From Amoebophrya sp. A120 (taxonomy: Eukaryota; Protista; Dinoflagellata): DNA of 64,000 bases. Under the pieces are notes generated by a model. The model was not told the origin of the DNA and did not search any database. It was given only the letters and a program-made list of their open reading frames with translations. The position numbers and the translations under genes are program-made. The stretch is from contig CAJINV010000017.1 of assembly GCA_905178155.1 (NCBI GenBank), positions 1,108,722 through 1,172,721 of the forward strand, read 5' to 3'. Below are positions 1-64,000 of the stretch, one piece after another. Positions within the stretch are counted from its first letter, which is position 1. The number at the start of each line of letters is the position of its first letter.

Positions 1-138
1 CGAGTGCGGTTTGAGGGCAGCAAGCGGGAGCGATGTGACTGACAGTATTTCATAAATAGTACATGTTTGCTTTTGATCCTGTTGTACTCCTGATTTTCTG
101 TGTCACAAGTTGAAAGAAGGTGAAAAATAAGCATCACA

Positions 139-1199
139 ATGAGGCGCCGCCTTTGGGAGCTTTGCGCTCTCTTCTGCGGCGCGATCTTGACGACGACGAC
201 CAGCCATGCTTTCATGCTTGCGCCTTTTGTTCACGATAAAGCGGATGGCAAAGGAGAGGTCTCAGCGCCGCACGAACAGCAAATCGACCGCAGTTTGTCA
301 CCTGTAGTTGTTGTACCAGCTTCATCCACTCAGAAACAAAAGCAGCACCAGGATCATGCTGCTCCTCCTTCTTTTATCCAGATCGAGGCAAAAGTAGAAC
401 AACATCAAGGCTTTCCTTCGTGCAAAAGCGACTGTCGAAAGTGCGAGCAACTGGTCAAAGAACTGACGACTGCGAAGAACGGGGAAAAATGCGCGCAGTG
501 CTCCACCTGCATGAAGAGCGGCGCCGCGCGGTCGCACGGACCGCCCGCCTGCGGACAGGAGTGCGGCAAGTGCGGAACCAGTGGGGAAAGACTGCTCGCC
601 TCCTGCCAGCCGTGCCACGACTGCAAGGTCGCGGGCCGGCCGGTAGTGGTGGCGGAGTTGGAGAAGTGAAATCGGAAGAACAAGCGACAGACAGTGCTAG
701 CAGAGGATTCCTCGTCATGGAATCATGCAAATGCAAAATCAAAACAGCATATTTACAATGGCAAGCTCATCTCAATTTCATCCTGATCGGAATTATCGAC
801 GATCCGAATTCTGTCAGATCAAGCTCGTCAACATCATCCAGCATGTGACTTCTCCTCACAACAAAACAAACAAAAACAGTGCTCACCAAGACCCTGTTGA
901 ATTGCCCGTTGTGTGCCGACAAAGAGCCTTGCTTCGTCGATTGCAAAGCCAGTGGAGCCGGGTGGGACAAGTGTCTGCAACGGTGTTTGGGTGACAACCC
1001 CATGATGCTCGACATGTTTTCCCACATGACCGAGAAACTGCAGGCAAGAAAGCAGGCGATGGTGGGCACCACGACGGGTGGTCAGGCCGAAGCGTCAAAA
1101 CACGATTTTTCCGCCACAACTGCTGCCGCTGGCGGGATGAAGAAAAAGCCTTTGATTTTGGAGGGAAAACCTCTGAAGTCGTTCGGACGGGAGCTGTGA
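139..1199 (+). CDS. Putative secreted cysteine-rich protein (probably 3 exons)
   Basis: Hydrophobic N-terminus (MRRRLWELCALFCGAILTTTTSHA) and CxxC-rich ORF 139-669. A probable middle exon (SEFCQIKLVNIIQH, ~800-845) would join the Cys-rich ORF 879-1199. Junctions not fully resolved. Confidence 0.5.
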
Positions 1200-1785
1200 G
1201 CAGGGCGGAAGGATTGCTGAGCGAAATTGTCTGATATTTTTTTCCATCTGATAAAGAACAAAAACTTTTTTCCACCTGCTTGCGTAGGTAAGTAAGTACT
1301 TCTACCCCCATCGGGAGCGGGCCACTTCTACTGTAGCCCGGTATAGCAGCACTGTGCTTTACCAAAGCGCGGAGGAGTCAACACTCTGACCGTCGTGCTT
1401 ATCTCCGAGGAGCTGTGTTCTCTCACTTTTGTGACGCTGTAAGGCAAAGTCAAGAACCCTTTTTTTTTGAATGCCATTCTTCGAGGAGTTTTTTGGTACC
1501 ACTAGCAGAACAAATTATTATCATCTTCCACCAACGAACGATATATGATAAGTCTTGTTAAGTAGAAGTTCTCTTTTTCTGTCGTATTGGTGTTTCTGTT
1601 TGTTTCTGTGTTATCGTGGTTTTCTTCCAGCGCAGGAAACAGCCACTATCTAAGCGTTGGGGTGATTGTGAAAAGAAAGCAATTTCTCATAATTTAATTT
1701 CATAAATAACAAATTGCTTGTCTTCGATGATATTTTCTAGGAACACGCGACCAAGTAGCAAGATTTCTCACGACCCATAAGCAGA

Positions 1786-3468
1786 ATGGCGGCCGTGGCG
1801 CCAGAAGGCGTCCTCAGCCGCGTCATCGCGGCGGCGGGCCAGGGAGCGGTGGGCGCGATGGTGGGCGCAATCTTGTCGGCGTTAAGTGAGCCAATCGTAA
1901 ACAGGGTGCTGGTGAAGAGAATACCCCTGCAGCAGGCAATGGAGGAAGTGACTTTCGAAGTCATTGCAAAGTTCTTCCAGGTATAGCAAAAATGATTCCT
2001 CCAGGAACCGTGTGAGTGTGTGTGCCGTGTATTTCGTTTTCTTCATATTTGGAGTTGTGCCGTCTCACTTTCATGCACAGGAGCCGTCTCACTCAAAAGC
2101 GGCTGTTTGGGTAGTTGGTCTGCATGGATGTTCCTAGTAAAAATGATTTTTAAAAATCCGCATGCGCAATTGCAAGAAGAATCGCCCTGAAGAATCGCAT
2201 AATGAACATTTTTCCAGACCACCTTACCGACGAACTTCGTGAAGTTTCCGTTTTTCGAGGCGGTGAACGTAATTATGTCGATGATAGACGTGAGTCCGGC
2301 GTTTCGAGGGACCGTCACGGGAGCGGTTTTTACCACTGCAACCTTGCCAATCACAAACTACCGCTACAGGAAGTCCATGGGCCTGCCAACAGAGCTGTCA
2401 GGCCTGTATCAAGCGTATGTGCCAACGGTATAGCATAGTACTCTGGGCTAATATTTTGTTTTGCTTTTGTTTTTTACCTTATTTGATGCGGCCGGTGGAG
2501 CGTCAACATCACCGCGACACTCACGACCTGGTACTTCTTGTCGCTGTCCGGGGTGTAAAAAACACGACCCTCAGTCGTACTCTGTGATGCACAAGGACAA
2601 CATCAAAACGTGTGTACATGGTAAGTTAACAATAGCAGACCAACAATATCACTCAAATTCTATCAGGTTCTCCGCGACATTATGTACGGCATCGTCCGAA
2701 ATAACGTCACCACCATGCTGCTGTCCCGCAACCCGGAATTTGCAAAAACCAACGGCGGGCGATTTTTTAACATGTTCGTCACGGTATTCTCCGCTTGCGT
2801 GCTGTCTGCACCCGGAAACGAATACAGAGGTATGTTCCTTCAGGGAAATTTTTTTCGTGTTGTGGGGGCAAGTTCTTCTTTATCTACTTACTTACTTTAC
2901 TAAATGTGAACGCCATTGGATGAAATGAGTAGTCGCGCATAATATGTCTATGTCTATCACGCAAAAAAAAAACGACCACGCGAAAGAACCGAACTATCAG
3001 GCTACTGCCTTCAGCCCAAGGGAAAGGAGAAGCCGTTCCGGGAATTTTTCCAGCCTGTGAATTTTGCCCGCAGTACGATAATCGGATCCTGCATCATGTC
3101 AACAGCGCTGGCTTGCGGGGCATTGGTGACGCCACAGGTATAGATACACCTACATCGCACGATCCTGCTTCGAGCTTTTTTCTAGGAATGCTGAGCTGAC
3201 GCGTTTGGGTTTCTTGTGGTGCAAGAAAGCTAATAGAAAGCGCACTGTGTGGCTGATGTTGCTCTTCTCATGGACTAGCGGCAACACAGCGGCAGCTGGC
3301 GGCCGGGCTCAACCTATTTACAATAAATTCTAGGTCACCGCCGTGGTCGACCGGTTGAAGGCCTATTTGGACGCCAATCCGCTGGCCTACTGCATAATAG
3401 CGCTCTACATGGCCCACCGCGCGCTGGAAAAGTACGAGAAAAAACAGGACGGGAAAGCGACGAAATAA
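1786..3468 (+). CDS. Mitochondrial carrier (SLC25)-like membrane protein, 5 exons
   Basis: Exons 1786-1980, 2218-2427, 2667-2829, 3001-3137 and 3334-3468 join in frame across four GT-AG introns. Repeated hydrophobic helices end in degenerate carrier-like P motifs (EPIVNR, LPITNYR, APGNEYR). Confidence 0.65.
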
Positions 3469-4702
3469 GAGACGCGACCCTTGGTACAGTAGGGACTTTT
3501 CCTGAAAACGGCAATGACTATCACTCGCATGGCAGATGTACAACTAGTAATTTTTGAAGGAAATACAAAGGATGTATATGATTTAATAGTTAGAACAAAT
3601 AGCCGTAGCGCAGCGTCAATTTTGAAAATTCATTTTCCCATGTCGCCACGACAAAGTATTGACGGCGAGACATGTGTGTAGGTGTATTTGATAGATAGGC
3701 GAACTACGTGTCCTTTGATAACAACAACGAAGAAATAGAAACAAGCTCAAGTAAGTAAATCATTTTCCATTGGAGCGCATCTCCATCTGTCGCCATGGTG
3801 TGGCGGCGCAAGAACTTCCGCATCGCTCCCATGCAAAACAAACGAGAAATGGAGCAACGATTTTGATTGTAAGGAAAAATCAAAGTAGCTGCAAAACCGA
3901 GGCGCAGAAGAAACAACAGGGATCTTCGTAAAAGCGAACGGATTTATTTTGCCTGTGGGGTGGAGGCGGTGGGTTTGCCCAACAGGAGTTGAGTCACCTC
4001 TTACGTCACAAATACCGATGCGAGTTTTTTTTTTCTGCGGGAAGGAGAGACGAGGAGTGCTGTCTCAAAAAGAGGTCGTCGAGCACGACGACAATGAAGA
4101 GAAAAGAGCCAGTGCATGGATGAAGATGAGAGAAGAAGTACGGAAGGGCTATCAATAGGCCCAATTTATTTGTTTCCTTGTCACCAGTGTCATCAGGTTT
4201 TTTTTTTTGCTGCTCCTTGTTCGTTCTTCAAGCGCGCACCTTTTTTTCCAATCTCCAGGTCGGAGCAGAGAGAACGAAAAGAGCCAGAATCAGAAAAGAT
4301 GAGATGCAGTAAGAATCTGCTCATCAAATACTTCGTCGAGGAAGCTGCATCATGAATGGAATGACGTTCTTTCCATTTTGACGAAAAGGAAAATATGAAA
4401 TTCCGGTAGTTAAGCTGGGTCAGAACAAACGGCATCATGCCTGATGGCTTGTTGTAATCAATATCAGATTACTTGAACAAGCAGAAGCAACAAGGAAGGA
4501 CCAAGAACGGAGAAAAGCGATCTGCCCTGCCTGCTAGGCAGCAAGTTACGTCTGGACCCAGCAGCTTCTAAGCAAGCCTGCGGAGACACGACGACACACA
4601 TAAAGCAGCTGATACTGCACCGCGCTCGTCCGTCTGTTTTTGCGAGAAACGAAAAAAACCGCTTTTGCAGGAGGAAAACCCACTGCTAGCGTGAACAAGA
4701 AG

Positions 4703-7700
4703 ATGATGCTGCGGAGGACACCAGTCTGCTTCAAGGCAGCCGCACTGCTCCTCGAGTTGTCATGTTCCGTATTTATCCCGTTCTTGCTAACGAGCGTGTC
4801 CGCCCAGGATGAGGCGGCGGACCTTGCCCACGGCAAGGGCTTTCAGGATGCGCAGCAGGTTCCCCGGGAACCAATGGTTTTCATCTGCAGCGACTGCCAC
4901 CCGTGTTTGTACCCAGACACGACCACCTATCATGTGGAAACCGCACATGACTGCGAGCAGGCGTGCTACTTCAGCAGCTCCTGCCGCTACACGGCCTACA
5001 ATCCCCGGGAACAGGAGTGCAATCAGTACACAACGTGTAAGGTGGACAAAACCGGCGATCTAGAGTACACAAGGATGCACAAGAGGGACCCAGGTTTTGG
5101 TTTCATCTTGAGTTCTTGGGAACTGTCATGCATCTTCACGAAGCTCAGCCAAACTCGGTTTTTACGTTGCTCCGTCAACTTTTTTTTCTGCTGCATATTA
5201 CAGCGCTACTAGTAGTAGTTCTTCATCTTCCTACATTCATAGACGTGCCTCTACGTCTCCCTCTACTGCTCCGCGTGAACTACAACAAAAAACGCACTTT
5301 TGCGTTCTACTTCTCATTCAGGTGTTCTCTCCGACCTGTATCTGTCCTCGTCCTGCTCCCTCGAGCCGGCGTTCCAGCCCATGGTGCAAAACTACAAGGC
5401 CGGGTGCCCCTCCACGGCGGTGGGCGCTGCGACGTTTAAGTCGAAGAACGACCTCTGGGTCAACGACGAGCAGATTTTCCGGTCTTCCAAGGGGTACGCA
5501 ACGGTACCGGCCGAGCTCTACCACGACACGCCCACCGTGCTGAGCATTCAGACCCTGATGGACATCGAGATGACCGAGGACGACGTCGTTTCCTGCAGCG
5601 AACACCACCACTGCCAAGGTTCGGATAATTACTCGCTTTTTTTTGTCATGCAAGTTTTTGCACAGCAGACGCGGCGCGATGCAGGAGCACCAGATCCAGA
5701 TGCTTGTGCGTTCCCGGCTCGAGCTCCTTCATCAGGATGAGAAGTCTATTTTTTATTTTTTGAGCAGCTGTTGCTGCAGCAGTTGTAGCTCGTACCAAAG
5801 GATGAAATGTTCCAAAAACGTCGAAACCCAAACTTCTATCACAGCCGGTTTCTGGAACCCGAACCAGAAATGCGCTGGCGGCTTCTGCCGGACCATTGCG
5901 CACACCTACACGGTAGCCTTTCAGGACACGTCTGTCGCCGACTACGACCAGGCCACCACAGACCGGTCGTACGGCGCGCTGTCTCGGGAAACCATCATGA
6001 TCAAGCCGCCGGATGCCGCGGATGTCATTGCGGACTACGCCCAAGTCATGCAGGACTACGCGGGCACGGACTACGAAAAGGAAGTGCTGGCCACGGTCCA
6101 CAACAACAAACCGCTGCAGCCGGTTTGTCAGCACTGCAACAAGATCTGCGACTACGGGTCGGACTACGAGTGGTTTTTGCGGTCCGAGGGAGCGCTGCCG
6201 CGGTTCCAGTGCATCGAGTCCTGCTACAAGGACCGGAAGTGCGTGGCGGTGAACATCAACGAAGAGGAGGGGATTTGCGATTTATTCAAAACTTGTCACG
6301 AAAAGGACATGCTGATGCTTTCCCACACCGACGCTGGCGAGTTGCTGAAGATGGAGAAGCACCCGGTCTCGGGGGAGCACAAGGTCATGATTGGGGGTGT
6401 GGAAGTGAAGAAACGGAGCTTGGAGGGGAAGGAGGAAGACGAGGAGGAGAAAGGTAAGTACTAAAGCATCAATATAGATCTGTTGTTTTATTTCTGTCGA
6501 TTGTTGTGCTAGATCATGAAGCGCAGACTTATACTGGAGACCGCGACGTCATAATTGATAATTGCAGCGTGGTCCTCTACCTTTTTGCGTCATATTGCAG
6601 CTTTCAACAGAAGAGCTGCTTCTGCTACGTGCTACACTTTTTCCAAACCCAAGGTAAAAAACCGTCCTCAAAGGAAGATGCCCAAGAGCACCAACAAGAA
6701 AAAGACGACAAAGACGACGATGATAAGAAGAAAGAATCAGACAAGCCGAAAATCCTTCCCGGCCAGAAGATCAAGAATCCGGAGACTGGGAAAACAGAGG
6801 TTCTGAAGGTTCCGGAGGAGTTTAAGATCTCGCCCGGAGTCTTAACCCAGTTCATGGTATTCCGGCGGCCCGAGTTGAACTCGCCGCATTATGTCGCGCC
6901 GGACAAACATTTACTGGACTTTGGCGGCACAGAGTACGGCACCGTTGATCTCGTGGGGCAGTCCGCCGCGCAGGACTGTGTCCTGAACGCGCACGCCGGA
7001 AGCGGCATGTCGAAAAAGGAGAAGAAGTAGGACTACTAACTTTTCATTGATGATGACGGCCTGTAGTGATTTTGCTTTAGGATTTCTTGAAGAACTTGAC
7101 TGTTGTTGTTCCCAAAGAAGAATATCTTTTGTCCTGGTCATGCTACGAACACAGCACGTCAATGCTAATATTAGAAAATCCGAATCCCTACCTCCCACAT
7201 CAACAAGGTACGTCCGTCTGACCTGCACCCAGGACACGCACACGGTTTCCGTTTACATCACCGGTCGCGGGATCGTGCCGTCCAATTTTGAGTGTGGGAA
7301 ACCGCTGTGCGGGAAGCGGAACCAGACGGAGTGCGCGCAGGAGAACTACGGGGAGGGAGTGACCACCATGGTGAACGCCATGGCGTCGGTGGACGAATTG
7401 GGGACCATGCGCGACACGGTGGAGTTGGCGAACGACTTCAGCTCGCGGCACAAGAAGTCAATCATGTTCAACTGCCAGTCCGAGAATTTCGACAAAACGA
7501 AAAAGTTCGAACTCGCGGTCGATATCGAATTCGCGGAGCACACGGATTTTGGCCTCATCATGAAGGAGAACCTCCGAACGGAGAACGACAACGCGAACGA
7601 GGTGTTCAAGGTCGGCTACGCGCCACGGTGCAGGTTCCCAGACCTGCGCGCGCTGTTCTACGACTACACCGCGTCCAAATCCGAGTGCGAACAGATACCG

Positions 7701-10700
7701 AAGGACTGGGACGCCAGTAAGGAGACGCAGGTCCGGTTCATTTGTCCGCTGAAGGAAACCTCCTACGTCGGCTTCAACGCGGTGGTGGAGGACGCGTCCG
7801 CGAAACTGGTTTTCAACAACAAGTTGCTGCGGAATTTAAAGTCCATCACGGCCACCGACGGTACCCACGGCGGGACGGACTTCGGCGGGGTGGACTTTTA
7901 CTACCCGATCACGAACTTGGAGATAAAGTCCGACAACCCCGATGGCGTGCAGTCGTGGAAATTGGACACCTTCTGCGAGGAAAAGTCGCGGTCGTACGAT
8001 TTCATCCTCCAAAACGGCTGGATGATGACACCGGTGGTGACGGACTTGAAAGTTTCCACGGGCGACAACTGCATTATTATGCATTGCAAAAGTATCGCGC
8101 TCGTAGTAATCGCAACCACGTTCATGACGCACCATGACAAATTTAATGCTCGTACGTGATTCAGCATGACAGATTTTTGCGTTTTTGTTGTTGAGAAAAT
8201 TTTTTGTATATGCGATTTAAGTACAAGTAGCACGAGACTTTTGCAATGCATAATGATGAAGCCGAAGAAGTTTCAGCTGAACGTGACAGAGTACCTGATC
8301 GAGTGCCCCCAGTCCACGGAGTACATCGGAATTACCCCGATGCTGAAAGATATCGGGACCCGGATGCTGGTCAACGACGACCTGTTCCCCGCCAACGAGG
8401 AAATCGATATGGCATTCTCAAACGTTACATTCTCAACTGTTACATGGATTTGTCATGCAAAGCTACCTGCTGAAGCCGCCAGTCGGAGATAATCAAGCAT
8501 CTACGCATGACAAATTCCCGGAGTGCTAAACAGCATGCAAATCTGTAATGCAAAAGGAACAATCTTCCCCCTTTCGCTTTTGCCGTTCTTGCATTACAAA
8601 TTCATGCAACAGTTGAGAATGTAACATTTGAGAGCTCCATAATCGAGCCCGTGCACTTGGAGGCCGGCGACGAGCACGTGTGGGACATCACGTTTCTGCC
8701 CCCGATGTATGCATGTTGCAAAAGTATTTCGGACTCGTAGTTGTACTTGCAATCATGCATGACAAATTCATTTCCATCATAGCCATAGGCATAGGCAAAT
8801 CAACATAAACAAATTTCACTTTTCAGAAAAGTGAAATTTGTTTATGCTGATTTGCCTATGGCTTTCGCTTTCAATTTGCTCAACAAGAAAATTTCTTGTT
8901 GAACAAATTGAAATTTGTAAATGCAACTTTATAGAACCAGCACGACTACGATACTTTTGCAATGCATACGATCGACCCGGACACGAAACAGGCGGTCTAC
9001 GGCTACAACGCCGACTCGAAAATCCACATCAAGGTCACCGGCGTCCGGTTCGCTATGGGAATGTCAGGATTGTTTGAAATCGTCAAAGTTGAAACTATAG
9101 TTTGTCATGCATAAAATCGACACCACTTGGAAGCCCAATTTCCAAGCAGCGCATGACAAATTTTGGCACCGTCCAAATCCAGTTTATCATGCTGTTTAGG
9201 GACAGAAGGCGTCTCCTGTCATGCTACTTTAGCAGCTCTATCGCAGACCCCAAACAGGCTGACCGTCGGCCTCACTTGCCATCCCTGCAAGAGAGGCACT
9301 ATATTCATTCCTTGCAATTTATGCATGAGAAATGATTTCAACTCTGTCGATTTCAATCCTGACGCTTCCATATTCGCGCCCTGGGGGTTGGGCCAGGCCG
9401 CGACGGAGATGATCGCGTCCATCTGTTCCGCCGCGGGTCTGGGTCTGGCGGTCGTGTCCGCGAGCAACTTCATGGGGGTGGCGAAGTTTCTGCAGTTTCT
9501 CGGCATTCTGGTCGCGGTCCACGGCACACCGGACGCGTTTAAAACGTTCTGCGCGTCCTTTTCCAAGGTGAATCTGCAGTTCAACCACCTGGACGACTAC
9601 ATCAAACTGCCGCACTTTGACATCAAAAAGTACATCCCCTTCGACATCAAGAAGTTTCAGAAGATGGCCGCGCAGGCCGCGGGCCTCCCGTTTCGCGCGC
9701 TGAAGGTGCTGCAGAAGCACGCCGAGACCGCGGTGCTGAAAGCGCATCTGCACGTCGCCGGTCCAGATGAGAAACTGAGCAAGAAACAACAGTCCATCGC
9801 TGATATGACAGTGCGCAAGAACTCCCCCTCGTTCTCATTTCTCATGCAAAGCCCCAGATCCAGTTGCTTCCACCTTGTTATCACTATTATGATATGTATG
9901 ACAGATTCCGGAAGCTGCGTAAAAATAAAAAAGCTAAACAGTCGTGCTACACTAGCCGCATGAAAAAGTTGTCATCCGTAGCCTCCACGTGATGTGCTGG
10001 TGTTTGTATTGCTGTTCATGCTATACAGATGAGGGAGGTAGTTGTGACCGGTCATAGCTGACGCGGCCAAGCGCGAAGCGGAGCAGATCGCGGCGATCCG
10101 GAAAAAGTACCGGAAACAGTACATCAAGTTCAAGCAGAACTTCGCCAAGCTGAAAAAATCTTTTTCCGAAAACAAGGGAACCCTGTTCAACTTGTTCCTG
10201 ATCCCGATGATGCTTTCCGGCCTCATGGTTTTCTACGTCGTGCGCTACGTGTTGCGGCTGACCCTGCCCGAGGGGTTCATGGGGTACGACTGGGACCAAG
10301 CACGGAACGAGCAGATGAAGCCCAACTTCATTCTGCTCTTCATCTGCGATTTGGGCTTGATCGGTTTCGTCAAGGCTGCCTCGAAGATCTATTGCGAGGG
10401 CAGCACGATCGAACTGTACCTGCCGGATGCGCACGAGCACTGGGGGTTCTGGAAACCGCCACGAGACTTGATGAACCACGTCTGTTTAACCCTGTTCTTC
10501 CTCTACCCGGTCGCGTTTCTCTACTTCACCGCACGCGAACTCGCGAAAAACCAGCGGCAGGTGATCTACAACAAGGCACTCAAAGGGTACGCCGACAAGG
10601 AAGGCTGTTTGGAAATCCGGGCGTCGCAGAACGCGCCGTTCCCCATACCGGTGCTGGGGCAACTGGCGTCCAAGGTGAACTTCGCGATGAGCACGAACAT

Positions 10701-13700
10701 CAAGTCCGTGTCGCCAATTTTGTGGGCCAAAAACACCAAGGGAGAGTACATCTACGACAAGACGAAAAAGACCCACTGGGTGTTAGGCCTCGGGACGATG
10801 CTCGAGGGAAAAGTGAAGCTGAACACGTTGGAACTTGCGCAATCTACAGACACCGCCCGCGGCGGCACGCACAAATCCGACGTGTACTACCAGTGGGACC
10901 AGATCAAGGTCGGCAAAGTCGAGGACAGCGAGAAAACCCCGCTGAAGGAGGGAGACGTGCTTTTGAAAATTGGCAGCAGAGACGACTTTGAGATGGACAA
11001 AACCGGGTACGAATTGACCGACAAAAACGGGCGGAAAATTATCCGGATGCGGGAAATTCCCTACATCTCGCTGTCCGCTCTGGAGGACGAGTTGTCGGAC
11101 CGCTGTTGGGTAGAGGTGAGGCGAAATGGAGAAATCAAAAAGTTCCAAATGCCCCCTGCGAAACTCACGACCGGATTTGACGTGTGTACCGGGAAGGTGA
11201 CCGGGGTCTGCAAGGGCGCCGCGAAGGGCGGGGGCGGTTTGTCGGCGCTCGCTGGGTTGACCACGACGGAGGAGCCTCTGTCCGCGACCTCGCAGCTGAA
11301 GTTGAACTTCATGCACAGCTCAATGGACAGCAGTAGCGAAGTGGTCACGACCAACGTGGATCGCGATTACGAGGTGCGGGTGTTCGTCGGGAGCATGACC
11401 GACGGGTTCAGTTTTAAATCCAAAATGATTCCCACAAAGGCAGGCGATGAGTCGTTGGACAAGAAAAAATCGGTGCGACGGTCCGACTCCGCGCCTTTCG
11501 GGTCCCTGGATCCCTCGAATTTGATGATGTCGCACGCGACCGACTCCATCAGTTGGAAGCCGGCGAGCGAAGGGAACCAGTTGCAGGTGACGGAGCCGGC
11601 CTCGATGGGCGCCGAATGGAAAGAGCTTCCCGATACCAATTTGGGCTATTACAAGTACAGTCTCAAGACGGGCGGGAAGTCTTTACGAACGGATATCATC
11701 ATGGAGTACAAAATGGTCAAACCCAGGGAGAGCGGAGACGACCTGATGAGCCAACTGGCGGACGTATTTATTGGCATTTAGATGGAGCAGGACCAGGAGC
11801 TAATGCTTGTTAGAACTTGCGTATGCAGAAAATATGTATGGCTTTTGCTGCTAGTCCTCGTGCTATCGTATTCTTGTTGCGATCTTAAACTGAGTCTGGT
11901 AGTGTGTAGTCGACGAGGCAAGAACACATGAAACATGACATGTTGAATTTAACTACATCAGGCCAAAGGCATGTGCTGTGGCGCGGAGGGCGTTGCCGGC
12001 GATAGCTCCAAGGGCCCGGAGTTCGACGTGGACGATGCAAAATTCTTATCACACAGAAAAAAGCTGGCAGGGCACATTTGTAGCGCAAGAATAAACGCAC
12101 AAAAAAAACCTGTATTGCATATCGGAAACAGCATGCTATGGGGCCACCCATGACAAATTTTTGTGTGTGTTTATTTTTGCCTTACAAATCTGACCTGCCA
12201 GCTTTTTTCTGTGGGATAATTCTACCAGCGAATTTACTCCGAGGAAGCCAAGTACGACGCCCACACGTGTTTGACCGGCATGGGCATCGGGAAACAGCCC
12301 TTGAAGCCGCAGTTCGACCGGGCCATCACGGGGGAGCAGGTGCAGGAGGAAACTGATAGCAAGGACGTGGTATGCATTGCAAAAGTATCGTATTCGTATA
12401 AATGCAATACAAATTTCTGCAGCATGAGAAATAAAATTTGTAATGCAGATTTAGCTTAAGAAAGGGATTTGTAATGCATGATTGCAATACGAGTACGATA
12501 CTTTTGCACAGGATACGTGGAAAATGTGGACAACCCCTGGTTCCGCGACCTATCAAGTGCAAAAATGTTTGGGTCTGAGAGAGCATGAGCACAACTTTGT
12601 CATGCACATTTTCCATGATCCATGCTTTCTGTGACGTATGCCAAAGCATCACAGATTTTTTGAGCGCTTATCTATGCGCAGCCAGCATGACAAATACCCT
12701 CTCCGCGTAGCCGAATTTGAATCCTCTTGCACAGGTTTTTTTAGCATCCAAATGCAGCATCACAAGACCCAGACATTTTTGAATTTGATACGACCCCACC
12801 TACGACACAAAGTACTGCCGACGAATCCTCCAGCTGCCCATTCCGGAGAAGCTCGCACTGGAAAACGCGGACGGCGAAAAGGTGCTGGCTAACTTGAACC
12901 ACATCAACAAAATCGTTTTGCGCGGGATGGGCAGCTGCTCGCGGGGGCAGTCCGAGGTGTTCTTGGTGCTGCGGCAGGCGAGCCGGTCCCTGAAGTTGGA
13001 CTTCTCCGTGGTGGGCTCGAGTTACTACGCGCGGTCCGTTCTGGCGAAACTGAAGGAGAACCCGACGCCCGGGCAGCAGGCCATGGAGCGCACGGTGACC
13101 GGGTTGTGCAACGCGATGTGGGAGAAGACGAAGGAGCTGGGCGGCCAGCCGATCACGGACCAGTTTGTGTCCATCGAGAAGTGGAAGGTGGTGCCGGGCA
13201 ATCCGTTTGCGGAGGCGAGACTACAGGTTTCCGTGGATGTGGACCTGGACAAATCCGGTTTTGTAGAACAAGGAACGGAGGACGGATACGATTTGAAAAC
13301 CAAGGAGTTGGTGGACCACTGCGCCAAGGCGTTCCAAGACAACGGCAAAGGGTTTCTCACCCTGTTTCTCCGCGATCTCGCCGAGTTGATGGGCTCCGCC
13401 ATGACGCAGGAGGAAAATACCGCGTTTGCGACCATCACAGAGACCTTCATCCCGACAAAGGGGAAGCCGGCGGCGAAGTGCTACCTGGATTCGATCAAGG
13501 AAAAGTCGAAACTGGGAACGTTGAAGAAAAAGCTCACGCAGATCAAGTTCGAGGACGATTTTGATCACCCGTGTCTGAACCAGGCGGTGGGGAAAGACAC
13601 GTTGGAAGTGTGGATCTGCGGACCCTGCTACAACGGCGTGGAAGCGAACTTCAAGGTCGCTACGGCGTCCATAACGTGCGAGAAGGACGCGGCGAGGACA

Positions 13701-16700
13701 AAGGAGCAGTTTGCAGAGGTAAAACTGCATTATCCTATGTAAAAACGTACCCACCCCATAGTTAAGATGGGGAATCGGCTAGACAAATCCACAAGCTTTG
13801 GCTGTTTCGCATGACAAATTTGGACGCGTAGCGTAGTGCTGTTTGAGCTAGTTCAGCAGCATTACAGATCTAGTCTCTCATGCTGATTGGAGCATGACAA
13901 ATTTCAAAACACCATTAGAAAATGCTCCTCATGGGGCTCCGCATGAGAAACATTTTAAGCATGCAGATTTGCATGGCAACTATGGCGTGGGTACGTTTTT
14001 ACATAGGATATGCATTCCGACGTGTTCTGCGGGCGGGACGGCATCAGTGTCGAGGCCTCCGACGTGATCGCGGCCTCCCTGGGATTCCTGGCCAAAGACG
14101 GCGGAGCAACTTTGGCGAAAAAACAAACGAGCAAAAGTGGCGGAAAAGTGTACAGCGGAATCGTGCAAAGTATAGACAAGTAGAGTTGTTGTGTACGTTT
14201 TTCCTGTATTTATGTATGAATCTCTGTGTTAGTGTTTCGCTTTCGCTTTCGAGGAAACACTGAAACTGATGTCTCTATGTTGTCACAAGCCGCCTGCTGT
14301 ATTAATAAATATTGTAAATCCCGTGCCTGTTGGTCCTGTCAGGAACTCGCCCACCGATGGGGTTATGTTGACCACATCGCTGCTAAAAAAGAATGCGTGC
14401 ATACAGTAATAGATGAACAAGTATGAAGTAGGTGACCACAGGAATGATCTTTTGTCTCTAACTGCCCCTGCCCCCTCTATCTCTCTCAGCCGACCAAGAC
14501 GAGACCACCCCTGCGACAAAGGCGCAGATTATGGAGCAAACCGCTCTCCACAAGGGTTTGTCCCCCGAGGGGGTCCCCTACCGTCTCTCCGACGCGTTTG
14601 ACCGGTTTCCCAACGCGTACGTCGGGCGAAAACGGTTTCAACTCTCGGTGCTCGGCGACTTCAACTACGAGATGGCGGGGCGGATCGAAAACCGGCACGT
14701 GCCGGTCCTACACTACTTCTCGCCCGACTACCAAATGGAGGTCCCCGTGAAGCACCTCAGCTTCCCGCGGCGCGACTACTACAACCACTTCTACTCGCAG
14801 ATGAAGGAAAACCAGCGGTGGAACTTCTTGTTTTCGCGCGTCATCACGCTGGTGTCCATCCTGATGGTGATCTACATGGGCCAGGCGAAGTCCGCGATGA
14901 ACGGCGCACTCGACGCGGGGGCGTCGGAACTCTCCCACCTCACCGAGCACGAGAAAAAAGCGGCGGTAGCGGCCGCCAAGAAGACCGCGGAGACCAGTGC
15001 CGGGTTCGTGCAGTTGGTGGCGCTCTTCGTCGGTACCTTTGTGACGTTCGCGACGGCGGCGTATCCGGACATTATGGAGGCGTACAAGGAGAAGGAGAAA
15101 GAGCGGCTGAACGAACTGAAAGATGCGAACATGAAGGAGTCCGCGAAGATGTGCGGGTTGGTCGCGCAGTACGACAAACTCCTCTGGTTCTCCCAGAAGC
15201 AGCACCGCAACTTCGCGCTGGACGCGGTCATGGACGGGGCAAGTTTCATGTACGCGGCGGAGGTGATGCTGATCCTAATTCTCCTGTTCGGCCACGAGGG
15301 GTCGCCGTTTGTCTTGAAGATCCCGATGGCGCTGGACGCCTGGATGCTGATTCTGGTGACCGGGTACACGCTGGTGAAATTAAACGCGGAATTCCTCGCC
15401 GTGCAGGCGGAGAAGATGAAAAAGCGCATCGCGGAGGCGGATGACCGCATCATTGCGGAATACGAAGCGAAAATGAAGATTTACACCGAGATATCCTGAG
15501 CAAAAATATCCCCTCCACCCTATAGTCAATTTGCTAAATCTGCAACACAAATCTCCAGGAATTTTTGGGAGTTGTGCGTGACAAGTTTCCATCTGCAGTG
15601 TAGTGGTGGTTAGCGAGGGAAGCCGCATGAGAGATCGACTTTGTCATCCTGTTTACGGCATTACAAATGCCAAAAGACGACTAGAAATGCCTCTCATGAT
15701 GGGGATGCGCATTACAAATGTTGAGCTGGGCGCGCTCAGATGGCACCCCGTCCACGATTTTCTCCCGATTTTTTTAGATTTTTTTTTTAAAAAAAAATTT
15801 TGAAGTCGATGTTTGCAGGTGCGAAGTGGCCTGCTTTGAGAGCCTGCTTGTGACTGCCGTCAGTCGTATCTCAGTACTACATCACGCCAACAGTATTTCA
15901 ACTGCACTTGCCCGCGAGTCATCACCTGTTTTTTTGGTTGAGATGAACATATACAATAGCTGCATCAATGCTTAGACATAAAAAGATCGTAGTGCTACTG
16001 TGTTCGCGTTTTTTTTTCAAGGAGTGGTGAGAGATATAGAGCTAGCTAGCACGCAATCCCGTTTTTTTTTTACTGTACGTACACAATTATGTATTTCATC
16101 GTGATCTGCACGTCGCCCGGGTCCGTCGTCTCGCCACTCCGCATCGCCGCGTAGCATTCCCGCCTCCACCGTCAGCTGTCTTTTTACCGCGTCCTCGTTG
16201 CGACTTCGGAACCCGCAAAACCCGATTGTGATTCATGATGTAGAGCGGGTCGATGCGGGGAAAAAAAGCTCAACCTTCCGTAGAAGGGAGGAAAAATCCA
16301 CTTCCATCCGTCGGCAGCAAGCAGCAGATCCAACAGCACCACCGCTGTTTCGTCCGCATCTCGACGTCCACTTTCCAGTCGTCCGCGCCACAACGAAGGA
16401 TGGCGTATTCGCAAATCCGCATTCGCTCCACGCCGCCACCACAGCTCGTCCACGCTGCGATAGGAACCACCTGAGGTTCAAAGTTTGCGAAGGCGGACGG
16501 AAGTTCCACCGTCGTTCCAAATCCGCACTCCAGCCTCCGCTCGTGGCTCCGTAGCAGCCAACTCCGCATCGCGTCGTCGCATCGCGGATCCACATCGCCG
16601 TTCGCAGGCGGAGCAGTCGGGCTCAACGCCGCAATTCCGCTTTCCACATCTCGCTGCCACCGCCGGTAAGTCCACATCGCAGCTCCGCATCCACTCCTGC

Positions 16701-19700
16701 CGCCGCAAATCCGTCTACGCCGCCACGAGAACCACCAAAGGTTCAAGGGAAGCGAAGGTTGTCGTCGCGAAATCCACATCGCAGGTCCACCGCGCGGCTC
16801 CACATCGCAGCTCGCCAACGCCGATCCACATCGCCGCTCCACAGCTCCACATCGCAGATCCACAGTCGCTCGCTCCACCGCAAATCTCCGTTCACGCGGC
16901 GATGGGAACCGATGGGGGTTCAAAAAATTCCAACGCTGCGGTCGCGGCGTCCACATTCGCAAAATCCACAGTCGCATCTCCACATCGCAGCCCCGTCGGC
17001 ACTGAATTCGCGGCGCAGCCCGACGGCCCGATCCGGTGTGCTCGTCAGCACAAAGTTCAAACTACATTCTATTGCTGGCGTGATGTAGTAGCAGGCTATT
17101 TTACAGCGTATGCTAAGGCACGATTATCTTTTTCTATAGTAAACGCTACAGCCTCCCGAATTTCTATCCCGCCCGGGGAGGCGGCTTGCATAAAGCACTG
17201 CACGCATGCAACTGTCACACCGATCGCGCTTTTCTTTACTCTGTATAGTCGCACCGATATTACACATGCGCTTCTGGTTCATCACCGACTTTTCATTTGT
17301 ATGCTGTGATCTACACCGACAACGTTCTCACCGACTTGTGCATTCATGTCTTGCATCGTGTTTCATCAAAGTTTGTCATGGGCAACAAGTAGAACATTAT
17401 GTAGAAAAGATGGAAAAAAGCAGCAACTAGCTGGACGTCGACTCTATAACTAAGCTTTAACTTCCCCCCTCCTTCTGTAGATGGTTCTGCTTGAACTCAA
17501 GTAGAACATTTCTACAAAGGAGGAATTTTACATTTGCGTCAACATCTCACACATCCACCATAACAGAGTTGTTTTTGATATATTATACAGAAAAATTTTA
17601 CATATTATTTTTGATTAACAACTCTGTTCCCGCTCCTATTTACGTGTTGAGCTTTATTTATTATTCCCTCCACCACGTGTGAGACTGTTGGATATGGGCC
17701 TCCTGCCAGTAGGAACAGTGAGTTCTTTACGAAAACATTGAAGCCTACAAATATCATTAAGTCCCCGACAAAATGACTCACTGACTGACTTACTGGTCCA
17801 TACTTTTACTATTATGTACTTGTGGCAAGATGAAACTGTGCATTTTCGAAGTATAAAAAGTGCGAAACAATAAATCAATCAAAACCTAGCAAAAGTTGCT
17901 TGAGTAGTATCCTCTGGTCGATCAAACCGACGGTGATGAAGCAGCAAATATTGGTATGTAAAGTGCGACTATTGCAAACAACTTTCACGGCCAAAATTAT
18001 CCGTCCAACTACTCATCCTCATCATCGGATCCGCCCGCGACCGCGTTGTTGGCAATGGGGGCGTTCACGTTGGCCTGCGCACCACCCGGCACGTGCAACT
18101 GGAGGTTGATTCTGCGTCTCTGGGGCGCGGGCTGATTGGCGTTCGCACCGGCCGGGTCGGCACCGTTCGGGAACTGGCGGGTGATCTCACGCCAGAGCAA
18201 TTGCTTCTGGGCGGGAAAGAGAAAACTGAATGGCACCGTCATACTGTTGTAAGCCTGGGCGGACTCCTGGTACGATCCTGATATTATTTTTGGCATGATG
18301 TTGTAGATGCAGTTTCGCATAGTATTATGCTCATTTTTGCTTTGCATAAACCAATCTGTCTTGCATGCAGTAGGTCGTACTTCTAATTGCTTACAACCAA
18401 GAAATTTTCTGTGCGTATACCGTTCGCCAAAGCGATCCGCAACGGACCCTCCTCCAACTCCTGCATGCGGCGGACGAACTTCTCAAACGTCTCACTCAAC
18501 TTCTCCTGGATGGACGGGTACTCGGTGAACAGGCGCGCTTCCAAATCCTCCTTCATCGCTAACATGGTGTTGGCGCGGTCGGCATGCTCCTGGTGCGCAC
18601 CACCGGTGTAGCAGTTGCACATCTCGCGCATGATCTCGTGCAGGGAACGCCAGCGGTTGCGGGCGGGAAAGCGGATTCCACCCAAGAAGGCGAGCAAGTC
18701 GATCATCTCCTGCTGCGATCCGCGGTTGTCCCAGTCATGCAAGAAGTCAAAAGCGGTGCCAATGGCCAGGATGCGGTTGTCGAGGTCCCGCAGTTGCCCC
18801 TCCACGCGGGTCTGGTCCATGGTCAACAAGTAGCGGCGCAAGGCACCATTGTACTGCTGCGTGAAGTTGCCGGGCAATTTGGTGTAGTACAACGAGGTCG
18901 TGTTGGTGTAGGCGTCGTTCAAACCGATCAAAGTGGTGATGACCGGGTGCGGCTGGGGCAGGTTCATCCACTGGCGGATAGTGTTGACCATCTGACGCAT
19001 CAAGCCCTGGAGATTTGCATTGTAGAAATTACAGACGAAACTATACGACAATAAAGCTGGCACTTCAGTATCAAACTTGTTATGCAGGAAGATTCGTTTT
19101 TCTATCAACCAATAAAGTTCGCTCTCTCGGCTCGTGATAACTCTCAACTCAAGCAGCATGAAAAAGTAGTACCAAATCATGGATCTCCGGCTGGGGGGGC
19201 ACCTCTCCCTGCGCGCGCTTGATCGCTTTCGTCACCATCTCCTCAGCACAACGCGAAGTGTCGAGCGCGCGGGTCAAGTCAGCCTTGCTATGCTATGAAA
19301 AAAACCTTGGAGCAACACACTGTTTTCCTTTCAAAAGGTGCACGACGGGTGCACTCTTCGACTTTTTTATCACTTCTTCTTGCATTTCCTCCACTGTATT
19401 TTGACGTCCTGTTCTCTTGGTACTTTTACAGTGCAGTACTTTCTTTTTTTCAAGTCCCAACCACGCGAACTCATGAGCATAGCATGCAGAGTAAAATCTG
19501 AAAGAGAAAACAGTGCTTTGAGCCAAGGTTTTATCTTTGCATCGTCGTACACGGTGAACTGGGCGTTACCGGTGCGCAAGAAGGTGCCGAGCTGAATCTC
19601 CACCTGGACCAACAGTTCGGCCACGGCGGCAGCGCGGAGCATCTGATGTGGATTTGCAGTATGAAATGCAACATGCGTGCTCATCGTTTCAGGATATGTT

Positions 19701-22700
19701 TCTTATCAATATTGGATGCTTTGTTCGTCATCTGCGCTACACAGTAGTTCTGTCATGCATAGAAGCTAAAAACTTTGCTTCGTCAGTTTCCGACTACGCA
19801 ATACACGACTCAACCGATGAAACGCGCTCATTTTGCAAAAGGCACAACACTATATACGTCCATCGCCTTCTCCCAGAACAACTCCTGGAGCGTCTGTCCG
19901 CCGTTGACGGGGGCACCCTGCAGCAAATGGGTGGAGATGGCGTCTTCCAGCAAAGACACCTGCTGCAGCTCGATCGCATTGCTGATCATCATCATGTTCT
20001 CGCGGATCTCGGGCATGTTGTTGTTGCCGGACACGAACGCGCGGGCCTGCGCGTACGCCCTGTTTTTTATTGTCAGAATGATGTATCTCATGAAATTACA
20101 GTTGCGTTTTTCTGTGGCACTGAAGCATGATTTCAATGGACCGACGTAAGATTACGATGTGAACAGCATCACTTTATCAACAAAAACACACAAATATACC
20201 AGTCGCGAAACTGGACCAAGGTCCGGGGCTGGCGGGCCGCGGTCCGCTGGAAGGCACCACCCTGAAACAAAGCGATGATTCCCGCGCGCTCCACTTCATC
20301 ACGGGCTTCTGGGTGGCGCATTAAACCGCACAGACGATCGCACACGCCGAGAGCACGTAACCCGTTGGCCTCATCGGTCAGGGAGGCAAATCTCCCCTGG
20401 AGATGGACCTGAGTCGTGGTTCTTGGCCATGATTTCCACTTCAAATGGCAGTTTTGTCATGCAGAAATCCATACTTCACAAAAGCATCATGCGATTGTCA
20501 TGTCGGTCAAGTTTGTGATGCACAAGTTCCAAAATTGATGTAGTACTGCCACACGACGTTCTTGATCGAGCGTAGTATGATTGAAATCGGCCCTTCCCAA
20601 ACGGGCCGCTTCGCGGGCGATGATGTCGGTGCGCGTGAAGAGCACGATCTGACGCACCGCCGAGGGCAACGCGGCCATGGACCTGGCGATGACGGCTTCG
20701 TGGGCCAGTTCGAGGTTACCGATCTGGGCGTCAGTCAGGGTGGAAAGGTACTGGACGCGACTCAAAAATTATGCAAGTTGCAACTCTAGCTCAGCACCTC
20801 AGCCGCGTCATGCATGCCTGGCTACTTCAAAAATGCAAAAGCGCATGACAAACTCATATGATCAGATATGCTATTTCACAAGCATTAAGCACGTAGTCGC
20901 ACAGTTGGTCGAGACCAATTTGCATCATAGTTAGCATGACAAAGCAGTAGTGTAAGGTGCTGAGCTAGATATTGCTACCATAACAGACGGGTCCGCATGC
21001 GACCTTCCTGACGCCAGAGGGCACCCATGGCAGCGACATGATTCGCGTCTTGCTGTAGTGGTAATTTTTTTGAATTTACAGTATGTCTTTTTCACATCAA
21101 CAAGCGTCTGCTCATCCATGATAAAGGCATTCTATGCATGACAAGTTCAAAAATGTGTACCGGCAGAGCTGCGTTCTGCAGAAACTCCTGGGCGACCTCT
21201 CCAGTGGGGTGACGGGCCAATCTGTTTGCCATCTTGACACGCTTTTTTTTTCAAAGGAAGAACTCTCCACAAAGGAAGAACTCAAGAAGTAGTTGGCTAC
21301 GGGTTTTGTGTTGATGAAGATGATGAAAAGCAAGTATTAGATGGCGCGCGTCAGAAATTCAAAATTGTAAAATGAAAGTATCCAAACAACATCAAGATCA
21401 TCAAAGCAGCCGCCTTTTTTTCTTCACAATTACCACTGTCAAAGTGAGATCTCAGATCTATCCCATAACTTGAACTACAACAACAACAGTCATCTCATTC
21501 TAGGCACTGCAATGCGCTGCTTCATCTCTCACAAAAAAAAACAAAACAAAGAGCCGACTTATTTGATGATGTCAGCACGTTTTTACCAAGTACTATGTGT
21601 GCTGAAGCTTACGACACGACAACGCCATCATCGACGCCGAACTCACACAAAAAAAAACCTTGCTTTACTTCTGTATTGTGCGCGCAATTCTACCTCTATG
21701 ACATACTTGCATGCTGTGCTATATCAACTCGAGAAGTGCCTTCTTTTTTCATGTATGTTCCACTACTTGCATGTGCAGTCTGTCATGCTTCTTGTATGTC
21801 AATCCAGCGTACTCAATTTATGACATGCACTTCGAAGTCTACTAATTTGTCATGCTGTGTATCACAAAGCAGCAGTACTATGCTGCTTCAACTTCCCATG
21901 AAGAGTTGCGCTATGTCCCTATGTGTATGCATGATGCTACTACTGTGTGGTTTTACTGTCACGCACTACGTCCATCTACAGGTACACTGTTTGTATTACA
22001 AGCTATGTACTTTCACACGAAGTAAGGTCGTTCTACGCAGTTAAGATTGTACAAAGTTGTCAACGCTTCTGGCTTATATATAGGTCTTTTGCGCGATGCT
22101 AAAGTCTACAGCTGTTCCTATGTAATATTCAATTTGTGCACTATATTCTACTACTTGCAATGAAACTACTGTCAGGTACACCACTATTCTACACGGCTGG
22201 CCATCGGTAACTCGGACAAGAAGGCGAAGGTCATGGCGCAGATGGTCAACGCGTCATGGTGGTGATCTAGGGCTCGCAGGTATCCGTTCGCCCATGGTGA
22301 CCATCTCCGTTGCCGCATGACCGCGAGGGTGAAGTAGTCGTGGTGGGCCAAAGTTCGATGACCAGCCGTGAAGTTACTATATACTACTTTACTAAGCTTT
22401 TCTTGTTCTAGTAGTGCTCTTTTTGACACCTTCTACGCATTACAAATTGACGCTTTCTTGTCTACTTAAAGCTACATTTTCTGACATCCTTTAAAAATGA
22501 CGATTTTTCCTCACAAAAAGTGATCACTTTTCCTGCTCAAAAGTGAACTCGAAAAATGAGACGTTTTGCAAATTTGACCTCGAAAAAAAAGTCTTCTGAT
22601 TTTCTAGAAGGTGAACTCGAAAAAGTCTCGCGATAATGGAGAATATAAGTAGGACATGAGTCTTTTTTCTAGACTTTTTTTTTGACTATGCAGATGCAAA

Positions 22701-25700
22701 AGGTGACTTCGAGGAGGAAAAGCGAGAGACTTTTTTTTGTGCTCAAAAGTGATCATTTTTGAGCTCAAAAAGTGACCACTTTTTGTGAGGAATAATTGAG
22801 ATTTCCTTTGAGAGATGAATTGTACAATAAATCAATGCTTTTTGAACCTGAAACTGTGCAGAATATAAGTGTGTTCAACTACAACTTGAGGTGCCCGACC
22901 ACCTTCACTGGGCCGGCACTTGGGACGCCGATTCTGCGAGCACGTCATGCTGTTTACCCGCACCTGCAGCAGCCATCTTTGGCTGCTTTTTGGTCTTGGC
23001 CTTGATCCTCTGCTTCTCCACAAGGACATCGGCGATTTCCAGGTATTCTGCGTCGATCTTCTGGAAATCCAACCACGACGTAGTCGACTTTCCGGGCGAG
23101 AGGTACTTGTAGGTCTGGTCAGAAATGTGCATCAGAGCGTCGAACTCCTTCTGCCTGGTAGCGTCCTTTCCAGCACGTTCGGCGGCAAAAGCACGGATCT
23201 CCGAGGTGTAGGCGGCGTACTGGGACTTCAAAACCTCCAAATCATCTTCGGTGGACTGCGGTTCGTACTTGCTGTTGGAGCTGGCTTTTTCGCAGATGAA
23301 ACGGCACATCACGGCCCACCCGTTTAGGAGGCACTCGACCCAAAGGGGTCCCTCTTTCTCGCCAAACACCATGCTCCTCATGGGCCTCTTCGTCGACTGG
23401 CACTTCATGTCCAGGTAGGGGTGGACGAGGAGCTTTTTCATGTTGTTCGCCAGCTTGGTGTCCACGCACTTCATGCTCAGTCGGACAGCATCTCTTCCGG
23501 TTCTCTTGCGGTCAAACACCGTCGACGCTTCGATGCATTTCCACCCTTCGACTCTCGTTGCGAAGAGACGATTAGCAACCTTCTGTCGCTCCAGCTGATG
23601 CAGTGCGTATTCCTTGCTCGAGAGGTGCATCTTCGCCGTCGCAGAAAGGGCAGTCATGCCCTGCGTTTCCACCTGCGTTGAAGCCTGCGTTTGCGGTTCC
23701 TCCACGACGATCTTGTTCGTCTTTCGCCACGTTTCCGCATGGACGTCATCCGACTGTAGTGGCATTGCTACCATCTTGTTGTCGTCCAGAACCCAGATCT
23801 TGTCGGTCGATTTCGGCGCGGTCAAAGCCAGCATCGTAGGCTGCAGAAACTTCTCCAAGTTGTCCTGCATTTGGGCTTTCTCGCTATTGCTAGCGGAGGC
23901 CCACCCTTCCCTGAGCACCTTGTCCTCCTCCTTTCCCGCCTTGGTCCGCTGCTGCCGGTACGACAGGTTGATCCGTTCTCCACAGAACAAGCACGCTTTG
24001 CTTCTGCCGTCCTTTACGTCGACTTTCATCGTGTACATCGGCCCGAGTGTATCCCGTGAAAAGCATTGAAGCTGCAAGCCAAGCATTACTACTATGCATT
24101 AGATATTTGCATGAAATATGTAAAGGTTTTGCGCACAAGAAATCAAATTTTGTAATGCAAAAATCAACATTTGTGATGCTTGTCATGTAGCTTCAATGTT
24201 TTGGTTGCATACATCGTATCCAGGTCGTATTCGGTGCCGCGGTCGTCGGAGTACAAGTTTATCCAGGTCATTCGCATCCTGCACTGCCACCACTCCTTTC
24301 CCGGATCTTTCTGCAGTGCTAATTGCACCGCTTTGAACGATGATGGAGACAGCACCACGTCTGAAATGAGGAACGTGTGCATTTCCCCCGACGGACGGTG
24401 CTTGTACTGCGTTATGAAGAATGGCGACAATAACGACGACACGTCGTGCACCCCCTGCAGTACCGGCATCGCGATGTTGTCGTCTTCCCCAACTTCGTCT
24501 GCGTCTTCTACCAGCAGTTCGTCGTCGACTATCGATCGCAACAATCTTATCCTGCGAAGAAGGCCAAAGTTTTTGTATGCAAGCATGCGAAGCTTTCTGT
24601 TTCTTCGCAGGATAAGATTGTTGCGTTTCGATAGCATCATCATCCGGCTCGGCGAGGTTCAGGTGAGCTAGATCACCGGGTTCGATTCCAGCAGCCTTCT
24701 TCTCTTGTCGCAGCGATTTCAGCTTACCGCGCTTCGCCCGGATGAAACGCGATATCAGCACAGCAGAAGCCGGTTTAACTTTCGCCCGCACCGTCACCTC
24801 CGGCGGCTTTTCCACTGTAATCAGCTGGTTGGTTCTGTTGCACATAGCGGGTGCAAGTTTTCGATAGTCGCCGTCTTTTGTCAAGTACTTTTGCAGCACT
24901 CGTTCCTGCACCCCTTCGTAGTACAGTTTCTCGCGGTTCACGACAGCAAATTCCCGGACTTCTTCCTCCTCTTCTTCGCTTTCTTCGGCATCCTCATACT
25001 TCAGCTCCGCCGCTAGTAGCTCCTTCTTCTTATCCATTTCCGCTGCGATGATGGTGTATTTCGCTTTTTCGTCGTCGTCCTTCCAGGAATTCAATTTGTG
25101 ACACTTTTCTAGCACGTCCGCCGCTGTCATCTTCACGTCTTCTTCACCGTCCTCCCACTGGTCTTCCCGTTTCGCATCTATCGGTCGTGTGCAGGCGTAG
25201 TGCCGTTTCGCTGCGGGTTCGCCGGTATCGTCGTCTTCTTGATCCGGTAGCAAGTACGGCCGGCATTCCTCTTCCACCACCGAAGCCATGTTTTGCCAGT
25301 CCTTTCTGTTTAGCTGCGCGTCCGGTCGTATGCGTTGAAAATATGTAAAATAGCCTCCTGCAAGTAAAAATCAAAACTGAAAAAGCACTGCAGTTTGCAT
25401 GCAAAAAGTTACGTTCTCATCATGTCGTTGCACAGATTCGTCATGCCTTATGTAGTATGTGGTGCCTTTTCAGAAAAAAACCTGTAATGCAAGAAAGCTA
25501 TGCTACACATTTTCACTTCATAACTCCGGGGATACTCTTGGTTCCAGTCTTGCACCGCTTCGCATGCCACTTGTAACGTCCACCCCGTTTTTCGCAGTTT
25601 TTGGTGCTGCGGTTGGCAACTTCGAGGCATTCGGTGAGGGATTTCATCTTCGCTTCGCGGATGTTCTGCGGCAGATTCCGCATATACCGCTGTACAGAGT

Positions 25701-28700
25701 GAAGCGATATCGACCCGGGATCCCCTTGCGTGTACACGTCGAACTTGCACTTGTCCAACTGCTCCATGGCCTTCTTCAGGTCGACCCGCGCGTTCCCCAA
25801 CCATGTCTCATGCAGATCGCACTGCCCGTCGCGATAGAGAAGAATACAGCGGGAGATGATGAGGACGTGTTGTGCATTTATCCGCGCCAGCTCTATCTGT
25901 TTTGCATTTTAATTCTAAATATGCATTTCAACAGTCCTCGTGTCATGCTGGAAAATGTGCATGACAAAATGGAAAGGTTGTTTTATTCTATACCAGTTCA
26001 AGTTGCGCATCCGAAAGCGTCACACTTCCGATCCCGATGCCGCACATCAAAAACGCCAGATCATCCAGCACTGCCTGTTTGTCGCTGAAGTAGTTGTACG
26101 TGCTGACGAGATCCTCCCGAAAGGTTTGCTTCAATGCCGCCCGTCCTTTTTCCCGAACATTGCTCCGCAGCGTGCTACCATTATAACGCTCGATGGGGCG
26201 TATCAAGTGAAGCAAAAACCAACTCGTCACCAGGAAGAGGAATTGCGTTCCTGATTTTGTTATGAGTTGAAGATGTAAGTTTGTCATGCTGGATTGGCAA
26301 AAATGCATGATTTTTGCATGAGAAAAAATGTGCATTTGCATGCTTTTCTACCATGCACTTTGTGGAACCGTCGATGCATGGCAATACTATGTATTTGTAG
26401 CACCTGTCTTGTTGCGCATGTCCACCGTAAAACCATGCTCCAAGATTTTCTCTTGGCCGAAAGAAATTCTTTCGCCCAGTCCCGTAAAAATTCTTCCTAG
26501 GAAGAACGCGGTCGCCAGGGAGAGCTGCGTCAGACACGACATCACCGTCAGCCATCGTGTCCAGACCGGACATTTGAAGCCGCGGTACAGACAATGCAGC
26601 GCTCGCATGCATTGATGCTTGCTGTTTCGCGGGATGACGAGCAACTTCTGCCGCACACTGCAGTCCCGGAAGAAGTCTTTTTTTTTCGTGTCCATCGGTA
26701 GGCGGTCCAAGAAAGCACACAGCTTCTCGTCTTTGGGTGGTTTCTCTCCTTTGTCCCACGGAGCGAGCCATTGCTCCACCTGGTCGAGGCCGTTGTGGAT
26801 CTTCTCCTGCAGCAGCTTGATGCTGTGAACCTGGATGATAAATATAGAAAACAATGTTGATGCGCATAATATTTCATTTGTCATGCGGAACGTCATAAAA
26901 TTTGTCATGCAGAAACGAAGCAAATACTGCGTGGCTATACCTGTAACCAAAGCCTTTTTTGCCAACCAACCGGGTCGAGGTTCATCGTCCCCAGGTATAG
27001 CTCCGCAACCTGCTTCGTAACAAGGGCGGTTTGATGGACTTTACAGCGTTGCGTCCAAAGTACAACGTCGGACAAGTACTTGGACGCCATGAACAGGCCC
27101 CCGACATAAAACAATGTCGGGATTGTACTACCGCCGGAGTCCGTAACCGGCGACCATACTTTGATGGTGTTCTGCGACCAGTTACTGAAAAAAACTTCCG
27201 GCGAGTGATACGTCCATAACTGGTCTGCCACCTCAAAAGCTTCACTGTACCCCCGGAATGCTGATTTTTGGTTTTGTTGTCGTGGTCCAAAATCGTAGCT
27301 CGATGGGTACATCACAGTATGTGATGGCAGGAAGACGGAGCCCATTTTGTCGATGTTGCCACAGCAAAAAGTTATTGCCACCATGCTGATCATGACGTGG
27401 GCAAACACTTTTATTTTTCCGCGAATGCTATTCTCGAATAGCATGTTTTGGCACGTAGTGCCATCTATTTCGACTCGATAATGTACGAGGGAAAGCCTGC
27501 TGCTGTCGTTGAAGTAGGTCTGGCTGAACTCGAAACACGTCTCGACCAGCAGTGCGGCTAGTTTCCACAACTTCCTCGGAGCGAGGTACGACTGCGAGTT
27601 GAAAAAGGCCGCGCGCTCCTCCTGTTTTTCGTTCTGTTTCGCCGCCGCATCTTCTTCTTGCTTTTTTGTCTTCGGCGCCTGGTTCTTCTTCACCATTTTC
27701 CTACTCCGTGTTGTTACGCCGAAAAACTGGTGCGGAAACACAAACGACGGCGGAAGAACAGGACCGCGCCAGTAGATGCGGATGCAGTTGTTATTATATA
27801 GCTTTACTTAGATGGGATTGCGTGCTAGCAAATTAATTATTTTATCTTAGGTATGTGGGTATTGCTTAGTTTAAAAAAAAAACCTGCCTGCTAGTAGGAG
27901 AATAGAATATGCATTTTGTATTTCCAAAAAAAAATACTTGCGTTTCCCCGTTCTCGTGCTGGCACTCTTCCGCAGCCCTTCCCTCCTGATAGCGCAGCCA
28001 AAAAATCTCTCAGCCTTCTCTTCTCACACAAAAAAGCAGCTCGTTTGGTATTTCGAAAAAAACGTCGCTTCTTGCATGACAAAAAAATTACCGAACACTG
28101 CCTGCAATTATTGCAGATGTAGTTGCAGTTCGCAGCCGCTTCTCGGCGCAAGATGTTACTCGCAGCGACACTGCGAGCGCTTTTGTTTTGTGTGTATCTC
28201 CCACCGCCCGGTCGCGCTACCACTTTCCTACCGCTGCCTCTTCTACCCGCGCCGACTGCTTGCCCGGTTCTATTCTGCAGAGGAAAGATCTTGTTGCTAT
28301 TCACGCGAACGCGAACAGGTGCAGAATCGTTTCCCTTTTTTACAAAATAGCCGACTATACACAAGCCCGCTACAGTTAGAAAGGAAAATCGATAAGCTCT
28401 TTTGCCGTACTACATGATCGTCGTGCTATGCATTTCGAAATGCATAGCACGATGATCATCGACAAAAGACTTTTCGTTTTTCTCTTCAGCCTTCGAAGTA
28501 GCAGCTCTGTAAAAGTCCTCCGCTGTGTGCAGCTGTATCTCAAAACCGAATACACGAGGGTCGACGGTATTATTTGGCTGCGAAAGTTCGCAGCCAAATA
28601 ATCGAGTAACAGCTGCACGTTGATCAGTACTATTTTATTTGCGCCGCACATCCGCGTATGGATTGTTGTGTGTCGTGATTACTCATCGACACACAAGAAT

Positions 28701-31700
28701 CCAAACCTGGGCGCTATGCTACGAAAATAGTACTGATCGCATCGCGGAAAAAAAACTTGTCGCCGAGAATCGAACCGGCGATCGCAAAAAGGGTGAAAAG
28801 GGACTGAGACAAACAACTCGGCCCCTTACCCGCTCGGCCAAACGGCCGAGCGGACTGCATCGGTCATCGACCTCGGAGACCCTATCACAGCCCAATACGG
28901 GCTGTGTACGTTGTCGACATTTTTGATCATGCGTTTCCGCATGATAAACTGCTTTGAGCGACACGACGACAGCCAAGTCGTCTGTCGCGATAGAAGTATA
29001 GTGCCGGGTTTCGAACCCGACCTCGCGAAGGGTGAAAAGGGACTGAGACAAACAACTCGGCCCCTTAACCGCTCGGCCAAACGGCCGAGCGGACTGCATC
29101 GGTCATCGACCGCGGAGACCCTATCACAGCCCAAAACGGGCTGTGTACATTGTCGACAAATTTGAAAATGCGTTTCCGCATGATAAACTGCTTAGAGCGA
29201 AACGACGACAGACAAGTCGTATGTCGCGATAGAAGTATAGAGACGGGTTTCGAACCCGACGCTATCGACGGCCAAAAGGAACTGACGGAAGCAGCTAGAT
29301 CGCTATTCCGCATGGTATGGTGGAGGATCGACAAGTCGAATGACCACCATACCATGCGGAATAGCATCGATGCAGCATACCATGCAGTTTCGACCAAAAA
29401 AATGAGATGAGAAGGCGAAACCGCTATAGAAATGCACCTAACGACGTGAATAGCAACTTTGTTTCCAATGCAAAGTAGACCGTTTTTTTCCAAAATTTTT
29501 CAAAAAAAAAAAATCTCAAAAAATTGAGAGAAAATCAGATGACTTTTTTCATCTGAGGCGCCCAGCTCAACAAATGTTCCTGCCATCGCGCATTTGCATG
29601 ACAAACTCTGGGGAGGTGGGGGCGTTTTTAGACAGGATACGAGAAGAAGAAGCAGGTCATGGACTTCTTCGACCTAAAGAAGTGGATCGAGGGCTTCAAG
29701 AAAAAGAAGGCCGCGTACCAGGACAAGATTGACGCGATTCAGGACCGCATAACCCAGGCCTTCGCGACGGCGGAGAAACTCCGCCAGATGGCGGAGGCGC
29801 GCGCAAAGGCGGCGGAGGAGGCCGAGAAGAAGAAGCTGGAGCAGGGTTTGGTCGAGGAGGGGGAAACGGAGGACGAAATGGAGACGGTGTTCATCGGGAA
29901 AGTGAACGAATCCCCGGCGAAGAAGCCGCTCCTCTCCACGACCGCCGGCGCGGGCGACGTGGAGATGACAGCGTTCGGGTCTGACAAACCCCTCCCCAGC
30001 GCACGCAGACAAAAATTCGACTCCGTGGAGAGCTCAAATTCCGCCCCTCCGCTGACCGCTAGAACCGTGGAAAAACTCGCGGCGAGCGAGAAGTCGAAGT
30101 GGGACGACATGCTGGTGAAGTCTGCTGGCGATGTCGGCGCCGCACCTACCGCCGATTCAGTAGACAGCATCACCGCGCCCACGAAAAAGTCCGAGGTGGT
30201 GGTGATTCCGGGCGCGAAAGCACTGGTCGAGGTGCAGGCCGTCACCGGGTTGTCGCAGCAGGGCCCGTTCGTTACGCTCGGGAAGCTGGTCCGCGCGATT
30301 TTGAAAACGATCACCTACCCCTTCGTGGTTCTGCTCAGCCGGGAACAGTTGTCCGCCCTGATCAAATCCGTCGCGGCGGTGTTCGGAACCCTGGGCGTCA
30401 TGTACGCGCTATTCAGCACCGATTCGACGTTTTCCATGGTGTTCATCCTGGCGATCACCGGGGTCGTCGCAAAAGCAATCTTCGACGCGGGCGCGCGCGC
30501 GGCCACGCCCAGCGAGGCGGAGAAGGAGGAGCAGAAGCTGCAGCAAAAAGCGAAAGCGCTGCAGGAGCGAGCGCAACTGGAGGCGAAGAAGGTAACCTCC
30601 ATCCACACCAAATCGGTCCTGAAGGACGACGGGTTAAACGCGAAAGACCACGTGGTGTCCGCGTTGGAAGCGTGCGAGGCGGTGGACGCGGCCTGGGCCA
30701 AGGGCGAGCACACCTTCGTGAAAATGCCGCCGGCGATGATAAAAACCCAGAAGCGGGTGGTGCCCGACGTGAACCGCGGCTGGTTTGAACTGAAATTGAA
30801 CCACTTCGCGGCGGGAAAGCAGCCGGACGCGCAGGAGATCGGAACCAGCCTGAACAGCGACGACATGTTCACCATGAAGGATTACGTCTTTGACGTGTGC
30901 GACATCATCGTGGACACGTTAGGTTTGCGATTGCCTTCGGACGTAAAGCCGGTCAGACACACCAAGACGCTCACGAAAAAACTGCTGCAGGTACTAGAAT
31001 TGATTCACTGCTAGTATCGGATGAAATTGTTGAATGATCAGCATGATGGTAACAGGATCACTGCGGGGGCAAACCTGGTCCTGAAATGATGATGCTATGC
31101 GAATGCAACAAAAATTCGCCAGAAAAAAAATAAAAAGATAAACTCAAACACAGGTTAACAAGCCTCTCGGAACTACCCGTGACCTTGTTCAGTCCTTTCC
31201 GATCCAGATTTCCGTCGAGACGCTCCGGGGCGAAGCGGAGAAGAACAACAAGCAAACGCAGGTCGCGTGCACTCTATCAACTGTAAAAATGTCTGGGTCT
31301 GGAAGAATTCATGTTTGTCATGCTTGTCTGGCATGGCTCTTAAATCTGTCATGCACGTTACCCAAGAGCTCTGCTTTTCTGTGATGCAGGAGCGCAGTTT
31401 GTCATGCAGAATAGGCAACACCTAGGAGCTCAGAAACTTGTCATGCTGAGCCAGCATCTGTAGCTTCATCATGAGACGCCACCCAGCATCACAAGTTTCC
31501 AGACCCAGACATTTTTACTTTTGATACACCCTGCAGATTGTGAATTTCGTGGGGAAGGGGCAAGCGGACCGGGCCGATAACGACAGCTACTTGACTATCA
31601 TTTGTAAAAACGTCCCCACCCCAGAGTTGTGATGCAGATTTGCAATGACAGGAACATTTGTAATGCGCATCGACATGAGAGGCGTTTCTAGTCGAGTTTT

Positions 31701-34700
31701 GGCATTTGTAATGCTGTAACCAGGATGAGCAGGTAGATTTGTGGTGCGTTTTTCCTTGCTAGCCTGCACTATACTAGGGACTGCATCTTGTGATGCGTGA
31801 GTCCCAAAACTTCTGGGTTTGTGTTGCAAAATTTCCATCTTGACTCTGCTGTGGGGACGTTTTTACAAATGATATTGACCCTGACCGACCAGAAAACGAT
31901 CGGCGCGAAGAAGGGCGCGGGCGTGAACATTGACACGTACAAGGTCGGCGACGACATTATTTTCAACGACTTGAAGAAGGGCGACCTGTTCGAAATCGTC
32001 CAGGACGAAGAGGGGGAGGAAGTGACGCGCATCCCGAAGTTGGCCGACCAGGGCGCCTGGCAGAAGGCCACGGACGGACAGAAGCTCACGAGCGCCGACA
32101 TCGTCTACGAAGACCAGGAGCCGTTTGAAATCGCCGAAGACGGCGGCCCGGATTCGCCAACGGGAAGTACTCCAGGCACCGAAATAAACGCCCTCGTACG
32201 CAATTGCCGCTGTCTAGCACTACAGGCGGACCCTCCCCCATACATCACTTCAGTCAAACGTCAGGCGGGCTCTAGGGCCTTCGTGGTCGTAGTGCCTGGG
32301 AGATTCACACTCGCTCCGGAGCCGGCGCCACGCCCTGGGCGACAAAGCAAAAGCGCTTTGCCGACGGCTCGCCCCGAAAATAACTTGTGCCGGGGCGCAG
32401 TGTCGCAATGATTATTTTTCGCGCATTCTCCAGGGGTGAGAAACGCCCCGCGTCGGCTTTTGGATTCGGCGCCCCCCACATTGAAGTTTCGCGCCTTTTC
32501 GTGCTATGCGCTGCCAGGCCAGGTGCGGCCACGCCGGCGACTTCTCTGCCGTGGTGCATAAGTAATAAATAATCTGCCTTCTTTTGCGTACGAGCGTTGG
32601 CGAGGCGATTCCGCACGCGGGCCGCTGCTGCAGCGCGGCCTGCCCGGCTGACCTCTTTGTGCGTGGGATTCTTTCTCGACTTGGTCTTGCACGGCCATAC
32701 TAGCGAGGGGTAATGGAATCAGGCGCGTTGTTTGTTCGTGGGCTGGAACCGCGGGCGCTTCGTCTTGCGACGGCGCCGCCTTCGTGGTAATTGTGCAATC
32801 CCTTCCACCGTTGGTTTTCAACGCATAAGCATGATCAGCGTGCGTGCCGATCGTTGTTTTGCGTGTTTTCCCCCTCTTGCGCGGGCGGTGCAGCAAAGGA
32901 AGTCTCCAAAGCCCAAGCCGGCGGAACGCGGGTAGGCCTGCACCGACCCCACCGCCTGCGTTGCGTAGTGCGATGGGGAGAGCCCGAAGCGCTCACACTT
33001 TTCGCAGAGAATCGCCTTAGGAAGCGCGCTGGCCTGGCAGGAAAGATGGAAGCGCGGGGGCGCCGCTTGTTCCATCTTGCTTGCCTTGAAAAAAGGCTCG
33101 GGGATGTTTGGTTCTTCCCTGGCTTTGTTGTCGTTGCCCTTTCTTTCTGCGGCCGGGGCATTGGTAGGTTGCAAAAAAGCGCAGGCATGGCCCAGTTGTC
33201 CGGAAAGGAGGCAAACCGTTCACCATTGCCCCGCATCGATCGGGCGGGCCAGGCACCGCGGGCGTTGCCAGCCTCTCACGGTTGGACGGCGGGGCGGGGC
33301 GTAGCTCTCTATGGGCGTTGGCATTCATGTTTCATCTTGTTTGTCTTGCTAGACAGGTCGTGTAGCTGCTTATTCCGTACGAGGGCGTTTATTTCGGTAT
33401 ATCGAGTACCATGCGCGGCGGCGGGGCCCGGTTTGAAATCGCGGAGGACGGCGGCCCGGATTCGCCAATAGGAAGTACCATCCGCGGCGGGGCCGGCACG
33501 ATGATGAACAACTACGTGGAGGGCCAACACAGCGCCGCGCCAAAGTCCCCGCTGCGGGGCAAGAATTCGACCGATTCGCTCGACGGCGCGGTCGCGATGG
33601 AGATTTCGAAATGGCGGAAGCCGGCGCTGCTGGAGCTGCGGCCGGACGACTTGGAGAAATCAAACAGCAGGGCGACGATCTACGAAATTGAGAACACCTA
33701 CGGGAACTACGCGCACGTGCCGAGGGAGCTCCGCGGCACGCCGCTGCCGCAGAAGCTGGTGCGGTTCAAGGTGCGGAACGACGACGGCGAGAAATTCTCC
33801 TTTGCGCCCGTGAAGCCCGGGGCGGGGCAGGGGCTGTTGTGCAAGCAGGAGGGGGAGCTGAGTTTGGAGGAGCAGAAAGCGAGGAAGTGCGCGGATTGGT
33901 TCAACGCAGTGGACGGCTGGTTCGAAGATTTGGGCGCGAGCAGCAACCTGCGGTCCAACGTGCACGCGGTCTTCGACGAGCTGTTTTGGGGCAAGGACAC
34001 CATGACGCAGGGCGGCCGACCGGCGGACGTGAACAGTGAGCGGAAGAAGTTCAAGAAGGGCGAGCGCAAAGACCTCCCGAACCAGCAGAAGGGGCTTTTG
34101 GCGCGCGTGTTGGAGCGGAAGGACGCGGGGTTGACGGTCAAGGAGTATTTTGACTATTTGATGTACGGCGCAGAGGACGATAACGAGTGGCCGGGCTTCA
34201 TCTACTGGTTCCGCTTCAAGCCGAAGGGCGAGCAGGAAGTGGAGCAATTGAACAAAAACCCGAAATTTCGCTACGGTGCGGTCGTGCCGCCCGGCCCGAT
34301 CGTGGGGGCGCTGGCCAAGCCGGCGCTGACGCCGCAGGTGCTCCACGTGGTGCTCACCGACGCGGATCTGAGGGCCCCGGGCGACGTGGTCGACGCCTGG
34401 CAGCCGCAGCGGGGAGAGCCCCACACCGCGGAGATGTTCAAGCTGGACAAGGAGGGCTACAGTCGCGGCGTCGTGGGTCTGCTGAAGCTGCTCCCCGACA
34501 AGTTGCAGTTTGAACAGCCGGTGGGCGACGGCGAGGTGGATGCGGAAACGCTGGCCGACACCTTGAATTTCGATTTTTCCGACACCTACGCAATGTTCCC
34601 GGTGGTCAAGGACGTTTTCAAGATCAACCCCAAGATTATCCAAGACAGCATTTTCATATACATCACACAGCCCACTACCACTTTGATCGCGTTGCTGCAA

Positions 34701-37700
34701 AGTGACATTTTACAACATGCAGCAGCAATTGTATAAAGCAGAGTCCTGCTCTGATTCAAAAGAACTTGCCGAAGACCAAGTGTGTAGTTAACTGTGATGG
34801 TGATAGATGATTCTTTCCTCCATAGCCACCGGGGTGGAGGAACTGACAGTGACCGGAAAAACGTTGTACTTGCAGATGAAGGGCGGCGACATCATCGCGT
34901 TCGGGATGGACCAGAAGAATATCAACTGCAAATATGTCTGGGTCTGGACGAGGGATGCGAACTTGTGATGCTGCGTCTGGATTCTGCAAAAATCTGTATT
35001 ACATGAAGAGCAAAAGAGGTCCACTTTTTGCCATTGCGAGAGGGTATTCGTATTTCGCATGCGGTATAGAAGGCATCAGAAATCCCTCACAAAATCTGTG
35101 ATGCTAGGGCATGCATCACAGACATCAGGACTCATGATGCAAAGTGTGCATCACAAGCCTTGCATCCTTCCAGACCCAGGCATTATATTTGCGATGCATA
35201 AAGAAGATCGAGATGTGGGCGGACTTGATCGAGAAGTACCAGATGTCGACGCCGCAGCAGTTTATCCTCGGGTACGACGGCAACGTGTCCGAACACCCGG
35301 AAGACCCAAATCTGCAGATTCGGGAGGGCAAGCAGGGCTACCAGAAGTTCTACCTGAAATCGAACTGCCCGGGCGTGGGGTACGTGCCGAAGTCGCGGTA
35401 CTGCGGGTCCTGGAAAAACCACAAGTACCACGGCGACGGGATGTTCTACAAGCTCCAGGTCGCGGAGAAGTGTCCGCACGTGGCGCTGTACCCCGGTTCA
35501 AACAACCCGTTGGGGCACAAGATGAAGGACGTGTTCCTGCTGAACGACCGCGAGCACCTGCACCACTCCAAGGCAAACTACGAGCGGCAGGTGATTATGT
35601 ACGACGGGAACTTCGAGAACGGGCTGCGGTGCGGCAAGGGCATGGCGTTTTTTCCCATTCCGACCGCGAAGGGAAAGCTCCTGTACCGGTTCAACGGGGT
35701 GTGGTGCAAGGACCGACCGGTGTTGGGGGAACTGATGTACGTGTCCGGCCCGATCGAGCAGGGCTCGCTACCGCAAGAAATAATGGGGTTGCAGTTTGAG
35801 ACGATTGATGCTGTAACTTCAGCTCACACAATGAATTTACTCTGCAGATGAAAACTTGCAAACCACCAAAGATCATCTGATCATCAAGGAAATAAAAACG
35901 TATGAAACCGCGCTCCTATGTTGCATATTCGGCACGGTAGAACTTGCCTGTGTTGCAGCTTGCAACAGGAGCAACGCAATGTGTGACTGTAACACCTCCT
36001 TTTCCTCCGCATACCCACCCACGATGAAGTACTACTTTGGCACGGTGGTCCCCTTGAACGCGGGGAAGAAGACCGGGGACGGCAAGGCGGAGGAATTTTT
36101 GAAAACGCGGCTGATGGACATATCGCCCTTCGAAGTGTACGCCGCCGCCTGCCTGTCCTGCGGGTCGAACGGCATGTCCCCCTCCCAGGTGCTGTACCAG
36201 CTGAAGAAGGACTACGCCGCGCTGATCTCCATCAAGTCCAAGAAGCTCGAAAAGTTGGCGGAAATGACGGAGCCGCTGAACGCAAAAATCGAGGAGACCA
36301 GGAGAACCTACGGCTACTACGACGAGCCCCTGAGCGACTTCGATACCTACATCCTGTCGCGCTGCCTGGAGCCGTTGAAAAAAATGCCGAACATCAAGAA
36401 TCTGATGGAACCAGATGGCAAGGACTACTTCCGCGACGGGCTCAACATCAACGATTACAAGTTCACGCAAAAGCTCAACGTGCGGGATTTATCCAAGGAG
36501 AATAAAGTGTGTCAGTGTAACTAACTTGTGTATTCACTTTGAAGGAACAGGCAGTAAAAATTTCTCATGCATGATCAGCATGACAGACGCAAACGCAATC
36601 GCCTCCTGCACGTAGTTGCGCATCACAGAGCTACACTGGCAGTCTTGTTTTCGTGGATACGATTTTCACTGCGACGAGTACATCCGAGACGACCTGGACG
36701 TTTTGTACAAAAAATGGTTCAAATATGAGTGCTATGCATCACAAAAACATCGCACTTGGCTGTAGAATGCATTTTTACAAATTTCATTTTTTTCAAATGA
36801 TAGACAGCGACTCAGTGTCAGCGAAATATGCAAAAATTATCTTCTGTCATGCAATTTCAAATGAAATTCAATTTCTAGCTCTACACTTGTTGCGATATGC
36901 AGTCCCTTATTTCCTTGGGATAAGTGCTATGATGACGAAGATCAGAACAGCAAGCAGTCCGGAACGATCTACGCCGTGGACGCGGATGACAAGACCAAGT
37001 GGGATTCGTACAAAAAAGGGCTGGCCTCCCTGGCGGAGGACTGGAACAAGTTCCAAAAAGAAATTGCTTTCGAGGACGCCATTATGTTGATGGAGATGGG
37101 CCGCAAGAAAAAGCCCAAGTGGATGAGCAGCCTGCAACAGAAGTCCTTCTGTGAGGACTTGTTGCTCCAGTGCCTCCCGGCAAAGGAGGTCGCTCCGGCC
37201 TGGTATTCGCAAGTCTCGGGATACGAAAACAAAAAATTGCCACGCGGCACGAGAAGGCTGTTGTCGGTAAAAAAATATTTGCATGTGCATGGAGTACGCT
37301 ACTTAATTCAAACGCATTTACCACCTACTTTACTTCATCGCCTCCGACTAGGTACAAATTGAAGCTTCGAAAAAAAAATTTTTTGGGGCAATCCACCTAT
37401 TTATCGTGTAGCACTTTTCGTTTTCATACGGCAGAGGTTTACGCGGAGGAGCACGCCGAGATGAAGGAGGTCTTCCGATCCCTGAGTCGCAAGCTTTCCG
37501 CAATTTTCCCCACCGCACCAGCTTTCAGTGAGGAGCTCTGGGAAAAGATGCCCAAGGTTTCCAAAACGGTCACAGAGAAGAAATATGCTTAGCAAGAGTG
37601 TCGCATTGCTCGCTACATTATAGATCATGACCTTTCACTTATACGTGACGCAGCACCACAATAAATTTCATTTCATTTCCTTCGGAAAATCATGAAAAAA

Positions 37701-40700
37701 GCAGCCGGCGTTTGCATATTAACATTTATCCGACAGCGCGATACTTTTTCCATGCATGAGAAGCTTGCGAATTCCTTTGCAAGCGGGTCAGACTTGGATT
37801 TGCCGACGCAGTTCACCTATCAAATGTAAAAATGTCTGGGTCTGGAAGATTGCAACTTGTCATGCTGATTTTGGATTCTAAAAAAATCTGTATTGCATGA
37901 GCAGCAAAGAGAGTCCAAGTTTTGCTACACGGAAAGAGCATTTGTCATGCGGTATAGGCATCAGGAAGCCCTCGCAAAATATGTGATGCTAGGGCATGCA
38001 TCACAGACATCAGGAGTCATGCAAAATGTGCATGACAAACTTGGCAATCTTCCAGACCCAGACACTTTTACATTTGATATCACCAAATACATGGGCCGCT
38101 TGCTGCAAGTCAATGGCATCGTGGACGACGCGGGTCTGGTGGCGGAGTTCCAGGACGAACTGCTGGGAATGTACGACGGCCAGGACAAGGACGACCCCTG
38201 GACGCAGGGCAAACTGTTTGATTCCTTAAAAGACCGGCTCTGTTTGAACGGGTTCATGGCCATGCAGACTGTGGACGAGAAAAAACAAACCATCGACTTC
38301 GCTGCACCCATGGTGAACGGGCAGGCGAGTGGTAAGAACGCGTATGTGGCAACGAACGAGTTCTCTTATGCCGGCGATTACGCGGACGGCAAGTTTTATC
38401 CTCTGCAAAAACATCGTCGCACTCACGGTAGTTCTTACTGCAATCGTGCCTTACAAAGAAAACGACGGGTCTCTCAGGAGGCAACTCAACATAAAAAACT
38501 CCGTTTGCCATGCTGAGAAAACTATCCTAAGATTGAAATTTGCATATACGATGACTCACCCAGTGCTGCGATGCTTCTGCAATCCATAAGTTTGACGGGC
38601 AGGGGGTCTTGAACGTGAAAGAAGGCGCGCTGAAGAAGTTCCAGGGCTTGAAAAAGTACGACGGCGAGTGGAAGGACGGTCTGAAGCACGGGAAAGCGGT
38701 CATCGAACACATTTTACGCATTGGTGCAAAAGTAGACGTTACCGCAAGTCCAAAATTGGAATTGCACGACAAGCTTGCGCAGCATGCAGCATACAATTTG
38801 TGATAGCTGATTTGGCTCAGAAACGAGATGTCTCATGCGTGACTGCGATTGGAAGTGAAACTCTGTAAGATAGCGAGAACACAACTTTTGCACAGGATGG
38901 ATTTCCACCACCAACGACGTCTCCAACGTGGACGGGAAATTTATCCAGTGCAGTTCAAAAACTACGCAGTTTCCACCGAGTTATTATGCACAGTCTACAT
39001 GGGTAGGAAGTTTGTCATGCTGTGGCTCCTCATCACAGGCATTGTTTTATTGTGACGGCAGGACTGAAAGTGCGTAAGCTTCAGCTTCTTCTAAGTCCGG
39101 CACTAAACGACATGCCCAAGAAGCCACCCAAACTACCTGTCACGCGCGTCGACCCCCAAAGAAAATCTACTTCGAGTTTTCTAGCAGAAAAAGTCCTCGC
39201 CCTCGCAACGTATTAATTCTGCAGCGGGAACCAGGTGGAAAAAAGTAGTTTTCGCACAGGATAGAATTTGAGAAGGGAAAGCTCTCCGAGGTGACGAAAA
39301 TCGTCTGCACGGGCGGGATCAAGAAGGATTCCTACAAGATGATTCAAGAAGGCAAGCAGAAGGTCCTCGTTTTCAGCGTGGACGGTAGCAAAAAGGAAGT
39401 GAAACTCACCGTTCCGAGCGGCGACGTGGGGAAACTAAAACAGAAAAACCTCGACATCAACGGGCCAATCGACGTGAAAGCCGAGGGCTGCGCGATAAAA
39501 GGAACCGTGTCGAAACACCAGCTGCAAGGAAAGGGTAAGGAAATAGGAGAGTTCTTGCTGCGTCGCGTAAATATGAGCCACTTCATCTTCTACAACTGCT
39601 GCATTATCAGCAAGTTGGCGTTGATACTTCTGCTTCTGTACTTCGCGAGAAGGCACGACCACTTGAGCCATATTAATATTTTAAGTACATTATTTCGTCA
39701 CATCACACGACCCGTCAGGTCTCGTCGAGGGCGCCGGCGGCAAGTACGACGGAAATTTCGCGAACAACCAACGCTCCGGCCAGGATATCCGGTGCAAAAG
39801 TATCGTGCTCGTACTGAGTGCAGCAGTCACGCATGGGAAATCTTTTCTGAAAAGTTAAACCAGCACTACAAACTTGTCACGCTGAGCAAATTTGGCATGC
39901 ACTTAGAACGAGTAAAGAGGCTTTTGCAATGCATACAGGGTGTCTGGACCTTCGGCGAGGAAGCCGTGTTTGAGGAGGATGCAGTATGAGAGAGCGCGAC
40001 AATTAGTAGTCCCATTCAGCATCTTGTTTCCCCCTATTTGTCATGCGAAAGCTTTACAGTTGCACCCGTTACCTAGTAGCACTACGCTGCATGACAAGTT
40101 GAAGCACTTGCTCAAGCAGCACTGGGATTCATGTACTAAAAAAATACGAATGATTCACTGTCATGTCATTAACATTTCTAGCACCTGTTCTGTTGTTGGT
40201 CCTTCATCATGTTCATTCCATACGGAAATGAGGGGAAAATAAACTAAAAGGGAGCTGCACAACAGTTCTCCAACGTTCATACGCAGCCAAGGGCAACTAC
40301 AAAGGCACTACCGTGACGTGCGATGGGGTCACCGGAAAGTTCGACTCCGATAAACCATATTAACCAGAAAAGTGTTAGCGATAATGTAGTTACACGGACT
40401 TTGTGATGTAGCAGCGCATGCAGAAAGAACTACACACGAAAAGAATTTGTATAGCTTGGCATGCGTGATAGACAAAATTTGTGATGCATGGCTGTCAGCT
40501 GTGAGAACCTTTACGCATTAACACTGTTTTGGTTGATAGGCCAACCGGAAAATTCAAGGTGGAAATCGTGAAGGACGGCAAGATATGCAGTGCAAATTTA
40601 AATGTCGATCAGGGTCTAGAATGAATCTTCATGTTGTGCTGATGCTAAGAAAGTACTTGGTGTGGAGGTCCGGAAGATCATTGACAGGTATCAACTTTCA

Positions 40701-41229
40701 AAAATCTTCTTACGCGACCACGCATGAAAAGTGTAGTTGCTGTGGAAGTAGTACGACTACCTGGCGTCGTACTTAAAATGAGCCGAGCGACGACGACGAG
40801 TCGCGTTTTTGCGCGCCGCAGACACACATATATATGAATGGCGCCACTTTAGTAGAGCGAAGACGCAGACCACTTTTGTCTCGTGTCAGAGTCAGCCTCA
40901 GCCATGGAGCAGAATGACAATATAATGTTTTGCAAGCTGTTTCTGCACCCAGATGTAGTTGACAAAATGTTTGCAATGCATACAAGAAGGTGGGCACTGT
41001 GAACTACACGTGCCTGAAAGCGGGCGACAAAGCTCGCGTGAACATGCTCTCCTGCCCGCCGGCCTGCTGCGCCGCACCGCTGCCCGCCGGAATGCTGGAC
41101 GAAAAGTTTCCGCGGACCCAGGCCTTGCCGTTCGGCGCTGTCGGCGGTATCCCGCTGGAGTTCAACGACATTACAATTAAGGTGGAGTACCCAGCCATCA
41201 CACCCTGGGGCGAGGCGCTGAAATTCTAG
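4703..41229 (+). CDS. Giant multi-exon membrane protein (~4,500 aa by hand splicing): signal peptide, 2 PAN/Apple domains, cadherin-like beta-sandwich repeats, multipass TM region, C-terminal MORN repeats
   Basis: GC3-rich exons rejoin in frame across GT-AG and introner introns at most junctions, including YTE|KKKQVMDFF across 15492-29644; a few junctions are unresolved. PAN-like motifs: DCEQACYFSSSCRYTAY...ECNQY and QCIESCYKDRKCVAVN...ICDLF. Beta-sandwich starts such as LSDLYLSSSCSLEPAFQP. TM blocks at ~9370-10530, ~14830-15390 and ~30310-30480. MORN-like motifs: YCGSWKNHKYHGDG, YDGNFENGLRCGKG, YDGEWKDGLKHGK, YDGNFANNQRSGQG. Confidence 0.7.
8079..8257 (+). mobile_element. Introner-type non-canonical intron, family 1
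   Basis: Inverted repeats tatgcattgcaaaagt / acttttgcaatgcata; removal restores the frame (NCIMKPKKF). Related copies at ~8708-8973, 12371-12520, 39787-39940 and 40584-40987. Confidence 0.75.
9804..10061 (+). mobile_element. Introner-type non-canonical intron
   Basis: Structure gctga|tatgac...gtcata|gctga (5-bp direct repeat plus inverted ends); removal gives in-frame SIADAAKREAE. Confidence 0.7.
12551..12795 (+). mobile_element. Introner-type non-canonical intron, family 2
   Basis: Structure cgacc|tatcaa..aaaaatgt.tgggtct ... agacccagacattttt..ttgata|cgacc; removal restores the frame (WFRDPTYDT). Confidence 0.8.
13731..14015 (+). mobile_element. Introner-type non-canonical intron, family 3
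   Basis: Perfect 23-bp inverted repeat tatcctatgtaaaaacgtaccca with direct repeat tgcat; removal restores the frame (KLHSDVFCG). Confidence 0.8.
15722..15803. repeat. Left terminal inverted repeat
   Basis: Matches the reverse complement of 29490-29569: near-perfect outer ~20 bp, then GATTTTCTC...AGATTTTTTTTTT..AAAAATTTTG. Confidence 0.85.
16560..16995. repeat. Subterminal array of TCCACA(G)TCGC motifs
   Basis: About 10 dispersed direct copies (e.g. ~16589, 16671, 16773, 16798, 16825, 16846, 16979) in a GC-rich stretch near the left TIR. Confidence 0.65.
18009..21232 (-). CDS. Transposon cargo gene 2: orphan multi-exon protein (~650-750 aa)
   Basis: ATG at 21232 (MANRLARHPTGEVAQEFLQNAALP). 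GC-rich exons at ~21051-20980, 20763-20575, 20412-20200, 20059-19858, 19642-19533, 19282-19179, 19007-18421 and 18278-18009 are separated by GT-AG and non-canonical introns. Ends ...GGSDDEDE*. No family recognised. Confidence 0.65.
22184..22370 (-). CDS. Isolated exon-like segment inside the transposon
   Basis: GC-rich, codon-biased island (GHRTLAHHDYFTLAVMRQRRWSPW...) within AT-rich sequence; start codon and partner exons not resolved. Confidence 0.3.
22507..22792. mobile_element. MITE-like foldback element inside the transposon
   Basis: 25-bp inverted repeats ttcctcacaaaaagtgatcactttt / aaaagtgaccactttttgtgaggaa (1 mismatch), with internal gtgaactcgaaaaa and gctcaaaagtga repeats; no clear TSD. 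Confidence 0.55.
22905..25289 (-). CDS. Transposon cargo gene 1: orphan ~710-aa charged protein, 3 exons
   Basis: ORFs 24183-25289, 24164-24643 and 22905-24086 are separated by two foldback introns (24529-24634 restores DDDVDDELL; ~24064-24198 approximate). Acidic N-terminus, one CLFC motif, basic C-terminus. Confidence 0.65.
25513..27696 (-). CDS. Divergent hAT-superfamily DDE transposase (~605 aa, 4 exons)
   Basis: Exons 27696-26941, 26830-26404, 26250-25994 and ~25896-25513 join across GT-AG introns. hAT-like motifs occur in the expected order: YRVEIDGTT (D1, ~27464), VTDSGG (D2, ~27140), RCKVHQTAL (CxxH, ~27040), CPVWTRWLT (TRW, ~26555) and STKNCEKR (candidate E, ~25592). Confidence 0.7.
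28789..29260 (-). repeat. Tandem duplication (period 239 bp) of a hairpin-rich unit with Pol III A/B-box-like motifs; candidate ncRNA
   Basis: Copies at 28789-29021 and 29028-29260. The - strand has TGGCCGAGCGG at 28830-28840 and 29069-29079, GGTTCGA(TT/AA)C at 28767-28776, 29008-29017 and 29247-29256, and T8 at 28748-28755. Confidence 0.75.
29302..29365. other. Perfect 22-bp stem hairpin with a 20-nt loop
   Basis: gctattccgcatggtatggtgg (29302-29323) is the exact reverse complement of 29344-29365. Confidence 0.85.
29490..29569. repeat. Right terminal inverted repeat
   Basis: Reverse complement of the left TIR; followed by the duplicated acaaatgt. Confidence 0.85.
31273..31529 (+). mobile_element. 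Introner-type intron, family 2
   Basis: tatcaactgtaaaaatgtctgggtctgga ... tccagacccagacatttttacttttgata; removal restores the frame (VACTLQIV). Confidence 0.8.
31596..31879 (+). mobile_element. Introner-type intron, family 3 (uninterrupted paralog of the transposon host)
   Basis: Structure ttgac|tatcatttgtaaaaacgtccccac ... gtggggacgtttttacaaatgata|ttgac. Confidence 0.85.
32171..33409 (+). mobile_element. 1.24-kb GC-rich TIR element acting as an intron
   Basis: Perfect 23-bp inverted repeat accgaaataaacgccctcgtacg (32178-32200 / 33376-33398) with direct repeat agtac; removal gives in-frame GSTMRGGG. Confidence 0.75.
34920..35205 (+). mobile_element. Introner-type intron, family 2
   Basis: Structure aagaa|tatcaactgcaaatatgtctgggtctgga ... 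tccagacccaggcattatatttgc..cata|aagaa. Confidence 0.8.
37818..38084 (+). mobile_element. Introner-type intron, family 2
   Basis: Structure tcacc|tatcaaatgtaaaaatgtctgggtctggaagattg ... caatcttccagacccagacacttttacatttgata|tcacc; interior similar to 34920-35205. Confidence 0.85.
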
Positions 41230-42159
41230 ACGAAAAAAAAATCACATCAGCGTTTCGGTCAACAGCCAGCACCGCGAAAAAGCGCTGGTGCTGGCTGCAA
41301 GGATATATTTCGAGAAGGTACTTTTAGTACTCGTCGAGGTACAAGTAATTTTTTAGTCCTTTACTTTTTACAGACATGTCTCAGAGAAACACACACCAAC
41401 ATCCGTAGTTTCCGTAGTATGTATTGAACAAGAAGAAGAAAGCAAGTAGATATGATTTAGAAAAACTCCAAAATATGATTATCTGCACGTAGAAATTTAT
41501 CTAAAGATGATCCTTACAGCACGAGGCGACTGACGTGGAAGAGAGACGAAGTCTCAACTTTGACGGCGCGAAACTAATCACTTCATCTAGCCATGATTTC
41601 TTTGAGTTTGAGCAGTTCTCGAGTCGGAAGGTGGGACTATCTCAGACAATCGCAGTATCCTGTTACATCATTTTCCTTGGAATTATAAAAATCAATACTC
41701 TATTGTGCTGTCTGAAATGAAGGGATATGCATAATGATAATCTTTGGGAAAGAAAAAACACGTGGGAATAGTGGGAATAGATAATGGTCGGGAAGCTTCC
41801 GATTTTGTGTAGCTGCAAAATTTGAATCAAGATGAACTATGCAGTTCGGGATTTTTCAACAACACGAAAATTCTTTACGTAGACCACATAAATATCGAGA
41901 AAACTTAAGAAAATTTTCCGCAGTCTCACGACCCCCTCCTGACTTCTTTATCTCTGCAACTGCAGCAAGAGAAACTGCATATATTTGTGGCTTTTATTCT
42001 TGCAGGGCTTTTGGGCGATGGTGTAATCGTAATGGGAACGGGAGATGCGAAGATTGACCAATAATCAATGCTGATGATTTTTTATCAAAAAAGTACGAGT
42101 TTTTAACCACATGACAACTAAGTAGAGAGAAAGTAACTTTTTCGAAAACGAAATCATCA

Positions 42160-43046
42160 TGGGCGCGGGCGTTGCAGCTCTAGAAGCCAGTCAGAAAATG
42201 AAATAAACAGTGAATCAAAGAAGTTTCGATTATTCGTTCGATAATGTTTGGCAGAATGAAAATAATTTTATTGAAATTACATGAAGTACTACCGAAAAAA
42301 TCAGAAAGAGACCGTTTGGAGAGCAGAGGCTTGTGACAATTACGGCGGCCTGACAAGAAAGCTTTCGCTTCTCCTCTTGGGAGACCGGAAAATAGAAATA
42401 GTGGCTCGCTTAGTAGAAAAAGTTGAAGCAGGTCGGCGTCGGGGACGCATGGCTGCATAGTATGCTTTTTTCTGCATGTTCTTGGTTGTAGTTGCGCTTG
42501 CGCGTTAATAGAAAGTACCTCCAGGCGCGCCCGGTCGAAGATGTCGACGATCGCCGTTGGAATCGAATCACAATCAGTGTATGGAAGATCGATTATTAGA
42601 ACCGATCAGCGTTTTTGCGCTTCTCCCTGCATCGGCGTGATCATACGGTGGGCTTTTATTTGCCCCCTTTTTTATCCGAGACAGTAATTGCACCTTCCGG
42701 TTCGTTCGGTGGCAGCAGATCGTAGTCGAGGATATGCGTCGCGTCCAACCTGAAACGGTCCTCATTGATGAGCAGTTTGATGAAAATGGAGAAAAAAAAT
42801 GTATCGCACCACCTCCACGGCGCTCTGTGCCGTTGAGGCTGATAGAATGAAAGAGATCCTATGACGACAGCGATGACGTTGAAGCGTTTTGTTAGTTTTG
42901 CGATTTCATTGTCTAATACTAATGGCGTGGGCCTTTGCCTAGCTACAGCTTACGCTAAGCATCTGTGGTTCCAAAAAAGCAACTGTGTCATCATCTTTGG
43001 GTTCCTTTCTTTCGCAGAACATGCGATCGTGGTTTTTAAGATCCAT
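42160..43046 (-). CDS. Possible multi-exon gene of unknown function, divergent from the FtsH-like gene
   Basis: Short codon-like exons with GT/AG edges (LINEDRFRLDATHILDYDLLPPNEPE; IPTAIVDIFDRARLE; PCVPDADLLQ); ends not resolved. Confidence 0.3.
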
Positions 43047-43265
43047 TCCGATCGTTGACTTGCTGCTCCTGGATTTCTACTCAGGCAGACACGACAGACA
43101 GCATTTCGAAGGATAGTATCGCAAAAAAGTACACCTACGCCCCCCGTCGCGTATCTATCTTAATTTGAGATGACGCGACGGCGTGACAAAAATGCAGCGA
43201 TCTTCTCATGCGGCAGATAGTACTTGACGATCTTTGTTCCTTATTATCTTTCGGAAACTACATAA

Positions 43266-46200
43266 ATGATGTCCGAGGAACCCGAGGCGGAGCAGGACGT
43301 TCTCTCCTTTTCGGAGCGCGTCCTGAAGCAGAGCCAGCACGCGCAGGCCCACTGTCTGAAAAAAGCCGCCGAGTACCGCCAGGACCCAACTAGGCTGCTC
43401 CTTGATTTAACGGCTCTACGAGAGACGGTGCTCTCGACCAAGGTTCCGGGAAGCCAAACGGGTGTCCGGGCGCTGGTGAGAGGCTGTGAAGCCCTTCGGA
43501 GATCACAAGTTGCAAGGTATGTCGAGGAGAATTACTTGCTACAACCCGGTCCGGCTGCTCTTCAACAAGGAAACAGCAGCGGTACGAGCGAAGAGGTAAA
43601 TGCTCAACTGCAGCACAATCAGGACGCAGGTGGACCGCAGTTCCTTTACGACAACCCAGCACAACATGCTGAAGAAGGAACACCAGCAGATCCCAGCAAC
43701 TTCACGATTCGCGAACTACTTCTGAAGTTCAGAAGAGCACTCCTCACGTTCTACCACTTTCTCGCGACGCGCCTCACACCGGTACAGCGAAGCGGGCTGC
43801 GATTGGTTTTCGCGTTTTGGATTTTCACGTGGCTGCTGCAGAGACGGTGGAGAAGGCTGCGAAATGCTTCGGAAATTACACGAACTGGAGCTACAACTTC
43901 TATTAAAGCCAAGAAAAATTATTTTTCTAGCGAACTGAATTCCACAAAATCAAAATCCCTCGCATCGTCCGGAGCAGTGGCTCAGCTCATTGGCCTCTCA
44001 ACCTTGATGCATGACATCAAGGAGGGCAGGATTGAGAAAGTCGAGTTTCTCGGACCTTCCTCAGTCATTGCGCAGTACAACGATAGTATAAGCGTAGTTG
44101 ACTACGGAAGCACTGCAGGAGGTCGGGGCGTAGCTGGCGAAACGGGTAGTGGTGAAAGAGGATCAGGAGGACGGACGATGAAAAATCAATTGTCACCACC
44201 AGGCCACCACAAGACCTACGTCCCAGCACCATCACCAAGCAACAAGTTTGCGCAGGCGGTGTTAGCCCCGGGCTCCCGGGAAGCGTTTTTCGCTTTGGTG
44301 CGGGAGCACGTGCCGCAGTTTGCTGTCGGCGAGGTGCCGCCGGAAAAGCTGGCGACGCGGTTTTTTCGAGGGTTGCTGCAGCTCGCGGTCCCGTCCGCGT
44401 TCCTGGCTGTTTGGTACCAGCTGCTAAAGTCGATCATCGATAAGAAAGAGGACTACGATCCCTCGAAGCAAAACCGGAGACAGTCGAACTTGGGGAATCC
44501 AAAGGACCGGCAAGTGAAGCTATCCGACATCACGCTGCCACACGCGGTGAAACAGGAATTGTTTGAAGTGGTGGACCTTTTGAATCACCCGGAAAAGTAC
44601 CGCCACCACGGTGTGGTTCCCTTTCGCGGCGTTCTCCTGACCGGCCCGTCAGGAACCGGGAAGACGATTATCACAAGAGAAGCATACTACTGTTCTTCTC
44701 TGTATAGAAATTTGTGATGGCGAGGAGGCAACTAGCTACACAGATCATGAAAAAGTGTGTCACTACACGAGGCAAGACAGAGCATTTTTCGTCCATCTTG
44801 TGCTGTAGTTTTTTCTTCGGAAGCACGCAATGCAAGTTTCCTTTGTCGCGGAGTGGTTGTAGAGTAGCAGTTGTGACGCAATCGCAAGCCCAAGCCCCCT
44901 TCCACAAAAGTGATATGAAGGAGGGAACAGCCATTTTTTTTTTCCTCCCGATAACGATGGTGGCCCGGGCAGTGGCTTACGAAGCGGAGGCCGCGTTTCT
45001 TTCCTGTGTCGGGTCGGAACTGATCGAGCTCTACGTTGGCCGCGGGGCAGCAAGGGTGCGGGCGATTTTCGCGAAGGCGCGACAGCTCGCTTGTGCCGCG
45101 AGTGGTCCTGGTTGCGGAACGATAAGGAACGGGAAGAGGTGGAATTTCGGGAGCGGGACGTCGAGGAATAGAAGCAATTGTACTTCGTCTGCGCCGCCTA
45201 TTACGCATTGCAAAACCAAAAGCAGAGTCAACGTACTAAATCATCTTAATTGCATTCACTACGTGTTGTATAGAAAAATTTGTGAAGCTGCAGCTGGTTT
45301 AGAAACTACAAGGGAAGCAGTACCACAAGACAGAACGACGTACTTCAGATGCAATATTGAGATAGGGGCTAGAAAGATGAATGCACGAACTGCGCGAGAC
45401 TTCTGCAGTGGATACCTGCTACTCCCCTCCAACACTTTCTTCGGGCCGCAGCGGGCAGCGTCGGCGCGTCGAAATACTTTAGCATAAAGGCAGGGACGAG
45501 CCGCCAGCATGTGGAAAGTACCTCGTCCTGCGTGCTATTTTTCGACGAGATCGATGCGGTCGGGGCCAGGACTGGGTCGTCCAGTCGGATCGGCAGCAGC
45601 GGTCCGCACGACGAGGTGATTCAGACGGTGAATCAGTTGCTGCATGAACTGGACGGCTTCGGATGTTCCGCGTCCGACGACCGCGTGTTGGTGCTCGGCG
45701 CCACGAACCGGTACGAGGCTTTGGACAGTGCGCTGCTCCGCCCGGGCAGGTTCGACCGCCAGATCTTTTTGCGGTTGCCAACCGCAAAGGAGCGGGGTCT
45801 GATTCTGGAAAATCTACTCAGGAAAAAGCCGGTCTTGCTGTTTCCGGAGCTTGGCGAGACATTGGAAACGCTGTGCGCCGACGAAGTGATGGGAAATACG
45901 AGCAGCGGCGTCTGCTTCTCTATGAAATTGGAAAGGGAATGTTGATCATGTTGTGAATGTATAGTCATGTGGTCACGCAATACTGGGATGGTGAAAACGA
46001 AAAGGTGAAAATATAAATGAATTCATTTCTGTCATGCACGCGACAGACACGCTGAAATACTCCTCGCTGCGGGTTACTGATGTCCTCTTAGTTTGCACTG
46101 TAATTGTATCTCAAAACGACATCACAATTAGACTTTTCCAAGTCACATTCTCCGGAGCGGACGTTGCCCACATCGTCATGGAGGCTGTCTACAACAGTCT

Positions 46201-47623
46201 GCGTCGGGAACCGCAGATTTTGGTGAGGAAAATTCCGAAGCGGGAGAGAGGCGGTCCAGTTCCTGGCGCACCAGGAACATCAACATACACGAGTGCTACG
46301 TTGTCCCCTTTCGCCTTCGCGACATCAAGCAATAAATGGCGGCCCCTTGACATGTCCGTTTTGCAAAACCACCTCAATAGTGGTAGATCGGCGGCCGCGG
46401 CTCCTAGTACTGGCGCAACTAATGCAGCGGTGGAGAAGAAACCGAATGCGACGCGGCACTGCGGCCCCGGAACAGCCGCGGCGGCCTCGCGCTCCTCGAC
46501 GTCAGGAGCATCCTCGCCGAGTAAATGTAAAGCGAAAGCAGCTCCTGCAAAGGGAGTTGCAGGCGGCACAGGAGCATCATCTTCGGTGACGACGGGAACC
46601 CCCGCAGCTCGGAGTTGTAACGCCACCACATCTTCCTCGTCGTCCGTCGAAACTCCGTTCCCTTCCTCTACCACAGCCACGCCCACCACGTGTTTCACCC
46701 CCGACGCAGATGTTTGGGAGCAATCAGGAAGGCTTGCCCTTGGCCGCCCCCGCGAACACGCAACAGTCTCAATCACCGGACTGGGAGCGGCCAGTCCGAC
46801 GGGCGCTAGTGGAGGAAGCTACGGGGGCCAAAATAGCACTACGTACGGACTGAATAACCGCTCCCTGATTTCCCTAACCGGCACTGGCGCTAGAAACGAG
46901 AGCAGGACCCAAAATAGCAATCGACCGCGCGCGGACTCGACAGGCGCGTTTTCCGACACCAGTGGGAAGAGTGACGCGACCTTTCGCACACCGTCCTCTT
47001 CGGAATCGATTTCGGCGCAGGATGTTGCATCGAGCAGAAGGGGAAATGAGAGGAGAGGAAGTAGTGGGACGGACTCCAAAGCTCGTCGTGTTCAAGAGGA
47101 GCCAGGTCGCCGCGGGGCCCTAGCACAAACTAGCTTTTACAACATTGGTAGCAGTTCTGCTGGGAGCTCGGCAACCTCGGGCTCCCTCGCAGCAGGAGCG
47201 GACAGCGCCACGAATACCAATTCTAATTCCTCCTCTGACAGTTCCGACGATGATGAGGACGAAAATAAACTCGACACGTCAACATCCAATGCGGCAGCCA
47301 ACCTTCTGTCTCGACTCTCAGACCATCAGCCTATCCTGCGCAGCTGGATGCAACGAGCAGCAAGCTTCGGCACTGCAACGGAGTCTCTAAATGCGGCCGG
47401 ACCTTCTGGTGGAGTGGAGGCTCCTCATGAACTACAGGATCATATGACCAAACCTCCTCGCGTCGCGATTCTTTACTGCGACCTGGAGAAAGCCGTGGCT
47501 CGGGTCGCCGCGCAGGTCCGGACAAGGGCGCAGGGGGAAAGATGGAAACTCTTTCCCGGTGGAGGGGGTGGACAATTTGGAAAGGATGGTGAGAAATTTT
47601 TTGCAGAGGCGCTGGCTGTTTAA
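43266..47623 (+). CDS. FtsH-like membrane AAA+ ATPase with no recognisable M41 protease domain
   Basis: Two TM segments flank an FtsH-type extramembrane stretch. Walker A GPSGTGKT (followed by introner 44669-44958, DR acgat), pore loop ELYVGRGAARVR, Walker B LFFDEIDAVG, SRH ATNR...DSALLRPGRFDR, lid FSGAD. No HExxH seen after the ATPase domain. Confidence 0.8.
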
Positions 47624-48246
47624 ACAAAAAGAAAAAGAGGTGCTACTCGTTCAGGGACGAGGAGAGGTTTTCACTGGATCTGGAATTGGCGAAAGCCCAA
47701 TTATCTCCACAGAGCCGCGCCCGAACAAGGCAGTTCTTTTTCATTTTGCTGTACAACTCGCGTTGTTCCCTCAATAGCATGACTTTCACAGGCGATGCCG
47801 ATGTAGCCGTTGGTGGAATCCTCGTTCCTCGTCGTTCTCCAGCAGGTTGCTCTGTGAAATATCAGTTGTCGTATATATGCTTTTTCTAGTTAATAATTCT
47901 ATTTGATGCGGCTTGTCGTCGTAGCCGAGTCCCGCGGCTCGTGACGAAGACAGAATCGACACCAGGCGGACGAGGACATTGAATATGAAAAAAAGTGTCT
48001 TGCTTGCTAAGTGACGTCGAGTGAGAGTGTGTCACAATTGCGATTAGCGCAGATCCTTCGAAAAAAAAGGCTCGGCCTTCGTGCCAATAAACTACTACAG
48101 ATTAATAAATTTTAGAGTACGTTGCCCTCGCGAAGAAGCCCGAGACGGTCGGCTCCATTTTTGACTTGCTGCAGCCGGCTGAAGATCTGCATACCTAGAG
48201 CTTCGTTTTTCGTCGCTGGCGCCTGTCTTCTATATTCGTCAGACGA

Positions 48247-50247
48247 ATGGGAATGGTCCTGATGTTTACGACATTTCTTGCCGCCCACCTCGCCACTTGG
48301 ACTTCACCACAGTCCTGCGTTGGCCTCGTACGAGAGGCGACAGATGATAGCCCTAAAGTCCCACCTGCATCGTCCACGTACGAGACATACCAGGGTTTTC
48401 TCGACGGAGCAGCTGGGGATCGTTTTCGGGACCGGCTGGTGCCTTATTTGCTCCCTCACGCCGACCAGGACCAAGGAGGAGATCGACGGAAAGCCAAGTC
48501 ACCTCCAATAGACGAGGCCGCGTTTGTGCACGTCAGTTTGATGCATTCTTGTCGCGGTAACGGAGAGGAGAAATCGTGTTGCAATCGCAAGGATGACGAT
48601 GAAAATATCGAAGGCAGTAGAAAAGGCGCGAACGGCTCGTCTCGCGAGAGCACATCAACGATTTTCCGTGTCCTCGTCCTCGGGTCCGGTGAGTCCGAGC
48701 TTCCATGGCAGTTTTCGGAACACGCGTTTGAATGCCCAGCGCAGCCTTTGTCAGGTCGTAATCCTTTCAGCGGCGATCATCACCTCGTATTCGAAGAGGA
48801 CCAATTACATGCCAAGGAGCAACGACTACTTTGCCTTGTGGATCAAAAGGGCGGCGCTGAGGAAGTTCTTGTCGGCGAGGGAGCTAAGAGTATGATGGGT
48901 GTTGCGAATGAAAAATGCTCTGCAGCTGCTTCTGGCGGAATAGATCAACATCAGCTTGAGCAGGTTGACAAGGTGGAGCAGAAGCGAAAGTCATCTCCCT
49001 GCTCTGCTCCCCCTGTCAGCATTGAAGTGTCGACAATTGAGGAACGCGAGATCCTCGTCGAGCAGGAGGACGAACCGACTCGAAGCCTAGTTCCATCTAG
49101 GGAAGCAACCATGACAGGAGCACCTGCTGCACCTGCAACAGACAGTAACAGTAGCATCAATCTTCTCGAACTCGACGCGAGCACTACCCCCGATGCCACA
49201 CACAGCAGCCGTTGGCGCAGGCTCACCAGGCTGCGAGGAGATTTGTTCCATATGGAGGTGAGCCCGGAAAGACAAAGAGACGGTCGTGAAGACGACGATA
49301 TTTCAACTGGAGCTGGGACGTTAAAGGACGCCGACGATGGAGGTTTGGAATCCAGGAGTTCGGTTCTGCATGGCAGTGACAAGGTGCTGGTCAGTTATCG
49401 AGTAGACGCCACAGAGGACCAGAGGGCTGGAACGGGAAAAACGTCGACCGGGACGACCTTGACGACCACTTCAAGCCCAAGCGCCATTCGTGGCACCAAC
49501 GTCGTGAAGCATCAATTTGATCTGATAGTCGACAAGGGTGTCTTGGAACTCTACCCTGACGGGTTTACGCGGTATCTGAGCTCCACGGGATTCGACTTGT
49601 TGAAACCTGGTGGATTGCTCGTGTCTATCGGTCCGTACGCCCCACTTGTGCTACACGACAAGGAAAAAGATCTTGAAGGGGGAGGCGCAAATGCAAATGG
49701 AAATGGAATGCGACGAGATCGGGGTGGAAGCATGATGACCATGACACGGGAACAAGACATAGACAACTACGAACTTGTCGAAAAAGCTGAAGATCACTAT
49801 CATGGTAGCAGCGCCGAAAGCAGCACAGACGACGAACCCGACCACCAGCTGCGATCTGAGGACAACATCGTCAGCATGGACAGCCCGCGTCTTTTTCAGC
49901 CTGAGTGGTGGCTGAGTGATAAAAACGCGCCTTCGAATTGGGTGAAGAACGTGACCACGTTTTCGGCCGTTTCGTGTGGCCGTGCAGGACGACAGGCTGC
50001 TGCTGCTGCTGCTGCTGCTGCAAATTCATCTTCTTCGGCATGTAGTCCTCAACCTCATAGAACGTCAAAAAGCCAAACAATAAGATCATGGCGTTTGTTG
50101 GGAACCGAGATTGTTCCGAATTCCAAAAAATGGGTGGCCAATCCCGACCGCTGGTTCATGTATGTGCTCCAGAAGCAGTGGGAGGGGGAGGCAGCTAAGT
50201 CTTTTTTCGCGGGAGGAGGAGCTGGAGCTGCTGCTGCAGTCAGCTGA
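48247..50247 (+). CDS. Class I SAM-dependent methyltransferase (EEF1AKMT4/METTL13-like motifs) with long low-complexity insertions
   Basis: 666-aa ORF containing VLVLGSGESEL, FDLIVDKGVL and LLKPGGLLVSI; hydrophobic N-terminus. Confidence 0.7.
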   Translation: MGMVLMFTTFLAAHLATWTSPQSCVGLVREATDDSPKVPPASSTYETYQGFLDGAAGDRFRDRLVPYLLPHADQDQGGDRRKAKSPPIDEAAFVHVSLMHSCRGNGEEKSCCNRKDDDENIEGSRKGANGSSRESTSTIFRVLVLGSGESELPWQFSEHAFECPAQPLSGRNPFSGDHHLVFEEDQLHAKEQRLLCLVDQKGGAEEVLVGEGAKSMMGVANEKCSAAASGGIDQHQLEQVDKVEQKRKSSPCSAPPVSIEVSTIEEREILVEQEDEPTRSLVPSREATMTGAPAAPATDSNSSINLLELDASTTPDATHSSRWRRLTRLRGDLFHMEVSPERQRDGREDDDISTGAGTLKDADDGGLESRSSVLHGSDKVLVSYRVDATEDQRAGTGKTSTGTTLTTTSSPSAIRGTNVVKHQFDLIVDKGVLELYPDGFTRYLSSTGFDLLKPGGLLVSIGPYAPLVLHDKEKDLEGGGANANGNGMRRDRGGSMMTMTREQDIDNYELVEKAEDHYHGSSAESSTDDEPDHQLRSEDNIVSMDSPRLFQPEWWLSDKNAPSNWVKNVTTFSAVSCGRAGRQAAAAAAAAANSSSSACSPQPHRTSKSQTIRSWRLLGTEIVPNSKKWVANPDRWFMYVLQKQWEGEAAKSFFAGGGAGAAAAVS

Positions 50248-50933
50248 GTGAAAACATGTTGAAGACTGCACGTACTAATATATGATCAACATGTCTTTGC
50301 GTCGTTTCACCACAAGAGCCTTCCGAATACTCGTCACAAGGAAGAAAATCCGACTTTCGCCTCTGTGTAGAATTATTCCACTTTCGCAGTCAGTTTTACA
50401 AGTCGACGCCGACGATAGGAATCCGAATCTCCAGGATCTACTTTCAAAGCGAGTTGTGTCGACATTGGCATGCCCATTCCGCGGTCTCAAAGATTTTAGT
50501 ACGGACACGGATTTAGTGGAATTTCTTTAGTCGCTCAAGTTTAATACTACAGTGCGTCACGTAGAAGTAGGCGGCCACAAGGAAAGCGTCGTGCATGTAG
50601 TTCGCGATTCTGTTGCCGCAGGCAAACGCAATGGAAATGGTGTACTCCATGAAAAACTTTCTTTTTTTTCCTTCCCCAGAGCGGATTCGTAATGCATGAT
50701 AGAAGCACGCGCACGCCTATAAGGTCAAGATCAACATTGAACATTCAAGAATTAAGATTAGATTTCCCTACTACGTGCTGACGTCAGAGATCCTTGCTAT
50801 TTTTGACCTTCGCGCGAGCAGGTTCAGAAGGCATATTCAGTTGCACCGAGATCATTCTTTCAGGGAAGTGCCTACGACTACATCAAAATTTTCTTTGACA
50901 AAATCAAAATCTAAATCAAAAGGCAACATCACC

Positions 50934-52839
50934 ATGGCCTCCCAGGTGTCCGCGACCTCTTCGTCACACGGCAACGCCCCGCCGCCCCCGAGCAACGCGG
51001 ATTTCTTGGAATCTCTCCCAACGCACGCCCTGATCCAGGAACTGACGCGCCGCCACCGGATTCTGGGCGCCCCCCTGCGGAAGTGCGTCATCCTCGGCCC
51101 GCCCGGTATGGGAGTGACAGGTGGGGTGGGTCTGGGCGGAAATCCTCAAAGCGGATCGTGGGAAAAAAAGTTTGTCATGCGGAAATCATTTTTCATTTTC
51201 TTCTGGCTGCGCCATGATCCAATTCCAAGCGGCGGACGAGCAGGCGCGTTCGTATTCCTGCTTCCTAAATCTTTACACTTTCGTAAACTTACCGACGAGG
51301 ACAGCAGGGGGCACAGGCGGCACACAAGAACTGTTCCTGTCGTCAGTATCATACTTTGACGAAATAAAGCTCCGTATCGGTCCATACCCATGCGCCTGAC
51401 CCGCTCATACCATGGTCCGGGAAATCCGCGGTAGCCGACCATTTTCGCTACAACTTCGGCTACTGCTTATGAAGAGTATTTTTGGGGTAGGAGACTGCTC
51501 AACAAAAAAGAGAAAATGCCAAGTGATTTATTTGTAATGGCGCGTGAAGAAGTCTAAGCAAAATGACTCAACGAACACATGATCCTATGAACAACATCAA
51601 CAAACGAAGCAAAGCAATCCCAATCCACTTGTCTCCCATGCGAACCGTTTTCTAATTTTGAAAGTCTCGAGTTTCCATTGGCATACTGCAACGTCTTACG
51701 CGACCATAACGGCGGAATACCGGGCGGTAGCGCACCATCATCAGCGAAGGAGAAGTTGGCGCAGATACAGGTACTGGATAGATTTCAAAGAGTGCTGCAA
51801 TTAGCCTCCTTCTTTTACTTTTTATTGTTTTTGTTCCATTCACCGGCACGTGGTCCGACCATTACTTGAACTTGATGGTGTTGCTGGTGATCATGCAGTA
51901 GTGATTTATGACGAGTTGTCCTGCACCTGCTGCAGCTGCAAAATTATATACAGAAAGGTACTGGCGCAATTCTGTATCAGAAACACATGCAAACAAAAAC
52001 AATAGGATCGCCTTTCCGAGCCCCAGTGCCGGCGAGGGTTCGTCGTCGACGGATTTCCAGAAATATGAAAGGAAACATAAACAATTCAGTCGACGAAGTG
52101 ACATTTGTAGTGCAGAAGACCCTGCATATTTTAGTCGAAAAATAAAATGCTTGCTGTACCAGACGATGACCAGCCAACAGCAACAGCACAACTTCTGCTC
52201 ACCATATTTGTCTGTGCTGCTTTGAAAATGCTTCATGTCTCTCAAGCACATGTATGTGGACCCAAGAAATTACTCATTTGACTACCACGAGCGTTGCCGC
52301 GCGTACCCGTGCGCGTACGTACCGTCCTTCTTGTTGTTTTCCTGCATAACACAACGGAGTCCAGGCGGAGATGCTCGCGTCAAATTTATCTGACAAGGCT
52401 ATCCGACAGAAAACCCCCAGTTCTGCATCTGACGTAGTTTAGTGGAGGTAGTTGTACAGCTATTTTGCATGAAATAAGGTTCACGATGTCGTCAACACTT
52501 CCTGCATTTTTGGGTTTTGACATGCAAATCGAAGGGGCTCCTTTCGGCCTAGAGCCAAGAAAACCAACATCGTGGACGAGAGCGCCGCTACTTGCTAGCA
52601 AGCAATTTAAATTTTCTGGTTTGATAGCGCACAAGATAGACCAGTGCTTGATCCTGGACGCACCCACGGTGGAGCAGTTGCAGCAGGCCTTCGGTTCAAC
52701 GAATGCGAGCACGAACCATGCGAGTAAAGCGGCATCTGGCAGCTCTACTGCGACGATCACGGAAAAAGAACTCCAGATCGCTCGCGAGGACGCAAACCGC
52801 GTAGCTAAGTGGTTTTTGGAAAAGAAAGGGGTTTTATGA
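50934..52839 (+). CDS. Divergent adenylate kinase-like protein (multi-exon)
   Basis: Exon 1 ends LIQELTRRHRILGAPLRKCVILGPPG, like the AK N-terminus and P-loop start. Later candidate exons QAEMLASNL and DQCLILDAPTVEQL...KWFLEKKGVL*. Internal junctions unresolved. Confidence 0.45.
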
Positions 52840-55800
52840 AAAGAAAATCAAAATGTACACTTGATTGTAAATGTAGTTCAGTATCATCTTGTAAATGTTG
52901 TAGGCACGGTGGTGGTGGTCGTCCTCGTGTGATCTCAGTTTACCTTGCAGGACGAGGAACAGCAAAAGAATCACAAACTCGCGCCAGGCAGGGGAATAAA
53001 TCTGTGTGCTGTGGGAGCGAGGGAACAACAAGTGTCTACTTCCCATTGCATACCTGCAGTGCCAAAAACTGGACATCTCCGGACTCTCGCGCGCGGAGCT
53101 GCTGCAGAAGGCAGGGGATGCGCTCTACTTCAGGGAGACGGGCGGCAGCTCATCCGCAACCTCCGGGGCGAATTTCGCGGGGGCCTGATGATAAAGTAGT
53201 GGATTTTCATGCACTTATGGCAGCTGACGCTGACCACGCGAAAAACAAGTCGCTCGACTACTTACTCTTTTTTTCTTCGTCCTCCCCACAGAGCGCAACT
53301 GTGCAGCTTTTCCTTGATCTCGGTAACCGCCTCCATTGCGACCAGTTGAGTTCATGATTGCCTTTCGACGCTTTACTGAAGTTTGGTTTTGAAAGACAAC
53401 TACATCTACAGAAAGAAATACACGAGTTTTATGGGAAAGAACTCTGGTGGAAAATCAAGACAAAATACTTCTTTGGTGGAGGACAAAGATCTAAACGAAC
53501 GACTTGTATGCAGTGCACAAGTGGACCAGACGAAGAAATACCAATAAGAAAAGTCCAAAATAGTGTATCGTGTCAGGTTCATCTTACACGGCCTTGTGCG
53601 TGATTGTCTCAATTTGATGCCACTGCTACACAAGCCCAAGCGTGAGGATGAGCCACTTGATGTTTTAGTAGCCAGCACAGCTGGAGCCTACGAGTCATGT
53701 CGTCTGAATAGAGTTAGTTGTACTTACCAGCTACAGAAAAAAAATCGGTTGTCCCTCCGTCACATGATTGATGTCATTCGATTCTGGATTCGGTTCGTCC
53801 AGCGTGAAATCGCCGTATTTGTAGCCGTTCTTAGAAGTGGAAGTGCAGCACCGATCTCGTACCACATCGTTCTGTCACTTTTTACGAAAAACTCTCGGTT
53901 TAGAGAGCAGCCTATTCCTCGTGGTATGTTTCTTTCTCGTCCTCTCACGTAAGTACTATATTCTCGAAAGCGTCTTCGTCGGCCTGCGTTCTTTGCGTAC
54001 CAGTGGCGAGCAGTAGCAGAAGTGACCCAGGCAGCTGCTAGTGCTAAATGAAAAATGAGGCGACCTTCACAATTCGACGCTTTGGCTACCCGTGTTTAGT
54101 TGTAGGACTGCCGTCTGATACTTGAACTGAATACCAACCGACAATACTAGTGAAGTAGAAAGCCTTTGCCTGCATTCCCACAGCCTCCAACTAAAAACCT
54201 CTTTTAAACACCCCCCCCACAAACGTAATCAACGAAGTCGAAGGCTAGAAATAACTAGGCTTTTTCCGACTGAAAAGATAAAGAATACGATAAAGCCCCA
54301 AGCTTGATAGAGTTACACTATCATGCGCATTTTTTTTTTTGTTTTCGTTTTCATCTCAAATTAAAATTAATTAGATATAGCCGTGACACGTGTAGAGAGT
54401 GTCTTGCAACGAACTGACAGACACAATCAAATACGCTCCCAAGGAGCATGCAACTCCGCGTAGACGCGGCATTGAAATCCATCTACTTGACTCACGATGT
54501 ACAGATGGAGTTCTTGACCCTGAGCAATCTTGTTTATAGTGCTAAGCACGTATGCCAAAGCCCCCGGTAAGAACTTCAGCATCATACCTCAATCACAATC
54601 CTCGAGTTTGAACTTAAAGCTAAATTTGAAGCAATGTGTGCCTTGCTGTTGCAGTGAAAGTTTAAGACGAAAAGATAGATGATCTTTGACTTGCCTATTG
54701 ATACGCCTTCCGGGACAAGCCGTGCACAGTTTACACGGCCTGGTTGTAAATTTCTGTGTTCAGCAACCTCTCGATCGTTTCAGATCAGAGAACCACGGCC
54801 TGAAGAACACGTTGGGCCAGTCGGTATTCATTGTAACGGGATGGAAGAGAAACCTCTAGGGCTCCAGTAGCTCCTTGTTAATTTTCAACACTTATATGTA
54901 TATGTGCATAGTAGAAACAATACGAATACCGAGCGAAGCATCATGGGCTCCGGCTCAATAAGTAGTTCCTGGTGATCGAGACGAGCGAGCGCCGCCGTCC
55001 TACTGTGAACGCGGCTCAAGATCCAATATGTAGTTTTTTCACTTGGCATCTGCAAATGGATCTGCATGATTATAGCAGGGATTTTTTCTCTTCGTTGGAT
55101 AAGCCACACATGGAAAAAGAATCGGTATTTTGTTCTATTGTGTCAAAGAACGAACAAGCAGGGGGCTTTAAAAGTAAAAGAACTCAACTTGTGACTTGCG
55201 TCAGAAGTCCTCTAGCACCAACGCTCAGCGTCTCCGCCACCTTCCTAGGACGGAATTTTACAAAAACCTGAAAGCGTGTCGTGGCCGTGAACCTCCTCTA
55301 GAGCCAATTTACGTCGACCCCGCCGACTACTTTTATAAATTACACCAATCCTCTCGAAAACCAAGGATAATGATATTAGGAAACTGAAACACAGCAAGAA
55401 GGTTGCTCTCAGAAGATTTTTTGATCTTGAAAGAAGTTGGTCATGATCTGGTGTATCTATCAGTTCTTCGTTGATACTAACCGGAAAAAGAACTACTTAC
55501 GCAAACACCACGAGTAGCTAGAGCTTTATTTACCGTAACAAGGATGTTGATGGTCAGTGTCGGTCTGAGAAACTATCCTGGATCCGGTTCTTTCAATATG
55601 AGTGGGTTGAGACCTAAGATCTCCGCTAGAAACGCTGCCTTCCGACTTGTTCTTTAGCATGGGCTGGGGTACTTGACACATCTCTCATAAGAAGTAATCA
55701 GTATCAGTTCTAACTTAAGTATAAGTTCAACGTCGCCTTTCTTGTGGTCCCTGACATAAATAAAAATCTGCTCCTCTTCACACCCACAGCATGTCGACCA

Positions 55801-56128
55801 CAACCTTCCACATTTTCCGTTCGCGAAGATAATTGCCCATTGCCATACCCATATTTCGATTTCCATTGGTTTCGGGTTGAATGACCTAGACCTCCCTTCA
55901 ATTCCAAAACGTATTCCCTACACCCAATTACAGCAAAACCAAAAATTGTAGGAACTACTGAAAAAAGTCTCATTAGATTAATACTTTTCAGCAATTAGAA
56001 CAGTTCCTGCCGCGAGCAGTGTATTTTGCTTGTATGCAGACCGATTTCAGGTAGCAAAAGGAAAGTTGTGGGACCTTTTTTCTTTTCACCGTCGGGCGCT
56101 TATTCTTTAACGCTGAGAGAAAACAAAA

Positions 56129-57489
56129 ATGGGTTACGGCGAAAAAAGCAAGAAGGAGAAGGCTGCCGATGCAGCGGCTCTCAACGACGCAAAGAAGAAA
56201 CAAGCAGAGGAGGATGTATAGCTATTTTAGATTGCATCTTGACGGACAAGGACAATGTTGTGTCTGTGTGTCGCCTCATCAGTATGGTGATTGAGCATGA
56301 CAGCAAATTCGCACCTTTCTTCTATGAACGCATTGAAAACTTCTATTTTCCCCACTCCTCTATCAGGCTTCCTGGACAGAGACGGATAAGGGCGCCAAGA
56401 AAAAGCTCGACCGAGCTTCTGCCGCGGAGGACAAGGCTGCTGAGGCAGAGAGAAAACGACAGGAGAAAAAGGCACTAGAAGAGGCCGACGCAGCCGCCAG
56501 CGGCGCGATTGCAGAGAAAGCAAATGCCAAGAAGAACAAGCAGGCACCGGGGAAGTTGACACAGGCGCAGATACAACAGAACATGGCCCTGATGGCAGCG
56601 GCAACGGCAGCAAACGTACTTATAGACAGTGGTGTAGTTTGAGGAATGGTGCAACTAGGAATAGCATCGTGTTGGCCTTTTACAGTTTCAACAGCAGTCA
56701 TTCTCATTCAGAAATTGCCTCTGAAGATCTTGGACATTCTTCGAGAAAAAAACTCACTCTTCACCTAAACCCAGGCCGCGCCGAAGAAAACGAAGAAGAC
56801 GGCAACAGTGGATGCGCCAGAGATTTTGCCCAACACAAACCGTGAGAATGACATCTCCGCTTCGAGCGTTGAAGATGCCTTGAAGCAGCTTTCACTGGAG
56901 CCCGGCAAGAAAATGACATTCAAGCAATTTGAGGCCGAAATGGCAGATAAGGTACAGCGAGGCATAGTGTGTTGAACAACATCATATCAGAATGTACCTG
57001 CGGGTGCATTGATTGGCATGCCGAAGCTTGTTGTCCATGCATGGTCCTCGTAATAGTCGAATACAACGTGAAAATGACCTATAAGTTTTTTGTGCATGAT
57101 GTTGATAAAGAACCCTCCAATTATACAGGTCCGTGCGGAGAACCCGGGTCTGAAGCGAAATCAAGTAACCGACAAAGTTTGGAAACTTTGGGAACGCTGT
57201 ATCGAAGGGAGAGACGTTTGCGCCGCAGAAGTGAATTTGAATTTGTCATGTTCGTTGTTCTCGAAAACGAAGAGGAAAAGCGAATACGTGGTGACAGAAT
57301 GCTAAGCCTTGCAGCTGCAGCAATATGAGACGTAAACGTAAACTCGTGCAGCTGAAAGATACAGCGGGGCTATCAAGGACCACCCTGCATGACATTGACT
57401 AATTCCGATTCTTCACTTCTTATGCGTAGGCAATTTTCAGCTTGATATCTTCCCCGGTGAATCCGAAAAACATCCCGGCAGAAGCCTGA
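56129..57489 (+). CDS. CCDC124: Coiled-coil domain-containing protein 124 / Lso2-like ribosome-binding protein, 5 exons
   Basis: Spliced product MGYGEKSKKEK...EEDASWTETDK...ASSVEDALKQL...FKQFEAE...RAENPGLKRNQ...WKLWERSPVNP matches the family pattern. Confidence 0.75.
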
Positions 57490-58881
57490 AGGATTTTTCG
57501 CAGCCTAGATGAAAAACAAGACACAGTAAATCGTCGTGTGTGCGGCCGTCAAGGAGCTGTAGTTCGACAAGTAGAATGTATGTAGTTTCACCCCGACGGA
57601 CGTCGACGAGTCGCAGCAGAAGATAAAACGAAACGTACGCCGCTTCAAACGAGCTGAATGTGGTAAAGCTGTACCGGCTGTACCAGAGGAGCTTCCGAAG
57701 AGCCAGCGCGACGCATGTGGGCACCTTCATGGTGCACAAAGCCAACAATTCAAATAGAGAACACGACTCTCACTCACAAGGTGAAGAATGTTGGCAATCA
57801 CACAGAAATGCTCACTTCATCACCATGACAAGAAACAAAACAACGCAATGAATCATAAGTATCACACAACACGAATAAATGTACGCTATTTTTTTATGAA
57901 GATGAAGACACTCTACTACACTCAGAATTTCCATGGAAATACCGCCAAGCACGCACCAAAACGACATAAGAATTGCTTCTCACTGCTGTGTAGAAATTGC
58001 TGTTGCAGGAAGGAGTATCTCTTGGACCCCTGTCCCGCGCTCGTGGACAAGAAGTAGTCCCCTCAAGAAATGAATCGCTCACGAGTGAGGTGCTGCATCT
58101 GATGTCATAGCAACAGAGGACATTGTGATCAAGAACGCAGCTATGTTTACCACGACCCAGCACAGAGAGGTGCAGCGAAAATGCCAAGCAATGTGAATCG
58201 AGTTATCCTGCAATGTACCGCAGCTCTTGGCAGCAGGAGCTGGCAGTGTTTTGTTCACGTGCGACGTCGTGTTCTTCCCAACTCTCTTGCGTTGTTGGCC
58301 ACTGTGCACGTTGTTCTACGCGAAATCTGGATGAGATAAAAAGCGTGCGAGCGGAGACGGTGTTTTTTGTCCTTGAGAAGTGCACTCTTCTTTTTGTGTG
58401 AGAGATGCGTAAAAACGTGGTGCGGACGGAGTGCAAGTGCTTCGTCTTTCTTGTGCTGCAGCCCCAGAATCCCTCCTGCACGAAGAGCAGTAAAAAATCT
58501 TTTTTTCCATACGCACGCTAGGTAGCTTAGGGGAAGACGGACAAAAATGTACGTAAAGGAAGCGCCAGGACTTTTCTCGTGCGTTTTTTTGCCGGCACCA
58601 CCGGGAGTCGCGGGATATCTGCCCGATCGCTTGCCTTCGGACCTTTCGTAGCTGGACGACGTGCATCTTGTCCTGCAAATAAACAACTTTTCGCACGAAA
58701 TTGTTTCATCGACCAGACGCCAGGAGAAGTACTGGTCTGTTTCTGCACGGCCTGACTACTTGTGCTTCCTAATCCTAAGTGGAAGAAAGGGAACAAGATC
58801 TCGTACCGGTACTATCATCTCTCTGATTGAACATCGCTGTAAAGGAGTACGAGGTGGAATCCAAAGCAGAAGACCCTCAAC

Positions 58882-61037
58882 ATGCGGCCGGCGGACTTGA
58901 AGGCTGACGTCGCACCGGGGACGTTGTTTCTGCTTTTCCTCGTGGCGTCGCTTGTGTACTACAATTTGGTCGGCCTCATCATCTCGCTCGGGTACTACGA
59001 CGAGCCGATAGTCGCCCTGATTCTGGTCGCGTTGGTCACCGGTTCCGCACTTCTCCCGGCATTTTTCCCAGTGGTGTTTCCGCTCCCGGCATTGAATGGA
59101 GTTTTCACTCTCATCGAAAACCGGCTTGTGGTATATCAACCCTATTGGAGAAGGAGAGCGTGAGCACCATCAGTTTCTTGCTCATGTCTGCGCCAAAAAT
59201 GAGAATGAATCAAAACAGATGAAGAAAGTGAGGCTCTTTATCGTCCAAAACATGGCACACATCACAACAGCCGGGCCGGCAGAACCTCGGTATCGACCCG
59301 CAGTGTCTGAAAAAAGCGAACCGCCGCCTTCTCCACGTCGTTTTCACCGACCTGGCTGCGTCGTCGTTCCTCTTTTGCGCGGTGGGTTTGGTGAACCATT
59401 TATCGCTGTATCAGCGGTTTGGCTCGATCATGATGCCGGACCGAACCAGTTACGTTGACGTCGATCCGCGCACGGCCTCGCAACTCTGGGCCGACGCCGG
59501 GAAACTGCAGTTTAGAGAAGGTGCTTGAGCATGCTTGTCAAGTTGCAGTTGCTCGATGACTCTAGAGAAGTACTGCCTCACATGGTGCAGCAACTTATGT
59601 TTATCAAAATGACAAACAGGGTCTCGCGTCGACGGTTCTCGTGCGATCGCGTATCAACCAATCGGCGAACCTTCTACCTACTGCGTCGCCCCAGTGCAAT
59701 ATCAGGTGTAAAAATGAAAACTGGCAGGTTTGCATTCGGAGGTCCCCGCCCATGCACATGCTTCCTTTGCTCCCCGTCCCCGTAATTATTGGGATGCATA
59801 GGAGCAGTGCTGCTTACCGAAGAGTGTTGCTCTCGCACGGGAGTCAACAACTGCTAAGTAATATATAGCATGGAGGTGTTATCGGGAAATCAATGCAGTT
59901 TGTACCACGGGAACAGGACGGCCACACGGGCTATTCCTATTGAAACGATGTCTACTTTTTTACACGTGATACGGAATTTCAAAGTGTGGAGCCCACCGCA
60001 AAAGTGGAATACTGGGCGGTTGGAGTGGACTGCTGCAAAAGCGCCAACGTCTTCTCCTGCGAGGACAGTAGCCTGTTTGACGCAAAATCGGCCTACGTGT
60101 TACAACCGTTTCACTACATGGACAACATTCTGTTCCGCGCGCCGCCCATTCGCAAGTACGACCGCTTCCTCGAAGCCGTAAAAATGTCCGAGCTGAAATT
60201 CGTATCAGCTTGAGAAAATTTCCTACACGTACGTGACGAGTTATAGTGATTTCTTGTTGTAAGCAGGATAAGCAAAAGGAACGCGACGTGTTATCGATCC
60301 TGCCTTGTCCCGCCTGATTACAATGCGTATGCCTTGTTACCAGCATATTGCTGCTGCATGATCAACCACTTGGACTTGGACTCTGTCTTGAAGTTTTCGT
60401 GTTGTCCGTAGTTGATAGTGCATTCATTCACGTTTCCACTTCCGTGTAGTCGTCTTTTTCACGTGCATACCCCGGCCTAACCTCCAGCGACACGCCCCTG
60501 TTGCTCCGGTGGAAGAAAGACCCTGACGAAATCGAAAACGAGTTGGCCAGCGCGCGCACGTTCACGAACATTATGCAAGAAGTAATGGTGATCGTGCTGG
60601 CACTCGCAGTGGCCTGCTACTGTGCCATGGCCAAGGCACCGAGGATATACCAAGACTTCCTCGACGAAGACTACATCTTCTGGCCAGGAGGTAACTTTTT
60701 TTTTATACTTCGTTCGTCGAGTGTGTAGTTGATTCTATTAGGTGGAGGTGAAGCATCAAGTAAAGTCCTTAAATATTCGTTCCTGGTGATGTGTTGTGGC
60801 TAGTAGCAAAACTTTTATATCGCCGGCACCTCCTGCGAAATGTCAATTAACACTCGAGCGCGCTTGTTCTTATGCTACTTCCGTCTAAATTTATCAGGTA
60901 GCAAAAAGCCGAAGTCGTCAACCGCGCTCGACGCCACTATGATGCAAGGAGCCGGAGGCCAACTTGATGCCACGCTGCTGAACACTATGGAAATGAAAAG
61001 CGCTGGTGATACAAAACCGATTCAGATTGTGAAATAG
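58882..61037 (+). CDS. Uncharacterised alveolate-type multipass membrane protein (YCVAP / WAVGxDCC motifs)
   Basis: TM-rich first exons, then DAGKLQF, TYCVAP, YWAVGVDCC, LLRWKKDP and a final TM helix; several GT-AG and non-canonical introns. Confidence 0.65.
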
Positions 61038-61842
61038 GTGGTAAAGAAGTGATCCCAGCAAGCGCTTTCCATTTCCACAAACCACCGCAGTTCCATAGGC
61101 GCGGGGAGGCCGCCGGGAACCGACGCGTCGCTGTTCACGGGTAGGCAGACAGGAGGTAATAGTCCGAATGCGCCACCCGCGAGACCTTCTGGAGGTAGAG
61201 CAGCGCGACAGCAGGCCAGTATGGTGAGTAGTGGGGGCGGCGGGCCGGGTTGAGAAAGTCCAGACAAGGACGGGCACTGTTGTAGTAGCACGACCAGGAG
61301 CAGCTGCGTCAGTGTGTGATGCATAGTGCGGTTAGTAGTTGTACCTAGCACTACTACATCTGGCTTTGTAGGTACAGGTTGCTCGACAGAATCAGGGACA
61401 GGGTGGGGCCGTGGTGGCCGCGTGGTTCTAAACACTACGTTGTCCTTGTCGCTGAAGATTGCGTGATCATCCTCTCGATTTGTCCTCCAGAAGGCGAGCA
61501 CAGTAATTTAAATTTTCAGATTACTTCTGACTTTCGCGTTCACCTGGGACGAGGTCGCGTGTTCAGTTTGGCCTGTGTCGCTGTTGTTGAGCGCGTGGAT
61601 CCTCGGTGCCAGTCCTGGAAAGGCTACAGAATCTTCACACTTTTGGCCGCAATCGGATTCGGCGATAAAGGGTCAGTGTGGTCGTGGGATCCTGCAAGCC
61701 AAAGAGTGAACATCCTAATGTCCTCCAAATTCCTTCTTCCATAATCGCTCGAAGCCTTGCTGGAAAACAAACAATCACAAAACATGCACATCAAAGAATT
61801 AGAGACAAAACCGATAGAGCTACGGTTCCAATAAAAATAACC

Positions 61843-62064
61843 ATGTCCATCACCGTCGGGCGGCCTCCGCCTTCCTCGGAGGCTGCTGGGGAGCAAGACG
61901 CCGGCAACAAGAAAACCGGCAAGGCGCTGAGAGAACTGAAGGAAGTGACGGTGTTTTTCCTCTTGGCCGTGGCGTTTGCGTACTTCCTCCCCCCGGCAGC
62001 GAGTCTAGTCGGCGTTGTGCTCTTGTTTGCGTTCTTCGGACTCGTTTCGGAGACGTTTTTCTGA
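61843..62064 (+). CDS. Small membrane protein (73 aa, two TM helices)
   Basis: GC-rich ORF MSITVGRPP... with a hydrophobic C-terminal half. Confidence 0.5.
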   Translation: MSITVGRPPPSSEAAGEQDAGNKKTGKALRELKEVTVFFLLAVAFAYFLPPAASLVGVVLLFAFFGLVSETFF

Positions 62065-62800
62065 CGATTGTTGTTGACAACATCCTATTTTTCGGAATCG
62101 GACCCAGATCTTCGTCTTCCTTCCATGAAGATTCTTTCAATCTACTTCCTCTACGGAGATGGACATTGCAAACCGTAGAACGGCCACCTCCCTTTGGATT
62201 TGCAAAATCTAAGAGCGCCATCGAAGTGAGCCCTTTGTTGTCTCCGCAAGGACCGAAGTGTCAACATCGTGAGAAAGTTGTGTTTTCCGTGTCTACTTTG
62301 TCTATCGGTACCGGTGTGCAACGTTCAAGAGTCATGCAGAAGTCGAAACAAACTATTCGGTCGCAAAGTAAGCACTTAAACAGCATGAAGACGACGCTCT
62401 GGTGGAGGTCCTTCTACTCGGTCTTTTGTAGATAGAAGCACTCTAGTATGTACCTTTGTCCTCCTCGGTCGTGGCTTGGTATTCTCCACCTCGGTTGCTT
62501 TCGGTCGATGATATCAACCTTTCCCGTAAAGATGTAGAGTCGGTCGTTCTTTATGTTAACATGTATTCTCGTTCTCTTGATAGCAAAAGCAATATCCGAC
62601 CACACGCACGAACAGGATCCGGAAGGAAGTAAACCCTTTAAAGTTTGTCAACCGCTGCAAACGGCAAGAAGAAAAAGTAACACTGTAAGCCTGAGAGGCA
62701 GAACAACTTACTACATCAACTATCTTGTTGTAACGAACAGCAAAAGTAGGACGAGCTGCAGTTCCCACTGAAGACAAAAAAGGCTGAACAAAAAAAAGGT

Positions 62801-63633
62801 ATGTCGGGTGGACACGGTGCAGCCCCGGCAGCGCCGGCAAAGCCGAAGAAGACCATTGCGGGTTTGTCCAAAAAGGTTCCGTACAATGTCGCCCGCTGGC
62901 TTAAACCGGACCTGGTTTCAGGTACAGTGCTATGAAGTCTAACCGGTGAAGATGCTCGTGCATGTAAGATTGAAACATCATTTGTACTTTTCTTTTTCAT
63001 GATGCCTGATTAATTATCGTAATCTTGATTATCGTAATCGATTTCATCACCCTGATCAACCCTTTATCACATTACAGCGGAGCCAAACGTGGCGGAGACT
63101 CCGTTCTTGCAAAAGGCCGGAAAGCGGCCGAAAATCGTTATCAAAACGCATATGGAGCGCGTCTATGTGCCGTAAGCGGACATGAAATCGAAGCGCACCG
63201 GAGAAGAGCGCTTCATGCTCGGAGCAGTGCGTCACACTTTGATACGTCGCAGTGCTGTTCAGCATTCATGATATTTTTCATATATCTACTTCATGCTCCG
63301 GCTTTCTGTAACACTACCACCAAGTTGGATAAATTTTGCCGTTCGTTGTATCCCAATTCATTCACTCTTCGCATTTCTTGCCGACGCAGGACGTCGGGCC
63401 CAACTTCCAATAAACGTACATTCATAGACGAGTGATCTTTTGTTAAGTAGTACTTTTGACATGCTCGTCTCAGTGTCACCAAGCTGAAGGCAAATCGACT
63501 ACGTATTAAGAGTAACAACAGCGAACATGCAGGTGCTAAAGCTAATCTTACAAGCCACCGAAAAAAATATCATAGTGGAGCAGGGGCGGCGGCGGGTCCG
63601 ACGATCATAAGATGCAAACCTGGACGTGGATGA
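62801..63633 (+). CDS. Small basic protein of unknown function, probably 4 exons
   Basis: MSGGHGAAPAAPAKPKK...; exons join in frame across three GT-AG introns (starting ~62922, ~63172, ~63416). Confidence 0.45.
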
Positions 63634-64000
63634 AGTGTTCCTCGCAAGAACGACGGAAAGATCAAGAGCAGTCACTTCTTAATCTTATCGAGTTTCACTT
63701 TCATCTCCCACCAGAAACGCAGCTACATCGCGTCTCTCTATTTTCGTCGTTTTCTCGTTTGACGACTTTCGGTGTGGCGTAACAAACAAACTCATATGTC
63801 GTTCCTCGGTAACCAAATGAAGTGACAGATGCTACACGGAATAGCCCTCGGTTGGAACAGGCAGCACAGGAATTGCATCGGTTATTCGTAAAAAAAGAGC
63901 AAGAGCAGCGTCTTCGGATTCGGTATGGAAATCGCATGAAGAGCACCGTGCTGGGACAGCAAGCGGTCCCTATTTATCGGTTTTCGACTCTAACTTCTAC

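Follow-up and report, generated by a model that had tools for sequence, protein, structure and literature searches.

A 13.85-kb terminal-inverted-repeat element with a predicted hAT-like transposase gene lies inside an introner of Amoebophrya sp. A120

We analyzed a 64,000-nucleotide stretch of the Amoebophrya sp. A120 genome (the window; assembly GCA_905178155.1, contig CAJINV010000017.1, forward-strand positions 1,108,722 to 1,172,721) in which an introner of a host gene is interrupted by a 13.85-kb element (Table 1). The host introner, at 15492-29639, has TATCCTG..CAGGATA ends and a 5-bp direct repeat, CGAGA. Introners are recognized by a terminal inverted repeat, a direct repeat of 3-5 nt where they border the exons, and membership in a repeated family, and the host introner has all three. 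Very high contig depth was observed for introners. When the element is removed in silico, an introner of ~290 bp with a single ACAAATGT remains, and 222 of 307 columns match when this element-free introner is aligned to the reverse complement of 31591-31884, the site of a related introner. Once introner and element are both removed, the two flanking host exons, which lie in ORFs 345 and 460 aa long, are predicted to join in frame. The alignment, the single ACAAATGT, and the exon join bear out the preliminary description, which had placed the element inside an introner and the empty site in a related one: this is a transposon nested inside an introner.

Table 1. Features of the element and its host introner (window positions).
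Feature	Positions	Strand	Remarks
Left direct repeat of host introner	15487..15491	+	CGAGA, 5 bp
Host introner, left part	15492..15713		Starts TATCCTG; aligns to introner 31596-31874
Left ACAAATGT copy	15714..15721	+	8-bp duplication, or 6 bp with element start at 15721
Left TIR	15722..15804	+	Imperfect; 84 aligned columns with opposite end, 78.6%; 12 perfect bases
GC-rich, internally repeated segment	16139..16990	+	Seven exact copies of CCACATCGC within 16590-16980; lacks a convincing gene
Gene B	18009..21232	-	586 aa in 8 predicted exons; frame open; GT-AG at 6 of 7 introns; GC3 0.80
Coding-like stretch	22193..22366	-	58 codons, GC3 0.72; possible gene B 5' exon via 960-nt GT-AG intron
Palindromic AT-rich segment	22495..22804		Between genes A and B
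Gene A	22905..27696	-	Predicted 7 exons, 1329 aa; hAT-like DDE transposase with long C-terminal extension
Gene A predicted intron 5	24531..24630	-	Near-perfect hairpin, non-canonical ends, introner-like
Long hairpin	28403..28471		
239-bp tandem duplication (94%)	28747..29260	-	Two tRNA-like A-box + B-box pairs (29079/29017, 28840/28776); third B-box (29256)
Long hairpin	29300..29370		
Right TIR	29488..29569	-	
Right ACAAATGT copy	29570..29577	+	
Host introner, right part	29578..29639		Ends CAGGATA
Right direct repeat of host introner	29640..29644	+	CGAGA; in-frame host exon restart
Related unoccupied introner	31596..31874	-	Empty target

Each edge of the element is marked by one copy of an 8-bp repeat and, next to it, an imperfect terminal inverted repeat (TIR), and on the 8-bp reading of the duplication the element spans 15722-29569, or 13,848 bp. 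The outermost 12 bases are perfectly complementary and belong to a longer inverted repeat that is imperfect (84 aligned bases, 78.6%), in agreement with the ~80-bp TIRs claimed previously; the flanking duplication claimed with them was also found, as ACAAATGT at 15714-15721 and 29570-29577. As had been cautioned, its sequence is compatible with lengths of 8, 6, 4, and 2 bp, which give element ends of TG, TT, GT, or TG, respectively. Contig ends favor 6 or 8 bp over 4 or 2 and fit 6 bp at least as well as 8, so that a length of 8 bp is not established. An exclusion of the 2-bp reading from the left contig end was dropped, since that break is explained by a variant contig that differs at 15750.

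Gene A has transposase motifs in hAT order: D78, D186, C218xxH221, R344-W345, and E582. Nine homologues were found, among them unnamed ones in other Amoebophrya (A25 and AT5.2; the sensitive homologue search was a single run with gene A exon 1 as the query). In the alignment of gene A with these homologues, C218 and H221 are invariant (10 of 10 rows), TDSGGS is present in 8 of 10 rows, with one of the other two starting later and one gapped, and the first Asp is kept in all seven rows that cover its position. WTRW and E582 are kept in three of three long proteins, and the assignment of E582 as the third catalytic residue is based on this three-sequence alignment. The gene A model is collinear with an unnamed A25 protein, P0007 (1134 columns, 32%, E 0.0), and with a second protein, P0005; the 3' half of the gene is part of the same protein as the 5' half, and the C-terminal tail of ~700 aa is conserved. 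All splice models are predictions, and two gene A introns, positioned from the reading frame and from homology, are non-canonical.

No Pfam, NCBIfam, or PHROGs family passed for gene A or its nine homologues, the hAT profiles Dimer_Tnp_hAT, DUF659, and others included, PDB sequence searches gave nothing significant, and viral contigs held no relatives of gene A or gene B. A word-based protein search with gene A exon 1 returned nothing, and a profile-based word search returned one match that was already known; the word-based blanks are weak because the exon 1 search also missed P0005. A model of exon 1 from 10 sequences (mean pLDDT 58) has a strand-strand-strand-helix-strand-helix-strand order, with D78 and D186 at strand ends and CxxH at the start of a helix; the single-sequence fold had a pLDDT of 34. 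With the weak 10-sequence model, Foldseek gave no match at E<=0.001 (Hermes ranked 49th, E 0.51), and VIA gave a best Z of 7.0, to unrelated proteins, with no transposase among the best 50 rows. In Atlas, residues 80-640 of P0005 best matched unnamed eukaryotic clusters (0.91-0.93), and the nearest named clusters include hAT families at 0.78-0.80, which is a lead only; gene A exon 1 gave nothing usable there.

hAT elements usually start with CA or TA, which no reading of the ends provides. MuDR/MULE elements have G..C termini (also noted as GG/CC), long near-identical TIRs, and 8-10 bp of duplicated target site (target site duplication, TSD; also noted as 8-9 bp); the 8-bp reading here starts with TG, and the TIRs are 79% identical over 84 bases. 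We compared the spacing of the gene A motifs with the catalytic triad positions of Hermes. The DDE triad is present, with E supported by three sequences, and CxxH and W follow the second D and precede E. An N-terminal BED zinc finger is absent: gene A has no zf-BED match, its first Asp already lies at residue 78, and the homologues begin similarly. CxxH and W, which in Hermes include H268 and W319, are marks common to hAT and MULE (PMC5225508), and gene A shares them with both. The TSD of hAT elements is typically 8 bp long. Subfamilies in which it measures 5, 6, or 7 bp have been described (PMC12730594). Kolobok resembles the element in its C/DxxH motif and second accessory gene but has TTAA duplications and RR..YY ends (PMC9587614), neither of which we found. 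Dada elements have no TIRs and insert into small-RNA genes, whereas here TIRs are present and the target is an introner. For PlavakaA (CMCT), one reading fits TGT..ACA termini with a 2-bp TSD, and the right contig end argues against it; in place of the C(2)C and H(3-4)H motifs, the alignments, read by eye, show CxxH.

Judged by these features, the element appears to behave like a hAT transposon, and gene A likely belongs to a hAT-like transposase branch missed by standard family searches. Membership in hAT itself is not proven because the fold test gave too weak a model (pLDDT 58). What stands of the earlier assignment to a hAT-like, possibly undescribed family is that the element is large, has TIRs, and encodes a hAT-like transposase of a likely undescribed lineage.

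Gene B has one non-canonical intron, placed by frame and homology, and the 58-codon stretch at 22193-22366 splices onto it in frame. Its codon use is host-like, with a GC3 of 0.80-0.82, compared to 0.79-0.84 for the host exons and 0.68 for gene A. No homologues of gene B were found in family, word-based (one exon), PDB, or viral-contig searches, all of which are less sensitive than the homologue search that was run with exon 1 of gene A. A candidate third gene in 16273-17061 was rejected, having 13-bp repeats in all frames and low codon bias. The preliminary description had counted at least three spliced genes antisense to the host gene; all coding models are indeed on the minus strand and antisense, and they amount to two genes (seven exons in A, eight in B) and the 58-codon stretch. 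Content besides the transposase is thus present, but it comes to a single orphan gene, which may have a further 5' exon, rather than several. Gene B may be either captured cargo or a built-in accessory gene.

The GC-rich segment has little codon-position bias, and CCACATCGC has two more exact copies elsewhere in the 64 kb. Both tRNA-like A-box/B-box pairs sit near one end of the element. ARAGORN reported no tRNA genes, all seven Rfam matches were under the gathering score, and a sigma-70 promoter scan, which is not relevant here, was at chance level. The structured RNA-like modules noted earlier are putative tRNA-like promoter boxes and hairpins.

In DNA run X1, 19 interior bins averaged a depth of 58.2 and four host-exon bins averaged 30.3 (~2-fold). 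These are summed contig depths, which do not equal copy numbers, and the assembly may itself derive from the X1 sample. Six interior contigs had 54 differences in 11,545 bases (0.47%), compared to none in 3,422 bases of two flank contigs, and every interior contig carried variants, gene B included. The doubled depth and interior-only variants indicate that other copies of the element likely exist. No listed contig links gene A to gene B in another copy (there is a gap at 22755-22871). The listing gives 38 variant rows for the element interior, with 134 more beyond it; of the 11 listed in gene B or its possible 5' exon, 10 change an amino acid, and a separate contig has a 16-nt deletion in gene B exon 5. 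There is thus no sign, among the variants listed, of selection on gene B between copies; the variants look neutral, and one breaks the frame. The left junction is spanned by none of eight listed contig pieces; the right junction is spanned by one contig with no differences, which reaches 29 bases inside the TIR (37 to the repeat end). The TIR pattern had four matches in metagenome contigs, none extending into TIR-like sequence, as expected by chance. In RNA runs X4-X6, reads fell solely on short repeat patches, and host exons, gene A, and gene B were all without reads, so these runs are uninformative on expression or splicing.

We propose, with a probability of about 0.7, that this TIR element moved into the introner by cut-and-paste via its own predicted hAT-like transposase, gene A. 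The empty target, the ends, the two open spliced gene models, the gene A homologues, and the extra depth and variants point to this explanation. The transposase would bind the element ends and excise the element, which would have inserted at target breaks staggered by 6 or 8 bp, and gene B would travel as its fixed second gene. Splicing of the host transcript would still take out the intron, now 14.1 kb long, the insertion presumably being tolerated because the paired introner ends are untouched. Other copies may be decaying, while both frames stay open in the copy at 15722-29569.

It seems unlikely that gene A is instead a lineage of its own, at superfamily level, among the CxxH transposases (hAT, MuDR, P, Kolobok, Dada), and gene B its built-in accessory. 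That reading would account for the lack of a profile match to any hAT family, the ranking of unnamed Atlas clusters (0.91-0.93) ahead of named hAT, the missing BED finger, the ~700-aa conserved tail, and the unusual termini, and Kolobok elements as a rule have two genes (PMC9587614). However, motif order and spacing follow Hermes, including TRW and the long insertion before Glu, hAT elements with 5-, 6-, and 7-bp TSDs are known (PMC12730594), and the absent profile matches can be put down to the rapid evolution of Amoebophrya proteins (PMC7789003). We consider it improbable that the element is a one-off composite, in which gene B and the tRNA-like pieces were picked up in an ancestor of this copy and passively duplicated, with no conserved cargo. 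This differs from the cut-and-paste explanation mainly in the age of the gene B link. The host-like GC3 of gene B and its neutral-looking variants, one of them frame-breaking, agree with it, but the entire interior shows variants and raised depth, both frames are open across seven and eight exons, and a clean duplication needs a transposase acting on the ends once gene B was inside. An assembly artifact that joined an unrelated two-gene region into the introner is very improbable: the left junction is not covered by any listed contig and the assembly may come from the X1 sample itself, yet the inverted ends match, the related introner has one copy of the site that is exactly duplicated here, the interior contains a transposase-like gene, and an unbroken contig covers the right junction.

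Among known systems, hAT transposases (Hermes, Buster; hAT5, hAT6, and hAT7) have D, D, CxxH, W, and E in the same order, with a long insertion ahead of the last, and also share the short perfect terminal repeat; a 6- or 8-bp duplication would be within the known hAT range (PMC12730594). Buster examples are 2.5-3.0 kb, with one ORF of 597-677 aa and a BED domain (PMC12637253), whereas the element is 13.85 kb and has a 1329-aa protein, a second gene, and a long conserved tail, without a BED domain or Pfam match. ToxhAT of wheat-pathogenic fungi is similar in having 14.3 kb, 74-bp TIRs, and a hAT-like transposase with extra genes; it has eight genes, a nested second transposon, and no identifiable TSD (PMC6737239). 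Compared by description, the element differs from ToxhAT in its clean duplication, two genes, and intron location. The enlarged CACTA elements of Chondrus crispus (16-20 kb, four to five ORFs) are likewise oversized TIR transposons with additional ORFs; CACTA and Pack-MULEs belong to other superfamilies, and Pack-MULEs are non-autonomous and mostly 1-2 kb (PMC6431247). The size and extra genes that had been called unusual therefore have precedents in ToxhAT and CACTA. Described Amoebophrya introners resemble the host repeat in their inverted ends and in the 5-nt direct repeat where they meet the exons, are without a transposase, and were analyzed at 40-1000 bp (PMC7789003). In contrast, the host introner here reaches 14.1 kb through the nested element, whose ends and duplication are unlike the introner's.

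Farhat et al. (2021) reported that A25 has only two putative transposases and A120 has none, and ruled out general transposase-driven introner movement from this near-absence (PMC7789003); the text of their supplement has no match for transposase or for the two A25 gene ids GSA25T00017317001 and GSA25T00004409001. The Kv genome paper reports no DNA transposons (PMC12005148). A literature search found no paper that combines Amoebophrya, transposable elements, hAT, and TIR, and no description of this element in titles and abstract beginnings. What appears to be new is the transposase lineage, in a genus reported almost without transposases; oversized gene-carrying TIR elements were already known. 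The element ends differ from the introner ends in the window, so that any part of the element in moving introners is hypothetical. It is doubtful that gene A marks a lineage of large DDE transposases of the CxxH type, undescribed and invisible to Pfam, in two-gene elements across Amoebophrya, whose members are also the missing mobilizers of TIR introners. Gene A provides a concrete query for a transposase search in Amoebophrya, and a hairpin-ended, non-canonical intron that tolerates growth from 0.3 to 14 kb, if removed as predicted, would be a natural test of intron splicing. An intact-looking, intron-split transposase lineage that profiles miss, with homologues in A25 and AT5.2, reopens the question of introner mobilization.

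We conclude that the 13.85-kb element (positions 15722 to 29569, 8-bp reading) is real: a hAT-like transposon that carries two genes, lies within an introner, and is likely multi-copy. The imperfect ~80-bp TIRs and flanking duplication claimed in the preliminary description are both present: the TIRs align over 84 bases at 78.6% identity, with ACAAATGT on either side. Inside both ACAAATGT copies, the termini are perfectly complementary for 12 bases, and the terminal 11-mer occurs in the 64 kb only at the two ends of the element. When the element is removed, the host introner contains one ACAAATGT copy only and aligns with the reverse complement of 31591-31884 in 222 of 307 columns, which bears out the proposed insertion into an introner, with the empty site in the related introner near 31596-31879. 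Computed excision of the whole introner rejoins the host exons in frame. Amoebophrya introners are described, in passages of PMC7789003, with inverted ends and 3- to 5-nt direct repeats, an anatomy that the host introner shares. Together with the gene A homologues described below, such repeats mark the genome as Amoebophrya-type.

Coordinates of the element's flanking repeats, its two predicted genes, and the host introner
Feature	Positions	Strand	Description
Host introner holding the element	15492-29639		Ends TATCCTG..CAGGATA, 5-bp repeat CGAGA
Left copy of ACAAATGT	15714-15721	+	Read in sequence
Right copy of ACAAATGT	29570-29577	+	Read in sequence
Gene A	27696-22905	-	7 predicted exons, 1329-aa protein, frame open
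Gene B	21232-18009	-	8 predicted exons, 586-aa protein, frame open

More introners lie at 13731-14010, 31596-31874, and 37818-38079. They measure 262 to 280 bp, have TATC..GATA termini, and are flanked by exact direct repeats of 5 bp; their TA ends and 5-bp duplication recall hAT5. A 48-nt exon piece is duplicated at 32123-32204 and 33372-33478. Between the copies lie 1.2 kb of GC-rich sequence whose inverted ends measure 38 nt, a further insertion-like intron of the host gene. The sole clue to the host gene region is a weak MORN repeat match (E 3.5e-05) in the downstream exon at 35138-35848, itself only possibly part of the host gene.

A Pfam search with 15 pieces of the element gave no match, while phmmer with exon 1 of gene A, the predicted transposase, returned 9 matches among 1.84 billion representatives (two from Amoebophrya AT5.2, three unnamed from A25, and four unnamed environmental), none with a passing Pfam match. 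The spliced gene A model aligns with two unnamed A25 proteins, P0007 (1134 columns, 32%) and P0005 (554 columns, 25%, plus a C-terminal block), showing that its long tail is part of the same protein. Of the predicted gene A introns, four are GT-AG; the other two have non-canonical borders and short direct repeats, and one of this pair is a near-perfect hairpin. In six short homologues (P0001, P0003, P0004, P0006, P0008, and P0009), family likeness ends at the exon 1 end column, 26941; the alignments suggest that one intron position there may be common to diverged members of the lineage.

The first Asp (D78) is found in all 7 alignment rows covering that site, TDSGGS (D186) in 8 of 10 rows, C218 and H221 in 10 of 10, and WTRW and E582 in all three long proteins. 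Motif spacing is similar to that of Hermes when set against the Hermes triad positions. The exon 1 fold predicted from 10 sequences has the strand/helix order of an RNase H core, at a mean pLDDT of only 58. An Atlas search ranked unnamed eukaryotic clusters first (0.91-0.93), with four named clusters at 0.78-0.80, three of them with hAT-related families, which is a lead only. A BED finger and the usual hAT termini are absent from gene A and the element. Judged by motif, gene A would work like a hAT transposase and is a putative hAT member.

Of the three or more spliced genes and several cargo genes proposed earlier, we could model two genes (A and B) and found no third within the element, leaving one orphan gene, B, as cargo. 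Six of its seven predicted introns are GT-AG, and its GC3 (0.80) is like that of host exons (0.79-0.84) and unlike that of gene A (0.68). A 58-codon stretch upstream could be spliced in frame onto gene B, and weak searches found no gene B homologues. A tandem duplication of 239 bp (94%) close to the right end carries the only two A-box/B-box pairs that our search patterns found in the window, against 0.07 expected in random sequence of element size. Because these units are tRNA-like, contain T runs, and were not called by ARAGORN or Rfam, we take them to be tRNA-derived pieces that have degenerated. Close to the left end lies a cluster of seven 9-mer copies, candidates for a possible role in end binding. 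At 16465-16960, three diverged minus-strand units specify similar short peptides (FEP-x-VP-x-AA), two with terminal stops, and represent either a decayed repeat gene or a plain DNA repeat.

In X1, a DNA sequencing run, possibly of the source sample, whose contigs were mapped onto the window, mean depth was 58.2 over 19 interior bins and 30.3 over 4 host-exon bins, summed contig depth not being copy number. Compared with the window, six interior contigs showed 54 differing bases among 11,545, and two flank contigs 0 among 3,422. The extra depth and interior-only differences suggest that roughly two or more copies exist, nearly identical, full length and including gene B; among the X1 contigs listed, none joins gene B to gene A. 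Another contig (depth 40.5), whose left TIR has one base gained and one lost at 15745-15754, is a related element or derivative with a near-identical end. Among the 40 variants shown (134 more exist), the 38 that lie inside the element were used; 11 of these 38 fall in gene B or its possible 5' exon, 10 of the 11 being residue-changing. In other contigs, 4 nt are inserted in gene A exon 1 (27591) and 16 nt are missing from gene B exon 5 (19586). The residue-changing variants in gene B and the frame-breaking indels in both genes fit neutral decay and lend no support to selection on gene B.

Since the ends of ACAAATGT are self-complementary, target-site duplications (TSDs) of 8, 6, 4, or 2 bp are all compatible with the sequence, an ambiguity recognized from the start. 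Taking 31-base graph words as given, the start of the right-junction X1 contig at 29541 implies a second sequence that is the same up to 29570 and different at 29571, which speaks against a TSD of 4 or 2 bp. The 2-bp reading would match the TGT..ACA ends of PlavakaA, but the protein motifs of PlavakaA differ from those of gene A. On the left, an interior contig starts at 15720, and the first difference in a variant contig comes at 15750. One or two further sequences would therefore have the same two bases preceding the 8-bp terminus, as expected oftener with a 6-bp than an 8-bp TSD. From these contig ends we lean toward 6 bp, with 8 bp rather unlikely and all other lengths together improbable. 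TSDs of 5, 6, and 7 bp occur among hAT families (passages of PMC12730594).

Most likely, the two-gene unit entered a pre-existing introner as a whole, cut and pasted by the transposase. The insertion left the paired introner ends intact, and for this reason splicing would still be expected to take the 14,148-nt intron out of the host transcript.

The preliminary description of an unusually large, possibly undescribed family holds in part. In the sources as excerpted, Buster hATs are ordinarily 2.5-3.0 kb (PMC12637253), in contrast to 13.85 kb here, but ToxhAT, which has eight genes and TIRs of 74 bp, measures 14.3 kb (PMC6737239) and red algal CACTA elements reach 16-20 kb (PMC6431247), so there are precedents for both the large size and the additional genes. 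The part that appears to be undescribed is the transposase lineage of gene A, and literature searches found no description of the element. For A25, Farhat et al. report two putative transposases, and for A120 none (PMC7789003); the passages and supplement searched contain no statement equating P0005 or P0007 with those two. Passages of the Kv genome paper report DNA transposons as absent (PMC12005148). In portions of Gozashti et al. (PMC12130899), some Amoebophrya introners are classed as TIR elements and introners are mostly non-autonomous; in supplement file 8, one Amoebophrya row is among 60 of 63 "hAT" places, and row 553 assigns hAT5/hAT6-like termini to fam135, a family of Amoebophrya introners whose automated coordinates run to about 18.8 kb. 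Although lessened by the single orphan cargo gene and by the large TIR elements already known, the interest of the element rests on its hidden transposase lineage.

Follow-up and report, generated by a model that had tools for sequence, protein, structure and literature searches.

The closest described relatives of the locus reported here are the non-canonical introner elements of Amoebophrya A120, which were validated by RNA-seq (Farhat et al. 2021, PMC7789003). According to the 2021 genome paper, A120 introner elements carry inverted repeats composed of TAT, 7 variable nucleotides and at least 3 A, together with direct repeats of 3–5 nt; the paper also counts unrelated 'singleton' introner elements of A25 and A120 in the thousands and states that they are spliced, and hairpin-guided joining by a spliceosome without detectable U1 was proposed (PMC7789003). 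Introners have been reported to constitute 17% of the A120 genome. More recently, Gozashti et al. 2025 (PMC12130899) described A120 introns that consist of transposons; these belong to several classes, and some have inverted ends and contain ORFs. Some families of ~300 nt in that data set have alignments spanning many kb (fam21 to column 13,922, fam135 to column 18,837), which suggests that long members of ~300-nt families exist among them.

The 14-kb interruption analysed here has in common with A120 introners the non-GT-AG borders, the TAT-N7-AAA (A-run) ends, a border-spanning direct repeat, membership of a MITE-like family and RNA-supported removal. It differs in being composite and 14,153 nt long, whereas the mapping in PMC7789003 was capped at 10-kb introns and the analysis covered 40–1000 nt; the longest annotated A120 intron in Table 1 of that paper, at 35,152 nt, is not described there. 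The resemblance to the introns of PMC12130899 is likewise partial: there, the large element itself is the introner, while here the introner is small and the large element is its nested passenger (the word 'nested' is absent from the main text of PMC12130899), and the present cargo has no Copia/Gypsy-like or other Pfam domain.

More distant parallels are found outside Amoebophrya. Nonconventional introns of euglenids are alike in their non-canonical borders, repeat-like junction sequences, lengths of up to several thousand nt and inverted ends, through which the two intron termini meet in the RNA, but euglenids are an unrelated lineage, and the hallmark of their introns is that they are released as full-length circles once the conventional introns are gone (PMC11282704). 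The MITE-derived introns of Fritillaria borealis are similar in inverted-repeat origin and non-GT-AG splicing, but prefer AG-AC or AG-AT termini and are processed by a modified form of the U2 spliceosome (PMC11282704), whereas the 14-kb intron has no fixed 3' dinucleotide and ends in whatever the target repeat was. With twintrons and stwintrons (PMC8469720) it shares the placement of one intervening sequence inside another and the possibility of sequential removal, but where those contain a U2 or group II/III intron as the inner unit, a 13.85-kb DNA transposon takes this place here. The kind has already been published (A120 introner elements in 2021, large A120 introners in 2025), and the locus is a striking new member of it, not a new system.

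Within the window (the whole 64,000-nt stretch of A120 DNA that was analysed, to which all positions refer), the interruption occupies 15492–29639; its ends are inverted (TATCCTG.../...CAGGATA), and CGAGA flanks it on both sides as a 5-nt direct repeat (Table 1). The left border (15491/15492) reads ...tacaccgaga/TATCCTGAGCAAAAA... and the right border (29639/29640) ...TTTTTAGACAGGATA/cgagaagaag. The arms begin with TAT-CCTGAGC-AAAAA at 15492 and, on the reverse strand, with TAT-CCTGTCT-AAAAA at 29639, and the two ends show an inverted identity of 14/20. When 15492–29644 is taken out, a single frame with 343 open codons on the left and 456 on the right is obtained, whereas just 15 (left) and 11 (right) codons are open when the element is kept in; the joined exons give 962 codons without a stop in one of the three frames. 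GC3 is 0.84 for 14462–15496 and 0.82 for 29632–31011. The 5-nt ambiguity at the joint allows six cut registers (CG..TA, GA..AC, AG..CG, GA..GA, AT..AG and TA..GA), none of which is GT-AG, GC-AG or AT-AC. Thus, the sequence-only reading was correct in that the host frame resumes exactly across the interruption without a GT donor, and in that both flanking exons are open and codon-biased.

A canonical U2-type GT-AG intron was considered and rejected, as no register combines a GT/GC donor with an AG acceptor; two genuine GT..AG introns of the same transcript act as internal controls. The last 5 nt of the upstream exon, ending at 15491, could equally be assigned to the direct repeat.

Table 1. Features of the interrupted host gene, the split introner, its nested element and small siblings (window positions).
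Feature	Position	Strand	Evidence or remark
Small sibling introner, 280 nt, repeat TGCAT	13731..14010	+	Joint 13725->14011, 285 skipped, X3 + X4
Host gene upstream exon	14490..15486	+	X3 rec1 / X4 rec6 contigs; frame 14462-15496 open
Left CGAGA direct repeat copy (introner target-site duplication)	15487..15491	+	Joint with 5 ambiguous letters
Introner left arm, starts TAT-CCTGAGC-AAAAA	15492..15719	+	Sibling alignments
Nested inverted-repeat element, 13.85 kb	15720..29570	.	Sibling alignment break, inverted ends, DNA contig breaks
Nested element left terminal inverted repeat	15720..15805	+	Alignment; duplex with right end
Cargo gene, multi-exon, antisense to host gene	22905..27696	-	tblastn of P0001-P0003
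Tandem repeat, 2 copies of 239-nt unit, 93% matches	28789..29260	.	Inside nested element
Nested element right terminal inverted repeat	29486..29571	-	Alignment; duplex with left end
Introner right arm, ends ...TTTTTAGACAGGATA	29571..29639	+	Sibling alignment
Right CGAGA direct repeat copy	29640..29644	+	Sequence and RNA contig joint
Host gene downstream exon	29645..30987	+	X3 rec1, X4 rec6, X6 rec21 contigs
Small sibling introner, 252 nt, repeat CACTC/CACCC	31275..31526	+	Joint 31273->31531, 257 skipped, 'both = 2'
Closest small sibling, 279 nt, repeat TTGAC	31596..31874	-	Joint 31590->31875, 284 skipped

A strict scan of the window yielded 10 small elements of 145–280 nt; it required TAT.../...ATA ends, no more than one mismatch between the flanking 5-mers and an end identity of 17/25 or higher. 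The end motif occurs 8 times in the window against 0.39 expected, a count reached in none of 100 shuffles. Among the 507 pairs of motif starts and ends lying up to 25 kb apart, 0.5 would be expected to share the flanking 5-mer by chance, while 8 have a common 5-mer plus at least 13/20 inverted identity; with the exception of the 14-kb pair, none of these exceeds 400 nt. Since the motif and pair counts exceed chance, the small sibling introners that had been postulated from the sequence are real. The published TAT-N7-AAA motif fits 10 of the 11 window elements on the arm checked. DNA depth over the small siblings amounts to tens of thousands, compared with ~48 in the unique flanks. In sibling 31275–31526, the two repeat copies differ, and the T of the left copy stays in the mRNA, which places the cut register no more than 1 nt to either side of the base with which the element starts.

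Alignment to the siblings revealed that the interruption, which had been taken as one element, is a composite: a ~300-nt TAT-N7-AAA introner split by a nested 13.85-kb inverted-repeat transposon with inverted ends of its own. The introner arms are ~75% like two small siblings, with 75% complementarity over 140 nt between introner and sibling in one pair (I1). The left arm (228 nt) aligns to positions 10–222 of the reverse complement of sibling 31596–31874 (score 150), as well as to sibling 13731–14010, and the right arm (69 nt) aligns to positions 213–279 of the same reverse complement. Both arms are colinear with the siblings, and the nested element breaks the sibling alignment at a single point.

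The limits of the nested element are uncertain by ~3 nt, because the direct repeat ACAAATGTT (15714–15722 and 29570–29578) overlaps the inverted ends GTTGAGCTGG and CCAGCTCAAC. Target duplications of 4, 5, 6, 8 or 10 nt all fit this overlap; one of 5 nt (CAAAT) agrees with positions 15720 and 29570, where the DNA contigs break off. The terminal inverted repeats, a feature of class II DNA transposons, are near-perfect over ~22 nt and continue as a T/A-rich extension to ~85 nt, and the exact 13-mer TTGAGCTGGGCGC is found in the window only at 15721 (+) and 29570 (−). DNA depth inside the nested element is 95–117, compared with 45–48 in the flanks (X1), and is about twofold in X2 as well. Over the nested element, the DNA contigs differ from the window at 73 mostly transition positions in 12,958 nt and by a 16-nt deletion. 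The doubled depth, the contig breaks at 15720 and 29570 and the 73 differences together point to at least one further copy elsewhere in the genome, which was not seen directly.

The nested element carries a gene antisense to the host gene, made up of at least six homologous segments in alternating frames, with short introns probably lying between them: tblastn of P0001–P0003 covers 27369->22941 in frames −2/−1/−2/−3/−1/−3. We infer a start at ~27696, from the first Met of the ORF at 26938–27807; the gene would encode a protein of roughly 1100–1250 aa without assigned function. Among 1.84 billion representatives, only three relatives were found, all from Amoebophrya (A25 and AT5.2), of 1057–1247 aa and with 27–36% identity. 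Of 101 interior ORFs with 70 aa or more, none reached the Pfam cut-off, and none of the three full-length relatives contains a Pfam family; the cargo protein has no PDB sequence match and no fold match at E ≤ 0.001. As Pfam, PDB and fold searches found no recognisable transposase in the nested element, it may be non-autonomous; alternatively, the protein it encodes may represent an as yet undescribed type of transposase.

RNA evidence was drawn from assembled contigs of four runs of one sample and one study (X3, X4, X6 and X7), which were classed as RNA-type, an RNA origin not being given in their records. The exon–exon junction predicted from the sequence, 15486->29640 with 14,153 nt skipped, is present in contigs, not raw reads, of three of the four runs: X3 rec1 (11,205 nt, depth 47.5), X4 rec6 (3,514 nt, depth 9.3) and X6 rec21 (704 nt). 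The X3 and X4 contigs cover the upstream exon from 14490 and 14696, respectively, to 15486, and all three run on from 29640 into the downstream exon, with 0 other letters in either exon. In X7, a 277-nt contig stops at 15486, and the rest of it has no listed placement. The X3 and X4 contigs also skip the GT..AG introns 14170–14489 and 30988–31150 as well as three siblings, and are therefore cDNA-like. RNA depth in the bin 15436–16047 is explained by its 51 exonic nt alone (e.g., 3.96 = 51/612 × 47.5), and the bins of 16048–29511 are without RNA contig cover, save for a depth of ≤1.01 in two of them, which, where listed, comes from a stray match of ~30 nt. Of the raw RNA runs, X9 placed 87 reads, all of which (87/87) match only partly, on a repeat, and X10 placed no reads on the window; raw junction counts, reads retaining the intron, a lariat, a circle or an intermediate were not observed.

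With the exact junction in contigs and an interior without RNA cover, splicing of the interruption is supported, and the opposite possibilities raised from the sequence, a knockout allele or two separate genes, are disfavoured by the joined contigs and the uncovered interior. Direct repeats around a structured segment are a classic setting for template-switch artefacts, and such 5-nt repeats flank a structured segment here. Nevertheless, it is highly improbable that the junction arose by template switching of reverse transcriptase between the repeats across the hairpin, or by mis-joining of a contig: a retained 14-kb segment would give an interior covered at exon depth, which is seen in none of the four RNA-type runs, the junction occurs in independently assembled contigs of three runs, and the protein frame is open only with the segment removed.

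The joined transcripts might also stem from gene copies that hold the small introner only, the insert being a recent knockout allele. The insert is young: its flanking repeat is intact, and it differs by ~0.56% from its further copy or copies; the DNA joints listed (15 of 59) include no precise excision of the insert, and contigs, which drop rare forms, are blind to rare DNA variants. However, the DNA runs X1 and X2 cover the 14-kb interior fully, and contigs X1 rec8 and X2 rec16, which enter the nested element by 28–30 letters (bridging threshold, 31), lead without a break or a single difference out of the nested end, across the right introner arm and into the exon, while a common empty allele should split both near 29570. 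The flank depth of 45–48 in X1, about half that of the insert, does not hint at a second gene copy. With a rare empty allele, upstream RNA should outweigh downstream RNA; the comparison of coverage proposed by the sequence-only reading gave similar depths in separate X7 contigs (2.8–7.4 upstream versus 3.2–6.9 downstream), a weak hint, as contig depth is a mean. Thus, an insertion polymorphism is regarded as quite unlikely. For programmed DNA elimination of the ciliate IES type, in which the segment would be missing from the DNA of the transcribing nucleus, the same observations apply: X1 and X2 contain the insert, and no precise excision is seen among the 15 of 59 DNA joints listed, from contigs that drop rare forms.

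The probable explanation is that the pre-mRNA loses the whole 14,153 nt as a single non-canonical intron, cut at the ends of the introner itself. The joined transcripts would then derive from the insert-bearing gene copy, and the boundaries would be set by terminal structure (the inverted ends and the 5-nt repeat) and not by internal signals, in which case intron length and cargo would be immaterial. The cut would take the element together with a single copy of the repeat and begin no more than 1 nt from the leading T of TAT, a register borrowed from the sibling with two differing repeat copies; by analogy with this sibling (31275), the right CGAGA copy at 29640–29644 would be removed together with the intron. 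Folding predicts that the boundaries are defined by pairing of the inverted ends: the outer-end duplex reaches −34.3 kcal/mol from nucleotide 1, compared with −18.2 ± 4.2 in shuffles, but it is weaker than those of 9 of the 10 siblings and is exceeded by the strongest of 200 shuffles (−40.9). End-pairing over 14 kb is entropically costly.

The duplex of the nested-element ends is far stronger than the outer one (−82.4 kcal/mol with 90-nt arms, compared with −17.8 ± 3.5 in 100 shuffles), and could shut the 13.8-kb loop and so restore the introner fold. This strength also favours a route in two steps, in which the 13.85-kb element is cut from the RNA first, by means of its inverted ends and flanking direct repeat, and the regenerated ~300-nt introner is then removed like its siblings, as does the likeness of the nested element, with its inverted ends and short direct repeat, to the 'singleton' introner elements (PMC7789003). 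Sequential removal is nonetheless unlikely: the intermediate junction (~15719/29571, with the introner retained) is absent among the contigs listed, which drop rare forms, and the long-range problem remains, as the ends of the nested element are 13.8 kb apart. The final product is the same by either route.

The locus bears on the question of how introns that lack a conserved splice dinucleotide, tens of thousands in Amoebophrya, are removed. It represents a natural insertion experiment, in which an intron loop was enlarged ~47-fold by foreign DNA, including an antisense gene, while the exon junction is still exact; this argues that the intron ends contain all the information needed, whatever the internal sequence, the length and the cargo. 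The locus further illustrates how a host gene can be protected by an introner when a much larger transposon inserts later, and it offers a defined substrate for seeking intermediates (the inner junction, a lariat or a circle). Being a single locus with contig-level support, it is a lead and not proof. A broader and rather doubtful proposal would be that, in this parasite, any insertion with inverted repeats and a short target duplication is cut from RNA in a structure-guided, length-blind manner that mimics precise transposon excision, with the ~85-nt stem re-closing the introner here, and that introners are cost-free landing pads. If this is true, introner landing pads allow essential genes to collect large transposons that carry genes of their own.

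The left border of the 14-kb segment (15492–29644, 14,153 nt), which lies inside a long plus-strand host gene, reads ...TACACCGAGA and TATCCTGAGCAAAAA... on the two sides of 15491/15492, and the right border reads ...TTTTTAGACAGGATA and CGAGAAGAAG on the two sides of 29639/29640. The segment ends are therefore inverted (TATCCTG / CAGGATA), with a 5-nt direct repeat at the two borders. Once 15492–29644 is deleted, a single frame stays open for 343 codons on its left side and 456 on its right, while the best open-codon figures with the segment left in place are 15 and 11. The flanking frames show strong codon bias (GC3 of 0.84 and 0.82), and joining of the seven exon pieces yields 962 codons free of stops. 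Canonical dinucleotides are found in none of the six cut registers allowed by the 5-nt ambiguity. Thus, what the sequence-only reading had described, a host frame resuming across the segment between open, codon-biased exons without a GT donor, was borne out, as was its claim that small sibling introners (mobile-element introns) are present.

A strict scan revealed 10 small elements (145–280 nt) whose TAT.../...ATA ends lie between 5-nt repeats. The end motif is enriched in the window, with eight matches versus 0.39 expected (eight or more in 0 of 100 shuffles). Among 507 motif start/end pairs at most 25 kb apart, for which 0.5 cases of a shared flanking 5-mer are expected by chance, eight have a common flanking 5-mer together with an inverted identity of at least 13/20, and of these eight only the 14-kb pair exceeds 400 nt. 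Two of the small elements (12371–12515 and 12551–12790) are spaced by just 35 nt.

Features of the 14-kb segment and of its surroundings
Feature	Position	Context or basis
5-nt direct repeat CGAGA	left 15487–15491, right 29640–29644	sequence
Small TAT.../...ATA element, 5-nt flanking repeats	8078–8252	in plus-strand gene(s)
Small TAT.../...ATA element, 5-nt flanking repeats	8408–8641	in plus-strand gene(s)
Small TAT.../...ATA element, 5-nt flanking repeats	12047–12218	in plus-strand gene(s)
Small TAT.../...ATA element, 5-nt flanking repeats	12371–12515	in plus-strand gene(s)
Small TAT.../...ATA element, 5-nt flanking repeats	12551–12790	in plus-strand gene(s)
Small TAT.../...ATA element, 5-nt flanking repeats	37818–38079	in plus-strand gene(s)
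Small TAT.../...ATA element, 5-nt flanking repeats	38397–38588	in plus-strand gene(s)
Small TAT.../...ATA element, 5-nt flanking repeats	40584–40982	in plus-strand gene(s)
Host ORFs, weak to moderate Pfam matches (PAN_1, MORN, AAA / AAA_lid_3 set)	4613–5209, 35138–35848, 43266–47620	Pfam
Degenerate 13-nt repeat array (TCCACATCGCAGC)	16562–17019	inside nested element
Two tandem 239-nt units, 93% matches	28789–29260	inside nested element
Long hairpin-forming inverted repeat, arm 52 nt	22495–22804	inside nested element; not TAT-N7-AAA type
Long hairpin-forming inverted repeat, arm 36 nt	24537–24625	nested element, cargo gene region; not TAT-N7-AAA type
Long hairpin-forming inverted repeat, arm 44 nt	8781–8869	not TAT-N7-AAA type

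Most of the long host ORFs in the window have no Pfam family. Rapid protein evolution has been reported for the genus Amoebophrya, and the scarcity of Pfam matches among the host ORFs is in line with it.

Sequencing runs were aligned to 13600–31950; the eight small elements of the table, at 8078–12790 and 37818–40982, are situated outside this interval. Four probable DNA runs (X1, X2, X5 and X8) come from one sample, and DNA contigs were taken from X1 and X2. Four further runs (X3, X4, X6 and X7) belong to one sample of one study; none is on record as RNA, and their RNA nature was deduced from contigs that lack introns. The contigs of X3 (rec1; 11,205 nt, depth 47.5) and X4 (rec6; 3514 nt, depth 9.3) both contain the joint 15486->29640, with 14,153 nt skipped and five ambiguous letters, and the same joint is present in a 704-nt contig of X6 (rec21). 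A 277-nt contig of X7 ends at 15486, the placement of its remainder not being among the matches listed. The X3 and X4 contigs also skip the GT..AG introns 14170–14489 and 30988–31150 and the siblings 13726–14010, 31274–31530 and 31591–31874, and show zero differences to the exons of the window, which marks them as copies of spliced RNA from the same strain. One transcript combines two ordinary GT..AG introns (320 and 163 nt) with at least four non-canonical introner introns, which means that a single pre-mRNA undergoes both kinds of processing.

RNA depth in the bin at the left border equals the share of its 51 exonic nucleotides alone. Across the interior bins (16048–29511), RNA cover is zero except for depths of at most 1.01 in two bins, the signal there, where listed, being a stray match of ~30 nt; the DNA runs cover 30 of 30 bins. 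This absence of interior coverage and the logic of the frame make it most improbable that the junction is an artefact. Mature transcripts of this one RNA sample lack the segment exactly at the introner borders at the level of contigs, and on this basis the segment is likely a real non-canonical intron of 14,153 nt. The junction proposed by the sequence-only reading as a check (...TACACCGAGAAGAAGAAGCAG...) was thus recovered from contigs of X3, X4 and X6, which join both halves of the gene, and separate halves without a junction, the outcome it had named as adverse, were not what was found. Its second check, coverage upstream and downstream of the intron, gave similar contig depths on both sides.

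These similar depths also bear on the possibility that the transcripts stem from an allele free of the insert. Such an allele appears improbable, since DNA contigs of X1 (rec8) and X2 (rec16) are continuous through the right junction and the depth of the flanks is single-copy relative to the insert, although these two contigs reach just 28–30 letters into the insert and the DNA joints listed are 15 of 59. Three raw RNA runs carry the same species label. All 87 aligned reads of X9 fit only partly, on the introner repeat 31275–31306, with 95–99% likeness and foreign flanks, while no read of X10 aligned to 13600–31950. The sample of X9 has the introner family but apparently not this locus, and is perhaps from another strain.

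The sibling 31275–31526 helps to fix where introners of the whole family are cut. It has unequal repeat copies (CACTC / CACCC), and its joint, 31273->31531, has only two ambiguous letters. The T of the left copy is kept in the mRNA; therefore, the intron starts at most 1 nt from the first T of the element, and the downstream repeat copy is removed. If the family is uniform, the 3' boundary would have no fixed dinucleotide and would be set by its distance from the terminal structure.

Comparison of the segment with its siblings revealed a composite anatomy. The left 228 nt (15492–15719) align to positions 10–222, and the right 69 nt to positions 213–279, of the reverse complement of the 279-nt sibling 31596–31874; the sibling 13731–14010 gives the same pattern at both segment ends. 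Taken together, the two segment ends therefore amount to an ordinary introner of ~300 nt, broken at a single point. The inserted block has inverted ends of its own, GTTGAGCTGGGCGC(G)CTCAGATG, followed by a T/A-rich extension to ~85 nt, and an exact search of the window places the 13-mer of this end only at the two ends of the nested element. On both sides of the block stands the direct repeat ACAAATGTT (15714–15722 and 29570–29578), whose overlap with the inverted ends leaves room for a target duplication of 4, 5, 6, 8 or 10 nt. The 5-nt solution (CAAAT; element 15720–29570) agrees with the DNA contigs of X1 and X2, which are broken at 15720 and 29570. X1 depth is 95–117 in the interior of the insert and 45–48 in the unique flanks. 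The interior DNA contigs show 73 differences from the window over 12,958 positions, mostly transitions, and in both runs lack 16 nt at 19586 (a single deletion); apparently, they follow another genomic copy of the nested element. Taken together, depth, contig breaks, differences and deletion indicate that at least one further copy, ~0.56% divergent, exists elsewhere. The segment is thus a small A120-type introner with a young, multi-copy, gene-bearing inverted-repeat transposon inside. Of the earlier claim of one 14.15-kb intron, the joining of the exons across it holds in the RNA contigs, but the intron itself consists of an introner and a nested 13.85-kb element.

Two other readings of this structure were rejected. 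The 14-kb segment is not an autonomous parent of the small introners, since the break coincides exactly with the unrelated inverted ends of the interior and takes up a single point of the sibling alignment, and since DNA contigs and depth (copy number) change at the nested ends. The same evidence counts against the small introners being MITEs formed through loss of internal sequence at a 9-nt microhomology.

When the ORF 22908–24098 (minus strand) of the nested element was searched exhaustively with HMMER against 1.84 billion representatives, three relatives of 1057, 1115 and 1247 aa were identified (E-values, 1e-37, 2e-33 and 3e-5), all from Amoebophrya sp. AT5.2 and Amoebophrya sp. A25. A profile search of 5.8 billion clusters gave no wider relatives; its matches, two of these proteins (P0002 and P0001) and a 90-aa fragment (P0004), all belong to this one family. 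In tblastn, the three relatives span 27369->22941 on the minus strand in six segments of alternating frames, separated by gaps of ~100–200 nt, with one ~150-nt in-frame stretch holding two stops. This pattern suggests that the cargo is a gene of several exons and short introns that runs antisense to the host gene. By codon usage, the interior ORFs closest to those of the host are 22908–24098, 19831–20151 and 18386–19231 (all minus strand); the codon usage of the latter two suggests a possible second cargo gene, ORF 18386–19231 having no Pfam or Protein Atlas match.

Pfam matched none of the 13 long ORFs and none of the three full-length cargo relatives, and its nine weak matches among 101 interior ORFs of at least 70 aa (E-values, 0.0056–0.071) do not reach the curated cut-offs. 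A word-index homology search of ORF 22908–24098 gave no match, and the Protein Atlas returned nothing usable for ORF 18386–19231 and P0002. The PDB sequence search with the third relative, P0003, had no matches, and the PDB profile search gave only two chance-level rows (Pendrin; E-values, 0.081 and 0.76). AlphaFold2 modeling of the 397-aa ORF from a four-row alignment (mean pLDDT, 53.6) was confident only for residues ~170–335, and Foldseek of this partial model against PDB gave no matches at E <= 0.001. Therefore, no transposase was identified by Pfam, PDB, wider-profile or fold searches; the nested element may lack autonomy, or may encode a protein of a kind not yet described. No Rfam family or tRNA was found within 15000–30200.

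How an intron of this size could be removed is suggested by the structures predicted for its ends. Folding gives a terminal helix starting at intron nucleotide 1 of −34.3 kcal/mol with 40-nt arms, versus −18.2 ± 4.2 for shuffles, only 1 of 200 of which is stronger; the terminal helices of the siblings range from −26.5 to −57.9. The helix predicted for the nested ends is much stronger (−82.4 versus −17.8 ± 3.5 for shuffles) and could re-close the interrupted introner. Probably, the host pre-mRNA with the insert enters the same non-canonical pathway as the small siblings, with the introner's own ends defining the intron boundaries and the 13.85-kb transposon riding along as a passive loop. Removal in two steps, with the inner element cut out first, seems unlikely.

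According to Farhat et al. 2021 (PMC7789003), over 60% of the RNA-validated introns of Amoebophrya A25 and A120 are non-canonical, and a subset are "introner elements" with inverted repeats of 8–20 nt and direct repeats of 3–5 nt, the A120 inverted repeat being TAT, seven variable nucleotides and at least three A. Repeated introns (29,850) make up 17% of the genome, and neither U1 nor an A120 transposase was found there. Of 11 elements of the window, 10 match this description on the arm that was checked, and since the cargo protein has relatives only in Amoebophrya, an A120-type Amoebophrya is the most probable origin of the window. In that study, the mapping limit was 10 kb and introns of 40–1000 nt were analysed; the longest annotated A120 intron, 35,152 nt, appears in Table 1 with no remark on it. 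Gozashti et al. 2025 (PMC12130899) trace introners of A120 to many classes of transposons, some with ORFs. Families of ~300 nt in that work have long alignments (fam21 to 13,922 and fam135 to 18,837 columns; supplementary file 8, rows 548–569), which hints that long composite introners exist in these data; the main text does not discuss nesting, and "nested" has no occurrence in it. No description of an introner with a nested transposon was found in the literature on introners and Amoebophrya non-canonical introns, with supplements covered in part. Euglenid nonconventional introns and MITE-derived introns of Fritillaria operate in a similar way in other lineages (PMC11282704). Introner introns as a kind are already published, so the 14-kb intron adds no new system but a new member that is unusually informative. 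As a natural experiment, it bears on non-canonical splicing that would be defined by the intron ends and independent of length, and it illustrates how an introner can buffer its host gene against a later large insertion.

Follow-up and report, generated by a model that had tools for sequence, protein, structure and literature searches.

A frame on the minus strand of a 64-kb stretch of Amoebophrya sp. A120 DNA (the window, taken at its whole length) contains motifs resembling those of hAT transposases. This raised the question of whether the locus encodes such an enzyme and, if so, whether it belongs to a mobile element or is a resident gene.

A four-exon frame with ordered motifs

Four ORF segments joined across three GT-AG introns (25513..27696, minus strand) gave 607 codons and a stop, 1824 nt in all, with no internal stops. 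This was in agreement with the sequence-only reading, which had described four stop-free exons encoding about 605 aa. The features were as follows.

26941..27696, minus strand: exon 1, residues 1-252, start ATG at 27696; carries the family matches and invariant columns; D78 at 27465-27463, D186 (in TDSGGS) at 27141-27139, C218/H221 of CxxH at 27045-27034
26831..26940, minus strand: intron 1, 110 nt, GT-AG (GTATAG..CCAG), in which GCATGACAA is present twice
26404..26830, minus strand: exon 2, with WTRW; W345 at 26554-26552
26251..26403, minus strand: intron 2, 153 nt, GT-AG (GTGCTA..TCAG); the alignment to relative P0007 has a gap at the same place
25994..26250, minus strand: exon 3, within the insertion domain that is predicted to be all-helical
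25897..25993, minus strand: intron 3, 97 nt, GT-AG (GTATAG..ACAG)
25513..25896, minus strand: exon 4 as first described, coding 25896-25516, TGA at 25515-25513; HETWL with E510 at 25809-25807, CEKR with E582 at 25593-25591

The motifs listed in that reading were found in the order given, with IDGTT at residue 77, VTDSGG at 184, CKVH at 218, TRW at 343 and CEKR at 581. It had also seen no BED zinc finger, and the search detected neither a zinc-finger pattern nor a Pfam zf-BED match; the first 80 residues contain one Cys and one His. BED fingers are common, not universal, in hAT transposases.

A divergent family with conserved candidate catalytic residues

A sequence search of 1.84 billion representatives produced nine matches at E<=0.001. 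Five were Amoebophrya proteins (three from A25 and two from AT5.2), labeled only 'unnamed protein product' or with a gene-model id and no function, and four came from environmental assemblies. The pairwise identity among family members was only 23-44%.

The family was found in at least three Amoebophrya lineages and was invisible to profile searches. Pfam gave no family for window exons 1-3 (E up to 1), two sub-threshold DUF matches for exon 4, and no match for any of the nine relatives (E up to 0.01). None of the hAT profiles in Pfam, such as Dimer_Tnp_hAT, passed for the window exons or the nine relatives. Sequence searches of the PDB gave no matches at E<=10.

Twelve positions were invariant across eight relatives, the second Asp and the CxxH among them. 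D186, S187, G188, G189, S190, W214, R217, C218 and H221 were the same in all eight sequences, and C218 and H221 were also present in P0007 and P0002. D78, the Asp of IDGTT, was Asp in all seven sequences covering that position. W345, the last Trp of WTRW, was kept in five of five (the window, P0005, P0007, P0002 and the metagenome locus L001). The motifs coincided with the conserved parts of a family of such low identity, and their agreement is therefore beyond chance.

E582, the Glu of CEKR, was kept in four of four sequences (the window, P0005, P0007 and L001). A second Glu, E510 of HE.WL, was conserved to an equal degree (4/4). E582 is the favored candidate for the third catalytic residue, with E510 as the alternative. 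Three basic residues, K593, R594 and K596, lie 11, 12 and 14 positions past E582.

In six ORF-type relatives the similarity ended exactly at the end of exon 1. An intron position was common to relatives with identities of only 23-44%.

The gene probably extends downstream

The 605-aa unit had been presented as the gene. This is probably too short, as the relatives and a continuous ORF of L001 extended the coding region to 22905. Relatives of 1,115 and 1,247 aa were collinear with the window down to this position, and the alignment to P0007 comprised six collinear pieces between 27114 and 22941. The L001 ORF (2450-3304) was unbroken across the junction between exons 4 and 5. The predicted downstream features were as follows.

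ending at 25536 or 25517, minus strand: exon 4 of the long model, with in-frame splice options
25358..25535, minus strand: predicted intron 5, 178 nt, GTATCC...TTTTTACTTGCAG, an in-frame GT-AG candidate
25516-25306, minus strand: alternative predicted intron 5, 211 nt, GTGAAA...CTAAACAG
24626..25357, minus strand: predicted exon 5, acidic, ...IDAKR...KLNSWK...; tblastn to P0007 445-639, E 7e-20
24532..24625, minus strand: predicted intron 6, introner-like; removal of 94 nt restores the frame
24624-24552, minus strand: alternative predicted intron 6, 73-nt GC-AG
24203..24531, minus strand: predicted exon 6; tblastn to P0007 608-742, E 6e-9
24060..24202, minus strand: predicted intron 7, 143 nt, ends closed by an imperfect inverted repeat; removal is in frame
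24208-24072, minus strand: alternative predicted intron 7, GC-AG
22905..24059, minus strand: predicted exon 7, which ends in the stop; tblastn to P0007 739-1110, E 1e-37, and to P0005 1069-1200, E 4e-10

Two seven-exon models, of 1,338 and 1,336 aa, contained no internal stops. They were 33% identical to P0007 over its residues 2-1110 and 26% identical to P0005 over residues 83-1242. The motifs of predicted exon 5 recurred in the L001 ORF. Predicted exon 7 corresponds to a C-terminal domain common to P0005 and P0007, for which Pfam gave no match.

With predicted intron 5 removed, the TGA disappears and exon 4 continues in frame into the ORF downstream. In a variant contig, this stretch contained 8 differences in 190 nt, versus 0.2-0.4% in the flanking contigs. 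The TGA at 25513 is most likely intronic, since the relatives are collinear to 22905 and the seven-exon models reach about 1,337 aa. The gene is probably about twice its described length, running from 27696 to 22905 in seven exons.

Predicted fold of a relative

The structural comparison used an AlphaFold model of the full-length relative P0005, which is 26% identical, and not of the window's own protein. The confidence of the model was low (mean pLDDT 53.8, pTM 0.48, 341 of 663 residues below 50), including the surroundings of W370 and E599 of P0005.

At this low confidence, the model displayed a core of the RNase H type followed by an all-helical insertion, with a last helix closing the fold (E88-98, E117-127, E134-138, H179-199, E205-212, H219-233, one short strand, H245-263, further helices as far as about 575, and H577-611). 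D96 and D213 of P0005, which align to D78 and D186 of the window, were placed within E88-98 and just past E205-212, respectively. The CxxH opened the next helix after strand 4 and the second Asp. The insertion of about 330 aa (model residues 245-575) was helical except for one small hairpin, with pLDDT mostly 32-66. The equivalent of W345 fell within the predicted insertion, where the model is unreliable. The insertion-domain Trp near the active site of Hermes is W319. The closing helix carried the CEKR-type Glu equivalent to E582.

A Foldseek comparison of a predicted structure had been suggested along with the original hAT assignment. With the low-confidence P0005 model, the ten best matches among 350,542 PDB chains were all Hermes (E 1.8e-4 to 2.8e-3, prob 0.75-0.96), with alignments of about 600 columns. 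The next transposases were the P element (E 0.11) and RAG (E 0.22). The TM-scores against Hermes were only 0.14-0.22.

VIA-align, which is independent of Foldseek, narrowly ranked Hermes 8edg_A first among 48,161 chains (Z 6.7, rmsd 7.4, 249 residues aligned, model 53-619 to chain 146-576), and five Hermes entries scored Z 5.4-6.7. The top Z of 6.7 was not separated from those of unrelated rows (6.5 and 6.4) and was below the caution line of the tool (8). Nucleases of the RNase H fold matched the core with rmsd 2.9-3.7 over 109-134 residues. Terminase, Argonaute PIWI and Cas9 RuvC aligned to the model from about 72-88 through 588-635, a range that marks the first and last aligned residues only; it covers the core and extends as far as the closing helix.

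These results could also be expected from a lineage-specific protein not derived from a transposase, having a generic RNase H-like or alpha/beta N-terminal domain, with the Hermes matches arising from a weak model and from the chance recurrence of short motifs. Consistent with this are the absence of a sequence-level link to any transposase, the C-terminal half, about 700 aa long and unexplained, the low TM-scores and the unseparated Z values, as well as the low model confidence, with which, as the tool itself warns, meaningless matches can arise. None of the 13 large ORFs in the window matched Pfam, which indicates that everything in this genome is highly divergent. On the other hand, Hermes occupied all ten best Foldseek positions and came first with the second aligner. 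The invariant residues were those expected of a DDE/CxxH active site, and in the model they appeared on the expected strands and helices. Moreover, hAT enzymes are characterized, according to the structural passages of PMC4763223, by a long and purely helical insertion that separates the second Asp from the Glu. We consider a non-transposase origin unlikely.

The claim of a divergent hAT-type DDE enzyme was partly upheld, in the predicted fold, in which the RNase H order was present and both aligners put Hermes first, and not at the level of sequence profiles, none of which matched. The hAT-like reading of the N-terminal half is moderately supported.

Comparison with Hermes and Kat1

As in Hermes (PDB 2bw3, 4d1q, 8edg, 8sjd), the predicted protein would have a core of the RNase H type in which one Asp sits on strand 1 and another after strand 4, a CxxH right past the core, a long all-helical insertion with a conserved Trp, and a closing helix whose Glu precedes basic residues. 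Unlike Hermes, with which it has no detectable sequence similarity, it lacks a BED finger and the Trp two residues past the first Asp (the place of Hermes W182). The spacings are also longer: the two Asp lie 108 residues apart (68 in Hermes), and 124 residues separate CxxH from the Trp (51 in Hermes). Furthermore, the window protein would have about 700 extra C-terminal residues, and its gene has no flanking terminal inverted repeats.

The passages of PMC4763223 on Kat1 of Kluyveromyces lactis and other domesticated hAT proteins describe a hAT-type catalytic domain, like that predicted here, encoded outside a mobile element. In these proteins the DDE, CxxH and Trp are kept, and basic residues follow about 12-16 positions past the Glu. 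In Kat1 these are K907, R909 and R911 past E895, matched there to Hermes K585, R586 and R588, which contact the transposon end. Kat1 differs from the window protein in keeping the BED finger and in acting at the MAT locus, on inverted repeats that are known, and the window gene differs from Kat1 in that its recent polymorphism shows no sign of purifying selection.

By analogy, D78, D186 and E582 would bind two metal ions, and the N-terminal domain would nick DNA. The CxxH and the Trp would help hairpin formation, as in Hermes and Kat1.

Introner-like elements inside the gene

Predicted intron 6 was an 89-nt element with a perfect 25-bp inverted repeat, flanked by ATCGA and TCGA. Its hairpin had a folding energy of -47.6 kcal/mol (z -9.15). 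The inverted repeat of predicted intron 7 was imperfect, about 14-41 nt, with a fold z of -2.83.

Non-canonical introns resembling miniature DNA transposons abound in Amoebophrya genomes, and the introners are MITE-like, as reported in the introner passages of Farhat et al. (2021, PMC7789003). The traits that define introners are non-canonical splice sites, inverted repeats at each end of the intron and short direct repeats over its boundaries, given as 3-5 nt in PMC7789003. The same paper reports no general transposase for the introners, and it argues against transposase-driven spread from the presence of putative transposases in only one of the two strains. The analysis covered two A120 rows, out of 118 Amoebophrya occurrences in Gozashti et al. 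(2025, PMC12130899), and both class the introner families as 'TIR DNA / Unknown'.

The elements found here were like these introners in that both predicted introns were closed by inverted repeats, and intron 6 had a flanking repeat of 4-5 nt. The inverted repeat of intron 6 (25 bp) was longer than the published 8-20 nt. The compared elements sit within the gene as predicted introns and are not its product.

A stationary gene or a mobile element

No terminal inverted repeats beyond chance linked 21500-22950 with 27700-29650, the longest being 11 nt and A/T-rich. A comparison of 1-408 with 3301-3900 in L001, where only 408 nt lie upstream of the gene, also gave none. There was no second copy in the 64-kb window or in L001, and across the gene the contig word depth (43.9-62.1), a weak measure, equaled that of the flanks.

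Exons 1-4 differed from a near-identical public assembly at only 11 sites, of which nine were non-synonymous and two synonymous. This ratio fits neutrality, and omega <= 0.3 was rejected (P 0.003). The recent polymorphism looks neutral, with no sign of recent purifying selection.

We lean toward interpreting the locus as a likely seven-exon gene that looks single-copy, with a Hermes-like (hAT-type) DDE transposase domain of the RNase H fold predicted over its N-terminal 600 or so residues. Most likely the gene is stationary and derived from a transposase, belonging to an old Amoebophrya family as a domesticated gene or a relic, and is not part of an intact transposon, because the paralogues share an intron position, a long extra C-terminal half is present and there are no flanking terminal repeats.

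A still-active autonomous DNA transposon with unrecognized ends, whose transposase might move the hairpin-closed introners, was judged distinctly improbable. It would account for the open frame with all candidate catalytic residues intact, the neutral-looking polymorphism, as in individual transposon copies, the several divergent paralogues per genome (three in A25, two in AT5.2) and the two inverted-repeat-closed elements at the gene's own predicted intron sites. The MITE-like introners with no general transposase reported (introner passages of PMC7789003) and the two 'TIR DNA / Unknown' rows for A120 (PMC12130899) would also fit. However, neither the window nor L001 yielded terminal inverted repeats or a second copy, and the depth was that of the flanks. 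The direct repeats, 3-5 nt in introners and 4-5 nt here, compare with the 8 bp typical of hAT target duplications, and the element ends (CGCAAC...) are unlike those typical of hAT elements. An intron position shared at 23-44% identity points to old vertical descent.

Finally, a decaying relic, truncated at the TGA at 25513 with the downstream ORFs untranslated and the product functionless, would agree with the in-frame TGA closing the four-exon frame and the 9:2 ratio of recent changes, but is very unlikely, because no stop interrupts any of the seven predicted exons (about 4 kb in total), several in-frame GT-AG introns could remove the TGA, the downstream ORFs align to P0007 (E 7e-20, 6e-9 and 1e-37), and the TGA stretch is intron-like, about 10 times more variable than the exons in the variant contig.

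Implications for Amoebophrya

Within the library searched, just two papers mention Amoebophrya and hAT together, and judging by title and abstract neither is about transposases. The cryptic Hermes-like family described here might be the missing enzyme behind the introners, either moving them as DNA or acting as a domesticated nuclease that recognizes their inverted repeats; we regard this as a long shot.

If the interpretation of the stationary, transposase-derived gene is true, its domain would be among the most divergent hAT-type domains known, with no BED finger or profile match and fused to a long C-terminal half. It would mean that fold-level searches recover transposase relics where protein evolution is very fast. 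A conserved, catalytically intact-looking Hermes-like family unseen by standard domain searches would reopen the argument against transposase-driven introner spread, and would provide a concrete protein for testing on introner ends.

Four exons and their motifs

The sequence-only reading had described an apparently intact, highly divergent hAT-type transposase gene of about 605 aa, composed of four exons.

27696-26941, minus strand, exon 1
26830-26404, minus strand, exon 2
26250-25994, minus strand, exon 3
25896-25516, minus strand, exon 4 of the short model, next to a TGA at 25515-25513

The four segments were confirmed to splice through three GT-AG introns (110, 153 and 97 nt) into 607 codons followed by the TGA, with no internal stop. 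The five motifs occurred in the order described, at residues 77 (IDGTT), 184 (VTDSGG), 218 (CKVH), 343 (TRW) and 581 (CEKR). The reported lack of a BED zinc finger also held, as no zinc-finger pattern was found at the N-terminus.

A lineage-restricted family

A HMMER scan of exon 1 against 1.84 billion representatives gave only nine matches at E <= 0.001, the best being P0001 (44% identity, E 1.1e-66). Five of these relatives were Amoebophrya proteins, from strain A25 (P0005, P0007 and P0008, all labeled 'unnamed protein product') and strain AT5.2 (P0001 and P0002); the other four came from environmental assemblies. Paralogues inside one strain were less than 50% identical. No Pfam domain was found in any of the nine. 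The family is lineage-restricted and without functional annotation. Its members make an Amoebophrya-type parasite (Syndiniales) the most likely source of the window; an insect origin, which the introns had first suggested, was rejected.

Exons 1-3 had no Pfam match, and exon 4 had only two sub-threshold DUF matches. Neither profile A2 nor P0005 matched any PDB sequence at E <= 10, and the ESM Atlas gave no usable match for exon 1 or for residues 430-1115 of P0007. A word-indexed homologue search with exon 1 at the 'longer' lengths found no homologue; the same search with alignment A1 also found none, and says little, since it missed the alignment's own members. A metagenome scan with A3 matched 201 stretches to the pattern, with no relatives among them. 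No Rfam family was found in the window.

At the sequence level, nothing pointed to a hAT-type DDE enzyme; what appeared telling was the conservation of residues. Only 12 of 252 columns of exon 1 were invariant in eight sequences (23-44% identical), and these included D186-S-G-G-S, W214, R217, C218 and H221. An Asp was present at the D78 position in 7 of 7 sequences, and the Trp of WTRW was conserved in 5 of 5. Downstream, E510 (in HE.W) and E582 were each conserved in 4 of 4. MAFFT repeatedly misaligned the opening 51 residues of exon 4, and alignment A6 omits them.

Predicted fold

AlphaFold prediction of exon 1 as a single sequence was useless (pLDDT 34.3). Instead of the window's protein, residues 1-663 of the relative P0005 were folded, with a 12-row alignment that included the window exons. 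The model was weak overall (mean pLDDT 53.8, pTM 0.48) and better in its core (block pLDDT 68-87 at residues 61-90, 181-210 and 221-240) and at residues 561-590 (78-87). According to the alignment, D96, D213, C244/H247, W370 and E599 of P0005 correspond to D78, D186, C218/H221, W345 and E582 of the window's protein. The model contained the following elements, numbered by P0005 residue.

88-98, strand, holding D96
117-127 and 134-138, strands
179-199, helix
205-212, strand, with D213 directly after it
219-233, helix, then a short strand
245-263, helix, opening with C244..H247
from there until about 575, nearly all helices
577-611, long helix, holding E599

The predicted order is that of an RNase H-type fold with a large helical insertion.

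Comparison of the model with 350,542 PDB chains by Foldseek placed Hermes transposase at all of ranks 1-10, with E values of 1.8e-4 to 2.8e-3 and probabilities of 0.75-0.96 over about 580-656 alignment columns. After Hermes, the first transposases to follow were P element (E 0.11) and RAG (E 0.22). The TM-scores to Hermes were low, at 0.14-0.22, as a loosely packed model would lead one to expect. VIA-align, which is independent of Foldseek, also ranked Hermes (8edg_A) first, among 48,161 representatives, with Z 6.7 and rmsd 7.4 over 249 residues (53-619 of the model, 146-576 of the chain). Cas9 RuvC was close behind at Z 6.5, as was a terminase nuclease at Z 6.4, and a Z below 8 can reflect a common arrangement. 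On re-examination, five Hermes entries gave Z 5.4-6.7.

The proposal of a divergent hAT-like DDE enzyme stood in part: the predicted element order and the top rank of Hermes in both structural comparisons spoke for it, and the Pfam and PDB sequence searches identified no transposase. A Hermes-like DDE domain is quite probable.

Two conserved glutamates were candidates for the third catalytic residue. The aligned spans of RNase H-fold nucleases (terminases and Argonaute PIWI), counted from first to last aligned residue only, ran from about 72-88 to 588-635 of the P0005 model, beginning in the N-terminal core and ending at the closing helix. This favored E582 over E510, as did a cluster of basic residues at +11, +12 and +14 after E582. 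The cluster recalls Kat1, where residues that follow the catalytic Glu match those with which Hermes contacts DNA (PMC4763223).

A probably longer gene with a predicted intron over the TGA

Two relatives, the complete P0005 of 1,247 aa and P0007 of 1,115 aa, which is cut at its N-terminus, reached far past the four exons. Six collinear pieces of P0007 matched the window between 27114 and 22941, with gaps exactly at introns 1-3; the downstream pieces had E values of 7e-20, 6e-9 and 1e-37. Several in-frame GT-AG introns were able to excise the TGA, of which two are given here.

25535-25358, minus strand, best-looking candidate intron over the TGA, GTATCC...TTTTTACTTGCAG
25516-25306, minus strand, alternative candidate intron over the TGA

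A canonical GT-AG intron joining the donor at 25516 to the strong acceptor at 25358 was ruled out, being out of frame. Two alternative seven-exon models were uninterrupted (1,338 or 1,336 aa) and were 33% identical to P0007 (residues 2-1110) and 26% to P0005 (residues 83-1242).

In L001, the metagenome locus encoding the relative P0009, a single continuous ORF (2450-3304) contained the HE.W motif, the Glu motif (EEKLGRIKRHAK) and then an AIDLKR...NSW region, whose counterpart in the window is on the far side of the TGA. A near-identical public assembly contained two versions of 25357-25546; the first matched the window fully, and the second had eight differences in 190 nt, all transitions. Its flanking, mostly exonic contigs had nine differences in 2,078 and four in 2,516 (0.2-0.4%). 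The pattern suggests two haplotypes or strains, with most of their differences in the likely intronic 25357-25546. Together, the collinearity with P0007, the in-frame introns, the L001 ORF and this variation point to a predicted intron covering the TGA. Three RNA runs with the same species label contributed no read to 22700-28300, a result without weight on expression. The 605-aa model probably stops after 45% of the protein.

Neither the final ~550 residues of P0005 nor the final ~600 of P0007 had a similar stretch in L001, so some family members may lack the far C-terminal domain. At L001:3840-7265 (minus strand), a convergent 1,141-aa ORF follows the family member; protein-kinase-like motifs (HTDLKPANF, DLG) were seen in it by eye. 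This ORF caps the transposase-like gene there at about 1,000 aa, and the far C-terminal domain may thus be missing in the L001 relative.

Resident gene or mobile element

No inverted repeats joined the two flanks of the gene, none were found around the gene in L001, and there was no second copy in the 64-kb window or in L001. In six ORF-type relatives the similarity ended exactly at the end of window exon 1, and in L001 it picked up again about 190 nt past that end. By this comparison, the putative first intron is old and shared. The lack of flanking repeats and of a second copy in these two loci, the old intron and the paralogue identity below 50% favor an old, vertically inherited, transposase-derived family.

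On the other side were the exonic differences to the near-identical assembly. Nine of 11 were non-synonymous and two synonymous, a ratio that matched neutrality (0.664 non-synonymous expected among transitions) and rejected omega <= 0.3 (P 0.003). None hit the candidate catalytic residues. In this small sample of 11 differences, the window copy shows no evident sign of recent purifying selection. That the Hermes-like domain, the long gene and the stationary status all hold jointly is somewhat favored.

Surroundings of the gene

The window was gene-dense with short introns. Its 13 large ORFs (263-682 aa; e.g. 10048-11778, 45995-47620 and 48199-50244) gave no Pfam match at E <= 0.001. Genes were oriented in blocks: plus to ~15.5 kb, minus from 16.3 to 27.8 kb, and plus from 29.6 kb. 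The missing Pfam matches and the block orientation agree with a fast-evolving genome whose genes lie in directional clusters. A Walker-A-like GPSGTGKT was seen by eye at the end of ORF 43266-44717.

Upstream of the gene, the divergent intergenic region contained a tandem duplication of ~233-239 nt (94% identity) and two near-perfect palindromes (31-nt arms, 87%; 23-nt arms, 96%), at 28789-29260, 29302-29365 and 28414-28459.

The 9-mer GCATGACAA occurred 31 times in the window on both strands (0.88 expected; 0 of 100 shuffles reached 31). The copies noted in the gene lay in introns and just upstream; examples follow.

25959-25967, plus strand, GCATGACAA
26281-26289, minus strand, GCATGACAA
26878-26886, minus strand, GCATGACAA
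26902-26910, minus strand, GCATGACAA
28074-28082, plus strand, GCATGACAA

Conservation of the flanks stopped at GCATGACAA(A)(t/c), indicating a discrete short site and not a repeat family. A transposon end was rejected, as the 9-mer belongs to no longer repeat family. Could it be a regulatory or splicing signal?

Hairpin-closed elements and introners

Two elements closed by inverted repeats were found exactly at frame changes between predicted exons.

24625-24537, minus strand, perfect 25-bp stem (-47.6 kcal/mol, z -9.15), flanked by ATCGA/TCGA
24202-24060, minus strand, imperfect inverted-repeat stem (z -2.83)

Both resemble the introner elements of Amoebophrya and are candidate introns. Target duplications of hAT elements are typically 8 bp. 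The direct repeats of introners are short, 3-5 nt (PMC7789003), and do not fit that length. Amoebophrya introners are described as MITE-like (Farhat et al., PMC7789003), and diverse TIR DNA-transposon introners are reported in A120 (Gozashti et al., PMC12130899). In two A120 rows of the latter's supplement, the superfamily is given as 'Unknown'; a hAT class for some Amoebophrya introner family could exist elsewhere in that supplement. The word 'transposase' was absent from one supplement file of Farhat 2021 (PMC7789003). Nothing in this analysis linked the Hermes-like family to introners.

Judged by title and abstract, no paper in the library searched that contained both 'Amoebophrya' and 'hAT' as whole words concerned transposases. 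The cryptic Hermes-like family common to several Amoebophrya lineages is apparently undescribed and bears on whether transposases drove the spread of introners.

Follow-up and report, generated by a model that had tools for sequence, protein, structure and literature searches.

A hairpin-rich, tDNA-derived tandem repeat in a DNA transposon of Amoebophrya sp. A120: a tentative Pol III cassette upstream of a predicted transposase gene

Within the 64,000-nucleotide stretch of Amoebophrya sp. A120 DNA analysed here (the window), a terminal-inverted-repeat DNA transposon of 13.8 kb carries near its right end a tandem repeat made of small hairpins, in which motifs of tRNA genes recur in their usual order and spacing. 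This hairpin-rich, tDNA-derived module lies upstream of the predicted transposase gene of the element and points toward it. With somewhat less than even confidence, we tentatively read it as a cassette in which a type-2 Pol III promoter is combined with a terminator and which would serve as a docking site for TFIIIC and Pol III; the probability of a passive relic of capture is only slightly lower. The features concerned are listed in Table 1.

Table 1. Features of the element, of its host intron and of the tandem repeat (positions in the window)
Feature	Position	Strand	Remarks
Non-canonical host intron (introner)	15487-29639	+	holds the element; borders share direct repeat CGAGA
Target-site duplication ACAAATGTT, left copy	15714-15722	.	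9 bp
Element	15723-29569		13.8 kb
Left terminal inverted repeat (GAGCTGGGCGCGCTCAGATGG...)	15723-15804	.
Inverted copy of GCTAGCACGCAATCCC	16045-16060		near left end of element
Large multi-exon gene, predicted DDE transposase	22941-27750	-	collinear with 1115-aa protein of Amoebophrya sp. A25
16-mer GCTAGCACGCAATCCC	27814-27829	-	around 65 nt upstream of large gene
Near-perfect palindrome, 46 nt	28414-28459	.	first of the flanking long hairpins
Further flanking long hairpins	28569-28602, 28621-28739, 29298-29368
T8 run, Pol III terminator-like	28748-28755	-
Variant B box GGTTCGATTCT	28766-28776	-	hairpin stem TCGCCGG/TCGGCGA, 8-nt loop
Third unit, diverged 24-nt beginning only	after unit B, up to T8	-
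T5 run between A and B boxes	28786-28790	-	last unit
Tandem repeat	28789-29260	-	period 239, 2.0 copies (Tandem Repeats Finder)
Unit B (minus-strand register)	29023-28785	-
Unit A (minus-strand register)	29262-29024	-
T4 runs between A and B boxes	29035-29038, 28796-28799	-	both units
A box / D-arm 17-mer GGGTAAGG, one change	28824-28840	-	unit B; pairs into hairpin 28830-28853
A box / tRNA D-arm 17-mer TGGCCGAGCGGTTAAGG	29063-29079	-	unit A
Hairpin ccgctcggcc-aaac-ggccgagcgg	28830-28853, 29069-29092		one per unit
Hairpin cacagccc...gggctgtg			both units
Hairpin cgggtttcgaacccg			borders of both units
Hairpin atcatgcg-GAAA-cgcatgat	28926-28945	-	intact in one unit only
B box GGTTCGAAACC in T-arm-like hairpin	29007-29017	-	stem 5-6 bp, loop 7 nt
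B box GGTTCGAAACC in T-arm-like hairpin	29246-29256	-	orphan, no upstream A box
Right terminal inverted repeat (...CATCTGAGGCGCCCAGCTCA)	29488-29569	.
Target-site duplication ACAAATGTT, right copy	29570-29578	.	9 bp
Empty site, ACAAATGTT once	31653-31661		paralogous introner copy

The position of the repeat at a transposon end, as stated in the initial annotation, is well supported by the terminal inverted repeats (TIRs; imperfect arms of around 82 bp), the target-site duplication and an empty site. The length of the duplication is confirmed at 9 bp, because the paralogous empty site carries the 9-mer singly; the same site spoke against a duplication of 4 bp (AAAT) with a TGT terminus of Ginger type, and that reading was dropped. 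The element is a cleanly bounded and apparently recent DNA transposon. The intron in which it is nested belongs to a host gene on the plus strand, with RNA contigs joining 15486 to 29640, and its ends are inverted (TATCCTG.../...CAGGATA). Its layout is that reported for Amoebophrya introners by Farhat et al. (2021; PMC7789003), namely a direct repeat of 3-5 nt across the borders together with inverted ends; a U12-type intron was discarded, the ATATCCT start being accounted for by the inverted end. The element itself was inserted separately: its TIRs differ from the ends of the introner, its target duplication measures 9 bp, and the tRNA-like repeat does not belong to the introner. Both the repeat and the large gene are on the minus strand, and the antisense arrangement relative to the host gene noted initially is thereby borne out.

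Concerning the repeat itself, Tandem Repeats Finder reports 2.0 copies with 93% matches, no indels and a score of 846, in agreement with the two copies of 239-bp period described at the outset, and a separate search recovered the same repeat as two 233-nt copies of 94% identity. It is subterminal, 309-780 bp from the right end of the element (i.e., around 0.3 kb inside). The units consist of many small hairpins with stems of only 8-11 bp, and 15 of the 32 perfect hairpins with stems of at least 9 bp in the window fall within 28-30 kb (nested registers counted separately). All stem-loops named in the initial annotation were found in the sequence, that with the GAAA loop being intact in one unit and broken by two changes in the other. 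Folding of both strands is far above chance: the minus strand reaches -233.1 kcal/mol (z -9.6) and the plus strand -229.6 kcal/mol (z -10.25), with none of 100 shuffles as stable in either case. The hairpins are as stable on one strand as on the other, and G-U pairs are about equally frequent in the two; they bear no mark of an RNA strand, and the equal folding fits palindromes at the DNA level just as well. Units A and B differ at 19 of 239 positions; none of the differences is compensatory, and several disrupt stems of unit A. No short motif is common to the hairpins of the region. Elsewhere in the window, the region has a single match of 17 nt (E 0.005), which we attribute to chance, and a self-targeting hairpin RNA was rejected on this ground. 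The matches of microRNA models to the 46-nt palindrome (32 bits vs a gathering score of 60) are generic hairpin matches and were likewise set aside.

Woven into these hairpins are the tRNA-like boxes. In unit A, the perfect hairpin takes its 3' arm from the first 10 nt of TGGCCGAGCGGTTAAGG, and the pattern TGGCCGAGCGG(T/G)TAAGG was found twice vs 0.17 matches expected. An A box around 50 nt before a B box on the minus strand had been proposed; the 17-mer does occur twice, and 51 nt separate it from the B box (62 nt between the two starts), on the same strand in two consecutive units. The arrangement of a type-2 Pol III promoter, i.e., consensus A and B boxes on one strand and 30-60 nt apart, is thus present twice, the second B box being one base off. 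The B-box consensus GGTTCGANNCC has three matches in the window vs 0.51 expected, two of the three inside the repeat. For the three B boxes initially described, the spacing of 239 and 241 bp holds and two are consensus, whereas the third (GGTTCGATTCT) deviates by one base, is not among the consensus matches and sits in a hairpin unlike the other two. On the 3' side of this hairpin follow GACAAG (6 nt) and then the T8 that had been noticed after the last B box, just as at the 3' end of tRNA genes. The internal T4-T5 runs were also found in the units, and they could end Pol III transcripts after around 50-60 nt.

That the boxes are of tRNA type is indicated by the distribution of TGGCCGAGCGGTTAAGG in viral contigs, where it occurs in 107 stretches. 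Among the first 60 loci examined, 55 lie inside a tRNA predicted by ARAGORN (30 Ser, 20 Met-CAU, 5 Leu) and start at tRNA position 8 or 9, whereas the remaining five are without a tRNA; the tRNA likeness claimed for the boxes thus stands. In an alignment of the repeat with eight of the Ser/Leu tRNAs among them, no column of the D-arm varies and the T-loop GGTTC.A is conserved, whereas the stretch between them is wholly unlike. Neither the anticodon arm nor the acceptor stem is present in the repeat (ARAGORN, Rfam, alignment to tRNAs). By sequence, then, the boxes are tRNA-derived and the 17-mer is a tRNA signature. In metagenome contigs, a 21-mer of the D-arm hairpin matched only two unrelated GC-rich bacterial hairpins.

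The large gene toward which the repeat points lies around 1 kb downstream of it on the same strand. This orientation agrees with the initial annotation; no transposase family of Pfam, however, matches the gene. The N-terminal domain of its product contains the motifs DGT(T/S), TDSGGS and W..RC..HQ, and DGT, TDSGGS and RC..H recur in eight aligned sequences; the protein shows a D...D...CxxH pattern like that of Mutator/hAT-type transposases. In a model of the N-terminal domain (pLDDT 51), the order of strands and helices is b1-b2-b3-a-b4-a-b5-a, and the Foldseek matches of this pLDDT-51 model include RNase H-type folds (best E-value 1.2e-3). The gene is therefore called a transposase by prediction, from the motif pattern and a weak fold similarity; a third catalytic residue was not located in the protein. 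No ORF of the insert and none of nine homologues matched Pfam (including MULE and Transposase_mut), and relatives of the large protein were found only in Amoebophrya and in a few metagenome or other records. Searches of PDB sequences gave no meaningful match, a search of viral contigs with the element's protein no relative, and an Atlas search with two element ORFs nothing; a search started from the Amoebophrya homologue P0011 returned only P0011 itself. For the ORF at 18386-19231 no homologue was found. The two ends of the element have nothing in common beyond the TIR and the 16-mer GCTAGCACGCAATCCC, a possible promoter-type motif at 240 nt from the TIR at the left end and at 1658 nt at the right end; judging by these ends, the repeat module is an asymmetric extra at the right end only.

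Three raw RNA-seq runs under the same species label contain 0 reads on 27000-31000, and as the host exon is likewise at 0, they say nothing on the repeat. In three RNA contig sets, which are blind to small RNAs, the host exons are covered and nothing is found at about 15.9-28.5 kb; the bin 28582-29215 has depths of 0.12 and 0.23 in two of these sets, values that count neither for nor against expression of the repeat.

The cassette reading is favoured because the D-arm and B boxes are exact, their spacing is tRNA-like and a T8 follows the last T-arm; because the boxes have survived where acceptor and anticodon parts were lost; because the module belongs to the element and precedes the large gene on the same strand; and because of the folding z-scores. 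Such uneven loss, with the boxes kept and the rest gone, is seen in tRNA-derived Pol III promoters such as SINE heads and ETC sites. A Pol III or TFIIIC function would have arisen as follows: The element may have taken up a tDNA fragment, as Mutator-like elements do with host DNA, inverted duplications would have reshaped it into hairpins, and a single duplication of a 239-bp piece would have followed. The A and B boxes would still bind TFIIIC, with one of two outcomes: Pol III would produce short hairpin RNAs that terminate at a T4/T5 run or at T8, or TFIIIC would occupy a boundary shielding the element's promoter inside the transcribed host intron. Several observations speak against a cassette: the T4 runs (both units) and the T5 run (last unit) between the A and B boxes, the equal folding of both strands, the non-compensatory and partly stem-breaking differences between the units, and the one-base deviation and 8-nt loop of the third B box. 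Furthermore, the boxes have changed at 1 of 28 positions since the duplication vs 19 of 239 overall, which is not distinguishable from neutral drift.

Part of these observations would equally suit a passive relic, which comes close to the cassette in probability. It would consist of a captured fragment of a host tRNA gene, or of a small tRNA cluster, together with its terminator. Inverted and tandem duplications would have disordered it and left it functionless, the boxes being intact only through recency. Host DNA capture is reported to be common in Mutator-like elements, the differences between the units look neutral and disrupt stems, the acceptor stem and anticodon arm are absent, T4/T5 runs separate the boxes, and the module occurs at one element end only. 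However, uniform decay should not spare a D-arm at 17/17 and B boxes at 11/11 while making the middle unrecognisable, and the orientation and the place directly upstream of the element's gene would need coincidence.

A third explanation, quite unlikely in our view, is that the region is cis-acting transposon DNA, i.e., subterminal protein-binding or cruciform sites, or a promoter or leader of the transposase gene, with the tRNA likeness as a historical trace. The subterminal place and the palindromes equally stable on both strands would agree with it, as would the transposase-binding sites and promoters located in the long TIRs and subterminal regions of Mutator-like elements (PMC3310237). Against it, the left end lacks matching sequences except the TIR and one 16-mer, the hairpins share no short motif, and the region has no other match within the window.

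The SINE-head reading contained in the initial annotation was not upheld. An inserted tRNA-derived SINE or SINE pair, independent of the transposon, would explain the tRNA-like head with A and B boxes, yet the repeat has no flanking target duplication, its sense strand ends in T8 instead of an A-rich tail, and no high-copy signal is seen: In one DNA run, the summed contig depth of the repeat's bin is 80.9, vs 51-58 for its neighbours and 1,773 to 267,050 for introner bins, depth being only a hint at and not a measure of copy number. Such an insertion is very improbable. Unusual genuine tRNA genes (e.g., intron-bearing or permuted), suggested by the exact or near-exact D-arm and T-arm, are hardly credible, and the repeat is not a tRNA gene, since ARAGORN called 0 genes in the whole window, since the Rfam check proposed in the initial annotation gave no tRNA or other family at the gathering threshold and, for 1401, 126 and 121 bases, no tRNA with the limit relaxed to E<=10 either, and since the GGCCGTT before the D-arm (7 nt) is unable to pair with the ACTATAC or GACAAGT after the T-arms.

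tRNA-derived type-2 Pol III promoters outside tRNA genes are known from SINE heads and from TFIIIC-only 'ETC' or tDNA boundary sites. These resemble the present repeat in possessing A and B boxes ordered and spaced as in tRNA genes but no working cloverleaf; the position in a mobile element is a further likeness. In contrast to them, the putative promoter described here is situated inside a cut-and-paste DNA transposon without high-copy sign or A-tail, occurs in two tandem copies and is interlaced with perfect hairpins. The tRNA-like units of murine gammaherpesvirus 68 (TMERs) are combined with hairpins and transcribed by Pol III. Both cases concern a parasitic genome with units arranged in tandem, each beginning with a tRNA-like Pol III promoter to which hairpins and a T-run are joined, whereas the tRNA-like parts of TMERs fold as cloverleaves and their hairpins are of pre-miRNA size; here, neither is the case and stems reach 8-11 bp.

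Among DNA transposons, the element shares with Mutator-like elements (MuDR/MULE) and Pack-MULEs the 9-bp target duplication, long TIRs, the D...D...CxxH pattern (its distribution is outlined in PMC3706591) and a presumed capture of host DNA between the TIRs. Unlike these, it matches neither MULE nor Transposase_mut of Pfam, its third catalytic residue was not located, and the relatives of its protein come from Amoebophrya and a few metagenome or other records only; a literature search found no MULE reported with a tDNA-type cassette. Dada elements, according to Kojima and Jurka (2013; PMC3706591), belong to the C/DxxH transposase group, have members in the alveolate Perkinsus, and insert into tRNA or snRNA genes with 6-7-bp duplications and without TIRs. 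They are also C/DxxH-group DNA transposons associated with tRNA gene sequence, but the present element carries its tRNA-like DNA internally, has inserted into an introner with a 9-bp duplication, and possesses TIRs of around 82 bp; membership in Dada was rejected on account of target, duplication and TIRs.

Independently of the cassette, the large protein matches no known family and would represent a candidate transposase family confined, by its relatives, to Amoebophrya and a few metagenome or other records. In the published Amoebophrya genome analysis (PMC7789003), one strain had two putative transposases whereas the other had none, and the spread of introners was left unexplained. The element offers a concrete candidate transposase family, although its ends and duplication length differ from those of the enclosing introner.

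As to the cassette, the boldest reading, a Mutator-like transposon of a parasitic dinoflagellate with its own tDNA-derived Pol III/TFIIIC unit, giving short hairpin RNAs or a chromatin and read-through barrier just upstream of its transposase gene, is rather unlikely. If true, a cut-and-paste transposon would contain a Pol III gene of its own, the mobile-element counterpart of the herpesvirus tRNA-hairpin units, and its transposase would represent an undescribed family in genomes for which hardly any DNA transposases have been reported. An active cassette would mean that a DNA transposon borrows the tRNA promoter system, which for such ends is, to our knowledge, known only from retroelements and viruses, and the element may thereby insulate or arm itself while lying antisense in a transcribed host intron.

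The 239-bp tandem repeat described in the initial annotation comprises 2.0 head-to-tail copies (28789-29260) with 93% identity and no indels. The minus-strand boxes and terminal T8 indicated there were likewise recovered, as three B boxes (similar to a tRNA T-arm) and two A boxes (similar to a D-arm) followed by the T run, and a spacer of small hairpins (around 140 nt) between the first B box and the first A box recurs between the second B box and the second A box. The hairpins proposed there are all present, one of them (atcatgcg-GAAA-cgcatgat, minus strand) being unbroken in one unit only. Compared to shuffled sequences, the repeat folds with z values of -9.6 and -10.25 for the two strands (0 of 100 shuffles equal either), and 15 of the window's 32 perfect hairpin matches cluster within 28-30 kb. 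The hairpin chain has no match in the rest of the window save one of 17 nt at chance level. The two 239-nt units (29262-28785, minus strand) differ at 19 positions, at 13 of which the first unit (unit A) possesses T, and the better hairpins are retained by unit B, not by unit A; these differences look neutral and disrupt stems.

Features of the tandem repeat, the surrounding element and the host intron
Feature	Position	Strand	Remark
B box	29246-29256	-	first in minus-strand order
A box	29063-29079	-	after first hairpin spacer
B box	29007-29017	-	51-nt gap from A box 29063-29079
A box, one change	28824-28840	-	after second hairpin spacer
Variant B box GGTTCGATTCT	28766-28776	-	last of three
T8	28748-28755	-	six bases past variant B box
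Long palindromes	28414-28459, 28569-28602, 28621-28739, 29298-29368		beside array
Terminal inverted repeats (TIRs), imperfect, ~82 bp	15723-15804 and 29488-29569		inside host intron
9-mer ACAAATGTT	15714-15722 and 29570-29578		flanking insert on both sides
Ordinary GT..AG introns	14170-14489, 30988-31150

The repeat is not a tRNA gene, since ARAGORN finds 0 tRNA genes within the window, Rfam returns nothing at gathering scores and no tRNA at E<=10 on 1401, 126 and 121 bases, and the 7 bases preceding the D-arm cannot pair with the 7 bases after either T-arm to an acceptor stem. The resemblance of the boxes to tRNA D- and T-loops, proposed at first sight, is nevertheless beyond chance, since the 17-mer TGGCCGAGCGGTTAAGG, found exactly in 107 stretches of a viral-contig collection, begins at position 8 or 9 of an ARAGORN tRNA, i.e., in its D-arm, in 55 of the first 60 loci examined there (30 Ser, 20 Met(CAU), and 5 Leu; no such tRNA in the other 5). 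Aligned with eight of these viral-contig Ser/Leu tRNAs, the two units share invariant D-arm columns and the T-loop core; the anticodon and variable parts are dissimilar, and the units are 11 columns longer. The tRNA pieces are reworked into hairpins: an inverted self-copy pairs with the D-arm (CCGCTCGGCC-GTTT-GGCCGAGCGG), and the segment next to this hairpin pairs with the 3' side of the D-loop (10 pairs, one mismatch).

The repeat is situated 309-780 bp from the right end of a transposon, as suspected initially. The TIRs, the doubled 9-mer and an uninterrupted paralogous introner copy representing the empty site (...GCGCATT-ACAAATGTT-CCTG...) delimit an element of 13,847 bp (15723-29569) with a 9-bp target duplication. 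Contigs of a DNA run contain 4-16 differences each inside the element and zero in the two flanking contigs, and summed depth, which is not copy number, is 35-87 inside versus 25-33 outside; this hints at at least one further, slightly different, recent copy. The left part of the element (16562-16860) contains short periodic repeats of 13-21 bp (CTCCACATCGC...) within overlapping low-complexity ORFs on both strands.

The window is eukaryotic. RNA contigs of two runs splice 15486 to 29640, which places the locus inside an intron of 14.15 kb in a host gene on the plus strand. This intron is non-canonical, with the direct repeat CGAGA on both borders and inverted ends, an arrangement that parts of PMC7789003 report for introner elements of Amoebophrya. 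Two non-canonical host introns (15487-29639, for which the 5-nt CGAGA repeat across the borders was noted, and 31274-31874) belong to one introner family with the ends TATC..TGTAAAAA../..TTTTTAC/GA..GATA, whose summed depth in one DNA run is 1.8e3 to 2.7e5, compared with around 30 in unique sequence. Further upstream in the window (8069-8869 and 12046-12219), inverted repeats and palindromes form a second cluster, probably additional introner or MITE copies. Host genes on the plus strand match the Pfam families AAA ATPase (43266-47623, 69 bits) and, weakly, PAN (4613-5209, 22.2 bits) and MORN (35138-35848, 23.9 bits).

Concerning the coding part of the element, 22941-27750 (minus strand) is one large multi-exon gene, because relatives are collinear with its ORFs: an Amoebophrya protein of 1115 aa from 27114 down to 22941, and a shorter relative up to 27750. 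For the ORF 26935-27807 (minus strand), 9 relatives were found at E<=1e-3 among 1.84 billion representatives (best identity 44%), every named one an Amoebophrya protein; other relatives of the gene are a few metagenome or unnamed records. None of the insert's ORFs matched a Pfam family at useful scores, and a search with the 1115-aa protein returned nothing besides itself. The aligned N-terminal domain exhibits the motifs DGT(T/S), TDSGGS and W..RC..HQ, in the order D, D, CxxH, which according to parts of PMC3706591 is common to hAT, Kolobok, P, MuDR, and IS256 transposases. The AlphaFold model has low quality (pLDDT 51); its strands and helices follow the order of an RNase H-like core, and strands 1 and 4 are each followed by one of the two D motifs. 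The best Foldseek rows comprise RNase H1, integrase cores, RuvC, and NurA, but also ribosomal protein, NTPDase, and glucokinase chains, none with an E-value below 1.2e-3. Given the D...D...CxxH pattern and the weak RNase H-like fold, the gene may represent a transposase family not yet described, and together with the 9-bp duplication and the long TIRs these features best fit a putative, divergent Mutator-like element. A second run of ORFs is situated downstream within the element (18009-20151, minus strand); a 282-aa piece of it had no homologue in a word-index search.

The repeat lies around 1 kb upstream of the large gene on the same strand, in agreement with the orientation toward the transposase initially assumed. 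The 16-mer GCTAGCACGCAATCCC is found about 65 nt upstream of this gene (27814-27829, minus strand) and, identical and inverted, near the left end (16045-16060, plus strand), each time near a T10/A10 run (adjoining on the left, about 45 nt off on the right); it may act as a promoter-type signal common to convergent genes. At the left end 240 nt separate the TIR from the 16-mer, at the right end 1658 nt; the hairpin chain and tRNA-like array are therefore an extra of one end only.

We tentatively favor the reading that the element captured a tDNA fragment, which would persist as a cassette of Pol III type-2 promoter and terminator, situated upstream of the predicted transposase gene and binding TFIIIC and Pol III. 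This is suggested by exact boxes adjoining an unrecognisable middle, by box order, spacing and strand being right two times over, and by a 3' end with T8 resembling that of a tRNA gene. Against it stand the T4/T5 runs between the boxes, the folding without strand bias, and the neutral-looking, stem-breaking unit differences (T at 13 of 19 in unit A). A relic that was captured and is carried passively has nearly the same probability. Third, and rather doubtful, the array might be cis-acting transposon DNA. Neither a SINE insertion, one option of the initial annotation as a SINE head, nor a genuine but atypical tRNA gene is likely.

Literature searches at the level of titles and abstracts brought up no TIR transposon with a tDNA-type cassette; Dada elements, as presented in parts of PMC3706591, insert into tRNA genes and differ from an element bearing such a cassette. 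The proposed cassette is neither a tRNA gene nor a SINE head, although it would work like them. Both the structure of the repeat and its derivation from a tRNA are solid, and its setting is unusual.
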